Part shown: one piece after another, positions 1 through 64,000 of the stretch | Layout of the letters: each line of letters starts with the position of its first letter | Numbering within the stretch: the first letter of the stretch is position 1 | Notes under the pieces: generated by a model | What the model saw: only the letters and a program-made list of their open reading frames with translations | The model's database searches: none | What the model was told of the DNA's origin: nothing | Position numbers and translations under genes: made by a program | Assembly (NCBI GenBank): GCA_965112735.1 | Contig: OZ218961.1 | Span: forward strand, 2,604,001-2,668,000 | Source of the DNA: Phaeosaccion multiseriatum | Lineage: Eukaryota > Protista > Ochrophyta, other classes | Direction of reading: 5' to 3' | DNA: 64,000 nt

Positions 1-262
1 TACGTTTGCGTATGTGTGCAGAAAAGATAAGTCAACGAACGCCGCTCTTCTCTCCTCTCCTCCCGAGGCATCGGGTCAGTCGCATACGAACACACATAGA
101 GCCATACACACACATACATACACTCTCTCACACACATGCATACATACACATACACACACATACACTCTCTCTCACACACATGCATACATGCACATACACA
201 CACATGCACACAAATACACATATCATACACATACACACAGAGGTGCTGAGTGAGTGACTTAC

Positions 263-905
263 AAGAGGATGCTGTACACCACGCCCCAAAAGGCGCCTAC
301 GCTGCCGTACAAGAAGGCATAGAGGATCTGGAGGATCATGAGCAGCATGCACAATATCTTGTAGGTAGTGAGGTAGGTGCAGCTACCGCAGCAGGGAGGA
401 TCAACTGTGGGAGAGGGGGTGAGGGGGTGAGGGGGTGACGAACGGGGTGAGGGAATGAGGTGAGTTTCCGACGTGTCTTTTGGCTAGCCTCCAGTTTAGA
501 TTCAGTTTTCCTCAAAGTTTTCGTCGAAGGAGCGCAGGGGGGAGGGTGAATGTGGAAAGCAAGTACGGGGGTGTGAGTGTGTGAGAGAGAGGGAGGTAGA
601 GGGAAGAAAGAGAGGAGAGAGAGTATCACAGTGACACATACAGAGAGAGATAGTGGTAGAGAGAAGGGTAGAGAGAGATGGAGAGACAGAGAGATACGGT
701 GAGGTGACGAGGTATGGTCGTGTGTACTCACGGTCTCTGACGCCCTTCGCGGCACAATAGAAGAGCAGGACGGACAGCATAATCGCGACAACGAAGTTGA
801 TCAACACGTCCGTAGTCTCACTGTAGTTGTAGTAAGCTTCCGTTGCCACCGTGATGATGCCAGTCGCAATCTGGAGATAGAGGATAGTCGACGCTGTGTA
901 GAGGA

Positions 906-963
<58 letters not shown>

Positions 964-1378
964 GAGGGAACGAGAGAGAAGGGGGGATGAGGTGCGACAA
1001 AGTACCTGTCTTTTGGGGTCCATACACGACATGTATAGACACGCTCACACAAGACGCACACACGCCCACACACGGAGCGTGGCCCCCTGGAGGACTTGGA
1101 TAGATGAAAGAGCAGAAATTCCCCGACGCACCGAGTTGTAGCACCATTCTGGACAGATACAGCACCCTTGGGTCGCTGTAGGGGGTTTGCACGTGCATAG
1201 GCAGGCTTAACTGGTTTGGGAACACAGAGATGCGGCTGGCCTGTTGGCTATAAACCTGCTGAGGCTGCCCGATGGGTGCCGCGACTGGGGCTGTTGTGGG
1301 GGCCGTTGGTGGCGGTTGCTGTCCGGGAATCCTCTGCTGTTCTACCCATTGCATATGGTCAGGCTGAGGCTGTGCCAT
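263..1378 (-). CDS. Predicted multi-pass membrane protein with Q/P-rich N-terminus (3' part beyond window start); exons ~1378-1132, 893-732, 404-263
   Basis: GT-AG exons join in phase: ...RMVLQL/ASTILYLQIATGIITV...INFVVAIMLSVLLFYCAAKGVRD/LDPPCCGSCTYLTTYKILCMLLMILQILYAFLYG...; several hydrophobic segments. Exon 1 donor ambiguous (alternative near 1006). Confidence 0.6.
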
Positions 1379-1629
1379 CGTGATAGCCTATTACGGTAGC
1401 TAGCGTAACGTTTACTCTTCTTCACCCAGGTCGGGATCTTGCTTCTTTATCGGATTTTTGGAGGCGATAGGAATAAGTTTCAGTTTCAGGTCGATTCCTG
1501 CCTTCCTCCTCCTCAAGATCCGCATCCGATCCAAAAATAACAACTCAGCTCATCCAGATCGCCAAAAAAAAAAAAACTTACCTTGAGCAGACGACAACAG
1601 CGGCGGTCCCTTTTAATTCTCAACAGGCG

Positions 1630-2675
1630 ATGAAGGCAACCACAGCAGCCGCAGCAGCGGTCCTTGTCATGGCGAGGACTTCCTCTGCCTTCCTGACCCC
1701 CGTGGCTCTCAACTCGGCCACCTCGCGCAGCGCTTCTGGCACACAGCTCAAGATGACCACGGCTGTGTTTGGGGCAACGGGCCTCACTGGGGGCGAGTGT
1801 GCGTATCAGCTACTGAAGCGAGGGGAGAAGGTCGTGGCGCTTTGCCGGGACCCATCAAAGCTGACCACCCCCCTCGGCAGCACTGGGGATGGGGAGGCAC
1901 CCCTCAAGGATGACAACCTCACAGCCGTCCAGGTCCGTCCTCATTCATTCCGGGGAATGGGGTGCGCTGTGTTTTTGTACAACAGATAAGAAAGACGATG
2001 AAAAACTTGGGAAGAAGAGACGGGAGGGCGAGGGATATATATCTGCTTGGGGAACACGGAGAGTGAGGGCGGGGTATTCATGTGATCGGCTTCCCTCTCT
2101 GGTGCTGCTGCTACGGCTGCCCAGCTATCCACGTAGAGCTGACTGTCCCTTCGTCGTGCGGGCGTACGTATGTGTGTGTGTGCGTGTGTGCTTGCGTGTT
2201 TCCCGCTTCCCTCCCCTCCTTCAGGGCTCCGTGACGGACGCGTCTGCGGTGGATAAGGTGTTCGCGGGCGGGGACGTGACGTCGGTCATCGTTGCTCTGG
2301 GTGAGGGAGGGAGGGAGGGAGGAAGAGAGAGGGAGGAAGGGGGAGGGAGGGAAGGAGGGAGGGAGGGAGGGAGGGGAGTAAGGGAGGGGGGCAGGGAGGG
2401 AGTGAGTGAGTGAGTGAGGGAGGGAGGGAGTCAGTGAGTGAGTGAGTGAGTGAGTGGGTGAATGACAGCTTGACCTTGTCGTGCATGTCAAAGACTCTAT
2501 CGTTACGCATATCCTCACGCTGTCCCTTGTTGTCCTCGTCGCCGCAGGAGGGAAGACGAAGGACGTGGGAGAGACCATGCTCACGGACGGAACGTGAGTA
2601 GCGAGTAGTGAGTGGAGTTAACGCACTAGGACACCATCTGCTTGCTGTCTGCTTGCCTGTCTGCTTGTCTGCCTC

Positions 2676-2722
<47 letters not shown>

Positions 2723-5021
2723 TTCTGTCTGTCTGTCTGTCTGTCCGTCTTTCTGTCTGTCTCTCGGTCTCTCTCTCTCTCTGTCTGTCTATCTTTCTGT
2801 CTGTCTGCTTGTCTGTCTGTCTACCTGTCTGTCTTGTCTGCTTGTCTGTCTGCGTCTCTCTGTGTTAGTCTGTTTGCGTCTGTGTGTCCGTCTACCTGTC
2901 TGTCTCTGTGTGTGTCTGTCTGCCTGTCCGTCTGTCTCTCTCTCTCCTCTCTCTGTGTGTGTGTGTCCGTCTGTCTATCTGTCTGGCCGTCTGTCCTTGA
3001 ACCTTGCACACGGAGCCTGAGCCTCGCCTTGGCGGTGACGAAGGGAGACTGGGCAGCAGGCAGAGAGCGTCCGAGCTTGAGAGAAAGGACTGACTGACTG
3101 ACCGACTGACCGACTGACCGACTGCGGTTATTGTTGATATGGTTCAGTCAGCACACCGTTCCATCCTCTTGTTGTAGACAAACACAGACACTTACAGACA
3201 CTTATCGGCGACTGAAGAATCGCGTCTCTGTAGCTCTCTCTGTCGCTCTCTTTGTGTGTGTGGGTGGGTGTGTGTGTGTGGGTGGGTGGGTGGGTGGGGG
3301 GTGTGTGGGCGCGCGTGCGTGCATGTCTACTCCTTGCTCACTCAGCAACTGACAAACAACTACCCCTACCCCCTATACAACACTACACTGCATAACGTAA
3401 CTGCACTCACAGGAGCAACATCATCAAGAGCATGAAGGCCAATGGAGTCAAGAGGATCGCGGTGGTCACCTCCATCGGAGCAGGGGACAGCGAAGATCAG
3501 GCCCCCTTCTTCTTCAAGGTTGGTTATCGACCCGAGAATAAGAAGAACAGCAGGATCTCTGTTAGCATCGACAAGATGCCATAATGCTTGGATCGATCCA
3601 GTGCAGCTAATGTATTCATCTTCCCCCCTTCTCTGCTTCTTCCCCCTCCCCCCCTCCGCGTTTGTTGTGTTTCTCCCCTTCGTGCTCTGAACAGGTTCTC
3701 ATGTGGGTAAGTGAAGGGATGAAATGGTGATGAGGAGTGTGTCATGCGGAGGAGGGAGAGAGTCGCCGCTTAGGGTCCTCTTGATCTTGAGACTGGAAAG
3801 AAAGCAAAGGCGCTCTACAGTGTAGTCTAGTTCGGCCGTTTCTGCTTTTGTCTTTACAAGGCAAAGAGGCAGAGGGGCGGTCTGTTTTTCGGTGCTTTGG
3901 TGCCATGTGGGACAAGGAGAGGGGGAGAGGGGGAGAGGGAGGGAGGGAGGGAGGCAGGTGGGAAGGGAGGAGGCAGGGGCGGAGGGAAGGTGGCAGGGGG
4001 GAGGGAGGGAGAGATGGAGGGAGGGAGGGAGGGAGGGAGGGAGGGAGGGAGGGAGGGAGGGAGGGAGAGATGGAGGGAGGGAGGGATGGAGGGAGGGAGG
4101 GTGGGAGGAAGAGAGGGAGGGACGGACGAAGGGAAGGAGGGAGAGAGAGAGGGACGGGGGGGTGTTGAGGAGGGTGGGGATGGGAGGGAGGAGAGGGTGG
4201 GGGGTTGTTGCGGAATAACCCTCATAGACCAACGAGAAGGAGCAGCATGAGGGGAGAGAGGGGTAAGCGGCGACTGTTCTTGTCTCTTCTCTCTCTCTCT
4301 CTCATTGGACTCGAGTTATTCACTTAACAGCATTCGCCTTTCATATCCTCTCCCCCAGACGGCCATGAAGAAGATCTTCACCGATAAGAACAACCAGGTC
4401 AGTCTCACTTGTCAGCCTGTCAGTCAGTCACTCACTCACTCAGTGCCTGGTACCATTCGGTCAGTCAGTTTGTCATTCAGTATGCTGGTCAGGAAGGAGG
4501 GAAGAGCACAGGAAGGCCGGACAGTCAGTCAGTCCGTGAGTCAGTGAGTCAGTGAGGCAATCAGTGGGTCAGTCACTCAGTCACTCACTTTCGTAATCAG
4601 TCGGTCACTCAGTGCCTGATGACAGTCAGTCTGTCAGTCACTTGCTCAGTCCCTCCGCCAGTCAGTCAGTCAGTGAGGCAGTCCGTGGCCAGTCAGTCAG
4701 TCAGTCAGTCAGTCAGTCAGTCAGTCACTTGGTCAGTCAGTCAGTCAGTCAAGTCACTCCAGAGAGTCAGTCAGTCCGTCGGCCAGTCGGTCAGTCAGTC
4801 AGTCAGTCAGTCAGTCAGTCAAGTCAGTCGGTTAGGCAGTCAGTCCAGGCGTCAGTTAGTCAGACGTTCAGTCAGTCCGTCGGTCGGTCAGTCAGTCTGT
4901 CAACGTTACCTCCCTCACCAGCACCACTGTCCACTGGCGGTTCCGCACCCACCCCACAGGAGGCTCTCTTCGCGTCAGGCGGCCCAGGAGCCGACCTTGA
5001 CTGGTGCATCGTGCGCCCAGG

Positions 5022-5096
<75 letters not shown>

Positions 5097-6077
5097 GGTG
5101 GGGTGTGTGAGAGAGAGGGTGGGGTGTGTGAGAGAGAGGGAGGGAGAGGAGAGAGAGAGAGAGGGAGGGGGAAGAGAGAGAGAGAGGGTGGGGTGGGAGA
5201 GAGAGGGAGAGAGAGAGAGAGGGAGGGAGAGAGGGGGAGAGAGAGGGAGGGAGAGAGAGAGAGAGACGGAGAGAGAGGGTGGGGTGGGAGAGAGTGTGCA
5301 TTCATGCTTACGTGCATGTCATCTTCGTCACGGGATTTCTCTCCTCTAATCATAACCCATGTGCCTACTCATAATTGCATACCTCTCTCCCAGGCCTCAC
5401 TGTGGACCCTCCCACCGGAGTGATTAACGTCATCAAGGGAGAGGCTGGGTCGATCCCAAGGTCTGTGTCGCCAGCAGTCTTTCCTTCTCTCACCACTCTC
5501 TCTCTCCATCTCTCTCTCATCTCTTTCTCGTCTCTCCTCTCTCCCCCTTTCCCTCTCCTGTGTGTGTCTCTCTCTATCTCTCTCTGTCTCTGCCCTTTTC
5601 ATCCCCCTCTTCTCTTGCTCTCCCTCTTTCCCTCCCTCTCTGTCTGCCAGCACTCCGCCTCCTCCTCGCACCACTCTCTCTCTCTCTCTCAACTCTTCCG
5701 CCACGCACTCACACACACACAAACCCAGGATAGTCGACCTCTCTACGAAATGTTGATGCCTGCAACGCTTGTCGCCTTCCTGCTATCTGGTACGAATATC
5801 CTCTTTCCCTTTACTTTAACGGTTTCACGGTCGCCCTCAGCCTGCTCACCTGCCCCCCCCCACCCCCCTGTCCCTCTCTACTCACTCCCTCTCTCCCCTC
5901 TCCCCTCCGTCTCCCCTCTCTCCACCACTCAGAGCGGATGTGGCTGACTTCTGCATCGGGGCCGTGCTGGACGCCGACTTCCCTTACCTGAAGCAGACCC
6001 CCTGCATCTCCTCTGTGGGAGGCACGAGCTGGACCAAGGACCGAAGCGCCAAGGCCAGGGACGGTATGACTGCATAG
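1630..6077 (+). CDS. Plastid-targeted NAD(P)H-binding Rossmann-fold oxidoreductase (flavin reductase / atypical SDR family); 9 exons ~1630-1932, 2225-2300, 2548-2593, 3412-3518, 3695-3706, 4359-4397, 4960-5023, 5393-5460, 5933-6077
   Basis: Signal peptide + SSAF motif; VFGATGLTG nucleotide-binding motif, VVALCRDP, VVTSIGAGD, LDWCIVRPGGL, IPRADVADF; exons join in frame to TAG at 6075-6077. Confidence 0.85.
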
Positions 6078-7170
6078 AAGAGGGCAGGATACGACTTGAC
6101 TGGAGAGAAGAGGACTACTCACCGCACAGGACACCATCTAACTAGATGACTAGATTGAAGATGACTCACTGCCCAGGTGCCCTACTCGCCGGCTTAGGAA
6201 GGATTAGGAAGGGGCGTGACTGGCGAGAGGAGGAGGGAGAGCGCAGCGGTGAGAGCAGAGCCCTGTCTACGCCCTCACTTACTACCGACGAAGCATATGA
6301 GTAGAGCAGATCTTCTTCCCTGCCTCCCTCCCTCCCCTCCCTCCCTTCCTTCCTTCATCTCTCCCCTTCCTTCCTTCCTTCCTTCCTCTCTCCCTCCTCT
6401 CTCTCACTTACTTCCGACCTTGAGGGGGAGGGAGGAAAGGTGGAGTAGGTGTTTTCATTGACATAATTTTGTATTGCATGGTGGGCACCACCCCCACCAC
6501 CCAAACGGGAAGAGTTGATTGACCACGTGGGTGGACCCTCTCTTCTTCGAGGATGGTGCGGTAGAAACGCGCAATGATGGACATTATTTCATTATTTCCG
6601 CCCCCAAGAGAGCTCTTGTTGCCCCAAATATTTTATTTTAAAAAAAGTAATTTATCTGCTGCATTTTAAAGACGTTGCAGAAGAGCTTCATAAGGCAACT
6701 ACTGTAGTATTTACTTTTCAAATTCAATTCAATTGATTTTATTGATACACACAAACAAACACACACATATACACGCACACACACACACGCACACACACAC
6801 ACGCACACACACACACACACACACACGCACACACTCACACACACACACCCATCGCTAAACGGACGCCATGGGCCACTCACTCGCGCGGCTTGCAAGGCCA
6901 CGTACTCCCGCAAGCAGTGAGTGAGCGCTTGCACGTCCGATTGGCCGGTGGAGGCACTCGCCACTTGAGGAAAGCGCGGGTCTGCCGAATGGTAGGACCG
7001 AGTGTCGTTCAAGAGGTACACCGTCGCTACAGACACGAGCCGAACACTCGAGTCTCCTATGGAAATAAGACCCACTTGTCCTTCAGACACACTCCTGGGC
7101 TGATCTCGCATCGAAACTCAGCAATAGGAGCAGCGGGTGGCGAGTGTCTCAAACTTCAAACTTGTCTTCT

Positions 7171-8737
7171 TCACATGGGCAGGTTCGAGATGGAAAGTGT
7201 GGCTCGGTGAGCACCAGCACCACTATCCTCCCCTGCCGAGAGGTACGCGCTGTGGTGCCACAGCAGAGGATGCTCCTCCCGGGGCATGAGGCAGGTCACA
7301 GAGAGCTTCTTCTCCCTGAGGGTAAGCGACAAGTGCTCGGAGAGGGCAATACCGGGGCCCATCTGACGGAGGTCGTTTCGCTCACCACCGCTACGGCCCT
7401 CCTCGATGCTCTCAGCTCCACCGTTCATCGCCCCTCCTCCTCCTCCTCCTCCTCCTCCTCCTCCTCCTCCTCCTCCTCCTCCTCCTCCTCCTCTGGCACC
7501 TTTACACGACGTTGTAGAGGCACCAGAAGCAAAGCTGAGGGCAGGCATGATAACGTCCAATCTACCACGGCACCCTTCCACCAGAATGGCATGCCGTACG
7601 GCCACCCTGCTCAACGGGGTGGTGAAACCGTCGCTACCACCACCACCACCACTACCACCACCTCCTCCTCCTCCTCCTCTCCCCCCCCCACCGCTGTTGC
7701 CAGAGTACGGAATGGAGGAGGCCGGTGTAGCACCGCCTAGCGAGGAGAAGCGAACATCCATCACATGCTTTACCATCTTCCAATGCCCTACCAGCCCCCT
7801 TTCCACGGCGAGCGCGTACAGCGTGTCTGCCACTTCCCCCCTCCCCATCTCTTCCATGGCGCTGACCAAGAGAAGAAGAGACTCTGTAGACCGCAGAAAG
7901 GGCACAGGGAGAGGGGGGGTGCCGGTGCTGCTCCAGTAAGCATCATCTTGCTCTTCCAGGAAGTGAGCCAGCACCTCACACAGCCGCTCCGGCGACTCCC
8001 CTGCTGCCACCTTGAGCAGAGCGAGACTGCTCCTCTCCAGCTGCGGGTGCTGCTGACGCTGCTGCTGACGCTGACGCCGATGCTGACGACAGCCTCTCCT
8101 TCCTCCCCCTCCTCCTCCTCCTCCTCCCCCTCCTCCTCCTCCTCCTTCTCGTGGTTGGTGTGATGGCGATGGATGCTCTGCCTTGGGGATGTTGCGAAAC
8201 AAGGCCAAGGCCTCGTCCACACGCCCCGCACGGCCCAACGCATCGATGAGGACGCTGTAGCAAGCGTCGTTCGGAGGAGGGGGATGGGGGCCTGCACTTC
8301 TCTCTCCTCCTCTTCCTCCTCCTCCTCCTCCTCCTCCTCCTGCGCTCCTCTCCTGCATCTCCCGCAGCAGGCCCATGGCCATCCCAATCTCGCCACCCCC
8401 TGCACAGGCAGCGATGGCAGCCGAATAGGCCTTGCGCCGAGCCTTGATCCCAAACTGCGGCATTTGCCTCAACACGTGCACCGCCAGCGAGGGCGGGCAT
8501 GCAGCAATCACACGCGCCAACACCCTCTCCGACGGCTTCTTGTGCTTGTACCCCCCCCTCGGGTCTCCAACCGTCCCACTTGGGTCGACCGTCAGCTTGG
8601 CCACGAGTGTCAAAGCCCCCTCATATTCTCCAGCCTTGGCCAGCGCCGAAATGGCACCGCTATAGGTGCTCTCCGTGGGAGCAACGCCCCTGCTGCCGCC
8701 TTGCCTCCCCGCCCCCTTGCTCCCACTCCCTCCTTCA

Positions 8738-8780
<43 letters not shown>

Positions 8781-9790
8781 GTACTTCCATATCCTCGAGC
8801 AAATCCAATACGGCTCTAGTGTTTCCCTCCCTGCCCAACGCGAAGAGTGTGGCGTTATACGCCGCCTCGCTCGGCCACCGCCCTTCCTCCTCAAGTCCTT
8901 GCGTCTGAGTGATACCACCGCCGCCGCTGCGCACCCTGCTGGCCCTGGTGGCCCTTCCACCAACCCGTCGTCTGCTGCCATCCGAAACCCCGACCCCTGC
9001 TACTGCTCCTTCTTCCTCTCCCCTTACTCCATCTGCTGCCATCTCCGCCTTGTTTCTCCCTCCTCGCTGCTCTTCCTGGCGCTGCTGTATCCTGCCCAAT
9101 AGCTGGAGCGCTGCCGCCGCCGCTGCTGTATCACCAACTGCTGTTGCTGAGCCCCCTCCCAACTGCTGGTGCCCAACACCTCTACCACACACCTCCACCA
9201 CGGCGTTGAGTGTAGCAGTAGGCGGCCTGAGGCCACGAGCCTCCATACGGCTCAGTAGCCAGAGAGACCCTTCGTAGTTGCGAGCTCTGCTGCACGCGGC
9301 AATCGCGAGGGCGTAGGAAGACGCGTTGGGCACCAAATAGCTTGTAGATGGCACCAGATGAGAAGAAGAAGATGGAGAGGCCCGGAAGGAGCGGGGAGAG
9401 CGACGGTGCTGCTGCTGCTGCTGCTGCTGCTGTATCACCAACTGCTGCTGCGGTGGTGGCTTGCGTGGCTCGCGCTCCATGTTGCTGAGCAGGGCGAAGG
9501 CTGCTCTGCAGGCATCTTGGGCCTCAAGGGCCTCGAGGTGATGAGTGTAGGCGGGGGGGGGGTGGTGGTGGTGGTGGTGGTGCTGCTGCTGCTGTAGACG
9601 CTCGTAGTACTCTCCATATGCGAGCTCTTCTAGTTCTTGCTCGTGCTCGTCTCCATACTCAGCTGCCTCCGCTGATGAGGGCCAGGCTTCTCGGCCGCCA
9701 TCTCGCTGGTGCTGCCACTGGGCCTTCTTGTTTCCCTCCGCCTCCTTCCCCCCTCCGCTCTTCCCGCCCTTTCCCCTCTTCCCCCCCCCC

Positions 9791-9824
<34 letters not shown>

Positions 9825-10821
9825 CTCCTCCTCCTCCTCCTCCTCCTCCTCCGCTGCTGCTGCATGCAAAGAGAGCGGCGTTGAAGTGGCGCACAGACAG
9901 ATACAGCCCCGCCTCGCGCATCTCCGCAAGCACTGCCCGCGCTCTCTCAAAGTCCCCTCCGTGCGCGCACTCCTCGAGCAGCTCCGAGTACTTGGAGTAC
10001 AGCACTGCCCTACCGGCGTGGTGCATGTTCTGAAGCGCTTGCCAGCCTGCACTTTCCGAACAGCCAACTCCCCCGCTCTCGCCACTGCCCCTGCTACTAC
10101 TGCTGCTGCTGTTGACGGCTCCATCATTATCATCACCATCACTACTACTACTACTACTAGTGGGACTAGTGGAGCAAGGGTGCTCATTGGCATAGGCCTC
10201 TTGGTAGGCCCGCTTGGCCTCCTCGAAGCTCCTGTCCCCCAACAACACACCCTTGCGTCTCATGTCCTGCAGCATCCTGTCTGTCATGCCCAGGCCGCAA
10301 CCGTTAGCCGTGAAGTTGCCATTCTTGTTTACGTTTCCATACTTGTACACCTTTGTTATGCACTCCCCCACCACCGCCCCAACCTCCTCGGGCTCCAGGC
10401 CTTCTCTCCAGGGTCGTTTCAGAGCCGCAGTGACGACGTGCGGGAGCTGCCTCTCTTCCGCCTTGCCCCTCTTCGCCGCCTTGCCCAGCTTTTTCACCAG
10501 CTCCTCCTTGCGCGCTCGGACAGCGAGCAGCGGGTTTCCAAAGCGGTCGTGGCGTAGCTGCTGCAGCTGCAACTCCTCCTCACCTCCACGCTTCTTCTTC
10601 TTTCTCTTCTTTCCCTGCTGGAAGGGCCAGGGCACGTCCATCGCTTCCTCGACGTCGCAGATCTTCCCCCAGCGTGTCCATGCGTGGGCTGAGCGCCTGA
10701 TCACCCCATGATCGCCGGGGACTCTGCCTGCTCCACGCTGTGGCTGTGGGTAGAGGAAGACGCGGCTCGCCACACGTATCCTCCTTGGTACCCTCAGCCC
10801 TCTCCCGCACCAGCTCAACAT
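7171..10821 (-). CDS. Pentatricopeptide-repeat (PPR) protein with long poly-G/Q/S insertions and a possible degenerate C-terminal Smr domain; apparently intronless
   Basis: 1216-aa ORF with multiple PPR-like units (YSELLEECAHGGDFERARAVLAEMREAGL; SYALAIAACSRARNYEGSLWLLSRMEARGLRP; TYSGAISALAKAGEYEGAL; CYSVLIDALGRAGRVDEALALF). Confidence 0.85.
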
Positions 10822-11268
10822 ACAGTCACGCCTCTGCTAAAGAGAAGATGAGCACACCCTCATTCTGGTTGGCGTCTGCTCTCCTCGAAGACGAAGATAC
10901 ACTCGAAGCTCATGTGTTGGTGACACAAGGACACGAGCTTCGTCGCCATTTGTCATTTACCCCCAAAAAACAAAAAACAAAAATTTGCTCACCTCTTCAA
11001 AACGGCAACGGCTCCCCTCCTCCTCGTCCGCTCATCTCCGCTCATCTCCGCTCCTCCTTTCTCTCTTGCTTCCACGCTCCACTCCTGCCTCCTCTTTTCC
11101 GTCTGTGGTCCATCCTCTCTCAATCTTTTCTCTCCTCCCTTCTTCCTCTATCTTTTCTTGGCCCTTCTTATCCGGCTTGTTGTGAGGCAGGCGGTCGACC
11201 CAAGCTCCCAGCCAGAGCCTACTAGATTACCGACGAGGGGGCCGTGAGAGCATCCTTTCTTCTCACCA

Positions 11269-13481
11269 ATGCAGACCCACGCCTTCAGCTGCGAGGTAAG
11301 CAAGCAATATCCGGCGGCTAAAAGGACCAATGCCACTGACTGCTCCAAGAATCCACTCGCTCACTCACTCAATCCTTCGCCCCCCTCTCACGTCCTGCTG
11401 TTGTACGTTGCACGCATTGTGCGTGGCAGCAGGCCACGCGCCTGCGCGAAGCCATTACCTGGGATCAGAGCGACCAGAGCATCAAGAAGGTGCAAGCGGC
11501 TGTAAGGGCCCTCGTCGAGAAGAACGGAGGGAGGAAGGCATGCTTGGACGAACGCCTCAGCCAGTCAGGACACGTTGCTCTGCTCATGGCGGTTCTTCGA
11601 CGAAGGTGTGACGTCGTTGCGCTTCTGCTGCAAGAGGGAGCGTCACCCGATCCTCGGGATCGCTCCATGGACATGACTGTGTTGGCGTACGCCTGCTATC
11701 TGGACGACGCTCCCATCGCACAACACCTCCTCTCTGCGGGCGCCAAGGTCGATGGAAGAATGGAGGATGGACGCACCGCCTTGATGGCCGCATCCGAGAT
11801 GGGGCATTATGCAGTGGTGCAGCAGCTTCTTTCTGCTGGTGCACAGGTGGATTTCGTGGGGACGAAGGGCTTTACAGCGCTCCATGAAGCCGCACGTGCA
11901 GGACACAAGGCTGTGGTGCAGCAGCTTCTTTCAGCTGGTGCACAAGTGGACAAGCCAGATCGATTCGGCGGCACGAGAGCCTTGTATTGGGCCTCCCAGG
12001 AGGGGCATCATGCAGTGGTGGAGCAGCTTCTTTCGGCTGGTGCGGAGGAGGATTTGGTAGCAATGAATGGCTTTACGGCGCTCCATGAAGCCGCACGCGC
12101 AGGACACCATAGAGTGGTACAGGAGCTTCTTTCCGCTGGGGCACGGGTGGACAAACCAGATCGACGCGGCGGTGCGGGAGCCTTGTATTGGGCCTCCCTG
12201 GAGGGGCATCATGTAGTGGTGCAGCAGCTTCTTTCCGCTGGTGCGCAGGTGAATTCGGCAGGGATGAAGGGCTTTACAGCGCTCCATGAAGCTTCATCGA
12301 AAGGACATTCGCCCGTGGTGCAGCAGCTGCTTTCAGCTGGGGCGCAGGTGGACAGGACGGGTCCTTACGGCTCGACTGCCTTGCAGTTCGCCTCTTGTCG
12401 AGGGCACGATGCGGTGGTGGAGCAGCTTCTATCAGCAGGCGCACACGTGGACCGCCAAGATCTGAGAGGATTTACGGCACTTCACGTGGCCTCACTTGTA
12501 GATCATGGCAAGGTCGTACAGCAGCTTCTCTCAGCTGGTGCGCAGGTGGACATGACCGACTGGGATGGTGCTACGGCCCTGCTTCATGCCTGCCAGGCGG
12601 GTCATCATTCCGTGGTGCAGCAGCTTCTGTCCGCCGGCTCTCGTCCCAACCAGGTGGACGTTCGCATCCCTCAAGGCGGGACCCCATTGTTACTGGCCGC
12701 CCAAGGAGGCCACCACAGGACCATACAGGTGCTGCTCACCTCCGGGGCAGATGCAAACCTCGGACACTCTGGTGGATGGTTTCCGCTGGCTGGGGCAAGT
12801 ATGAACGGCCATGGCATTGTGGTGGAGCAGCTCATCGACGCGGGTGCGGACCTGGAGAGTCGTAGTGGGACGAGAAGGAGAACGGCGCTGATGATTGCAG
12901 CTTTGGAAGGGCACCCAAGTGTCGTGCGACAGCTGCTGATGGCTGGTGCAGAGGTGAATGCAATCAGTGACGACGGATACGAAGCGATACACCTGGCGTC
13001 CTTGGCTGGCCGTGATGATGTCCTGCCGGAGCTCATCTCAGGAGGTACCGATGTAGAGACGCTTTCTGCTGAGGCGACTACAGCTCTGTGTTATGCTGCA
13101 GAAAAGGGCCATGAGGCAGTAATCGATGAGCTGCTGGCCGCGGGGGCTGATCCTGACCACGGTGGCGACGCCCCCCCTGGGATGCCCTTGTTTCGTGCCG
13201 CACAAGAGGGTCACATCGACGCGGTGCTGCAGCTGCTCTCAGGAGGGGCCTCTCTGGCGGAGGCCCTGGCTCGAGCCCGACAGGTCAACGACTCAGACTG
13301 TGTGAAGTTGCTCCAGGACGCGCACAGACAGCTCTTTGCGTCACAGAGCGCGTTGGATGTGATGCGGACGTGCGACCCTGTCTTTGGCAAGGAGCGAGGG
13401 CGGACGGTGTCAGAGAGAGACATTTACCCAGAGGCGCTGCAGGATGTGGCGTCTGAGATAGGGGATGACGGTGTTTGCTAG
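11269..13481 (+). CDS. Ankyrin-repeat protein (~17 repeats); exons 11269-11295 and 11433-13481
   Basis: Repeated GxTALHxAAxxGHxxVVxxLLSAGAxVD; short first exon MQTHAFSCE with GTAAG donor joins in frame at a CAG acceptor. Confidence 0.9.
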
Positions 13482-13910
13482 TCAGCTCGAGGGTTCAATA
13501 CCTACCTGGTGCAAAGGTTTGATAGGTATCGTAGGACGGGGGTGCTTGAATGCATGCATGCCTGCATGTTGCGCCGTACGTGCTCGCAGGATAGAGAGCG
13601 TCAAAGACGCGGACACAAGACTAATTTTTTTAATCAGTCTATTCTTTTTTATCGTCCCTTGTTATCATAGACGCTCACGTTTTTTTACCTTTATCAACAC
13701 CCTCGTCCCCGTCCATCAGCAACGTCCACTCTTCCTCATTTCACAGTATACACAATTGAATTGAGGGGGGGGAAGAAAGAATGACATCACAGAACCCACA
13801 GCATGGAAGATGCTATTGTACGATCGTGCGCTCGCTCCGTGCCTACCTATTTGACATAGCCTCCCTGTCTGACGCTGCCTGAGGCTCAAACGCCTGAGGC
13901 TGAAACGACA

Positions 13911-14606
13911 TCACACCGTTGTGTTGTCCATCTGCTGAGCGACAGGGGTTGCAGAGTCCCATCCGATCCACTCCACCGCGATGTCCCTGCCCAGCTTATC
14001 CTTGAGCGACATGAGCACTTGGTGCATCCTCGCGGCCTGCTTGGAGCCCGGCACGATCTCGAGGGTGCGGATCATCCCCTGGGCAGACTCGATGTCGATT
14101 TTCTGCACCAAGGTGTATTTGTCCCCCGCCCAGCTCACCTACGTGTTTTGATAGTAGAGCAGAGGAACGCAGCAGGGCACAGCATACGCAGCAGCAGCAG
14201 CAGCAGCAGCAGCAGCACGGTCGTCAGCAGCAGTACCAGTTGATAGGAACGCTACGAAGGGAGGGTATGGTTGTTGAGCCAAAGGCCACGTACCACGGCA
14301 CTCATTGCGCCCATCGCTCCCTCCTCTCACCTTGCCACACGCGTTGCCAATAGCTTCCTCTACCCACTCTGCCGTGAGCTTCGGAGAATCGGACAGTCCC
14401 TCCTTCCCTTGATACACTTGCGGTACTCGGTATTGGTTCCCGATGTCATTCGGTTTGTACCAAGGGTCGTGGGGGAGGATTGGGCGCAAGCCTATGCACG
14501 TGGGTACACTGCAGCACACGCTTCGGTAAACCATTGTCATGTAGAAGTTTGCAAGCGATGCGTAAGACTTGATGTCGAGCTTCCTATCTGCTGGAACCCA
14601 GACCAT
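13911..14606 (-). CDS. Hypothetical protein; exons ~14606-14331 and 14138-13911 (5' end uncertain)
   Basis: Two high-complexity ORF segments join in phase via AAG|GTGAGA donor and TAG|GTG acceptor; no family recognised. Confidence 0.45.
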
Positions 14607-14957
14607 ACCAGTTGGTGGAAGTTAGGGTCGAGGAGTAAATGTAGGTGAGTTGAGTGAGTGAGTGAGTGAGTGAGTGAGTGAGTGAGTGAGTAAGTGGTTG
14701 AGTGAGTGTGTGACGACTGATGAGGAGCAAGAGGAAGGAAAAAAGGGGGAAGTTAGGAGTTGGTCAACTCGGGAAGATGATGAGCGAAGAGGCCGGGGCC
14801 AAGTGAGTAATGTCGACATCCAAGCGTCGTCTTCTTCACAGGCTGATCCTGGCGCGCACTTGAGCCCAGACAAAAAAAAACCAGCTGTCTTCCATTCCAA
14901 GGGTGCTTTAAGCCGATCGTCAGCCTCCTTCCCCAGCTCTTCTGAAGTGGGAGGAAG

Positions 14958-17900
14958 ATGGCGACAGAGGACAAAGGAAAAGGCGGGTTGTCTGCATCAG
15001 CCACCACCTCTAGCGACGAGAGAGTAAACCTCTCCCCTCAGCCCCCTCCAGCGGCAGCAGCAGCGGGAACAGAAGAAGAGCTTGTAGTGGAGGGGCAAGA
15101 GAGGAAAGGAGGAGAAGCAGCGCCAGCAGCAGGGGCAGAGAATCCCCTCCCACCGCAACCTCCACGAGAGGGCAGGGATGGAGACAGCGGAAGTGGCGGA
15201 GGAAGCAGCGGCGGCGGCGGAACAGCAGCAGCCGCAGCAACAACGGAAGTAGGAGGGGGAGGAGGAGGAGGAGTAGGAGGAGTAGGAGGAGGAGGAGGAG
15301 GAGGGGACGTCAAGGAGCACATCAGGACTCGGCGGAGAAAGCCCGTGGTGGTGATTGTGATGGGCATGGCGGGCACAGGAAAGACCACGCTGCTGCAGCG
15401 AATCAACCTGTACATGGACGAGAATGGAAAGAAGAGCTACTTCATCAACTTGGACCCCGCCGTCAAGGTGAGTGAACGCAGTACTTGCTTATGCTTACTG
15501 GATGGAAAACTGGAGGGTAATTCAATGGGAGATGGAAGATCAAGAGGAAGAATAGCCTCAAAGGGGTGGACCGTTTCAGTCCTCTCTTTGTTTTTGGACA
15601 GGCGCCTTGCGTTGCTCAGCGAATGGCCGCCTTTCTCTCCTTCTCTCCCCATGTTTGCCCTCCTCTTCCTCCTCTTCCCTCCCCTCACCTCCATCGCCCC
15701 CCCGGCCCCCACATACCCAACCTCTCGCGACTCTTTCAGCAAGTTCCGTTCGCCGCCAACATCGACATCCGCGACACTGTCAACTACAGAGAGGTCATGA
15801 CCCAGTACGGCCTCGGGCCAAATGGAGCAATCATGACGTCTCTCAACCTCTTCGCCACACGATTCGACCAAGTAAGTGGCCATAGGGACATGGGGAGGGA
15901 AAGTAGTTTACTGTGGAGAGCGAGCAGGACTTCCTCCTTGTGTTTCCATGTCGGCATTCCCAGCGTCTTGCTGGCCCATCTCGCACGCCCTTCACTCCGA
16001 CGTGACGTGACCCGCCCTCTGCCCTTGCGGCTATCCTGACACCAAGGCGTATCTCTCTCACTTTCTCCCTCCCCCCCTCTTTCCCTCCCTCCCTCTCTCC
16101 CTCTCTCCCCCTCTCCCTCTCTCCCCCTCTCCCTCCCTCCCTCTCTCCCTCCCTCCCTCCCTCCCCCCCTCCCTCCCTCCCTCCCTCCCTGCCTCCTCCA
16201 TTCTCTCTTGAATAAGGTTCTGGGGCTTGTGGAAGCGCGCGCTGACTCCGACGAAGAGCTCGACTACGTCTTCATTGACACCCCAGGCCAGATTGAAGTC
16301 TTTACATGGTCCGCCTCCGGGCAGATCATCACCGAACTCTTGGCTGCCTCCTTCCCCACCATTCTGCTCTTTACCGTGGACACTCCGCGTACCACCAACC
16401 CCACCACCTTCATGAGCAACATGCTCTACGCTTGCAGGTGTGTGTATGGGTGTGCGTGTGTGGGTGCGTGTGTGGGTGCGTGTGTGCGTGTGGGTGTGTA
16501 AGTGCGTGTGTGAGCGTGTGAGTGAGGGTGTGTGTGCGCATGTGTGTGTATGTGTGTGTGTGAGTGAGTGAGGGTGTGCGTGTGTGTATGTGTGTGTATG
16601 TGTGTGGTTGGGTGGGTGATTGGAGGTGTTTGAAAGCATTCATCCACCAACGTATTGTGTTTCAATCACCCCCAACTCCCTCCCTTCCCTCCCTCCATCC
16701 CTCCCCTCCTCCCCTCCTCCCTCCTCCCCTCCCCTCCCCTCCCCTCCCCTCCCCTTTCCTCCCTCCCTTCCCCTCAGCATCCTGTACAAGAGCCGTCTTC
16801 CTCTCGTGGCCACATTCACAAAGAGTGACGTCATGCCTGCGGACTTTGCTCTGGAGTGGATGACAGACTTTGAGAAGTTTCAGGTGGGTAAGAAGTGAGA
16901 GATGGGGTGGAGGAGGGATAGGGTAAGAAGGTGAGGGTGAGAAAGGAGGGAAGGGGGAGGGAATAGTAAAAACGGTGAGTAAGAGAGGGGAGGGAAGGGG
17001 AAAGGATGAGGGGGTGAAGTGAGGCACATCGGGGGCGAAACTTCGTCTTCTGCAATACTTTCTCTACACACACACTCTCTCTCTCACACCACTCACCCAA
17101 GCACTCACTCACTCACTCACTCACTCATTCACTCACTGACCATTCACTCACTCACCCACTCACTCGCTCACTCATTTACTTCCTAACTAACTCACTCACT
17201 CACCCACCCACCCACCCACCCACCCACCCACCCACCCATCCTTACAGTAACTCACTCACATACTCATCCACCCACCTACCCACTCACCCACCCACCCGCC
17301 CACTCACTCATTCACTCGCCCACCCACCCCGCAGGAGGCTCTGGATAAGAGTAAAGATCAGTCGTACATGAGCAGTTTGAATCGTAGTTTGAACCTCGTG
17401 CTCGAGGAGTTTTATAGCACCATCAAGACGGCGTGTGTGAGCTCAGCAGACGGAGCGGGCATGCCACAGCTCATGAAGGTCCGTAGGGAAGGAGGGGATG
17501 GAGGGAGGGAGGGAGGGAGGGAGGGGAGGGGGAGGAAGGAAGGAAGGAAGGAAGGGGGGGGGGAAGAGGAGGGCAGGGAGGGAGGGAGGGAGGGAGAGCA
17601 GAGGAGGGAGGGAGGGAGAGCGGAGGAGGGAGGGAGGGGGGGGGGGAGGGAGGGAGGGCGGGGATGGAAGGGGAGTGGAGGGAGGAGGAGAGGGAATGGG
17701 AGGGAGGTGCGAGAGAAGGAAGGCGGAGGGTGTCTATACCGTAGCTCAACACTATCCCTCTTGTCCAGAGTCCTTCTTTCATCCAACATAAACCAACGTG
17801 TTTGTGCATACGTGTGTGTGCGTGTGCGTATGTGCGTGTGCAGGCAATCGACGAGGCTGCGGTGGAGTTTGAAACAGACTATCTTCCCGATCTTGAGCAA

Positions 17901-18239
17901 AGAATGCAGGCTGCACAAAAGGTCAAGGAGGACGAGAAGGCAGACAGCATGCGGCGGTTAATGAAGGATCTTGCGGTGGGCAAGGGTGACAAAGTGGTGT
18001 TGGATGGGGGGGCAGGGCAGGAGCCAGGCTCAGCAGTTGGTGATACAGCCGCAGGACGAGGAGGAGGAGGAGGAGGAGGAGGAGGAGGAGGAGGAGGAGG
18101 AGGAGGAGGAGGAGGAGGAGGGGTAGACGGAGAAGACGAGGATGATGGAAGGATCAGAGGAGAGGAAGGCTTGAACACACCTCAGGGACACTTGCCCGCT
18201 GTGAGTATACAGAACAGAGGGAGCAAGAGAGGCACGTAG
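14958..18239 (+). CDS. GPN1: GPN-loop GTPase 1 (XAB1/Npa3); exons ~14958-15467, 15740-15871, 16217-16437, 16778-16883, 17335-17478, 17844-18239
   Basis: [12 protein letters not shown]-loop, [39 protein letters not shown] (GPN loop), [27 protein letters not shown]. Confidence 0.95.
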
Positions 18240-18419
18240 AGAGGAGGAGGAGGAGGAGGATATATATATATATATTATATATATATACATATATTCGAAA
18301 GCGAATACTCAAAAAAGGCTTCGTGTTAATAATAATACATCGTACAGCAGATCACTACGAGAAGTCACAAAACCGCAGGTTTGTGGATAGAGAAATGTTG
18401 GTTGTTTGTCCCTCAGTCC

Positions 18420-18752
18420 CTACTTCTCGTACGGGATGGCGTCCTCAATGACTTGTACAATGCTCTCCGCCGCCGCACTCAGCTCGCCAAGGTCATCCCA
18501 GCGCACCACCGCTTCCCCTCCTGCCGCTACTGCTTCTGCTCCTCCTCCTCCTCCTCCTCCTGCTGCTGCTCCTCCTGCTCCTCCTCCTCCTCCTCCTGCT
18601 CCTGCTCCTGCTCCTCCTCCTCCTGCTGCTGCTGCTGCAGCTGCTGCGGCCTCTTTGCGCGACTCCTTCTTTACTCTCACCTTCTTCGCTTGTCCCTTCG
18701 CGGCGATGGTTGCCACGGTGGAAGGCACAGGAGTATGGACTGAGTCCACGGC

Positions 18753-18784
<32 letters not shown>

Positions 18785-20347
18785 TACCCCCTTTACTACT
18801 AGTGCTACTGCTACTGCTTCTGCCAGTGCTGGTGGTGGTGCCTTTCTTAAGCAAAGACGCCATCTGCGCCATCTGCCCGAGGCCTGTGGTCTTTGCCCCG
18901 CTCCCTCCCGGTCGCCCTCGGACAAGGCTGCTGCTGCTGTTGCTCCACTTGCTATGACTACTGTAGCTTCCGTAGCTGCTGGCGCTGCTGATACCACCGA
19001 TACCCGGTCCGCAAAGGCTCGCCACCAAGGAGGCAGCACCGTCCAGACCTCCTCCTCCTCCTCCTCCTCCCCCATTTCCTCCTCCTGCGGCACCCTCCAC
19101 CCCACCCGCCGGCGCCGCCGCCACATTCACTGGACCGCACAAACTCGCGACACTCACAGAGGGAGAAGTACCAACGTCACTGCCCCCACCGTAACCCGGT
19201 ACACTGCTCGGTCCTCTCATGCCCTCCTTCTCCTCTTTCTTGTCCTCTTCCTCTTCTTCCTTGCCCTCCACCTTTGCTCTTCCTTCTCCTTTGGTCTTGC
19301 TCCCCTCCTCCCGTCCTTTGGCGCCTTTGATCCTTGCCACCGGGCTCACAGGCACCGCATCTTGCTTCTCCGTCGTAGCCGCAGGAGCAGCAGTTGGTGA
19401 TACAACAGCAGGAGCAGCAGCACTCCCAGCACTCCCCACCCGCTCTTGGACAAGGCTGCTACTGCTCCACTTGCTGCGGCTGCTGTAGTTCCCGTAGCTA
19501 CTGGCGCTGCTGATACCGCCCACACCGATACCCGGTCCGCAAAGGCTTGCCACCAAGGATGCACCACCGCCCGGCTCCTGTCCCAACTGCATGATTTCTT
19601 TCTGCTCCGCCTTTACTTCTGCCTTTGCTTCCTCTTTCTCCTCCACCGTAGCCACAACAGCAGCAACCGAAGCACCAACAGGTGTAGCAGCAGGAGCAGG
19701 AAGAGCACCATTAGCGTCAACATCAACGCCGACGCTACTGCTGCTGCTGCTGTTGCCGCCACTGTTGCAGCAGCTACCGTTCCCTGCAGCAGACTCCATA
19801 CCCACAGTCACACCCTCCCCTCCGCTTGCCCCCCCCCCCCTCCGTGGGGAGCATGGAGGCGGGGGTGGCATCTTGCTGCGGGGCCCGTCGTCGTTTCGAC
19901 TCGGGGGAGGGGGTCGCTTCTTACCCTTGCCTCGGGCTGCTGTTGCGCCATTCATCTGCGAGCTTCGTTTCGCCCCTTTCACCGCCTTTGTTGCTAGTGC
20001 CCCTTCCTTCTCCGCCAGCTATCGTCGCGAAAGTGGCACGTCGAGCAAGATGGGCAAAAGAAGGGGAGGAAAGAGAGAGGAAAGAGGGGATAGAAGGAGA
20101 ATGAAAGGAGTGCAATGAGTGAGCGCCAAGGACAAGCACGAGCCATCAGAGAGGAGAGGACCACTCAGAGAGAAAGGGCCACACACACACCTTTCCGGCT
20201 ACTCTCAAGCGACCCCTCCTCACCTCCTCCTCTTCGAACCCCCGCCTCTACGCACACGCACACACACGCACACACACGCACACACACGCACACACACGCA
20301 CACACACGCACACGCACACACACACACACACACACACCCTCCGCCCG

Positions 20348-20431
<84 letters not shown>

Positions 20432-22719
20432 CCGCCCACACACACCTCCCCATCCACCTCAAGCCCCCATCTCCACCAAACTCCACGCACCTCCACCCCC
20501 GATACATACACATCAACACACACGTAAGCACACACATACACAAACACGCGCGCGCACACACACACACACCACATAAACACACCCACAACCCTCCCCCTCA
20601 CACACACACACACATAAACACATCCAACATCCACCCACCCACGCACACACACGCACACACACGCACACACCCACACATAAACACACCCACGCACACATAC
20701 GCACTCACACGCACACACACACACACATACACACACACCCACGCACCTGCTCCAAGGCCCTCTCAATGTCCTTATGCGTGAGTGTCTCTCCCGGCGGCAG
20801 CTCCTGCAAGCGGCCACACCTTGCCCGCAGCGCCGCCTCCACAATCTCTCCCACTCGGTCGTAGGAGAGGAAGGCCAGCGCCTGCATGGTGTGAGCGTAC
20901 AGGTTGCGCTTGGTGGAGGAAAGACCTGCTTGTGGGCACAGGAAGGGGGGGCGGGGAGGGGGAGAGAGGGAGGAGGAGGAGGAGGAGGAGGAGGAGGAGG
21001 AGGGGGGGGGGGAGGGGGAGGGGGAAAGGACGAGGAGGAGGAGGAGGAGGAGGAGGAGGAGGAGGAGGAGGAGGAGGGGGGGGGGGGGGGGCGTGGGCGA
21101 ACGAGGAGGAGCAGAAGCTGACGAGTGAGTACGACCGAAAGACCAGTGCTTGCATGGTGTTGGCGAAAAGGGTGCGCTTGGTCGAAGAGAGGCCTTCTCC
21201 TTCTCGTCATCCTCCTCCTCCTCCTCCTCCTCCTCCTCCTCCTCCTCCTCCTCCTCCTCCTCCTTCTATTACTACTACTCCTAGAACTACTCCTACCCCC
21301 CCCCCCCTAACTCCTTCCCTCCTCCTCCTCCCCCTTCTGGTGCTCACCTAGCCACTCCTTGAACTTGGTCATGTCCGCCTTGGTGTTGCGCTTGCTGCTG
21401 CCCAGGAAGAACACCTCTCTCCTCTTGGTGAACTTCATGTATCGAGCCCGGGCCATGCCGAACGTCCGTCTGTAGTAAGAGTGAGTGAGTGAGTGAGTGA
21501 GTGAGTGAGTGAGTGAGTGAGTGCGTGAGTGAGTGAGTGAGTGAGTGAGTGAATAAGTGAGTGAGTGGGTGAGTGAGTGAGTGAGTGAGTGAGTGAGTGA
21601 GTGAGTGAGCGAGTGAGTGAGTGAGTGAGTGAGTGAGTGAGTGGGTGAGTGAATGAGTGAGTGAGTGAGTGAGTGAGTGACAGAGTGAGTGAGTGAGTGA
21701 GTGAGTGAGTGAGTGAGTGACAGAGTGAGTGAGTGAGTGGGTGAGTGAGTGAGTGAGTGAGTGAGTGAGTGAATAAGTGAGTGAGTGAGTGAGTGAGTGA
21801 GTGAGTGAGTAAGTGAGTGAGTGAGTGAGTGAGTGAGTGAGTGAGTGAGTGCGTGAGTGAGTCAGTGAGTGAGCAAGTGAGTGAGTGGTAAAAAAAAGGA
21901 TAACGAGTGAGTAAAGAAGCACACAACACAGTGAGTGAGCAGTGAGTGAGCAGTGAGTCAATCGGTGAAGGACTCAGTAGTAAGTCAGTCAATGACGGTC
22001 CCACCACCGCACCTGCTGGCGAAGGCCTTCCGCATGAAGAGGCGGTCTCGAGTGGCCTTGGAGGCGCTGATACAGGGGCAGGCAGACACCGCCGCGGAGT
22101 CCAGCACCACCCCTCGCTGCCTTCCGCTGCCATCCTCTCCTCCTCCTCGTCCCTTGATCTTGGTCTTGCTGTTGGTCTTCTTACCGCTGTATCCGGCCGT
22201 AGCTGCTATACTCCTGCCCTTACCCCCCCCACCAGCGTCGTTCTCCTCGTTCTCACTTCGGCTGTCCTCGGCCTCTTGCGCCTCGCCGTCTCCTTCTCCC
22301 CCCTCTTCCCCCTCCTGCCCCTCCTCCTCCTCCCCCCCCTCCTCCTCCTCCTCCTCCCCCTCCTCCTCCTCCTCCTCCTCTTCCTCCATCTCCATCTCCT
22401 CCTCGTCGTCGTCCTCCTCATCATCATCACCGTCCTCAAAGTCGCCCAAATCATCATCTAAGTCGTCGTCCCCATCGCTCGCGTTATCATCGTCATCATC
22501 ATCATCATCCTCTTCGTCGATGCTCTCTTCAAAGTTCCAGCCTTGACTCTTCTTCTTTTGACTTCTGCTTATTCCAGTGCTGCTGCTCCCCTCCTTCTTG
22601 GCCCGAGTGGCAGACGGAGGGGCCTGAGAAGCCTCTGCCTGGCCTTTCGCTTTCTTCCATCTTGCAAACTCCTGAATCTAGAGGACGCAAAAAAACAAAC
22701 AAAAGGGGAGGGAGCAAGC

Positions 22720-22754
<35 letters not shown>

Positions 22755-23221
22755 AGAGGGCGAGTAGAAGGCAGGTATAGAGAGGGGTAGCCGAGCAGAG
22801 GGGCGAAGAAAGGAGCGGCGGCCGAGGCTAGACGGTTAGTCATCTGCGTAGTCGCCATCTGCGTAGTCGCCATCTGCGTGGTCGCCATCTGCGCTACAAC
22901 TGAGCAAACAAGAGTAGAGTGTTTGTCTGTCTATCGCACCGACCCACCTACCGCACGTCTACAGGAACACGTGTGCTGTCAGTATCACTCTACACCCATC
23001 CTTACATATCCTTACATAATGATGACTGTGACACCCATCCTTCATTTTTTGTGGCTGACATCCATCCTTTGAAAATCCTTAGAGAATCCTTACCTCTACA
23101 GGTTTAAGTGCAGCCAACTCCTTGAGGTTTATCCTCCACACCGCGGGCATGTTGTTCTGTGTCTTGATGAGGGGAGTGGCGGCTTCGATGAGAGCCTGCA
23201 GCGGACAGAGAGAGAGGTAAC

Positions 23222-23256
<35 letters not shown>

Positions 23257-24301
23257 AGGGAAAGAAAGAGAGACAGTGGGGGAGGAGAGAGGGATCAGAT
23301 ACAAGAGAGACAGAAAAGATAGAGAGGGAGACTGTGAGGCCGAGAGGAAGGGACGGAGACATCGAGAAAGGAGGTACAGAGGGACGGAGGGCGACCTGTC
23401 TGTACCCCTCTCTGCCTCTTGCCGGTCATATTCGATGAGCATCTGCTGCCATCTGACTAACCTTCATGTACCTGGCGACGGCCTTTTGCAGCGTATTGCT
23501 AATGGCCAAGCATTCGCACATGCGTTTCCCCTTCGCACTACACCGGCACCCCTTAAGCTCGCTTCGATTGTCCCCTGGGGATGGCGCGAGAGCAGAGGAG
23601 GTGCCGCGAACACAAGAGAGGATGATGATGAGCCAAGCCAAGCCAAGCCAAGGGAAGGGAGGGGAACATAGAAACATAGGAATGTCGGAGGATGCAGCTG
23701 CTTGCGGCTCGCGCATATGTGGCAGGGCATGGGGGGGCGGAAATCTGCATGGTCTGGGGCTCTGACTGACTCAAGTCGCCGCTTCCCTTGCGTCGGAGCA
23801 AAAAAAACGGAAGCGTAACCTTCCGTGGGGTGCCGGGCTCTTCCTCTTCCTCAAGGGAGCCACAGGCGGCGACGGCTGTATGTATAGCATCACAGCCCCC
23901 TCTCTCGCCTCCTCGTCCTCGTCCTCTCGTATCCTTCCTTGGTGGTCCTCTCCTCGCTTTCAGTGACATATGCGGACCCCGCTATCACTGCTACTCACCA
24001 AACACGAACATCATATCCGACATCTCCTTGGCGTAGGGTACCATCTTCAGCACGTTGGGTAGAAAGGGTGGGCCCTGAGCCGCCAGATCACGCGCCTTCT
24101 CCTTCTTGGCCTTTGCTCGCTTCTCCTTCGGGCTCAGCTCCTCTTCTTCCTCCTCACTCTCGTCCTCTTCTCGTTGTCGCTTCCGATTGTGCTGGGCACG
24201 GGAGGTGAGCGAGAGGCCGAGGGTGAGAGAGAGAGTGTGTGAGAGAGAGTGGGCGCGGGAGAGACAGGAGGGACAGCAGGCGAGAGTGGGGGAGAGAGAC
24301 G

Positions 24302-24332
<31 letters not shown>

Positions 24333-25141
24333 GGGGGTGCGGGAGGGAGAGAGAGAGAATTTGTGTTGGGCGGGAGAAGAATGAATCGAGTGCCATACTT
24401 GACTGCTGAAGACTGTCACCAAAGTGGATGCTAACCTAAAACCTGACCCCAGCGCAGAGATACACGTCAAAAGCTGCACCAAGCTGTGTACACCAGGGGT
24501 TAGGGGGAGCAGACAGGTCTACCTGCACAGCCCGTTGTACCGACGAGGGCGCCGCTCCTGCTGCACTACCCAGACCCTGCTGCCGCATCATGGACTTGAT
24601 GGCCCGCCTCTCAGTTTTGTCCAAGCCTGTCGCCACCATCGAGACGGGGGGGGGGATGCGAGGGTGTTCGAGTGTGAGGGGCGGAGAGGCATAGTGCTTC
24701 CTCCTACTTCTTCTTCCCCTTGCCTCCTCGTCTATTCTCATTTGATGAGTCAGTATACACGCAGGATGGATGGAAGGGAGGGGGGAAGGAAGGGTCCCAC
24801 CTTGACAGAGTCGGCAAAATTCCCCTGAAGCTGTCTGTCCCTTCCGAATCAACTCCATTAGCTCTTCCATCTGCACGAGAAGAAGGTACAGAGAAGGACG
24901 CGTCAGAGGTCCCAACTGGGGACTAAATGGTCGGGAATACACCGAGTGGGAAGGTAAAAGGAAAGGCAAAAGGCAAGTCGCGGAGGCAACATCGATCCGA
25001 CTTTTTAAAGGGCCAAGTCACCTTGTTTGTCAAATGCGAGCGGTTTTCGGCAGTAGTGTCGCCACCACTAGAAGTAGCACCATCGTATCCATTAGTACAA
25101 GCTGCTCCCGCCGGAGCAGCAGCCCCTGGGCGCCCTTCCAT
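18420..25141 (-). CDS. SPT3: SAGA subunit Spt3/SUPT3H-like histone-fold protein with long acidic and low-complexity extensions (~10 exons)
   Basis: Spt3-like segments across exons: [14 protein letters not shown]; [21 protein letters not shown]...KFKEWLG; [20 protein letters not shown]; last exon ~20018-18420 is low complexity. Confidence 0.7.
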
Positions 25142-25465
25142 AACAGGCCGTCTCTGAGGGGAAATCGAGGAAATCTCGTGCCGGAAAGTCTCGTGCCGGA
25201 AACCGGGTTTTTTTTTGGGGTCGAGGAAGGGGGGTGGCATCATTGTTGGCCTGTTAGGTGAGTGTCGTACGAGCGTGAGTATGCAGCAGCAGCAACATTG
25301 GGACACAGGGAGCAGCAGCTATGGAACCCTGGCGGCAGTAGTAGAAGATACCTCGGTCTAGGCTCCTTCCACTCCCCTTCCCTTCCCATCTCACGCCCTC
25401 CCCCCCCGTGCTGCCTGCCCTATTCCTGTCCTGCCTGACTACTCTCCGAAACCAGTCTCTTAGCC

Positions 25466-26086
25466 ATGAAGGGAGTCGCCGCACTTGTACTCTGCGTATT
25501 GGGGGGCAACGCCACCCCCTCTGTGGATGACCTCACCAAGGTGATCACCGCTGCTGGTGGCGAGGCTGATGCCGAGTCCTTGGCAACCCTCGTGAAGGAG
25601 ATGGAGGGCAAGGTCAGTGATCATCGATGCGCCGCAGCCATAGACACACGTCTCCCCCATGGCGGGGGGGCTGGGCCTGCTTCTCGCCCCTGTGACCTTC
25701 CGTCTTCGTGTGCGAGGGGAAGAGGACAGCAGCGAGGGCTCGTTTATTTTTGAATTTTGCTCTTGGCATCACTGCCTGGGGAAGAAGGAAGAAGAAGGAG
25801 GGAAGAGGAGACGGATATTCGCTCTTCGGCTAAGTATGCTTCTGCTTCTGCTGCTGCTGCTGCTCTTGATATGAACCTCGCTCAGGATGTCAGTGAGACG
25901 ATCACTTCTGGCCTGGCCAAGCTCGAGACTGTCTCGGTGGGCGGAGGTGGAGGAGGAGGAGGAGGAGGTGGCGGAGGAGGAGACGCCGCCGCCGCAGAGG
26001 TGGTGGAGGAGAAGGTGGAGGAGGAGGAGGTCGACATGGGAGGAGGAATGGACATGTTCGGCGGCGAGGAGGCAGGCGACTACTAG
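25466..26086 (+). CDS. RPLP2: 60S acidic ribosomal protein P2; exons 25466-25612 and ~25886-26086
   Basis: MKGVAALVLCVLGGNATPSVDDLTKVITAAG...LVKEMEGK/DVSETITSGLAKL, Gly/Ala hinge, acidic tail ending EEEVDMGGGMDMFGGEEAGDY. Confidence 0.93.
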
Positions 26087-27299
26087 AGTGAGTAGATTGC
26101 TTTGTGTGCTTGGGATATGTGGACCAGAGTTGGGTGGCTGTTCCCGTTGATGAAGTTGGTGTTTAGGATTAGGATTTAGGATTTCTATCCCCCCTCCTGC
26201 GCTCTACCACCTTTCTGGGGGACGGGCAGCGCTTCAGGCAAGCATGCGTGGGTGCGTGCGTGGGTGCGTGCGTGCCTATCTCTCGTGTCACCCCCGGCTT
26301 CGATCATTGATTTGATTGCCGAACATGCCTATTGTAGAGTCTTGCCCTTGCACTTATTCTAACCCACCTACCCTTCCCTCCCTCCCTCCCTCCCTCCCCC
26401 CCTCCCCGCGTTCTCCTCCTCACGCGTCTTTCCTCGGCCCCTTCGCGACACACAAAACGAAAATGCGCTGGTTATCCCCACCCACTGCTTCCCACCCCAG
26501 TCGTAGCAGCGGCGGTAGCTCCGCGAGAAGGCCTCGTGTGTAATAAACAGTTACGCACGCGATTTTTTTTCTCCCGCCCACTTGTGTTGGGGGGTGTTGT
26601 GCTCTGCGTGGAGTGCCATCGAAGAGGAGAGATGATATAACATGGCGGCCAAGGCGGCGTCGTGAATGACTGCTGTGTGTGTTTGTTGTTGGTGTTGACA
26701 TGAGCACGAAGTGGAGCCTACCCTACCTACCTATCCACCTACACTTTAGCTGTTGAGCTGATGGACGGTGGGAGCCCCCGGTGCTTTGCCTCCGCGTTGT
26801 GTAAATCAATCATTGCCCACTCTCAAGCTCCAAAAGCAGTTGGCTCAAATTATTCACAAAACTGAGACTAAGAACTGCTTCAAATCTTCAAGGTCCGTCA
26901 TTCTACTGCTCCCCTCATTGTCGCTGGTCCTGCTCTGGCTTGATGCATCCTATCTTGGCCTTTCCAGCAGCTTCCCTTCTGTAAGTTGCTGGCCCTGCTC
27001 TGGCTTGATATATCATTGCCTGAGCAGCAGCTCTCCCTTTGAAAAGTAAAGAGTGTTCGACACCACACCTCTACTTGCTTGACCTTCTCCCGCTAGTCCT
27101 CCTCCTCCTCCTCCTGCCCCCCCTCCTCCTGCTGCTCTTGCTCTTGCTTCTACTACTGCTACTACTCTTACTACTGCTACTGCTCCTACTACTGCTACTA
27201 CTCCTCCTCCTCCTACTGCTATTGCTACTACTGCTCCTTTGAGCTGGACTGAGGCGCGCGCCACTCAGTCCTTGACATGACAAGCATTCCTATGCGAAG

Positions 27300-28442
27300 T
27301 CAACCCCCCCCCCCCTCTGCATGATTGACTGAGGCCGCCTCCGCCCCAGCAGCAGCCCCAGGTGGGCAAGCTTGGGCCTTCTCCTCCCAATCCCGCCTAG
27401 CATTCTCCATCTCGTGAGAGGCCGCGGAAGCAGCAGCGGCAACGGCAAACTCCACGCTCTCTGAGCAAGGCACCGTCGATGAGCATGATGAGTGTGATGA
27501 ATGCACATGCCCCACCGACCCTCCGACCTCCCTTTCCACCACGAAGATCTGACTGTCGTTCACTTGCACCTCCGCCAGCAGCGAGGCCACCAGAGCGCTC
27601 CAAGGTCTGAGAATCAAAGGACGTCGGATCTTCGAGTCAACGTTCCACCAAACGACGGGCGCACGGGCTGCTGCCTCTGCCGCTTTTGCTGCTGCCTCTG
27701 CCGCTTCTGCTGCCGCCACGGCCGCCACAGCCGCTGCTATCGCGCACTCTTCACAGCCAAGGTTGTTCTGTGCTTCCTCTTTCACCTCCTCCTTCCCGGC
27801 GAGGTGGTGCGGGCATATTCCCGATGCTGCTTGTGCTGCTGCTGCTGCTGCTGCCGCCGCGGCCGCCCCCGCCCCCGCCCCCCCTTGCTCTCCGTGCTTT
27901 GCGCCGCCTTGTCGTTGAGGGACCAAAGCGTACCAATGACCCGAGTCGAGGGACCATTTGCCTCCTCCGCTGCGGTGTACCAACACGCCAAGGGCCGAGT
28001 CGAGATTCAGCTGCTCCAGATCCTCCCTCGCCTTGTTGGGAAACGAGGGGTTGCCCCGAATGTGCTTGGTGATTCGGCACTGCGCCTCCGCGAGCGCCCG
28101 AGTCATCACACTCAAGTCATAGAAGCCCATGAATGGCAGGAACGAGCGATACGGGTTGAGTCCTTTCTTCTTGCCCCCGCCCTTTCTTATAAGGGCACAT
28201 TCCTCCTCCCACAATTGGTCCGCAATCCTGTCCATCCTCTTCTTTGTGACGATTTTTTGCCCACACAGGTTATTGATCGCACACAACCCACACATCATAC
28301 GCAGAGGCGACTGTCTCTCATGGTATATTGGCGGCTGAGGGGAGGTGGGCCTCAAACGCCTCAGTCTCCTCTTCCCCTTCCCCTCCTCCTCAAGCCCTCC
28401 ACGTGCTGTCGCGCTGCTCATGCTCCTCGTGCTGCCTTGCAT
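27300..28442 (-). CDS. Josephin-domain deubiquitinase (MJD family), intronless
   Basis: IYHERQ...MMCGLCAINN (catalytic Cys), FYDLSVMTRAL, GHWYAL (His), WWNVDSK. Confidence 0.85.
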   Translation of the reverse strand: MQGSTRSMSSATARGGLEEEGKGKRRLRRLRPTSPQPPIYHERQSPLRMMCGLCAINNLCGQKIVTKKRMDRIADQLWEEECALIRKGGGKKKGLNPYRSFLPFMGFYDLSVMTRALAEAQCRITKHIRGNPSFPNKAREDLEQLNLDSALGVLVHRSGGGKWSLDSGHWYALVPQRQGGAKHGEQGGAGAGAAAAAAAAAAAQAASGICPHHLAGKEEVKEEAQNNLGCEECAIAAAVAAVAAAEAAEAAAKAAEAAARAPVVWWNVDSKIRRPLILRPWSALVASLLAEVQVNDSQIFVVEREVGGSVGHVHSSHSSCSSTVPCSESVEFAVAAAASAASHEMENARRDWEEKAQACPPGAAAGAEAASVNHAEGGGG

Positions 28443-28799
28443 ATGCGTGAGAGAAAGGCCCTTGCTTTAGTAGAAGTGTCAATCATTCCCGTTGTCCTTT
28501 CTGCTCCCCTCCCTTTTTGCTCCGTCACGAGTCTGCGTACGCGAGAGAAAAAAAAACTTCCCTCCGGGGTCCGGTCAGCCTCAGTTCCCCTTGTAAGCTC
28601 CGTGAATACGTTCTCTCCCTCCCTTGGTTACTAAGAAAACTCTCCGCTACTGCTGCTGTTTGTTCCTTTTTGTTTTGTTTTTTCTCTCGTCTCTCTCACC
28701 ACTATGAATGACCCCATCGCCATCCGCTGCCTTCCAATTTGAAATCAAATTGGAAATTCCCGTCCCGGCCCGCTCTTTCCCCCCCCCCCCTTTGTCACG

Positions 28800-31700
28800 A
28801 TGCATCTTGTAAGAAGGGCGCAGGCTCTTGCCACGCCTCGATTGGCTCATGCGAGGAAGCGTAGTATCAGCTCTATCAGTAGCAGCTTTTCGGGACACCG
28901 TGACGGCGGCTTACTTATCTCTCGTAGCAGAGATGGTGCCATTTTTCAACAGAGACATAGGTATAGTAGCAGCGGCGGCAGCAGCAATGACGCAGCCTTT
29001 CGCAGGTAAGGATGACTTTTGAATCTGTCCAATATGGACCACCTCGGTTCCGGAAGAAGGCTGAAGTAGAGAAAGGAATTGGCAAGGAGATAAGGGAGGG
29101 AGGAGAGAGGGGAGGGAGTCACAAACGATCGAACGTCGAACCCCCTCCTTGTGCTTGCTTTGGGCCCTCCGTCTACCCTCCCTTGGGTCTGTCGCAGGAC
29201 CCGCATTCCGCGGTACTACAATGTGGTGGAGATACGAATGGACGGAAGCCACATACACACTCAAATGGACGTGCGAGAGGTACGCGAGGGGAGACTGGGG
29301 GGCTGGCAGAGCGACGCTAGGGGCGGGGCGGAGAGAGTGAGGTTTGGGGTTTGTTTGTGTCTTACAAGAACACGCACACACACGCACCATCCCCTCACGC
29401 GCCCGTGCTGCGCACGGCAAACCCATTATTTTGAACGAACCAAACGAAACAAAAAGAGACAACGTGGGGGAGTAAGTACATCAGTCTTCAAACTCCTTGT
29501 GTGCACTTACCCGTTCATCCTTTGTTGTTGCCTTTGAACCACGCGACCCTCCATGGCGGGTGGGTTGGTTGGTGCTTCTTGTGCGTCCATGGCGATCGCT
29601 CTGGCCTCACCGCGCTGTCTGCTGCTACCGTTGGTGATATGATTTGGAAGGTGTTGGGTCACTTTGGCCTGCATGCTCGTGATATCATCGAGTTAGGGCT
29701 GGGGGATGAAGCGGCGCATCCCTCCGTGGCTCTGTCCATCTCGCAGCCTCCGGTGGTGTTGCCCAGAAAGAGAGTCATTGGAGTAGCCATGGCCCACGTC
29801 AAGGCACTCATCTTCAAAGACAGGTCCGGAAGGGAGGGGGAGGGGGGGGGAGGAGGGGAGGGGAGAGGGGGGGGAGGGAAGGGAAGGATGGGGAGAGGGA
29901 GGGGAGAGGGGGAAACAGCGAAGAAGGAGAGGGGAGTTGGAGAGCAAAAGCTATATCCGAACTCTCTGTCTCAGCCACCACCCCCTCGCCCCCCTCCTCA
30001 CCTCACCTTCTTTGTCTGCTCCTCGCTCGGACTATACTGCCACAGATGTTTGCTATTCGACGCACACCGACCGTCAGGTGGGGATTTTTTTTTTTCTCAT
30101 ACAAAAGGAACTAACTTAAGGGTGATGACTTGTAGTTGAGCTCAAGGGTGCTTTCGATATTCAATTACCGATCTCTTGATTTGTGGTGCAGTTGAGTTCA
30201 GTCCGTAAGACCTTAACCCAAACATTGACCTTCCCCTCCCTTCCCCTCCCTTCCCTTCCCTTCCCTTCCCTTCCCCTCCCTTCCCCGTGGAGCACGTCTG
30301 TGTGTGCGTGTGTGCGTGTGTGCGTGTGTGCGTGTGTGCGTGTGTGCGTGTGTGTGTGCGCGCCTAATGTCGGAGCGTGTGCTAAAGTTAACGTGTTGTT
30401 GCTTGGCTGTATGTCTATATCCATGGCACCCTCTCACCCTCCTTCCCCATCCTATCATGCTTCTCATTCCTCCCGCCCGTGTGCGTGTCCCCCTTGTGCA
30501 GTTGCTCTGAGTGTGCATGCTCTCTCCACACTCATCCGCAAGAATATGGAGGACGCCTTGGAGATGGAGACAGACCCTAACAGAACCTTCGACTTTGAAA
30601 CAGCCGGCATGAAGGGTGGGGGGTCAGGCAGCAGCAGCAGCAGCAGCAGTAGTAGAGGTAACAGCACTGGCAGTGGCAGCAAAGAGGGCCATGGAGGAGG
30701 TGGCGTTGAGCCGTACCACTGCTGCCCTTCAACATTCAGCAGCAGCAGTAGCGGCAGCAGCAGCAGCAGTAGCAGCAGCGATGTGACCCTGGATATTGAC
30801 ATTTCGCAGGGGGGGGGGGAGGAGAGTGGTATAGAACTCCCGACTCGCCCGCCCCACCCTGGCAACAACAACAACAACAACAACAAGAGCGAAGCGAAAC
30901 CGAAGGAGTTGGTGATACAGCACCATGAGGTGGTCCCGTGGCCCTTCGAACTGGCTGTGCTGGAGGCCGTGGTGCAGGAGGTAGTGGCGTCTTATCAGCG
31001 CAGAGCAAGGCTATTCAGCAAGGTCGTCCGCTCAGGTGTGTGTGTGTGTGCGTGTGTATGTGTGTGTGTGTGCGTGTATGTGTGTGTGTGTGCGTGTGTG
31101 TGTGTGCGTGTGCGTGTGTATGTGTGCGTGTGTGTGTGTGCATGTGTGTGTGCGTGTGCGTGTGTGTGTTGTTCTGTGTGTGTATGGGTATGTATGTGCG
31201 TGTGTGTGGTCGTGTGGTCGTGTGGTCGTGTTGTGTATGGGTGGGTAGGTGTATGCCTGTCATTGCCTTAGGAAATCACCCCCCTTCCCTCCCCCTGCTC
31301 TGCTCTCTGATAGTCCTGGACCAGGTGACCCAACAGACTCACCTCGGCACTCAAGCGGACTTCCACAAGCTCGGTGAGTACATGCACAGCAGTTTCAGTT
31401 TGAGTTGACGTTCATTGACCCGCTCTCCATCTTTTGCATCCCTGTGGACATAGCTCAGCTCCGACTCACTCCCACTACGAAGTAACTCATTCTCTCATTC
31501 ACTCACTCACTCACTCACTCACTCACTCACTCACTCTCTCACTCACTCACTCACTCACTCACTCTCTCACTCACTCACTCACTCACTCACTCACTCACCC
31601 ACTCACTCACTCACTCACTCACTCACTCTTTAAATCTTTTCCCACTCACTCTCACTCACCCACTCACTCACTTTAAACGCATCGACTCATCCACCATGGC

Positions 31701-34700
31701 TCCGCTCCTGCTCGCTTCTCCTCCTGCTCTCTCTCTCCCTCTCTCGCTCCTCCTCCTCCTCCTCCTCCTCCTCCTCCTCCTCCTCCTCCTCCTCCTCCTC
31801 CTCCTCCTCCTCCTCCTCCTCCTGCTCTCTCTCTCCCTCTCTCGCTCCTCCTCCTCCTCCTCCTCCTCCTCCTCCTCCTCCTCCTATACCACCAACTGCT
31901 CCATCACTGGCACTCTCCCCTCTCCAGCCCCCATTCGAGCCGCACTGAAGGATTGCGAGCTCAAGACAGAGGAGCTGCGCAACTGCTTTGCTGACTTACT
32001 CAGGAGTGATGAGGACATGATCGCGCTGCTCCTCACCGAGAAGGAGAGGTGAGCGAGTGAGCACGGACACTGGATGGCAGCTGATGGATGGATGGATGGG
32101 TGGATGGCAGCTGATGGATGCATGGGTGGGTGAATGTATGGACCTTTGAACTTTGAACGGGACCGGTCTTCCGACCACCGGCAGTGCCAGTTTCCAGCTT
32201 TCAGTCTCAATTTGAGTTTCAAACGCATGCATGCCCACAACGCAGGGTCGGAAACAACGCGATTGTGGAGTACGAGAAGCATAACATGGTGAGTTTGTGA
32301 ATCAGTGAGTGAGTGAGTGAGTGATTGAGTGAGGGAGGGAGGGATTGCGTGAGTGCGTGAGTGCGTGAGTGCGTGGGTGCGTGAGTGGGTGAGTGAGGAA
32401 GAGATAGTGCCATGCCATCACCTCATTTCCATATACCTCCGTCTTCGTCCGTATGCCTCCATGATCATCCCAGGTGGAGCTGCTGCTGGAGCGGTACCAT
32501 CGCCAGCTTCTCATATCACAGCACGAGGTCAGAGCAAGTTAGAGCTGGTCAGGGAGGGAAGGACAGGGGAGGAATCAGAGCTTCGCCGTCCATACCACAC
32601 GCCTGTTGACAGCCTCCCCGAGAGCGATGAGTCTGAGCATGTTTAGTTCACCCCTATTATACTTTCTATCCGGAAAGGAAATAAAGAGGAAGAGTGTCCA
32701 AATATTGCCCAAATATTGTCTAAATTGATAGAATAGAATGATTGAACCGCTTTACCCTCACGCCCCCCCCCCCGTATCCCCCTATTCCCCACAGGTAGCT
32801 GTGATGATGAGTGAGCTGCAAGGCGCCCAGGAGCTTGCTGCCATCAACCTCGATCTGTTCCGGAACAGAATGATGTAAGTAGGCACCTCTCTACCTTCCC
32901 TTTCCTTCCCTTTCCTTCCTCCTGTTCATGTCAGTATGTAACGTGTCTCCCTCTCTCTCCCCTCTCTCTTCCCTCTCCCTCTCTCTCTCCTCCCTCCCTC
33001 CCTTTCTTCTCTCTCTCTCCCTTATCTCCCACTCTCTCCTCTATCCCTCTCTCTCTCCCTCCCTCTCTCTCCCTCTCCCTTTCCCTCTCTCTCCCCTCTC
33101 TCTCCTTCTCTCTCTGTCCCCGTCTCTCTCTCTCCTCTCTCTCCTTTCTCTATCTCTGTATGTGTGCTCCCCCCCCCCAACCTCGTCCCCCGGGGGTCCC
33201 TTAGCCGTATCGAGATGCAACTGACCATGCTCAGCATCGGCGTGGCCATGGGAGGAGCTCTTTACGTAAGTTTACGTAGTCTTTCGAAAGGAGGAGTAGA
33301 GAAGAGTAGAGTAGAGAGAGAGGGAGAGTGTGGAGAGTACTTGAGGGATGGAACACACTGTCTGACGGCATCGTTTCGTGTTCACCCTTCCTCTCTCTCT
33401 CTCGTTCTCCCTGTGTCCTCCTCTCCTCCCACGTGTCGCTTTACTGCCTTACTGCACAGGGAGCAATGGGGATGAACCTCATGCACGGTGAGAGGAGTGG
33501 CGGTTACGGAAAGGCAGACGGACAGGACGGCTTCGCAGTAGACGTCGATGAAGAAGTCTTTCTTATGGACCACCACTCCCACACACCACACCCTCACACC
33601 CACACACCACACCCTCACACCCACCCACCCACCCACCCACCCACCCATCCACCCACCCAACCACCCACCCACCCACTCATCCACACACCCACACACCCAT
33701 CCACCCACCCACCCATCCACCCACCCATCCATCCACCCACCCACCCACCCACCCACCCATCCAAACATCCACCCACACACCCACGCACCAACCCACACGC
33801 ACCCATTGACTTACTACCCATCCACAGGGGCGGAGGAGCTGCCCAACGCCTTCGGAGTGGCGGTAGGGTCGGGGCTGGGCATTGTCGTAGTGGCGTACTC
33901 GGGCTTCATTTTGTATTGGCGCTCGGTGGCAAACTCCAAGATTTTGGACACGCACTCAATAGAGACGGTTCAGTTTCAGAGCCTCTTGTCGCTCTTTTCC
34001 AAGGTGGGGGAGGGAGGGAGGGAGGGAGGGAGGGAGGGAGATGGGAGGGAAATGGGAGGGAGGGAGGGAGGGAGATGGGAGGGAGATGGGAGGGAGATGG
34101 GAGGGAGGGAGGGAGGGAGGCGTAAGGCAGAGCGCAGCCTTGGAACGATTAATGTGACAGTTACGATGCTACTTTCTTTCTGCAAGCCTTGCTTACTCTC
34201 CGTTCTTCTCCTCTCCTCCTCTTGCCTCTCTTCTCCTCCCCCCCTTCCCTCCCCTCCTTCCCTCCCCTCTCTCCCCCTCCCCTCTCTCCCCCTCCCCTCT
34301 CTCCACCTCCCCTCCCCTCACCTCTCCTCTCCTCTCCCCTCCTCTCCCTCTCCCCAGGTGGGCGCCATCGAAATCGTCCTTCGTGAAGCCCTGCGAGATA
34401 AGCAGCAACAAGCTCTGGCAGCTGAGGGAAAAGGGGCGTCCGCCTCAGGAGGAAAGGGGACACTGAAGAAACAAGAGTCAGAGACAGAGAAGACCACCAC
34501 CACCACCACCACCACTACCACCACCATGGGGGCAGGGAGGGAGAGAGAGGAGAAGCCTTCACAGCGACCATCATCATCATGCTCATTATCATCATCGTCA
34601 TCATCATCATCATCATCCGCGTCGGCGCCAGTTGTAGACCGGGAGAAAATGCGAAAGTTGCTCCTGCAGGAGACGGGCATAGCGTGTTCGGACGAGGAGC

Positions 34701-34822
34701 TGGACATGGTCTTCCACTTGCTGGATGAGGACGGCGACGGTTTCATCGAACGGCACGAGAGCGAGCACTTGGACAAGGAGATTGTGCCGCGTCGAGGGGG
34801 GGCGGGCGGGTGTGAGACGTGA
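28800..34822 (+). CDS. MRS2/CorA-family Mg2+ transporter with C-terminal EF-hand; ~14 exons; Arg/Ser-rich N-terminus resembling a mitochondrial presequence
   Basis: [74 protein letters not shown] (GMN motif), two TM helices, then [17 protein letters not shown]. Confidence 0.88.
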
Positions 34823-35174
34823 CGAGGGAGGGTGGGGGGAGGGGGAATTAATTGACTTTCTAGTATTATTATCGCGAGATTAAAGGAATCAACCTAAAAG
34901 CTATATTTGTATGTGTATTTAAAGGGGAGGAGGGGGAAATTATTGACTTATAGGAATCAACCTAAGAATTACGTATGTGTGTATGTGGAGGGGGGGGGGG
35001 GGGGTGGAGGACACGATTTGAGTCGCTCCCCATCGAACGCGTGACGAGCAGGAGAAGCGAGTGAGGTGGGACCTGGGGCCCTCTTGTCTGCCTCACACAC
35101 AGGCCCTCGACAAGGGAAGGGGGGAGGGGAATAGGGATAGCACCAGCTCAGGCAAACCATCTTCAGTGCCAGAG

Positions 35175-35258
35175 TCAGGGTCAGGGTCAGGGTCAGGGTC
35201 AGGGTCAGGGTCAGGGTCAGGGTCAGGGTCAGGGTCAGGGTCAGGGTCAGGGTCAGGG
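35175..35258 (+). repeat. (TCAGGG)14 perfect hexamer array, telomere-variant-like, intergenic
   Basis: Counted directly. Confidence 0.95.
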
Positions 35259-35741
35259 ACATTATCATCCCCGATGGTAGCCTGTTACGTAACGGGGTGG
35301 CGTATTTTAACTCAATTTTTTTGTGGTTTTCTTAGATTCACTGTCAACTAATCATCTCCAGATCGTGGCTCGTTGTTTCTCCATTCTCCCTTCTTCCTCC
35401 TGTCCCCCCCCCCCCTCCTCCTCCTCCTCCTCCTCCTCCTGCCCCCCCTCCTCCTTCTTCTTCGTTCTATCTCCTTATGTTCTGTCTTCCGATTGATTCA
35501 CCACCTCCCCCCCCAACCTTGGGTCCTCCATACCCCCCCCAAACAAAACATTGTTGGATCGTTGGTCCTTGACACCCCCTAACCTCAAACTCAAACTCAA
35601 ACACAACATACACGCCCATCCACAAGCCCCATGTGACATCTTCTCACGCACCCACGTACCCACGCACGCACTCACGCATGCCATCTATCTGTCCATCTGT
35701 CTATCTGTCTATCAATCCATTCCAAAAGCAATCTAATCTAA

Positions 35742-37992
35742 CTACGGTGTGGGCGGGCGGGCGATCTGCCCGGGCTTGAAGGTCTTAAAGAGGAAGGGAG
35801 GGAGTTGCTTCTTCCTGCTCGCCGCCTCCGCCTCCGCCTCCTTCACCACGTCTTTAGGGGCAAGGGCAAGCACATCGGCGATAACGCCCATCGAGGCATC
35901 GTAGTAATACTTGGACTGGGGAGGTAGGGAGGGAAGGAGGGAAGAAGAGGGAGGGAGGGAGGGAGGGAGGGAGAGAGGGAGGAAGGGAGGGAGGGAGGGA
36001 GGGAGGGAGAGAGGGGGAGAGAGTGAGGGAGGGGGAGGGAGGGAGGGAGGGAGAGAGGGAGAGGGATGGAGAGAGGGGGAAGGAGAGAGGGAGGGGGAGG
36101 AAGGGAGGGAGGGAGAGAGGGAGGGGGAGAGAGCGAGGGAGGGAGGGAGGGAGGGAGGGAGGGAGGAAGGGAGGGAGGGAGGGAGTGAGGGAGGGAGGGA
36201 AGGAAGGAGGGAGGGAAGGAGGGGGAGCGAGTGAGGGGGGGAGAGAGAGGGAGGGAGGGAGGGAGGGGGAGGGAGGCAGGGGGGGAGGGAGGGAGAGGGA
36301 GAGAGGGAGACGGAGAGAGGGAGAGAGGGAGGGAGGGAGGGGGAGGCAGGCAGGGAGGGAGGGGGCGTGAGGGAGCGGAGGGAGGGAGAGCAGACCTGAT
36401 TTCGGGCTCTCGTTTTCATGTACAGGGCGTTTCTGTACCTGCTGAATGTATTTGTCCGAGCCCTTGGGCAGATCGCCGTCATCGGACGGGGGTATGAAGA
36501 TCATCGTGTAGATGGACGAGTCGTAGTTGGAGAAGGTGGTGCTGAAGGGAAGGGGAAGGGGAGGAGGAAGGGAGGGGAAGGGGCAGGGGAACAGGGGGAC
36601 GGAGCGTGAAGAGTGCTGAGAGGCAGGGAGACGCATGTGCACAGCTCTCTCTCACTCACTCACTCACTCACTCGTACACGTACACGCACGCACGCATTCC
36701 CTCACGCACTCACTTACTCACTCACTCGCTCATTCATCTACTCACTGACTCACTCACTTACACACTCACTCACTCACGACTCACTCATGCACACACGCAC
36801 TCACTCTGCAACGCCCACGCTCTCCAACGCCTTGTCCAGCAAGTCGGCGTCCTCGCACTCATCGTACGAGCGCTTAAGCGTCTCCTGCAGCACCTGCCTC
36901 ACATCGTGAATAAGAAAAGGGCACAAGAAGGGAAGACGCTTAGATGACTCTGTAGGGAGCAACAGGCAGCAACATAGTACAGATACATCCACATACGTAT
37001 ACACTTATATACTATACGTAAGACTGTACTGCGATGCTCTGCTGCTTCCCAAGGCCTGCTGTCGTTTCACTCCTCACCTTGACGATGAGCAGTTGCTTAG
37101 TTACGTAGTTGACATTCGTTCTAGCCGGGTCATACTGAGGGGAGAGGTGTGTCGTAATGTAGGACAAGGAAGGGGAGAAGAAGAGAGTACGTGAGTGGAA
37201 GGCATACACGGAGGCTTCCCGAGTTCTTCCCGTGTTCAGGTCGTGGCTTTGCCATGGTGATTCTGTCCCACATCGCCGAGGCGTTCATCAGAGAGACCGT
37301 AGGAGAGAGCCCAAGATGAATTCGAGATGTACCGCAGGAGAGAGCCTAATACGAGACCTAGCGTAGGAAAGAGCCTAAGATAAACACGAGACCTGCCGTA
37401 GGAAAGAGCCGAAGATAAACACGAGACCTACCGTAGGAAAGCTCCTAAGAATAACGAGAGACCTAACGTAGGAGAGATTCTAAGATTAATACAATCCTTC
37501 CATCCTCTGTGCATTCTCTAAACCCTGCAGCGCTATCTCGCGGTTTAGCACAGATAGGTTACCTACCTGGGCTACGGAGAAGTACTCCATCGAGGGTATC
37601 AAAATCTCCTTGGCCAAGAGGAGGGTCGCGATGAGGTCCTGGTAGGATTTGCCCTTCAGCGTGGTCGAGGCTGAGAGATCACCGGCCACTACCTTCTTCG
37701 GAGCTGACACAACCACCGCGGCTGCTACCACCGCTGCCCCTTTCGTCCACTCCGCGACAAACCCGCGTCTACTCGCATGCTGTACCACGCCTACGCCTCG
37801 TCCTCCTGCTGGTCTGATTGCCACATTGCTGCCGCCTTCCTCCTTTCCTCCTCCCCTACTACTAGGCATGCTCGTCCTGCACTGGGCACGGGACACCCAG
37901 CCACCCCCCCAGCTGAAGCCCTGCGTCCAACTTGCATTTTGGAAGATCCCCACTGTGAGGATGAGCGTCGCACAGAACGACCGGCCCCTCAT
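35742..37992 (-). CDS. Predicted thylakoid-lumen (Tat-pathway) protein of unknown function; 5 exons
   Basis: Signal peptide (..TQG-F), transit region, SRRGF twin-arginine + hydrophobic stretch ending VVA; exons join: ...EYFSVAQ/YDPARTNVNYVTKQLLIVK/VLQETL...GVAD/TTFSNYDSSIYTMIFIPP...YIQQ/SKYYYDASMG...PPTP*. Confidence 0.65.
37290..37485. repeat. Degenerate ~34-bp minisatellite (GAGACCTaCCGTAGGAaAGAGCCtAAGATAAACAC-like, ~6 units) in an intron
   Basis: Repeated gagacct...cgtagga.agagcc.aaga units visible. Confidence 0.75.
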
Positions 37993-38485
37993 CTTGCAGA
38001 TCTTTGCACGAGGAAAGAGGATAGAGGCTTTGCCATTCCATCGCCAACTGTGAGTTCTTCCGGATCATCAGCTGCAGTGCGTGGCCGTCAAGGGGCATCG
38101 GGTGCCGTCCGCCATCCATCCGAAAAGCCGGATCAAAGCATCGCGGACTCGTCGGGTATTGTCCCGTCGTCTTCGTCGCCGCCGTCGACCGGTGGCAGGT
38201 CAGGGCACTCAGTACATGCCAAGACTAGGATCCGCTCGAGGTGTTCATGTCGTACCACTCTTAAAACTTTTTGACTTCAATACTCTGTGAGACAATTGGG
38301 TTGGCTCCGAGCCAGCAGCCCAGGAGCGGCAAATTCCCCCTCTCGCCTAGTCTCCGTCTAGGCCGCCGCCCTAGGCACTAAGCAGCGGCCTGGGGAACTA
38401 AATGGGGCTGACCATACTACTAGAACTGAACTTGATAGGGGATGAGTACCCAACGGTCTCTTAAGTAGTATAAAAGTAATTGAGT

Positions 38486-41400
38486 CTAGTTCTGCACGCA
38501 CGTAGAATCACCACTACCCTGGTCGAAGCGACACTCCAACTCGTCCTCACAAGTGTTACTTGACCCCCCCACCGACGCCACATTGACATAGCACGAGTCA
38601 TCCACGGCGCCGCGCGGACTGCACGTGTTGGTGTCCATGGGGCAAAACACCTCTGGAGAGCCAGGAGGGCCAAGTGTGTCGCACGTACTGAGTACAACCC
38701 TCGCTCTTCTTCCAGATTGGATGATGCGATCACATGCATCCCCAAGGACACCCGGATTGCTGCAAATGTTGCTGTCCGTCAAGCAAAACAGACCTCGCGC
38801 ACAGGTGTTGATTGTACCCGCACCCCCTATGCTGCTATAGTCAATTCGTTCGCATGCCTCCCCAACGGCCCCACGAACAATGCACGTCTTGGCGTCCGGC
38901 GAACAAATCAGCCCATCCTCGCAGAAGTCGATTTGACCACCGGCAAAGCGTTCGCAAGCCTCTCCAATGGCAATCTGAGATGGAGCAGCAGTCGTCGGAG
39001 CGACGGTTGGAGCCAACGTGGTGGGTGCCGTCGTTGGGGGGGCAGTGGGAGCAGCTGTCGTCGGAGCGGAGGTTGGAGCCATCGTTGTGGGTGCCGTCGT
39101 TGGGGAGGCAGTGGGAGCAGCTGTCGTCGGAGCGGAGGTTGGAGCCATCGTGGTGGGTGCCGTCGTTGGGGAGGCAGTGGGAGCAGCTGTCGTCGGAGCG
39201 GAGGTTGGAGCGATCGTTGTGGGTGCCGTCGTTGGGGAGGCAGTGGGAGCAGCTGTCGTCGGAGCGGAGGTTGGAGCCATCGTGGTGGGTGCCGTCGTTG
39301 GGGGGGCAGTGGGAGCAGCTGTCGTCGGAGCGGAGGTTGGAGCCATCGTTGTGGGTGCCGTCGTTGGGGAGGCAGTGGGAGCAGCTGTCGTCGGAGCGGA
39401 GGTTGGAGCCATCGTGGTGGGTGCCGTTGTGGGAGTAGAGGTGGGAGGAGCTGTCGTCGGAGCGGTGGTGCTCGGAACCTGAGACAGAGGATGAAGCGAG
39501 GGCAGTGGGCGAGCACGCGCAGAACGGTGGGTGGTGCATCATCGTCATCTTCAAGCCAGCACGCCCGGGTCACCACAGTAGCAGAGATGCAAGCAACAGC
39601 AGAGCGAGGCAGAGGGGAGAGCACAGGAGGGTGAACCCAACCCACTGCCACGTCACGACAAACATACCGGAGTCGGTGGGGCAGTGGCGTCAGTCGGAGG
39701 TGGGGTAGGTGGTGTGTCGTCGGTTGGTGGGCACTCATCGAAGTTGCCGAAGCCGCAGAAGCGGCATTCCTGGCCTAGACCAGCAGCGTTGCATCCAAGG
39801 CCTATGGCGCGCGCATGTCGACAGCAGTCAGCAGCGGGAGAAGGGGAGTCAGGGTGATGGAGGGAAGCAGGCGGGCAAGGTGAGGAGTTGCTCGCTGGCT
39901 CGGGTCGAGACGGTTACGGGCCGAGCGAGGATGGGGACGGGTGGAGTGGAGGAAGGGGAGGCGAGCGGGAGAGTGGATAAGGGTAATACTTACAGCCGCG
40001 AGCGTCATTGGCACAGTCTAGACACGAAGGGTCGACAACGCAAGTTGACGGTGCATGCACGTCCACACAGCGGAGAGAGCAGTCGTCGTCGCTGGCCATT
40101 GGAGCGCTTGTTGTTGTCGGGGGGGCAGTCGGTCGCGCGGTGGGTGGAGCAGTGGGTGGAGCAGTGGGTGGAACCGTGCGGGCCGTTGTGGGGGTGGCAG
40201 TGGGCACCTGGTGAGTCCAACGATGGAGCGAGGACAGCGGGCGAGAGAGTAGAGGGTGAAGATGATATCATGGCCAGGGGCAGAGAAGACGTGACGTGTG
40301 TCACTGTCCAGACGAGGCAGAGGGGAGAGCACAGGAGAAGGAACCGAACCCACTGCCACGTCACGACAAACATACCGGAGTCGGTGGGGCAGTGGCGTCA
40401 GTCGGAGGTGGGGTAGGTGGTGTGTCGTCGGTTGGTGGGCACTCGTCGAAGTTGCCGAAGCCGCAGAAGCGGCATTCTTGGCCTAGACCAGCAGCGTTGC
40501 ATCCAAGGCCTATGGCGCGCGCATGTCGACAGCAGTCAGCAGCGGGAGAAGGGGAGTCAGGGTGATGGAGGGAAGCAGGCGGGCAAGGTGAGGAGTTGCT
40601 CGCTGGCTCGGGTCGAGACGGTTACGGGCCGAGCGAGGATGGGGACGGGTGGAGTGGAGGAAGGGGAGGCGAGCGGGAGAGTGGATAAGGGTAATACTTA
40701 CAGCCGCGAGCGTCATTGGCACAGTCCAGACACGAAGGGTCGACAACGCAAGTTGACGGCGCATGCACCTCCACACAGCGGAGAGAGCAGTCGTCGTCGC
40801 TGGCCACTGGAGCGCTTGTTGTTGTCGGTGCAGCAGTCGGAGGAGGCGCAGTTGTGGGTGGCGAGTCGTCTGGGCACGGACCAAAGTCGCCGAAGGAGCA
40901 GTAGCGGCATTCCTGCCTTAGTCCAGCAGCGTTGCACCCGAGGCCTGTGGCGGGCGGGCCGGGTGGCGTGTTTCGAGAGCAGTCAGCAGCAGCAGGAGTG
41001 AGGGACGGACGCGGCGAGAGAATCGTGGAGGGACAGCGAGGAGGTTAGTCTAGGACCGACGGGAAGGAAGGAGCAGTCCTCTCATGGAGAAGAAGTGCCA
41101 ACTCACCACCACTCGCGCAGGAAGCATCCTGGAAGCACGGCTCAAGGGGGTTGATGTCCAGGCAGAGGGCAGAGCAGTCACCATTGTCGCGGCTCGGCAG
41201 AACTCGTCGTGCCACTTGCGGTACACCTCCATCCGCAGACGTGAGCTGAAGACATTAGCAGTAGGCAGCAGGCGGCAAGCAAGGAGCAAGAGTTGGAGGG
41301 ATCGGGTGAAAAGAGCTGTGAGAGAACTCATAGAATTTCGGGTGCCCAGCAGCCAGCAGCAGCAAGCAATCCTTGACTTTATGCTCTAGTCGCTCACAGC

Positions 41401-41621
41401 CGGCCAGAGCCACAGCAGCCGGCACTTCATGGAGGAAGGGAGGGAGGGGTATGAGGGACCCATGAACTGGCCTGTCGTGCTGGGACGGAAAAACCAAACC
41501 AATCCCCGCCGGCCCGCCAGTGGCACCACCCCACCAGCAAAACAAAGCAAGGAAGAAAGAAGAGAATTACTTCTACCTGATAGCTGCTACTCAGCAGCAG
41601 CAGCATCATCGGGAGCTTCAT
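38486..41621 (-). CDS. Extracellular-type Cys-rich/mucin-like protein: three 'C..D.SC...LGCNAAG...ECR[YF]C.FG.F..CP' modules, Thr/Ala/Pro stalk, four C-terminal Cys-rich repeats (start uncertain)
   Basis: Spliced exons give GLGCNAAGLRQECRYCSFGDFGPCP and 2x LGCNAAGLGQECRFCGFGNFDECP; final exon has PTTAPTTMAPTSA repeats and G[ED]xC...C..GL.C....C repeats. Confidence 0.7.
38990..39440 (-). repeat. 60-bp coding tandem repeat (~7 units; PTTAPTTMAPTSAPTTAAPTA[SP])
   Basis: Near-identical 60-nt periodicity in sequence. Confidence 0.9.
39606..40828. repeat. Near-identical direct duplication with 708-bp offset (~39606-40120 vs ~40314-40828) covering exon-intron-exon
   Basis: ORFs at 39709 and 40417 are almost identical; the intron sequence is also conserved. 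Confidence 0.9.
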
Positions 41622-42879
41622 TGCAGCCTTCGTAGGTGACTACCGGGGCCGCACTCCGCGCGTGGCACTGTTTCGTTTGTCACGGTTTTTTTGAGCTCTC
41701 TGCACCCGCCGGCGGACAACCAGGGAAACTTTGGCTAGGAGCCGTCGGAGTGCGCTGTTGAAGTACCCTTGTGTGATTTACAGGCACAAGCAACAAGCAA
41801 ATGTGAGAAAAGGTGAGAAGGCAACAAGAGGCAGGCGTGGCTGGGACAAATGATGAGGAACGCCACTACTAGCTTGTGAAGGACCCTCCCTCCCTCCCTC
41901 CCTCCCTCCCTCCCTCCCTCCCTCCCTCCCTCCCTCCCTCCCTCCCTCTTTGGGGTGTTGCTTCTTGTGATTGACGTGTCAATGCGCCGCGCCTCTGCGG
42001 GGGGCGGGTGCCACTCAGTCACCATGGAAGACACTAGAAAAAAAGGAATAAGAAGATAGGACCCACAGAAAACCTTCCGTCCCCTCAACCCCTACGGGAG
42101 AGGCGTTGCGATAGCCTGTTCGACGGTTTCGTACGAAGGGCTGTTGGCATCATTAAGTGTGGGTAGTTATTAACCCCAACCCATCAAGGCCCAAGGCGGG
42201 GAAGGAAAGCAAGGGCTGCAGAAACATGATCAAATTTTACACGTTACAATTGTCGCTGCCTACGCACCTGCCTGCGTGCTTGCCAGTCTACCTGCCTGCT
42301 GGCCTGCTTGCCGGCCTGTTTGTCTGCTGCTTGCCTGCCTGCCGCTAACTTACTGAATACACTGGGCCTTGGGTGGGCCTTGGGAGTGTGGGAGGCGAGG
42401 GGAGGAGCAACGTACGGGTGGGAGGTGAAGTCATTGACAGACAGTGAAGTCTCCGTCTTCGTCTCACCCGCTGTCCCGATAAATCGCATCCCATTCTCTC
42501 TCTCTCCCTCCCTCCCTCCATCCATCCATTCCTCCCTCCCTCCCGCCCTCCCTCCCTCTCTCTGTCTCTCGCCCTCTCTCATTCTCCCTTTCTTTCCGTC
42601 CCTCTCTCTCTACTGCTCTCCTTGCTCTCTCTCAAAGCACGCACCTCTCCACTCACAATTGGCCTGCCAATTTATGGTGGTCTCCTTCCTTCCTTCCTTC
42701 CTTCCTTCCCTCCTTCCTTCCCTCCCTCCCTCTCTTCCCTTCCCTTCCCTCCCTTCCTTCCTTCCTTCCTTCCTTCCTTCCTTCCTTCCTTCCTTCCTCG
42801 CTCGCTCGCTCCCCTTGCTCTCCCCTCGCGCCCTTGCTCCCTCCCTCCCTCCCTCCCTCCTCTCTCCCTGTCGCTCTCC

Positions 42880-45800
42880 CTAGTGCATACGTGCCATCTC
42901 CTCAACACGCCTATACACATCCTCCACCGTCACCTTGCACAGCATCGCCTGCGTCGCTCCTTCGCTCCCACCACCACTTCCACCTCCCTCTCCTCCCCCT
43001 CCCTCTCCACCTCCTCCTCCTCCTCCTCCTCCCCCTCCTCCTCCTCCTCCTCCTCCTCCGCTAGCACCATCACCAATAGGAATGCTGGCGCCAGTGATCC
43101 CTGCCTGCGCACCCTCTCGCATGACCTTGACCACCTCCTCCTGCTTCTCCCTACCGAGGTCAACGAAGGTCTCAATAAGGTCTCCGTCGAGCATGTGCAT
43201 CGCTTCCGCCTGGCGACGCGTGGAGTAAAAGGACCGCCACTCCGTATGAGTGAGCCCTCCCACCCCCTTGGTCGCCTTGCGCAGCGCCGTTTGAAGGCTC
43301 CGAAGCACGGTATAGTTGGGCTTGGAGAGAGTCAGGATAACTCCAACCATCCCAGAGACGGTTCCAAAGAGCACCGGCTCGCCCACGGTGAGAGGCTGTT
43401 GTACCACCAACTGCTGCCCATCACCGCCACCGTCACCAGCACCAGCACCAGCACCAGCAGCACCACCACCACCACCACCGACAGCAGCAGCAGCAGCAAT
43501 GGCAAGTGCCGACCCGACCGTTTCAGTGGGTTGCACCACCAGGGACCCCTTGACAAATCGATTGATAAACTCTCCGATATGGTACTCTCCCTGCAGCTCC
43601 AGCCGCACTCTCTCTTCCTCCGTGGCCGCATCCGCGTTTCGCCTCACGGAAAAGATGTTGGAGTCGTTTTCAGCCACGACAAAGTTGTCGTCATCAAACA
43701 TCTCCACCGCGGTGACCCAATTGCAGTTTAAATCACGAGCCAGTACCTCCACCTTACCGTCCACATACCCTGAGCCACTCCTCCCCGCCATGGCCTTCCC
43801 TCCTCCTCCCCCTCCTCCCCCTCCTGCTGCTGCCGAAGACGAAGCCCCCCCCCTCCCACCACCACCACCCCCACCCGTAGACTCCTCTGTCTGTCCCTCC
43901 GCCTGCCCCTTCCCGTTGCCGTGCCCCTGCTGCTGCTGCTGAGCAGGCTTGTATGTGAGGAGAGTCACAGATCGCATCATATCACCAACCAGGATGAAGT
44001 CTCCCCGTGTGGCAATGTGCAGAGTGACGGAGTGCACCTGGCGGGTGGACTCGGGGACAAGATCCACCATACCTGAGGAGGGCGAGGAGGAGGAGGAGGA
44101 GGAGGAGGAGGAGATGTGCGGCGTATAGGTAACATGATGTAGCAGGCAACATATGTCATTGGAACACAAGTGGGACACGTAAGAGTACGTACATGCTCCA
44201 TGGACAAGTAGAGCAAGGCAAAGGATGGATTGATGGATGGATGGAGGTACCGAGGACCTGTACCCTACCCTACCCTACCCTACCTACCCTATCTTACTCT
44301 ACCCTACGCTACCCTACTCTACCCCTTACCCTACCCTACCCCACCCTACCCTACCATACCCTACCATACCCTACCCTACCCTACCCTACCCTACCTTACC
44401 CTACCCTACCCTACCCTACCTTACCCTACCCTACCCTACCCCACCCTACCTTACCCTACCCTTACCCTACCCTAGCCTACCGTACCCCACCCTACCCTAC
44501 GCTACCCTACCATACCACACCCTACCCTCCCCTCCCCTCCCCTCCACTCCCCCCCCCCCCCCCCTCTCTCTCTTACTCACCATCGCTGGACACCTTCCAC
44601 CTGTACAGCTGAATCATATTGTTCACACCAACGAGGAGGCGAGGCCCAAAAGCGCTGAGGCAGTAGGCGGACCCCTTGATGGCCTTCTCCGCCACAAGTC
44701 GCACCTTCCTCTCCGCCCCCTCCCCCTGCACGGCAAACACCAGCACTCTGCCCGCCTTGGGTTCGAACTCGTCTTCGATGAGGAAAGCGGTGCCCACCGC
44801 GATTTGCTTCTCCGATGCTGCTGTATCACCAACTGCTGCTGCTGCTGCTCTTGTTCCTCCTGCTGTTGCTGGGCACAGTGAATTATACGGGTAAAAAGGA
44901 ATACACACATGGGACGTTAAGAAATCACTATTGAGTGGTGTGTGACGGTGCGTACACTACGTCGGTATACGTAAGAAGGAAGAAGGGAAGAGCGAAAAAT
45001 GGAAGATAGGACATGAACAGCCATGTGGATGGATCGATGTGCGGCTGAGAGAGACAGGGAGACAGACAGAGAGAGAGAGAGAGAGAGATCGAGACAGAGA
45101 AAAAGAGAGAGGGGGGGAGAGACAGAGAGAGGGACAAGGGAGAGCGAGAGAAAGATAGAGACCGCGATGTGGAGAGACAGAGCCATTACGGACCGACGGA
45201 TACCCAACCCCTTCCTTCCTCCATCGATTGATTCATTCGCCCCTTCCCCATCCTCAGCCACTCCCTTGCCCCTGTCCCATGCAATTCCCCTCTCCCTCCT
45301 CCCCCCCCCACCAAACTCACCTCCTCCCTCGGGCCTCTCCCTCTCCCCCTCCTTCTCCCCTCCCCCCTCAACGTCCGCTAGCGAGACAACCGCCATGCTG
45401 GAGGCAAACTCAAGCGGCAGCAGGGCATGGCAGTACACTTCCTCGAAGCTTGTGTCGTCCAAAAACCGCACAAAGTGTTGCTCCATCTCGTCTTCTTCTT
45501 CTTCCATGTCGTCCTCTTCCTCCTCCTTCTCGTCGTCGCTGTCGGCATCACTGATATCTTCCATATAGCCTTCCTTTCGTGCTGCTTTCTTACTCCCCCC
45601 TCCTCTTCCCCCTCCTGCCGCTGTAGCTGTTGCTGCTGCAGCAACCTTCTTCGAGTCCGACTCTGGCAACTCCGGGAACTTTTGCGTCAAGAGTCCGTAC
45701 AACCTTCCGTGGTCATGATGGCAGATTCTCCGTGGCTGCTCCCCGAGACGCACCGTCCGAATGTGGAGCTTCTGGATGTCATCGACTGTGCCAATTGTGA

Positions 45801-46406
45801 GGCTGGACTCGTCGGCCAGGGCGAGGCAGTCGGGAAAGGGCTCACTATTGAAGGGGCAGGCGCTGTTCACCTCGCCGATGTTCACGTTGGCGTAGAGGAG
45901 CTTACCGTCGCTAAGGGGAGGGAGGGCGGGAGGGAGGGAAGGGAGGGGAGGGAGGGAGGGACAGAGGGAGGGGGGTTGAAAAGGTTCGTCTGCGATTGGT
46001 CCTGGCCTGAGGTTAGCGATTTCAGTCCGATAGAGAACTGGAACTGAAACCTGCGGATAGAGAACTGAAACTAAATCCTACCTGCCGAACACGACGGTGG
46101 GGCGGTCGCTGGAGACCAACACACAGAGTGCTCCGTTGCTGACAAAGCACGTCAGAGCCAGAGGTTGAGTGCCAAGGGCAACCTGATGAGGAACGAAGGA
46201 GGGAGGGAGGGAGGGAGGGAGGAAGAGAGGGAGGTAGAGAACGAGGGAGAGAGGGAGGGAGAGAGGGAGGGAGGGAGAGGGGGATGGGAGAGACAATGAG
46301 AGATGGTGAGAGAGAGAGTCTCCGTCCTTTCACCTCCTCTTCGGCCCTCTAACTCAAAAACTGTTAAAAAAAGGACCAAAGCCGAAACAACAGCCCGGCC
46401 CGACAC

Positions 46407-46438
<32 letters not shown>

Positions 46439-49400
46439 TACACACACACCACCTACGTACGTACCTTCTTCTGCGCCCCAAGCACCGGCAGCCCCCCCGG
46501 GGTGCCTGGCGCCTCCCCCTCCTCCGTGAAGGTAAGCTGCATGGACACAAGGTGGCCGTCTCCGAGGCCGACGAACAGAACGTGGCCGTAGTCACCGCTC
46601 TGGCATGGGCAGAGGGAGGGAGGGAGGGAGGGAGGGATGGGTTGATTGGTACGGAGGGATGGCAAGCATTATGGGCCCCTCCCCTCCCCTCCCTTCCCCT
46701 CCCCTATCCGCCTGTCCCCTCTACTACCCTCCTCTCCCCTCCACTCCGCTCCCCTTCCCTCCCCTCCTCTCCCTTCCCCTCCTCCCCTCCCCTCCTCTCC
46801 CCTCCCCACCCCTCCCCACCCCCTCTCCTCCTCCCCTCCCTCCACACCCACCTCCAGCGTCGCCAAGGCCACAGAGCGTGCCTGCATGTCGCCCCCAAGC
46901 GACACTCTTCCCACCTCCGTCAAGTCCGGGAGGCGAAGGAGTCGGACTGACAGATCGTTCCACAGTCCCACTGCCACCAGAGAGCTCAACTCAGACGCTT
47001 TTCCCTCCCTCCCACCACCTGAGGTCCCCTCCTGCTTTCCTCCTCCTCCCCCGTCAACATCCATGGCTTCCACTGGGTCGGACTCTGCTGTTGCTGCTGC
47101 TGCTGTATCACCAACTGCTGCTGCTGCTGCTGCTGAGGTATTGGCACTGGGGTTGACTGCGACGCAAGCAACTTCCTCCTCCATTTTGTGCTGAGCTACT
47201 TCAGTGAGACACTTGCCGGAGACGTCAACCTCTAGGTACACCAAATTGCTACTCACATTGCAGAGGGAGAGAGAGAGGGGAGAGGGAAACAGTGAAAGGG
47301 AGAGGGAAGGAGGGGGAGAGACAGAGAGAAGGAGGCAGAGAGAGGAGAGAGGGAGGGAGAGAGAGAGAGAGAGAGGGAGGGAGGGAGGGAGGGGGGGCAA
47401 GGACAGCGAGGGAGAGAAGGAGTGTGAGAGAGGAGGAGGAAGAGCGAAAAGAGAGGATGCAAAACCTGCCTACCCGCCAGCCCCACCCTCACTCACGCCC
47501 CCACTCACTCATTCACTCACGCACCCGCACACTCACTCACTCACTCACTCACTAACTCCCTCACGCACCCCCCCACTCACTCATTTACTCACGCACCCCC
47601 ACACTCACTCACTCACTCACTCACTCACTCACTCACCCTCCTGCGAGCACGACTACGACGTGTTGTTCATTGGCAGCAGCTAGTGTGATGCTTCCTCCGG
47701 CCTCGGGGCTCCATTGACTTACGCTCTGAGGGGAAGGACAGGCGGAAGGAAGGAGACGGGCAGGGGAAGGGACAGGGAGAGTGGGATACAACATGAGAGG
47801 CGACTGAGCAGCGAGAAGGTACATGCCCACACCGCACACATGCCCGCAGTGTGTGTGTGTGCGTGTGTGTGTAGTGAGTATGTGTGTATGTATGTGTATG
47901 TGGGTGTGTGAGTAAGTATCAAATGTACAAACCAAAACTAAACCACGCAACTCCTTCCACCCCCTCCCCTTCCCCTCCCTTCCTCCCTCCATCCATCCAT
48001 CCATCCCTCCCACTCCCCTCCACCTCTCCCTCCCTCCCTCCCTCCCTCCCTCCCTCCCTCCCTCCCTCCCTCCCCCTACCCTACCTTGAGTGTGCCTGCA
48101 TCCAGCACGACCAAGCCGCTCTCCGCCACATGCACAATCATGTCCCCCTTCAGATTGTGACACAGCACCGTCCTGCCCGGCAGTAAGTCAGCAATGTCCA
48201 CCTCTTCCATCTCGTCCCCCTCCATACCGAGCACCCTTGTCTCTGAGATGAAGGCCTGAACGAGGTACTTGTCGAAGGGAGAGGAAGTCGAGGCACGTAG
48301 AGGCCACATGCCTGTGTTGTGTGTGTGCGTGTGTTGTGTGTATGTGTGTGTGTGCGTGTGTGTGTGCGTGCGTGCGTGCACATGTGTGTGTGCGTGTGTG
48401 CGTGCGTGCATATGTGTGTGTGAGAGAGAGGCATTGGAAGAGGGAGAGAGGGTGTGTGTATGGGGTTTGGATGCGTGTGTGTCGTGTATGCGTTAAGTGT
48501 GTTGTTGTTGTTGTTGTTGTTGGGTGTTTGGTGATGGGTCAGTCAGTCCGTCAGACAGTGAGTCCGTCAGACAGTGAGTCCGTCAGACAGTGAGTCCGTC
48601 AGACAGTGAGTCAGTCAGTCAGTCAGTTAGTCGAATGGACAAGGGAAAGAAGTACAAACGCCGATCCATCCCCAACAAACGCTGCGCTGGTGATCCGGAC
48701 CACCTCAGAACTGAGCAAGACCGACCCTCCGCCACGACACATACTCACAACACACCTACGTAAGTCTTAGGTGGATTCCCACACAAACACACACACACAC
48801 ACACACATACACAATTACGTAATTCTAAGGTTGATTCCCACAAGTCAATATATTTACCCTCAGCACCCCCATCTCAAGGCGGTGCCCGGTGACTGGCCGG
48901 CTGGCCTTCGCTTCCCTTACCCTTGATGCCCGGAAGGTCCACGGAAGCTTGTTCGTTGATGCCAATACCGTTACGGATGATGCGGAGAGAGCCGTCTTTC
49001 TGGTTGCCACTACATGTCACCAGCTGGCCCTGACCCTGCTCGGAGGAGAGATACGGAGGGAGAGAGAGAGAGGGAGAGAGAGAGAGAGGGAGGGGAGAAA
49101 AAGAGATAGAGAGAGAAAGAGAGAGAGCGAGCGAGAGAATAGACAGAGAGGGGAGGGGAGAGAGAGAGAGGGAGAGGGAGGGGGAATGTTGTCAAGTCGT
49201 TGGCCTTTGATGTCAGGAGACCCCCCCCCCCCCCGTATTTGGTGCGTGTGACCATGGGCGTCGTTCCTCCATGAACTGCCATCTGTAGGCCACGCACGCA
49301 CTCGCGCACTAACCTGACGCTCAACGTCAACGAGACACATGTCCACAATTGGCCCCAAGTTGGTGAAGGTTTGCAACACCTCCAGCCCCTCCTCCCCCTC

Positions 49401-49700
49401 CCCCTCCCCCTCCCCCTCCCCCTCGCCTTCTGCTGCTGCATCATCCATCCTGTCTCCTGCTCCTTCTCCTGTATCACCAACTGCTGCATCCGACCGGTCC
49501 ATCTTGACAACGGCGCTGTCCCCAAAGGCGCTGCCGATGAAGGCGGCCCCGTTGTGCAGATAGCTGATGCAGGAGGCGCTGCACGTATCGCCGAGCTTCT
49601 CAATGTGAATGGTCTCCACGTTGCGACCGTCGTCAGCGCTACTTGGCGTCAGGACCACGACGTGCAGGCCTGCGGAAAGTGGAAAGAAGGTGTGTGTGTG

Positions 49701-49760
<60 letters not shown>

Positions 49761-50434
49761 TGTGTGTGTGTGTGTGTGTGTACGTGTATGTGTTTGTGTA
49801 TGCGTTTATGTGTGTATATGTGTGTGCGTGGTCGTGTGTGTATGCGTGTGTGCATGTGTGTGTTTGTGTGTATATGTGCATGCGTGTGAGAGAGCATTTG
49901 ATTGTGGACGAGTACAAACAAGAGCAGATGCACCTTCTCTGACAAGGAAACACACGCCCCCCCCCCCCCCCCACACACACACACCCACCCACCCACCCAC
50001 ACACACACATAAACACACACACACCCACACACACACTCACACACACACACACACGCACACACACCCACACACACACACGCACGCACCTCCCCAGTGATCT
50101 CCCATGAGGAACCTCTGCCCAAGGTCGTCAATCTGACCCACTGCTGAGATGACACTGAGGGGCATGCTGGCAGCTTTGAATGCGTCATTACGGCCGTTCC
50201 AGTACGTCACCGTCTGCTCGCCGATGAGGAGTACGCCAACAAAGGGGGGCGGGACAGCCACCAGGCTGGCGCACCCGTCTTCGACTCTCTTCTGCGACCA
50301 GGGACCATTGGCTGGGAGGAGAAGGGGGAGAGGGGAGGAAGAGGAGGAGGAGGAGGGGGAGGAAGAGGAAGAGGAGGAGGGGAAGGGGGGTAGTTGTAGT
50401 TGTAGTAGTAGTAGTAGTAGTTGTTGTTGTTGTT

Positions 50435-50492
<58 letters not shown>

Positions 50493-51840
50493 TAGTAGTA
50501 GTAGTAGTAGAAGCAGCAGCAGCAGCAGTAGTAGGAGGAGGAGGAGGCGGGGGGGGAGGAGGAGGAGGAGGAGGGATAGGGGGCAATGAGAATTCGCTGT
50601 CACGTACTACGCGAAATCATCTGCGTCCTGGGTGTTTTTTATCCTTCGTCCCCTCCCCCCCTCCCTCCCTCCCTCCCTCCCTCACTGTATCACCAACTCA
50701 CCCAGCTGCTTCTCGCGAAGATTGATGGTGTATGTCTTAACGAAGCGGTCGCTGCTCGTGTCCTGGAAGAGTACAGCTATGGTTGGCTTGGTGTGGCCGT
50801 GGAGGAAGCACATGTGAAGGACGGAGAGCTCCTCCTGGGATGGTTTGGGAGGGAGGGATAGAGGGAGAGGGAGAGAAGGAAAGAGAGAGGAGAGGAAGAG
50901 GGAGTAGAGGAGAAGGACAGAGATATAGGGAAGAGAGAGAGGGCGAGAGAGGGAGGATAGAGAGAAGGAAAGAGAGAGGAGAGGGGGAGGGAGAAGGAAG
51001 GGCAAGGGTACAGGGAGAGGATACAAGAATGTGGAGAGTGAGTGAGACGGCAAAGGGGGGGAGGGATCAGCGAGACGTACCCCCCATGTCCGTGCCTAGG
51101 CTCTCACTACTAACCAGCCTGAGGTTGAAAGACTCCCGCAGGTTTCCTCGGGTATCCATCGGGATGATCTGTGGGGCGTTGTGTTGAGCAAGAGACGAGA
51201 GAGGAGATAGGGTCGGACAGGGTATCGGCCACAGCAGGCATGCCAGAGGGAAGAGAGGCAGCTATCGGGAGAGAGAGAGAGAGAGGGACAGGGACACACG
51301 CACACACACATACACACACTGGGAGAGGGAGAGGGAAAGTAGGCCAGAAAAAACTGGAGAGCATTCCCCAAAAACGAAATTGAAAAAAAGGAAGCTCTCT
51401 CTGCCTCTCTCTCTCTGCCTCACCTTCAGAGCCCCTTCATAGACATACATGGCAAGCATACGGCTCAGGGGGTCCACGAGGGCCAGCCTACACGTCTCCA
51501 CGGCCCTGCCGATGCGGTCACGAACACTTGCAGTGGCCTTGGTGAAGAGCTCCTTCCGCTCAGGGTGGTAGCCCATCACGCTCAGCTGGTACTTGGCAGT
51601 GACCACGTACAAGGTCGCTTGGGACTCTCCTGCCACCTTGAAGAGGCCCGCTGCCGCAATCTTACCGAAGATGGGCACGTCGTGTAGCAGTACCAGCCCC
51701 TCCTCCGTGACAAGGTGGATCTCCAGCCGAGTGGAGCGAGCCAGGATCAGGTTGAAGTCATGGGGCGCGGTGAAGTTGCCCGTGAGGCTGTGCGTCACGG
51801 CCGTGGGCTTCTGCGCCGTCACCACGTAGCTCAGCGCCAT
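42880..51840 (-). CDS. DDB1: DNA damage-binding protein 1 (CUL4 adaptor), multi-exon, with low-complexity insertions
   Basis: [117 protein letters not shown]. Confidence 0.97.
44262..44530. repeat. Imperfect (CCCTA)n / (TAGGG)n pentamer array inside a DDB1 intron
   Basis: Seen directly. Confidence 0.9.
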
Positions 51841-52250
51841 GTTTCACCAAGCAATGCGCCCCTTGCAGGTTTGAAGACTTGAAAATCTTTTAAGAGGAGG
51901 CGGGGGGGGGTATATATCGCCCTTCGACCGCTGGCTCAGACAACGACACTTCAGGTATGGGGAAGAGGGGGAAGAGAAGACAAGACCTAGCTTTTGGAGA
52001 CTCCCTCTGTCGCCAAGTGGCAGGGAAAAGCAGCGAGGGACTGAGGATCTGAGGAAGGGCAGTCGCCAAACCCAAGGGGGTACCGGAGAACCAACAGTGG
52101 CACCAGTTGAGATGCAAGTTGACCACATCTATAACAACGCCTCGCAGCATGGCCTTCATTCGTCATCATGGCGTTGTTTGAGTAGAGTACTTCAGCTGCT
52201 GTCTCTGAAAAGTACCTGGAAGCGACAGAATCGAGGGGGCCAGAAGAAAA

Positions 52251-53299
52251 ATGCCGGAAGGTTGGTCGGTGAACGGTTGAAGGGTTGGGTGGTAATGTAT
52301 ATATATAAAGAGGGGGCTATGGCGTCGTGCTTCCAGTGCCCCCCCGCTTCTTCTCTTTGCCTCCCCATTCCCCTCGATCCCCACACCAGTCACTCCCATG
52401 GGCGCGCAATTCGCAAGGTCTTTCTTTGTCCTTGACCGGGGGTTTATCGCCCTCTCTCCTTGTGTTGTGCAGTTGCCATCATCGGAGAGATTTGCGGCGC
52501 TGTGGGCTTCTCGTCTCCTCGGCTCTACATGCACTATCATCTCGTGTTCTGCCCGGAGAACTGGCATGTGGTGCAGGGAAGGGTAGAGGGATACACACAG
52601 GTGGATCAAACTCCCATGAAGGGTGGCAATGCCGTGTTCAATCATCCGCTGGACATGCGTCTATCCACAGACTCAATGGTGGGGTGGCCCAGGCTTCAGC
52701 TCGAAGTGTGGAGGAAGGACGAGTTCGACCGCAGCGAGCTGGCTGGCTACGGCATGCTGTTCATTCCTCCCACTCCAGGGAGCTACTCATTGGACTGCTG
52801 CATGTGGAGACCCAGAGGATCGTTCGTGCAAAGGCTGTCTTCTACTTTCTTGGGTGAGTGCAGCGAATAGGAGTGTTGGCGTGGGTGGGCGACGGACCGA
52901 GCGGGGGGGGGGCTGGGGTTGGTCTCCAGGGACGGAGACAGAGCTTTTACAAGTTGACAGAAGCCTCTCATTCAAGTGTGGAGGTACACCCCCCATGATG
53001 TAGCCAGAGGAGCGAGCAGACCCCGTACCATCCCCTCTCTTCCCCTGCCACTCATCCGCTCCCACCCCACATCTCCCCCGTCATCTTCCCTCCCCTCCCC
53101 TCCCCTCCCCTCCCCTCCCCTCCCCTTCCATGTGAGGGCAGGCCTCGCCCCCCAGCTGCAAGACTCTGACCTGGTGTCGTCGGGCTGTGAACGATACGAC
53201 CTGTCCACAGACACAACGGGGTCGGCAGTGGTGCAGCTTGAGGTGCTCGTGTCGGGCTTTGCCGACAAGAACGTCCGCATGGGGAAGCTGCATGGTTGA
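52251..53299 (+). CDS. B9D2: B9 domain-containing protein 2 (ciliary transition zone); exons 52251-52260, 52473-52853, 53142-53299
   Basis: MPE/VAIIGEICGAVGF...EGYTQVD...FNHPLDM...GWPRLQLEVW..DEFDRSELAGYG..FIPPTPG...WRPRGS; matches the B9D2 pattern as I know it. Confidence 0.88.
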
Positions 53300-53496
53300 T
53301 GACACTTTCCTCCTACCCTCTTTCCCCACCAAGAGACGATTGGGGTGCGCGTGCACGCGGCGATGACTTACTACAGACTTGGGCCGTGCATGGGGGATGG
53401 GGGAGGAAGAAATTCGGAGCATTGCCTCAGGTGAACCGGCCTCGTAGCCGTCGTCCACAATCGTCGTCGATCACGACAACTACCACCACCACCACT

Positions 53497-53531
<35 letters not shown>

Positions 53532-54528
53532 CAGCATCAGCATCAGCATCGCAGCAGCAGCAGGAGCAGCAGCAACATCAAGTCAGGGCCAGCAAGTGAC
53601 GGAGGAGCATGAAGCAACAAGGATCAGAGGCAAAAAAAGTCTAGTCGCCCGGCTCTTCCTCCTTACTCCTTGCCTCCTTTTGCAAGGTGGTGGGATCAGT
53701 TGCTCCCTCCCCCTGGGGCACCCCACCCCGGCCACACGCCCCGACAGAACCTCGACAGTTTCGTCCCAGAACCTCGACGGTTTCGTCCCAAGTCCGACCC
53801 GTTGGAGCGTTGGAAGGGGACGAGAGCAAGCCTCCTTGTGAGTGCGGATAAGACGCGGATAAGACGGGTGTCAGTGTGTGTGCGTTGCGCGATCGAGACC
53901 TCCTGACCGCCACCTCTGGGTGTGCTGCTGTGGCTCTGCTTGCGTTCTCAGGCTGCCTACCCATGCATCTCTGTCATACTTCCACAGTGATGTACATGCA
54001 TGGATATGACTCTTGCTTGGACCGCCCATCCTGCCCCTTCCACAGATCAAAGGAAGTCAGTCGTGTGTATCATGTAAATTTTTATAAAGTTAGTTGTGGG
54101 GTGATCTAAAATTACATAAGCTTCATCGAATGGGCAATAGAATAGACTCCTCCGCAACTGCACCCCCTGACTCTCATGCCATTTGGTAAAAATGTGGACA
54201 TCTAAAAGGAAGAAGAAGCTGTTGCGAGTCTCTCTCACCGCGACACGAGCGCAGCATCCGCAGCAGCAAAGGCTCCAACAGTGGTCTAAATGAACCCACC
54301 CACCCCGTCCACTGTTGCTTGCTACAATGCCAACACTCCCGCCCCCCCCCCCCCGCGCTTCTCTTTCTTCTCGTGCCGCCGCTGCTCTGCTGCTCTGCTA
54401 GCCACTGCAGCTGCCGGCGTTGTGTTGGCTCTCGCTGCTCCTTCCGTCACCAGCCAAAGTCTCTCTCCTCTCCTCTCCCCTCCTGCCTCCTCCTCCTCCT
54501 CTCCTCAGTAAGACTCAGATCAGTCTAC

Positions 54529-56053
54529 TCAAAGGTCAGCCAGGAAGGCGTTCAGTGCCTCCACTGACGCAGAGTAGGCGGCGGAGGCGGCTGGGCCCTG
54601 CTTGCGCCTGGAGCTCACAGTCACGTCCTCCAAAGTCTTGTAGTAAACCTTGGCGTCCTTGGCAGCCTGAGGGTTGTTCTTTGCCAGCGTGTTCATTGCC
54701 TTTCGCAGGTTGTATGCCTGTTTGTTCGGGTGGTGGGTGTAGAGAGAGGGAGGCGGAAGCGGAGGGGGGGGGGGTGTAAGGAAAAGCAACTCTTCTCTCC
54801 TCAAGTCAGGCCGCTTCTTTCTCTTCCACCACCTCCAATTGTGCCTGCTTCGAAGGAAGTGCTCGTCACACCAGCTCAAACATCTGCACCACCACTAACC
54901 AGCAGCCTAACACCCAAATCCCCGGCGTTTTCGCTTCCCTTCCAACCTCCGCAGCCCGTAAGTCGGAACTGCTCCACCCCGAACTGTGCGTAGGAAAGTA
55001 AAGGCACTTTCTGTGTGGTGCCCATGTGGGGCCAGAGCACACCACATGACAAGCCGAGTGCACCTTTCCAGAACGCGCATGCACACAAACAAAACCTTCG
55101 CCACCCCTTCGCACCCCCCTCCCACACACATGCATTGCTTGTTTTCAACAACAGTGGCAATTCGATATAGTACAGCCTCACGCACTCCACGCAACGTACA
55201 TACCTTCTGGTTCAGCACTGCTCGCACCTCCTCCCACTTCTCTCCCTCAATCCACTTGGGGATTTGCTCGAACTTGCTCTGGCTGTCCTTAAGGATGCCA
55301 ATGCTGAACTTCATCTCCGCGTCACCCACACCCTTGTACACGGCAGCTCCACTGTCGGTGTTGCCGTAGGGTGAGTAAGGGGAGTACATGCTGGACTCCG
55401 AGTAGGGGGAGGACATTCCTCCTCCACCCACGGAATCTGAGCTTCCGCCCCACCCGACGATGCCAAAGAGGTTCTGCTTGGGCCCCTCTCCTGAGGCAAA
55501 GGCGGCAGCGGGCAGAGATGCAGCGGCGATACCGGCGGCAGCCTTAGCGGCAAACTCCTTGCGGGAGACACCGCTGTGATTGATGGGAGGAGTACGGCAT
55601 TCATCGAGGAAGGGTAGAGGCGTGAGTAAACGGGTTGGATCATCAGATCTCCTATTGGGACTCAGACCCATCTCTTCGGAGCCGTAAATGCCTCTCTGTT
55701 CATTCTAGCTATAGCTCCACAAATTGCAGGCCCCAGTTGTCTCCTGCTTTGCTGCTCCTTCCCTTAAAATCCCTCCCCTCACTCCTGTAAAAATCTTGCC
55801 CCCATCTCTCGCGGAAGACCCAAGCCGCATTCCCACAGCCATGCATCAGCACATGCACACGCAAAGCCCCTGTTGATGGTGCTGCGTTCATCTGCAGCAG
55901 CTATGTGCTGTGCTGTTGCTGCGTGCCAGTCCCTGTATAACATGTGTCTTCCTTCCTCCCCACGTACCTATCGACCTTCATGGTCACCGGGGACACCATG
56001 AAGGCGGAGGAGGAGGCCACGAGGCCGAGAGCTGCGATAGCGGTGCACTTCAT
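54529..56053 (-). CDS. psbQ: Photosystem II extrinsic PsbQ'-like protein; exons 56053-55968, 55573-55204, 54717-54529
   Basis: Signal peptide + SSAF, SRKEF lumen-targeting signal ending AFA, YSPYSPYG motif, helical bundle KWEEVRAVL..KAYNLRKAM. Confidence 0.8.
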
Positions 56054-56230
56054 GATGTCTATAGTAGGCGCGCAAAGAGGCAGGGAGGGAGTAAGGTATT
56101 TAGCAAAGGGATTGAAGGGCAGATTTCAGCCCACGACGACACATGAATTCCCGAGGGGGTGCGAAACCCAGGGGGCTTCACAACCACAGGCTGGTTGTTA
56201 AAGCTTGCCCAACGCTTGGTGGGCTTCAGC

Positions 56231-56267
56231 TGGTCAGGCCAAGCTGTTCGATTCAGCCTTCTCTGCG
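56231..56267 (+). pseudogene. 3' fragment of tRNA-Sec (variable arm with 3-nt deletion, T arm, acceptor 3' strand)
   Basis: tggtc-aggccaagctgttcgattcagccttctctgcg matches the 3' part of the downstream copies. Confidence 0.75.
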
Positions 56268-56298
56268 TTCTCCACTGGACCTCTCTCCGTCTACCGCG

Positions 56299-56385
56299 GC
56301 AAGGATGATCCGAGATGGTTCTCAGGGCGGCCTTCAAAGCCGTCGTGGTCGAGAGGCCAAGCTGTTCGATTCAGCCTTCTCTGCG
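56299..56385 (+). tRNA. tRNA-Sec(UCA) copy 1 (one D-stem mismatch)
   Basis: 9/4 fold, CTTCAAA anticodon loop; TCTCAG instead of TCTCGG in the D-stem. Confidence 0.75.
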
Positions 56386-56416
56386 TTCACCAATGGACCT
56401 CTCTCCGTCTACCGCG

Positions 56417-56503
56417 GCAATGATGATCCGAGATGGCTCTCGGGACGGCCTTCAAAGCCGTCGTGGTCGAGAGGCCAAGCTGTTCGATTCAGCCTTCTCT
56501 GCG
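56417..56503 (+). tRNA. tRNA-Sec(UCA) copy 2 (three substitutions)
   Basis: G5>T in acceptor, TGGC D-loop, GACGGC anticodon stem (G-U converted to A-U). Confidence 0.75.
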
Positions 56504-56586
56504 TTCCCCAGTGGACCTCCACCTCTCCCCCCTCCTCCTCTCCTCTCTCCTCCCTGACCTTTTCTACACCACGTCCATCAACCCCG

Positions 56587-56673
56587 GCAAGGATGATCCG
56601 AGATGGTTCTCGGGGCGGCCTTCAAAGCCGTCGTGGTCGAGAGGCCAAGCTGTTCGATTCAGCCTTCTCTGCG
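56587..56673 (+). tRNA. tRNA-Sec(UCA) copy 3
   Basis: GCAAGGATG AT CCGAGA TGGT TCTCGG GGCGGC CTTCAAA GCCGTC G TGGTC GAGA GGCCA A GCTG TTCGATT CAGC CTTCTCTGC G: 9-bp acceptor, 6-bp D-stem/4-nt loop, 6-bp anticodon stem, long V arm, 4-bp T-stem, discriminator G. Confidence 0.88.
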
Positions 56674-56717
56674 TTCCCCAGTTCCTCCCCCCATTTACAC
56701 CACGTCCATCAACCCCG

Positions 56718-56804
56718 GCAAGGATGATCCGAGATGGTTCTCGGGGCGGCCTTCAAAGCCGTCGTGGTCGAGAGGCCAAGCTGTTCGATTCAGCCTTCTC
56801 TGCG
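56718..56804 (+). tRNA. tRNA-Sec(UCA) copy 4
   Basis: Identical to copy 3. Confidence 0.88.
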
Positions 56805-56887
56805 TTCACCAATGGACCTCTACCTCTCCCTCCTCCTACTCTCCTCTCTCCTCCCTGACCTCTTCTACACCACGTCCATCAACCCCG

Positions 56888-56974
56888 GCAAGGATGATCC
56901 GAGATGGTTCTCGGGGCGGCCTTCAAAGCCGTCGTGGTCGAGAGGCCAAGCTGTTCGATTCAGCCTTCTCTGCG
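56888..56974 (+). tRNA. tRNA-Sec(UCA) copy 5
   Basis: Identical to copy 3. Confidence 0.88.
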
Positions 56975-57057
56975 TTCACCAATGGACCTCTACCTCTCCC
57001 TCCTCCTACTCTCCTCTCTCCTCCCTGACCTCTTCTACACCACGTCCATCAACCCCG

Positions 57058-57144
57058 GCAAGGATGATCCGAGATGGTTCTCGGGGCGGCCTTCAAAGCC
57101 GTCGTGGTCGAGAGGCCAAGCTGTTCGATTCAGCCTTCTCTGCG
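57058..57144 (+). tRNA. tRNA-Sec(UCA) copy 6
   Basis: Identical to copy 3. Confidence 0.88.
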
Positions 57145-57227
57145 TTCCCCAGTGAACCTCTATCTCTCTCTCCTCCTACTCTCCTCTCTCCTCCCTGACC
57201 TTTTCTACACCACGTCCATCAACCCCG

Positions 57228-57314
57228 GCAAGGATGATCCGAGATGGTTCTCGGGGCGGCCTTCAAAGCCGTCGTGGTCGAGAGGCCAAGCTGTTCGATT
57301 CAGCCTTCTCTGCG
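57228..57314 (+). tRNA. tRNA-Sec(UCA) copy 7
   Basis: Identical to copy 3. Confidence 0.88.
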
Positions 57315-57397
57315 TTCCCCAGTGGACCTCTACCTCTCCCCCCTCCTACTCTCCTCTCTCCTCCCTGACCTCTTCTACACCACGTCCATCAACCCCG

Positions 57398-57484
57398 GCA
57401 AGGATGATCCGAGATGGTTCTCGGGGCGGCCTTCAAAGCCGTCGTGGTCGAGAGGCCAAGCTGTTCGATTCAGCCTTCTCTGCG
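57398..57484 (+). tRNA. tRNA-Sec(UCA) copy 8
   Basis: Identical to copy 3. Confidence 0.88.
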
Positions 57485-57567
57485 TTCCCCAGTGAACCTC
57501 CATCTCTCTCTCCTCCTACTTTCCTCTCTCCTCCCTGACCTTTTCTACATCACGTCCATCAACCCCG

Positions 57568-57654
57568 GCAAGGATGATCCGAGATGGTTCTCGGGGCGGC
57601 CTTCAAAGCCGTCGTGGTCGAGAGGCCAAGCTGTTCGATTCAGCCTTCTCTGCG
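57568..57654 (+). tRNA. tRNA-Sec(UCA) copy 9
   Basis: Identical to copy 3. Confidence 0.88.
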
Positions 57655-57979
57655 TTCACTACTGGACCTCTCTCTCTCCCGCACCCCCTCTCTCCTCTCC
57701 TTTTCTGTGCGTTCTCCACACCCACCAAGTCAGCAAGAAGGTTTAGAAAATGTCGTTTTTAGAGCAGAGCGAGTTTGCGAGTGGATGTTCTCGATAAGGA
57801 CGCGACTGAAAATAGACTTCACTGATTGCTGCCTCGAGCGGTGCGATGCTTTTTTGAGGGAGAGAGTTTCACGATTATGAAGAGAACGTCCTCCAACCCA
57901 ACCCAATCCAACCCAACCAACAAGCAATAGCACAATGGGTTGCAGTGCTTGTCGTTCACGCACTCGCAGTTCGTCGGCT

Positions 57980-58013
<34 letters not shown>

Positions 58014-58459
58014 TGTGTGTTTCGCTCGTCTGTGCTACGGATTCCCCTCCGCCGTGCCCACCGCTCAAGTGCAGCTGCAGGACTGCGACAGCAGCCTGGA
58101 CGAGCGATACCGCATGCCGCATGCATTGCCAATGCCGCCCCACGGTTACAAAAATTGACCCCCTTCTTCCATCCCGTCCCCACCACCCCCGCGATGCTGT
58201 ACACATACACACACACGCACACACAAACGTACGCATACGCACGCACCCGCTTCGCGGTTGAGCGAGCAATGCCATCGCCTCGGCCGTGATGCCGCCCGCC
58301 CAGTGTCCGTGAGACAGATGCATGGGCATGGGCCTCCTTTCCCCCCCCCTGTCTATTTTTCTTGGCAACCGCACTGTTCAGTTGGTCGGAAGAGCGAGAA
58401 ACTTCTCTCCCTCCCCTCCACTTCCCTCCCCTTACTGACACTTAGACACTTGTCCCTTC

Positions 58460-59704
58460 TCATAGCTCCAGGTGCTCAGTGCTCTCACATCGCTTCACAA
58501 AGTCCGTCTTCTCCAAGCATCCATTGCAGTCCACGCCTCTCTCGCCCAGGATGGCCTTGAGCTGAGGGAGGTGCGTGTGACATGAGTGAAGACAGACCAG
58601 CGAACAGGGCAGGGAGGGGAAGAGATTGTTTGAAATTTGCGGAGTAAGACGCAACGATCCCGAGGGCAGAAACCCCCCCTTCTTTCCTCGGAGCTCACTC
58701 ACTCAACTCAAACATACACATACACACACCTGCTTAACCCTCAGCTTGTTGTAGTCTACGTTGCCCTTCTCGATCTTCATGGGGTATTTCACCTCGCAAA
58801 TCTCAGAGTTGGTCTTCTTCAGTCGCTGACACACCTGAAGAGGAGAGGCAGAACGGTTCAAGGAAAGAAGCAAGGGGATTGGTGAGGCCAAGGAAATCAA
58901 AGTACCCCTGTACTAGCCCTAGGACAACGAGTGAACAATCATCCACCCACACACAGCACTCATTTCAACAAAAAGGAAGAGGAGCATACGCCTAGATAAA
59001 AGACAGTCTAAGGAACCTTGTGTACTGATATACCAACCCCACCTTGTTCTTGGGAATACCCGTGCTGAAGGGTTGGCTGATTGCCTTCTTGATGGGGAGA
59101 AAGTAGTAGCACATCTTGTCATCTTTTGCGCTGAGCCGCCCTTCGCAGAACTTGTCGATGGCCGCCTCAATGGCCGACTGCTTCTTCCTGTCCTTTTTGT
59201 CCAGAGCCGCATCTACCTTCTCTAGCACACTGATGCAAACTGAGGCCCAACCAAAGGGAGGAGGGAGGCAAGCCGGTGAGGAACCAACGGGATTAGAGGG
59301 AGTACATCTCATCTACCGAAGAGCCATGGGACTCTAACTGCTGCTCGCTACAAGTGGCACAGCTTTTGGAGAACCAAGAGGATCGGGGGGGCTAAGGACA
59401 AGGCCCCAGCTCGGAGTCGGTAGCAGCACGTGAAAGCCCACTTCGATCATCATCACGAGTGAAGCGACCACTTCCCTTCCTATCCCTCGCCCAGCTCCTG
59501 GGAAAGGCTAGCTCCCTCCAGAGTATACTGGAGTGAACCCTCTTCCCCTTCACCAGAAACACTCTGCGGTACAGCAATAGGGGACTAAGCCCAGCCCAGC
59601 TCCTCACCTTCGCATTCCTTCGGATCCGCGGTCGCGGTCTTGCCGCTAACCACAGCACACAGCAGAGTGGCCAGCACCAGCCGTGCAACAAGACGGAGGT
59701 ACAT
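58460..59704 (-). CDS. MANF: MANF/ARMET/CDNF-family ER protein; exons 59704-59608, 59239-59043, 58834-58730, 58561-58460
   Basis: Signal peptide; ECEVCISVL, KFC...KDDKMCYY, PKNKVCQRLKKTNSEICEVKY (saposin-like); KLRVKQLKAIL.ERGVDCNGCLEKTDFVKR (SAP-like, CxxC); KDEL-like C-terminal HLEL. Confidence 0.9.
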
Positions 59705-61193
59705 CTTCCCTCCCAACGAGGCGCTGGTTCCTCTTCTTCGGCCCCTGAGTCTCGTGTCACAAGTCCTTAGCCTAGGTCCTCCCCCTTCTCCGTAGACAGG
59801 GTTCCGCAAGCTCTCGTAGGCTGTGCTCCTTGTCTTTTTGCTACGCGGCAGAGAGGTTTTATGTTTTATGGAAGGTATGGAAGGAAGGCGCCCTTTGCCA
59901 GGTGGAGGTTCCCCAGGGGGGCATCAGGGGGATTATGGGCCAAACGGGCTGGCCGTGGAAACGTGATTTACTGAGGTGCCTGACGACCTGCTTCTGACGG
60001 CGCGAGCCGGCCTGTCTATTTCTAGCGGCACCAGCCGGCCTGTTTCATGTTTCTACAACTGTAGTGGGTGCCAGCCGGCCAATCTCAAATTTTGGCCCCT
60101 TGAGTGCACTGACTGCCCAGGGGGGGGAGGGCTTGTTTGTTAGCCTCCGGGCTAGGGGCAGTGACGACCCTTCCCGGAACCTACTACTCACTCCAAGATA
60201 GATGAGATGTGCGTACGGACTGATCAAGTGGAGTGTGTGTATTAACCACTCACTCGATGATGTCCTGTCCCTGCGCTTAGCTACCCCGATGTCCTTTTTT
60301 CCCTTCTCCTCATTCTCCTTTCCCTCCTACACTGCCTTGTCACTTCCCTTTGCCCCCTACACGGCCTCATCCCTTTGCCCCCCGACACGGCTTCGTCACT
60401 GAACGATCACAGAACCGCCCCTCCCACCGTCCCAAATTTGACAGAAATTGACCTCCTCAAGATCCAATGTCGATGTCCTGCCCATACACGTAGTGTTGAT
60501 ACCGAAGTTAAGCCAAAGCGTTCATTTCCTTCATTCAACTATTCTCTTGTTCTTGTACGGGAGTCCTCGCCCTGGGGCCATGTGAGTCTGCGCTTACTGA
60601 CTTACTACACACTCTCAGCCATGCCTCTGCAGGAAGGCCCTGTGATCGTTTTCTTTGCGCTGCGCCTCAAATATGTCCACGGTGAGGTCTTTCAGACTGC
60701 ACGCTCTGAGGAAACTGCCTTCACCCTCCAGCTTGTCTCCCGACACTCCAGCGACGACCATCAACCCGGAAACCGGAAACCCAGGACTTCGTAGCCTGGC
60801 CCCTCGGCGACTCCAATCACCCCAGCAGCATCGCCTTCATTTCTGCGCGCTTTGCCAGACGCTGAATAATCAAAGCCGTGACGGGCCCGCAAGGATTCGC
60901 GTCACTGTGCTGCTGCGGCACAGCCACACAAGTTGGAAGTTGAGGCGGGGGGCGGGCACTACTGAACACGTTGTAATCCGCCGCTTCAACACTCACAGAA
61001 TTGCTCCTTCACCCCCTCACGACTTCTAAAGCTGCAGTGTGGAAACGACACCTTTGGGAAAGATGGCCCCTGATCCTCCTCTCCCTCGTCGCCATCCCTG
61101 TCTTCTATTCTTTTCAACTCCAATCGAGCCTCTTTCCGAGTCGATCCGAGCCCCCCCCCCCTCCCCCAGTAGCATTGGGCTCTGTTCCTTCTG

Positions 61194-61871
61194 CCTCCCT
61201 CCCTCCCTCCCTCCCTCTCTCCCTCTCTCCCTCCCTCCCTCCCTCCCTCCCTCCCTCCCTCCCTCCCTCCCTCCCTCCCTCCCTCCCTCCCTCCCTCCCT
61301 CCCTCCCTCCCTCCCTCCCTCCCTCCCTCCCTCCCTCCCTCCCTCCCTCCCTCCCTCCCTCCCTCCCTCCCTCCCTCCCTCCCTCCCTCCCTCCCTCCCT
61401 CCCTCCCTCCCTCCCTCCCTCCCTCCCTCCCTCCCTCCCTCCCTCCCTCCCTCCCTCCCTCCCTCCCTCCCTCCCTCCCTCCCTCCCTCCCTCCCTCCCT
61501 CCCTCCCTCCCTCCCTCCCTCCCTCCCTCCCTCCCTCCCTCCCTCCCTCCCTCCCTCCCTCCCTCCCTCCCTCCCTCCCTCCCTCCCTCCCTCCCTCCCT
61601 CCCTCCCTCCCTCCCTCCCTCCCTCCCTCCCTCCCTCCCTCCCTCCCTCCCTCCCTCCCTCCCTCCCTCCCTCCCTCCCTCCCTCCCTCCCTCCCTCCCT
61701 CCCTCCCTCCCTCCCTCCCTCCCTCCCTCCCTCCCTCCCTCCCTCCCTCCCTCCCTCCCTCCCTCCCTCCCTCCCTCCCTCCCTCCCTCCCTCCCTCCCT
61801 CCCTCCCTCCCTCCCTCCCTCCCTCCCTCCCTCCCTCCCTCCCTCCCTCCCTCCCTCCCTCCCTCCCTCCC
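61194..61871. repeat. ~680-bp almost pure (CCCT)n/(AGGG)n tetranucleotide tract
   Basis: Seen directly. Confidence 0.95.
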
Positions 61872-62720
61872 TTCGACCCTGGACAAGATTACGGTGTGTG
61901 CCGGCCGTAATCAGTAATCAGCCCCCGGCTGGCGCATAATCAGTACTCAGGCCGGCTGGCGCCGGTCATAATCAGATATGAGGCCGGCTGCGCCGGCCGT
62001 AATTACTAATCAGATAGCGAGGCCTAGGCCTAGAACCGCCGGCCTAGGGAGAAAAAATGGCCGGCCTAGAGCGGCCAACGGCCGCCGGCCTAGGCCTAGA
62101 GCGGGCGTAGGCCGCTCGGCCTAGGGCCTAGAGCATAGGCTTCTAGGCCAGTCTGGAGCCGATGATGTGTTGTGGCGTTGTGGCACAGTGTCGTCGCCGT
62201 CGGACCTCTCCTTTGAACCGTTTCAAAATTGTTCCTCCACGAGCATACTGCACCGCCCTTTTCATTGTTCCATACAAGCGTTCAGAGGATGCAGAAAATG
62301 ATCATGCTTTGGCCTGCGCCGCTTATTGCCTGCGCCACTTGCCTACTCACAAGCTAGGGTTGCCACGAAAAAGATCGTCTTTCCAGCAAGCAGCAAGGCC
62401 AATTGCTTGTGCGGCACCGTGGCACGGGCTCGCCCACAGGCAGCCAGCTCCCTCCGGGCGGGACTCCAGAAAGCACCACAACCCAGCCGCAGCCAGTCAA
62501 GCGTGAAGTTCAGAGAGTAGAGCAGCCAGCGGAGAAGCAGCCACAAGGGAGGGGGCTACTGATGACATTTAAACGTTGGCCTTAACCCTCCCCTCCTCCG
62601 ATCCCAGCCAAGCCCGAGACGCAAGAGTCGCGGGAGTGGACAGGGCCAGGTGCCAGTGAGTGGTGCCTGGCTGCCAAGAGAGTCTAGTGCTTACTTTGAC
62701 TGACAGGAGCAAGCAAAAAT

Positions 62721-64000
62721 ATGTCCGGCGTGCGGAAGGGCGAGCGGGAAGCACTCGTGGCTTTCTTTCTCGCCACGAACGGCGCCACGGCTGGACCAGG
62801 CTGGCATGAGGAAGGATGGAACAGCACCACACCCGTGAGCGACTGGCACGGTGTGACTGTGGATAGCGAGACCATTACGAGGCTCGAGCTGGAAGCTGTA
62901 GAGCTTATGAGAGGTGAGGCAGGAAGGTGCAAGAAGAAGCGACCTGCCCCCCCACTTGTGGCTGAGCGCAGCACGAAGCCATTGATGTGGTAGTAGCGAT
63001 CATAGGTGCATTGTTTCGGTACCTGACTCCGCCTCCCTTCCATTGCCCTCTGCGGGAGCAGGCCCCATCCCGCCGCAGCTGGGAGACCTCAAGAGCTTGC
63101 AAGTGCTGCAGCTGGAGAGCAACAAGCTCAGCGGTGAGTGGGGAGGAGTCTCACTCATGTCCCTTCGCTTCAAGATGCCGGCATGTGTGAACTGAACAAC
63201 CTTCTTGTTTCTGTACCCTCTGCAGGCCCCATCCCGCCGCAGCTGGGAGACCTCAAGAGCTTGCAAAAGCTGGGCCTGAACAAAAACCAGCTCAGCGGTG
63301 AGTGGGGAGGAGTCTCACTCATGTCCCTTCGCTTCAAGATGCTGGCATGTGTGAAGTGAACAACCTTCTTGCTTCTGTACCCTCTGCAGGCCCCATCCCG
63401 CCGCAGCTGGGAGACCTCAAGAGCTTGGAAGTGCTGTACCTGCACAACAACCAGCTCAGCGGTGAGTGGGGAGGAGTCTCACTCATATCCCTTCGCTTCA
63501 AGATGCTGGCATGTGTGAACTGAACAACCTTCTTGCTTCTGTACCCTCTGCAGGCCCCATCCCGCCGCAGCTGGGAGACCTCAAGAGCTTGCAAGAGCTG
63601 AACCTGGGCTGGAACAAGCTCAGCGGTGAGTGGGGAGGAGTCTCACTCATATCCCTTCGCTTCAAGATGCTGGCATGTGTGAACTGAAGAACCTTCTTGC
63701 TTCTGTACCCTCTGCAGGCCCCATCCCGCCGCAGCTGGGAGACCTCAAGAGCTTGCAACTGTTGTGGCTGTTCAAAAACCAGCTCAGCGGTGAGTGCGGA
63801 GGAGTCTCACTCATGTCCCTTCGCTTCAAGACGCTGGCATGTGTGAAGTGAAGAACCTTCTTGCTTCTGTACCCTTTGCAGGCCCCATCCCGCCGCAGCT
63901 GGGAGACCTCAAGAGCTTGCAACAGCTGTACCTGGGTACAAACCAGCTCAGCGGTGAGTGGGGAGGAGTCTCACTCATATCCCTTCGCTTCAAGATGCTG
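62721..64000 (+). CDS. Leucine-rich-repeat protein (plant-type 24-aa LRRs, one per 72-nt exon), truncated by window end; exons 62721-62913, 63062-63133, 63226-63297, 63390-63461, 63554-63625, 63718-63789, 63882-63953
   Basis: N-cap EREALVAFFLATNG..W....W.....VSDWHGVTV, then phase-1 exons GPIPPQLGDLKSLxxLxLxxN[QK]LS separated by 92-nt GT-AG introns. Confidence 0.93.

What the first reader, a model, noticed from the sequence alone, without database searches (positions are those of the whole stretch)
56231..57654. Tandem array of nine selenocysteine tRNA (UCA) genes
Seen: the conserved 87-nt core of this 118-170-bp repeat folds as a eukaryotic 9/4 tRNA-Sec. It has a perfect 6-bp D-stem (CCGAGA/TCTCGG) with a TGGT loop, a 6-bp anticodon stem around CTTCAAA, a long V arm capped by GAGA, a 4-bp T-stem with TTCGATT, the acceptor U-U pair and a G discriminator. 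There are nine full copies plus a 3' fragment. Copies 3-9 are identical in the tRNA body, while the pyrimidine-rich spacers carry substitutions and a deletion. Known: Sec-using eukaryotes normally have one tRNA-Sec gene, and some ochrophytes have very large selenoproteomes. Inference: dosage amplification of the Sec-decoding tRNA under purifying selection, pointing to heavy UGA-Sec use. Caveat: every copy has an A4:C mismatch in the acceptor stem.
Basis: partly seen in the sequence, partly recalled or inferred. Interest (0 to 1): 0.92.

Follow-up and report, generated by a model that had tools for sequence, protein, structure and literature searches.

The report
Tandem array of selenocysteine tRNA genes
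An alga carries nine head-to-tail copies of the gene for the selenocysteine tRNA, which most eukaryotes keep as a single copy; the array is real and looks functional, but similar multi-copy cases are already reported in a diatom and a haptophyte.

Summary
Window 56299-57654 (+) holds nine 87-nt tRNA-Sec(UCA) genes. A decayed tenth copy lies at 56218-56267. All nine score 66-71 bits on Rfam RF01852 (gathering score 47), and ARAGORN calls eight. The main copy folds on its own into the eukaryotic 9/4 cloverleaf, with a 6-bp D-stem, a long V-arm and G73.

Copies 3-9 are identical. Their spacers carry 10 variable sites in 83 nt against 0 in 87 nt of tRNA body (P about 8e-4). Word depth in a DNA-like run of the same organism puts the tRNA body at 8.6 times the flanks, so the array is not an assembly inflation.

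The best reading is a functional, amplified tRNA-Sec locus kept uniform by selection and unequal exchange. Expression was not shown. The link to a large selenoproteome is untested, and the published multi-copy cases do not show such a link.

Only four T4 runs lie in or just after the array, so read-through multi-tRNA precursors are plausible.

Precedents are Fragilariopsis cylindrus (11 predictions) and Diacronema lutheri (9 genes). The window is not D. lutheri: its GC is about 57%, against 73% for that genome. This is a new member of a known kind, of moderate interest. The scan noted this same stretch once before (s1-343499).

The parts
56218..56267 (+). Decayed tenth copy at the left edge. 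It is homologous to the anticodon arm through the 3' end of the tRNA. Deletions remove part of the anticodon loop and the V-arm. The last 37 nt are identical to the canonical 3' part.
   Evidence: Local alignment to a canonical unit; sequence.
56299..56385 (+). tRNA-Sec copy 1, a variant. G26 to A gives a C13:A26 mismatch in the D-stem, and the predicted cloverleaf is lost. It is probably impaired. A 31-nt spacer with no T-run follows.
   Evidence: Rfam 67.0 bits; not called by ARAGORN; MFE is not a cloverleaf.
56417..56503 (+). tRNA-Sec copy 2, a variant with three changes. G5 to T adds a U:U mismatch next to A4:C. The D-loop reads TGGC. G29 to A turns a G:U pair into A:U. The cloverleaf is kept.
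   Evidence: Rfam 66.0 bits; ARAGORN; fold.
56587..56673 (+). tRNA-Sec copy 3, canonical sequence. A 44-nt spacer (deletion form) follows.
   Evidence: Rfam 71.1 bits; ARAGORN; MFE is the 9/4 cloverleaf at -35.7 kcal/mol.
56718..56804 (+). tRNA-Sec copy 4, canonical. Unit 4 (body plus spacer) is identical to unit 5.
56888..56974 (+). tRNA-Sec copy 5, canonical.
57058..57144 (+). tRNA-Sec copy 6, canonical.
57228..57314 (+). tRNA-Sec copy 7, canonical.
57398..57484 (+). tRNA-Sec copy 8, canonical.
57568..57654 (+). tRNA-Sec copy 9, canonical and the last copy.
57655..57704 (+). Spacer-like pyrimidine-rich trailer after copy 9. It is homologous to the first 45 nt or so of the 83-nt spacer and ends in a T4 run at 57701-57704. 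This is the right edge of the array.
   Evidence: Alignment; T-run inventory.
56560..56563 (+). T4 run 56 nt after copy 2. It is the first candidate Pol III stop for copies 1-2.
57201..57204 (+). T4 run 56 nt after copy 6. It is the first T4 after copies 3, 4, 5 and 6; the matching site in spacers 4, 5 and 7 reads TCTT.
57541..57544 (+). T4 run 56 nt after copy 8. It is the first T4 after copies 7 and 8.
56571..56586 (+). Invariant block (ACGTCCATCAACCCCG) directly upstream of every canonical copy, with a CAA at -8 to -6. The 17 columns before each of copies 3-9 show no variation, while the rest of the spacer varies. It is a candidate upstream promoter or leader element. The coordinates give the instance before copy 3.
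   Evidence: Spacer alignment. The function is inferred.

Best explanation
This is a genuine, amplified nuclear tRNA-Sec(UCA) locus in an alga with a red-type complex plastid, probably an ochrophyte. Seven identical genes and two older variant genes lie head to tail. They arose by unequal crossing-over of a 170-bp unit made of an 87-nt tRNA and an 83-nt pyrimidine-rich spacer, and a decayed copy marks the left edge. Each intact copy would give an 87-nt tRNA, 90 nt once CCA is added. By the established eukaryotic pathway, SerRS charges it with serine (long V-arm, G73), PSTK phosphorylates it (6-bp D-stem, 4-nt D-loop), SepSecS converts it to Sec-tRNA (13-bp 9/4 acceptor/T helix), and eEFSec delivers it to SECIS-marked UGA codons. 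The bodies are kept identical by purifying selection together with homogenisation, while the spacers drift. The likely effect is a higher supply of tRNA-Sec. Transcription is most likely by Pol III through the intact internal B box (GTTCGATTC). T4 runs follow only copies 2, 6, 8 and 9, so some copies probably read through into the next unit and are released by RNase P and RNase Z. Shown here: the identity, structure, copy number and conservation pattern. Inferred: transcription, processing, charging and the dosage effect.
For: All nine copies match Rfam tRNA-Sec at 66-71 bits against a gathering score of 47, over the full length of the model. ARAGORN calls eight tRNA-SeC(tca) genes. The MFE and the centroid of the canonical copy are exactly the 9/4 cloverleaf, at -35.7 kcal/mol. 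Against four other tRNA-Sec sequences fetched from metagenomes, the structure keeps 93% of cells paired. Sixteen of 30 pairs change on both sides, 0 of 500 shuffles reach the observed value, and slid controls give 39-47% paired. The U8:U79 mismatch is shared by all. Bodies of copies 3-9 have 0 variable sites in 87 nt. Spacers 4-8 have 10 in 83 nt (P = 7.7e-4), and units 4 and 8 differ at 9 of 83 spacer sites against 0 of 87 body sites (Fisher P = 0.0012). Run X1 behaves like DNA, with flat depth of 81-93 over exon, intron and intergenic DNA. In it the 102-nt body unitig has depth 748.9, or 8.6 times the flanks, and occurs 7 times in the assembly. G73 is present in all copies; Secmarker found G73 essential (PMC5330540). 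The B box is conserved. The first T4 lies 46-56 nt downstream where present, similar to the human gene at 45 nt (PMC2943599).
Against: No direct evidence of a mature tRNA was obtained. The only RNA-like run of this organism (X5) shows depth 0-15 over the array, and the tRNA body was not recovered from it. That run is probably an mRNA-type library, which would miss tRNAs in any case. Every copy has an A4:C83 mismatch on top of the conserved U:U, so the acceptor stem has 7 standard pairs of 9. I could not scan the rest of the genome for a better-paired tRNA-Sec locus, for Sec machinery or for selenoproteins. Five of the nine copies have no T4 before the next tRNA. Pyrimidine-rich spacers may simply mutate faster, which would inflate the contrast with the bodies. 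X1 is probably the sample the assembly came from, so the depth check is not fully independent.
Confidence: 0.72

Rival explanations
1. The array is a neutral by-product of unequal crossing-over, in effect a small tRNA-derived satellite. Most or all copies are silent or non-functional, and Sec decoding is served by one copy here or by a separate locus. The uniformity of the bodies reflects recent amplification and gene conversion rather than selection for dosage.
For: All copies share the A4:C mismatch. Copies 1 and 2 and the left-edge fragment show that decay does happen at this locus. Units 4 and 5 are identical over 170 bp and the variants are arranged as a mosaic, which fits ongoing exchange. 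Clustered tRNA genes can be epigenetically silenced in plants (PMC13578239). Secmarker found no link between tRNA-Sec copy number and selenoproteome size. There is almost no signal over the array in the RNA-like run X5.
Against: Spacers between the same units differ at up to 11% of sites while the bodies differ at none (P about 1e-3). Recent amplification alone does not explain this. The 17 columns just upstream of every canonical copy are also invariant. The canonical copy scores 24 bits above the Rfam threshold and folds correctly. G73 is retained in all nine.
Confidence: 0.15
2. The array is transcribed as one long polycistronic precursor by Pol II from the divergent promoter it shares with the very highly expressed psbQ'-like gene. 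It would tie tRNA-Sec supply to photosynthetic gene expression, as tRNA-Sec is Pol II-transcribed in trypanosomes.
For: The array starts about 130-200 bp from the 5' end of the psbQ' mRNA contigs (56080-56094), in divergent orientation. Most units lack a T-run of their own. There is no TATA box upstream. [quoted passage not shown] One 89-nt RNA-run contig spans copy 1, the spacer and copy 2.
Against: The B box is intact, whereas it is degenerate in the trypanosomatid Pol II-transcribed genes. In X5 the stretch 56170-56286 between the promoter and the array has depth 0, and the array has depth 0-15, against roughly 9,000-23,000 on the psbQ' exons. T4 runs at a human-like 46-56 nt after copies 2, 6, 8 and 9 look like Pol III stops. 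The first units downstream of the promoter are the defective ones.
Confidence: 0.07
3. The array is an assembly artefact: a single tRNA-Sec gene was expanded into many copies by the assembler.
For: Secmarker found that many apparent multi-copy tRNA-Sec cases were identical duplicates caused by assembly. Units 4 and 5 are identical.
Against: Word depth of the shared body unitig is 8.6 times that of the single-copy flanks. Unit-specific spacer unitigs are at 1.3-2.8 times the flanks. The reads therefore contain at least as many copies as the assembly, and perhaps one to three more. The units also differ from one another in their spacers. A second sample (X5) holds a copy1-spacer-copy2 junction with 2 differences.
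Confidence: 0.02

Closest known systems
Multi-copy tRNA-Sec in the diatom Fragilariopsis cylindrus (Santesmasses et al. 2017, PMC5330540)
   Same: It is a photosynthetic stramenopile with many tRNA-Sec predictions: eleven non-identical ones, of which two are structurally disrupted and several carry G73. It mixes intact and impaired copies, as here.
   Different: That paper does not describe a tandem arrangement, and some of its copies differ by compensatory changes. Here seven bodies are identical and the units lie in one 1.5-kb head-to-tail array. The species differs as well.
Nine tRNA-Sec genes among 56 nuclear tRNA genes in the haptophyte Diacronema lutheri (EMBO J 2026 review, PMC13578239)
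   Same: The copy number, nine, is the same, it is a marine alga with a red-derived plastid, and dosage for Sec incorporation is the proposed meaning.
   Different: It is a different organism. D. lutheri nuclear DNA is 73.25% GC (PMC8379373), while this window is 53-63% GC. The review gives no arrangement, sequence or spacer analysis, and it says the selenoproteome size is unknown.
Canonical single-copy eukaryotic tRNA-Sec (human TRU-TCA, Rfam RF01852)
   Same: It shares the 9/4 fold, the 6-bp D-stem with a 4-nt loop, the UCA anticodon in a CUUCAAA loop, the long V-arm, G73, the U:U mismatch in the acceptor stem, the GGAUGAUCC 5' block, and a first T4 about 45-56 nt downstream.
   Different: It is single-copy with TATA, PSE and activator elements upstream. 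None is recognisable here. This tRNA also has an extra A4:C mismatch.
Tandem tRNA homoclusters such as the Arabidopsis tRNA-Pro and Ser-Tyr-Tyr arrays (Hummel et al. 2020, cited in PMC13578239)
   Same: These are head-to-tail repeats of one isotype produced by unequal exchange, and whether the extra copies are active is an open question.
   Different: They involve abundant elongator tRNAs in land plants and are largely silenced. Land plants have no tRNA-Sec at all.
Trypanosoma brucei tRNA-Sec genes inside a Pol II polycistron (Aeby et al. 2010, PMC2943599)
   Same: There is more than one identical tRNA-Sec gene, no adjacent Pol III terminator, and release from a longer precursor.
   Different: The trypanosome genes have a defective B box and sit inside a protein-coding polycistron. 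Here the B box is intact and T4 runs follow four of the nine units.

Membership tests
tRNA-Sec (Rfam RF01852), eukaryotic type | Covariance-model score above the curated threshold and better than the general tRNA model of the same clan | tested here: met
   All nine copies score 66.0-71.1 bits against a gathering score of 47, over the full model 1-91. Only the best match within the clan is kept.
tRNA-Sec (Rfam RF01852), eukaryotic type | UCA anticodon in a 7-nt loop on a 6-bp anticodon stem | tested here: met
   ARAGORN places anticodon tca at position 36. The CUUCAAA loop is invariant and the 6-bp stem is 100% paired with 5 covarying pairs.
tRNA-Sec (Rfam RF01852), eukaryotic type | 13-bp acceptor plus T helix in the 9/4 arrangement | tested here: met
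   A 9-position acceptor stem and a 4-bp T-stem appear in the CM alignment and in the MFE fold. Two of the nine acceptor positions are mismatches: A4:C83, specific to this array, and U8:U79, shared by every compared tRNA-Sec.
tRNA-Sec (Rfam RF01852), eukaryotic type | 6-bp D-stem with a 4-nt D-loop (the PSTK identity element) | tested here: met
   The stem is CCGAGA/UCUCGG with a UGGU loop in copies 3-9. In copy 2 the stem is intact and the loop reads UGGC. In copy 1 the stem is broken by C13:A26.
tRNA-Sec (Rfam RF01852), eukaryotic type | Long variable arm and G73 discriminator (the SerRS identity elements) | tested here: met
   The V-stem is 5 bp with a GAGA loop, and G is at position 87 (G73) in all nine copies.
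tRNA-Sec (Rfam RF01852), eukaryotic type | Expressed as a mature CCA-ended tRNA, serylated and converted to Sec-tRNA | not testable with these tools
   Only contig-level data from an mRNA-type run were available, with array depth 0-15. No small-RNA or tRNA-seq run was offered.
tRNA-Sec (Rfam RF01852), eukaryotic type | The genome also encodes the Sec machinery and SECIS-bearing selenoprotein genes | not testable with these tools
   Only this window can be read, and no SECIS match was found in it. Two unchecked scan notes report candidate UGA/SECIS genes elsewhere in the genome.
Pol III type-2 tRNA gene | Internal B box close to GGTTCGANTCC | tested here: met
   TGTTCGATTCA is present in every copy and GTTCGATTC is invariant.
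Pol III type-2 tRNA gene | A T-run terminator shortly after each gene | tested here: inconclusive
   T4 runs lie 46-56 nt after copies 2, 6, 8 and 9 only. Copies 1, 3, 4, 5 and 7 meet the next tRNA first. The minimum T-run length for Pol III in this organism is unknown.
Vertebrate-type tRNA-Sec promoter (TATA at -30, PSE, activator element) | TATA box near -30 and a PSE near -70 | tested here: not met
   The upstream 83 nt are pyrimidine-rich with no TATA. Only a TTTTCTA or TCTTCTA stretch lies at about -29 and a CAA at -8 to -6.
tRNA-derived SINE or satellite | A degenerate tRNA-related head joined to an unrelated body and tail, with dispersed or very long arrays and loss of tRNA structure | tested here: not met
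   The copies are full-length and high-scoring. There are only nine, at one locus within the window, and there are no other matches to the core in the 64 kb.

The most novel reading that the evidence does not exclude
The array works as a set of multi-tRNA transcription units. Copies 1-2, 3-6 and 7-8 share single downstream T4 stops, and the T/C polymorphism at spacer position 58 creates or removes the stop. Several identical tRNA-Sec molecules would then be cut from one precursor by RNase P and RNase Z. This may happen in the open chromatin of, or even driven by, the divergent promoter of the extremely highly expressed psbQ' gene, which would couple Sec-decoding capacity to photosynthetic activity. 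The universal A4:C mismatch might be tolerated, or it might be repaired after transcription.
Probability: 0.15. Interest if true: 0.65.

Novelty: new member of a known kind. Interest (0 to 1): 0.5.

Why it matters
tRNA-Sec is the one tRNA that nearly all Sec-using eukaryotes keep as a single gene, and its level helps decide which selenoproteins get made. A clean, sequence-resolved tandem array offers a natural case for asking whether tRNA-Sec supply can limit Sec decoding and whether gene dosage answers that limit. This array has seven identical active-looking copies, two decaying copies and one dead copy. Its spacers drift while its bodies do not. It also gives a ready test of how Pol III, or another polymerase, handles tandem tRNA genes that lack their own terminators. 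It adds a third algal lineage to the two published multi-copy cases. That suggests repeated, independent amplification in marine algae rather than an oddity of one genome.

Tried and rejected
1. Identifying the window as Diacronema lutheri because the count of nine is the same. Rejected: that genome is 73.25% GC, while the window is 53-63% GC.

2. Identifying the organism.
   - The PsbQ' exon search gave only three hits. The best named one was the brown alga Discosporangium at 49% identity.
   - Searches with the SF3B3-like last exon and the Josephin ORF gave nothing usable.
   - The cluster look-up gave no names.
   - The exact look-up of the PPR ORF found nothing.
   - The protein atlas gave only 'Eukaryota'.
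   - The lineage therefore remains 'alga with a complex red plastid, probably ochrophyte'.

3. Looking for relatives of the array in public collections.
   - The metagenome scan with a generic eukaryotic tRNA-Sec pattern found five loci, none close to this tRNA.
   - The viral scan found none.

4. Looking for SECIS or other RNAs in the window. None reached threshold. The sub-threshold miRNA-like hits are long hairpins that match on both strands.

5. The bacterial-type promoter and terminator scan is not relevant to a eukaryote, and it found nothing in the array.

6. Assembly artefact: rejected on word depth.

7. An abundant Pol II precursor from the psbQ' promoter is not supported by X5 depth, but it is not excluded.

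Full report
**What is there**

The stretch 56218-57704 on the + strand is a head-to-tail array. It holds nine complete 87-nt units starting at 56299, 56417, 56587, 56718, 56888, 57058, 57228, 57398 and 57568. They are separated by spacers of 31, 83, 44, 83, 83, 83, 83 and 83 nt.

Copies 3-9 are identical. Copy 1 differs by one base (G26 to A). Copy 2 differs by three bases (G5 to T, T21 to C, G29 to A). To the left of copy 1 lies a decayed tenth copy at 56218-56267. It aligns from the anticodon arm to the 3' end but has lost part of the anticodon loop and the V-arm. After copy 9 about 45 nt of spacer-like sequence follow, and then the DNA is unique.

**Is it a tRNA-Sec?**

- Rfam RF01852 matches all nine copies end to end at 66.0-71.1 bits, against a gathering score of 47 and with E-values of 1.5e-12 to 3e-11. 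No other Rfam family reaches threshold anywhere in the 64 kb.
- ARAGORN independently calls eight tRNA-SeC(tca) genes and misses only copy 1.
- Folded alone, the canonical sequence gives exactly the eukaryotic 9/4 cloverleaf as both MFE and centroid, at -35.7 kcal/mol. The fold has:
  - a 9-position acceptor stem;
  - a 6-bp D-stem with a UGGU loop;
  - a 6-bp anticodon stem around CUUCAAA;
  - a 5-bp V-stem with a GAGA loop;
  - a 4-bp T-stem with UUCGAUU;
  - a G discriminator.
- Copy 1 loses the cloverleaf because of a C13:A26 mismatch. Copy 2 keeps it, but its acceptor stem has three mismatches.

I fetched other tRNA-Sec genes from metagenomes with a generic pattern. This gave five loci and eight Rfam hits, which I aligned with the window copies. 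On that alignment the named structure has 93% of cells paired. Sixteen of 30 pairs change on both sides. None of 500 shuffles reaches the observed values, and slid controls give 39-47% paired.

The U8:U79 mismatch is present in every sequence, so it is a family trait. The A4:C83 mismatch is peculiar to this array. The membership tests for eukaryotic tRNA-Sec that can be done on sequence are all met. Expression, charging and the presence of the Sec machinery could not be tested.

**Is the copy number real?**

One reads call was allowed. Run X1 belongs to the same organism code as the window and shows no differences from it. It behaves like DNA: depth is flat at 81-93 over the psbQ' exons, its intron and the intergenic flanks.

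| Unitig in X1 | Window position | Depth | Ratio to flank mean (87) | Exact copies in assembly |
|---|---|---|---|---|
| tRNA body plus 17 upstream nt (102 nt) | 56570-56671 | 748.9 | 8.6 | 7 |
| Spacer 4/5 type | 56950-57029 | 241.3 | 2.8 | 2 |
| Spacer 7 type | 57295-57371 | 163.7 | 1.9 | 1 |
| Spacer 8 type | 57471-57579 | 113.9 | 1.3 | 1 |

(Depths; ratios and copy counts.)

The reads therefore hold at least as many copies as the assembly. They may hold one to three more, or the array length may differ between haplotypes. A half-depth 1-nt insertion at 57677 also hints at two haplotypes. Word depth from contigs is a rough measure, and X1 is probably the assembly's own sample. Even so, the data rule out the usual artefact of a single gene expanded by the assembler.

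**Selection or just recent duplication?**

Among the 83-nt spacers of units 4-8 there are 10 variable sites. Among the seven canonical bodies there are none in 87 nt. If changes fell evenly, the chance that all ten land in the spacer is 7.7e-4. Units 4 and 8 differ at 9 of 83 spacer sites and 0 of 87 body sites (Fisher P = 0.0012).

The 17 columns just upstream of every canonical copy, which end in CATCAACCCCG, are also invariant. Units 4 and 5 are identical, and the variants are shared among units in a mosaic pattern. This points to continuing unequal exchange or conversion.

The simplest reading is concerted evolution plus purifying selection on the tRNA and a short upstream element. The caveat is that CT-rich tracts may mutate faster.

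**How it probably works**

The B box (GTTCGATTC) is intact in all copies. This is the feature the trypanosome study uses to argue for ancestral Pol III transcription of tRNA-Sec (PMC2943599). There is no TATA box or recognisable PSE upstream, so the vertebrate type-3-like promoter is not evident.

T4 runs occur only at 56560, 57201, 57541 and 57701. These lie 56, 56, 56 and 46 nt after copies 2, 6, 8 and 9. In spacers 4, 5 and 7 the same site reads TCTT. Spacer 3 has only a TTT, and spacer 1 has no T-run at all.

The 46-56 nt distance resembles the human gene, whose first T4 is 45 nt downstream. If this organism's Pol III needs four Ts, copies 1-2, 3-6 and 7-8 would be co-transcribed and then separated by RNase P and RNase Z. 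This is an inference.

The only supporting observation is weak. In run X5, an 89-nt contig at depth 14.9 spans the 3' part of copy 1, the 31-nt spacer and the 5' part of copy 2. X5 is RNA-like, with psbQ' exons at roughly 9,000-23,000, the intron at about 12, and spliced overhangs present. A second X5 contig, at depth 82, reaches 25 nt into the 3' end of copy 9 from the downstream flank. Its strand is unknown, and it may belong to the convergent downstream gene. The tRNA body itself was not recovered from X5, as expected for an mRNA-type library.

**Surroundings**

The array sits in the intergenic region between two minus-strand genes.

- **Left: a PsbQ-family (psbQ') gene.** It matches PF05757 relatives. 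Its ATG is at 56055, and the mRNA contigs end at 56080-56094. Spliced contigs in two runs confirm a GT..AG intron at 55574-55967. The gene is divergent from the array and extremely highly expressed.
- **Right: a gene with an ARMET/MANF N-terminal exon** at 58992-59312. It is convergent with the array.

An earlier scan note (s1-343499) proposed a polycistronic transcript from the psbQ' bidirectional promoter. The X5 depths do not support an abundant transcript of that kind: 0 at 56170-56286 and 0-15 over the array. They cannot exclude a rapidly processed one.

**Whose genome?**

It is not Diacronema lutheri. That nuclear genome is 73.25% GC (PMC8379373), while this window is 53-63% GC.

The PsbQ' leader has a signal peptide followed by phenylalanine (ASSSA|F), which is typical of algae with complex red plastids (my own knowledge). 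The best named PsbQ' relative is from the brown alga Discosporangium, at 49% identity. Other scan notes call the genome ochrophyte-like. I could not get closer than this.

The window's own proteins appear to be absent from the protein collection. The genome is therefore probably unannotated, and this array is probably unreported for this species.

**Comparison with what is known**

- tRNA-Sec is usually single-copy (PMC5330540; PMC13578239).
- The Secmarker survey found multi-copy cases, most strikingly eleven non-identical predictions in the diatom Fragilariopsis cylindrus. It remarked that such genomes do not have unusually many selenoproteins.
- A 2026 review reports nine tRNA-Sec genes among the 56 nuclear tRNA genes of the haptophyte D. 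lutheri. It reads them as a large investment in Sec decoding, while noting that the selenoproteome is unknown.
- Neither source describes a tandem arrangement, the spacers or the terminators.
- In passing, three metagenome contigs (L001, L003, L004) from an unknown eukaryote carry two tRNA-Sec genes 263 bp apart. The upstream one lacks G73. Small tandem duplications of this gene therefore occur elsewhere too.

**Verdict**

I file it as a new member of a known kind, with moderate interest (0.5). The most interesting open point is the sparse terminators, which make multi-tRNA-Sec precursors likely enough to be worth a direct test.

Noticed in passing
window 55203-56094 (- strand): A PsbQ-family (psbQ') gene lies divergent from the array. 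Its ATG is at 56055, and its signal peptide ends ASSSA|F. Spliced contigs in two runs confirm a GT..AG intron at 55574-55967, and a further intron begins below 55203. Exon depth in the RNA-like run X5 is roughly 9,000-23,000, against about 12 in the intron.
   Followed up: partly
L001:730-1079, L003:250-598, L004:201-549: Metagenome contigs from an unidentified eukaryote carry two tRNA-Sec genes in tandem, 263 bp apart. One scores 71.2 bits with G73. The other scores 57 bits, has a 1-nt deletion and ends in A instead of G73, so it is a likely pseudogene.
   Followed up: partly
window 57730-57760 and 56194-56204: In run X5 a contig that joins the window at 57760 carries different letters before that point, including GGTTGTTAAAG. 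That 11-mer also stands at 56194-56204, just upstream of the array. It could be a diverged allele of the downstream flank, a direct repeat flanking the array, or chance. Only 30 of its letters were shown.
   Followed up: no
window 57677: In the DNA-like run X1, one contig (depth 80 of 173) has an extra C after 57677, in the CT-rich trailer. This suggests two haplotypes or a homopolymer uncertainty in the assembly.
   Followed up: no
window 58992-59312 (- strand): An exon matches the ARMET/MANF N-terminal domain (PF20145, E = 7e-9). The gene is convergent with the tRNA array. RNA-run depth of 56-515 over 57574-58392 may be its 3' UTR.
   Followed up: no
window 42883-51843 (- strand): A multi-exon gene of the RSE1/DDB1/CPSF160/SF3B3 beta-propeller family. 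The first propeller lies at 51265-51843 and 49020-49805, the second at 44920-46077, and the CPSF_A region at 42883-44274.
   Followed up: no
window 21024-21271, 34008-34334, 46597-46722, 49813-50075, 50502-50729: These stretches match several unrelated miRNA-precursor models on both strands, far below threshold. They look like long hairpins, inverted repeats or low-complexity sequence rather than miRNA genes.
   Followed up: no
window 7171-10821 (-) and 11490-13481 (+): A 1216-aa uninterrupted PPR-repeat ORF and a 663-aa ORF that is almost entirely ankyrin repeats. Neither has an exact or close match in the protein collection.
   Followed up: no
window 57981-58020: A (GT)20 microsatellite lies 330 bp downstream of the array.
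   Followed up: no
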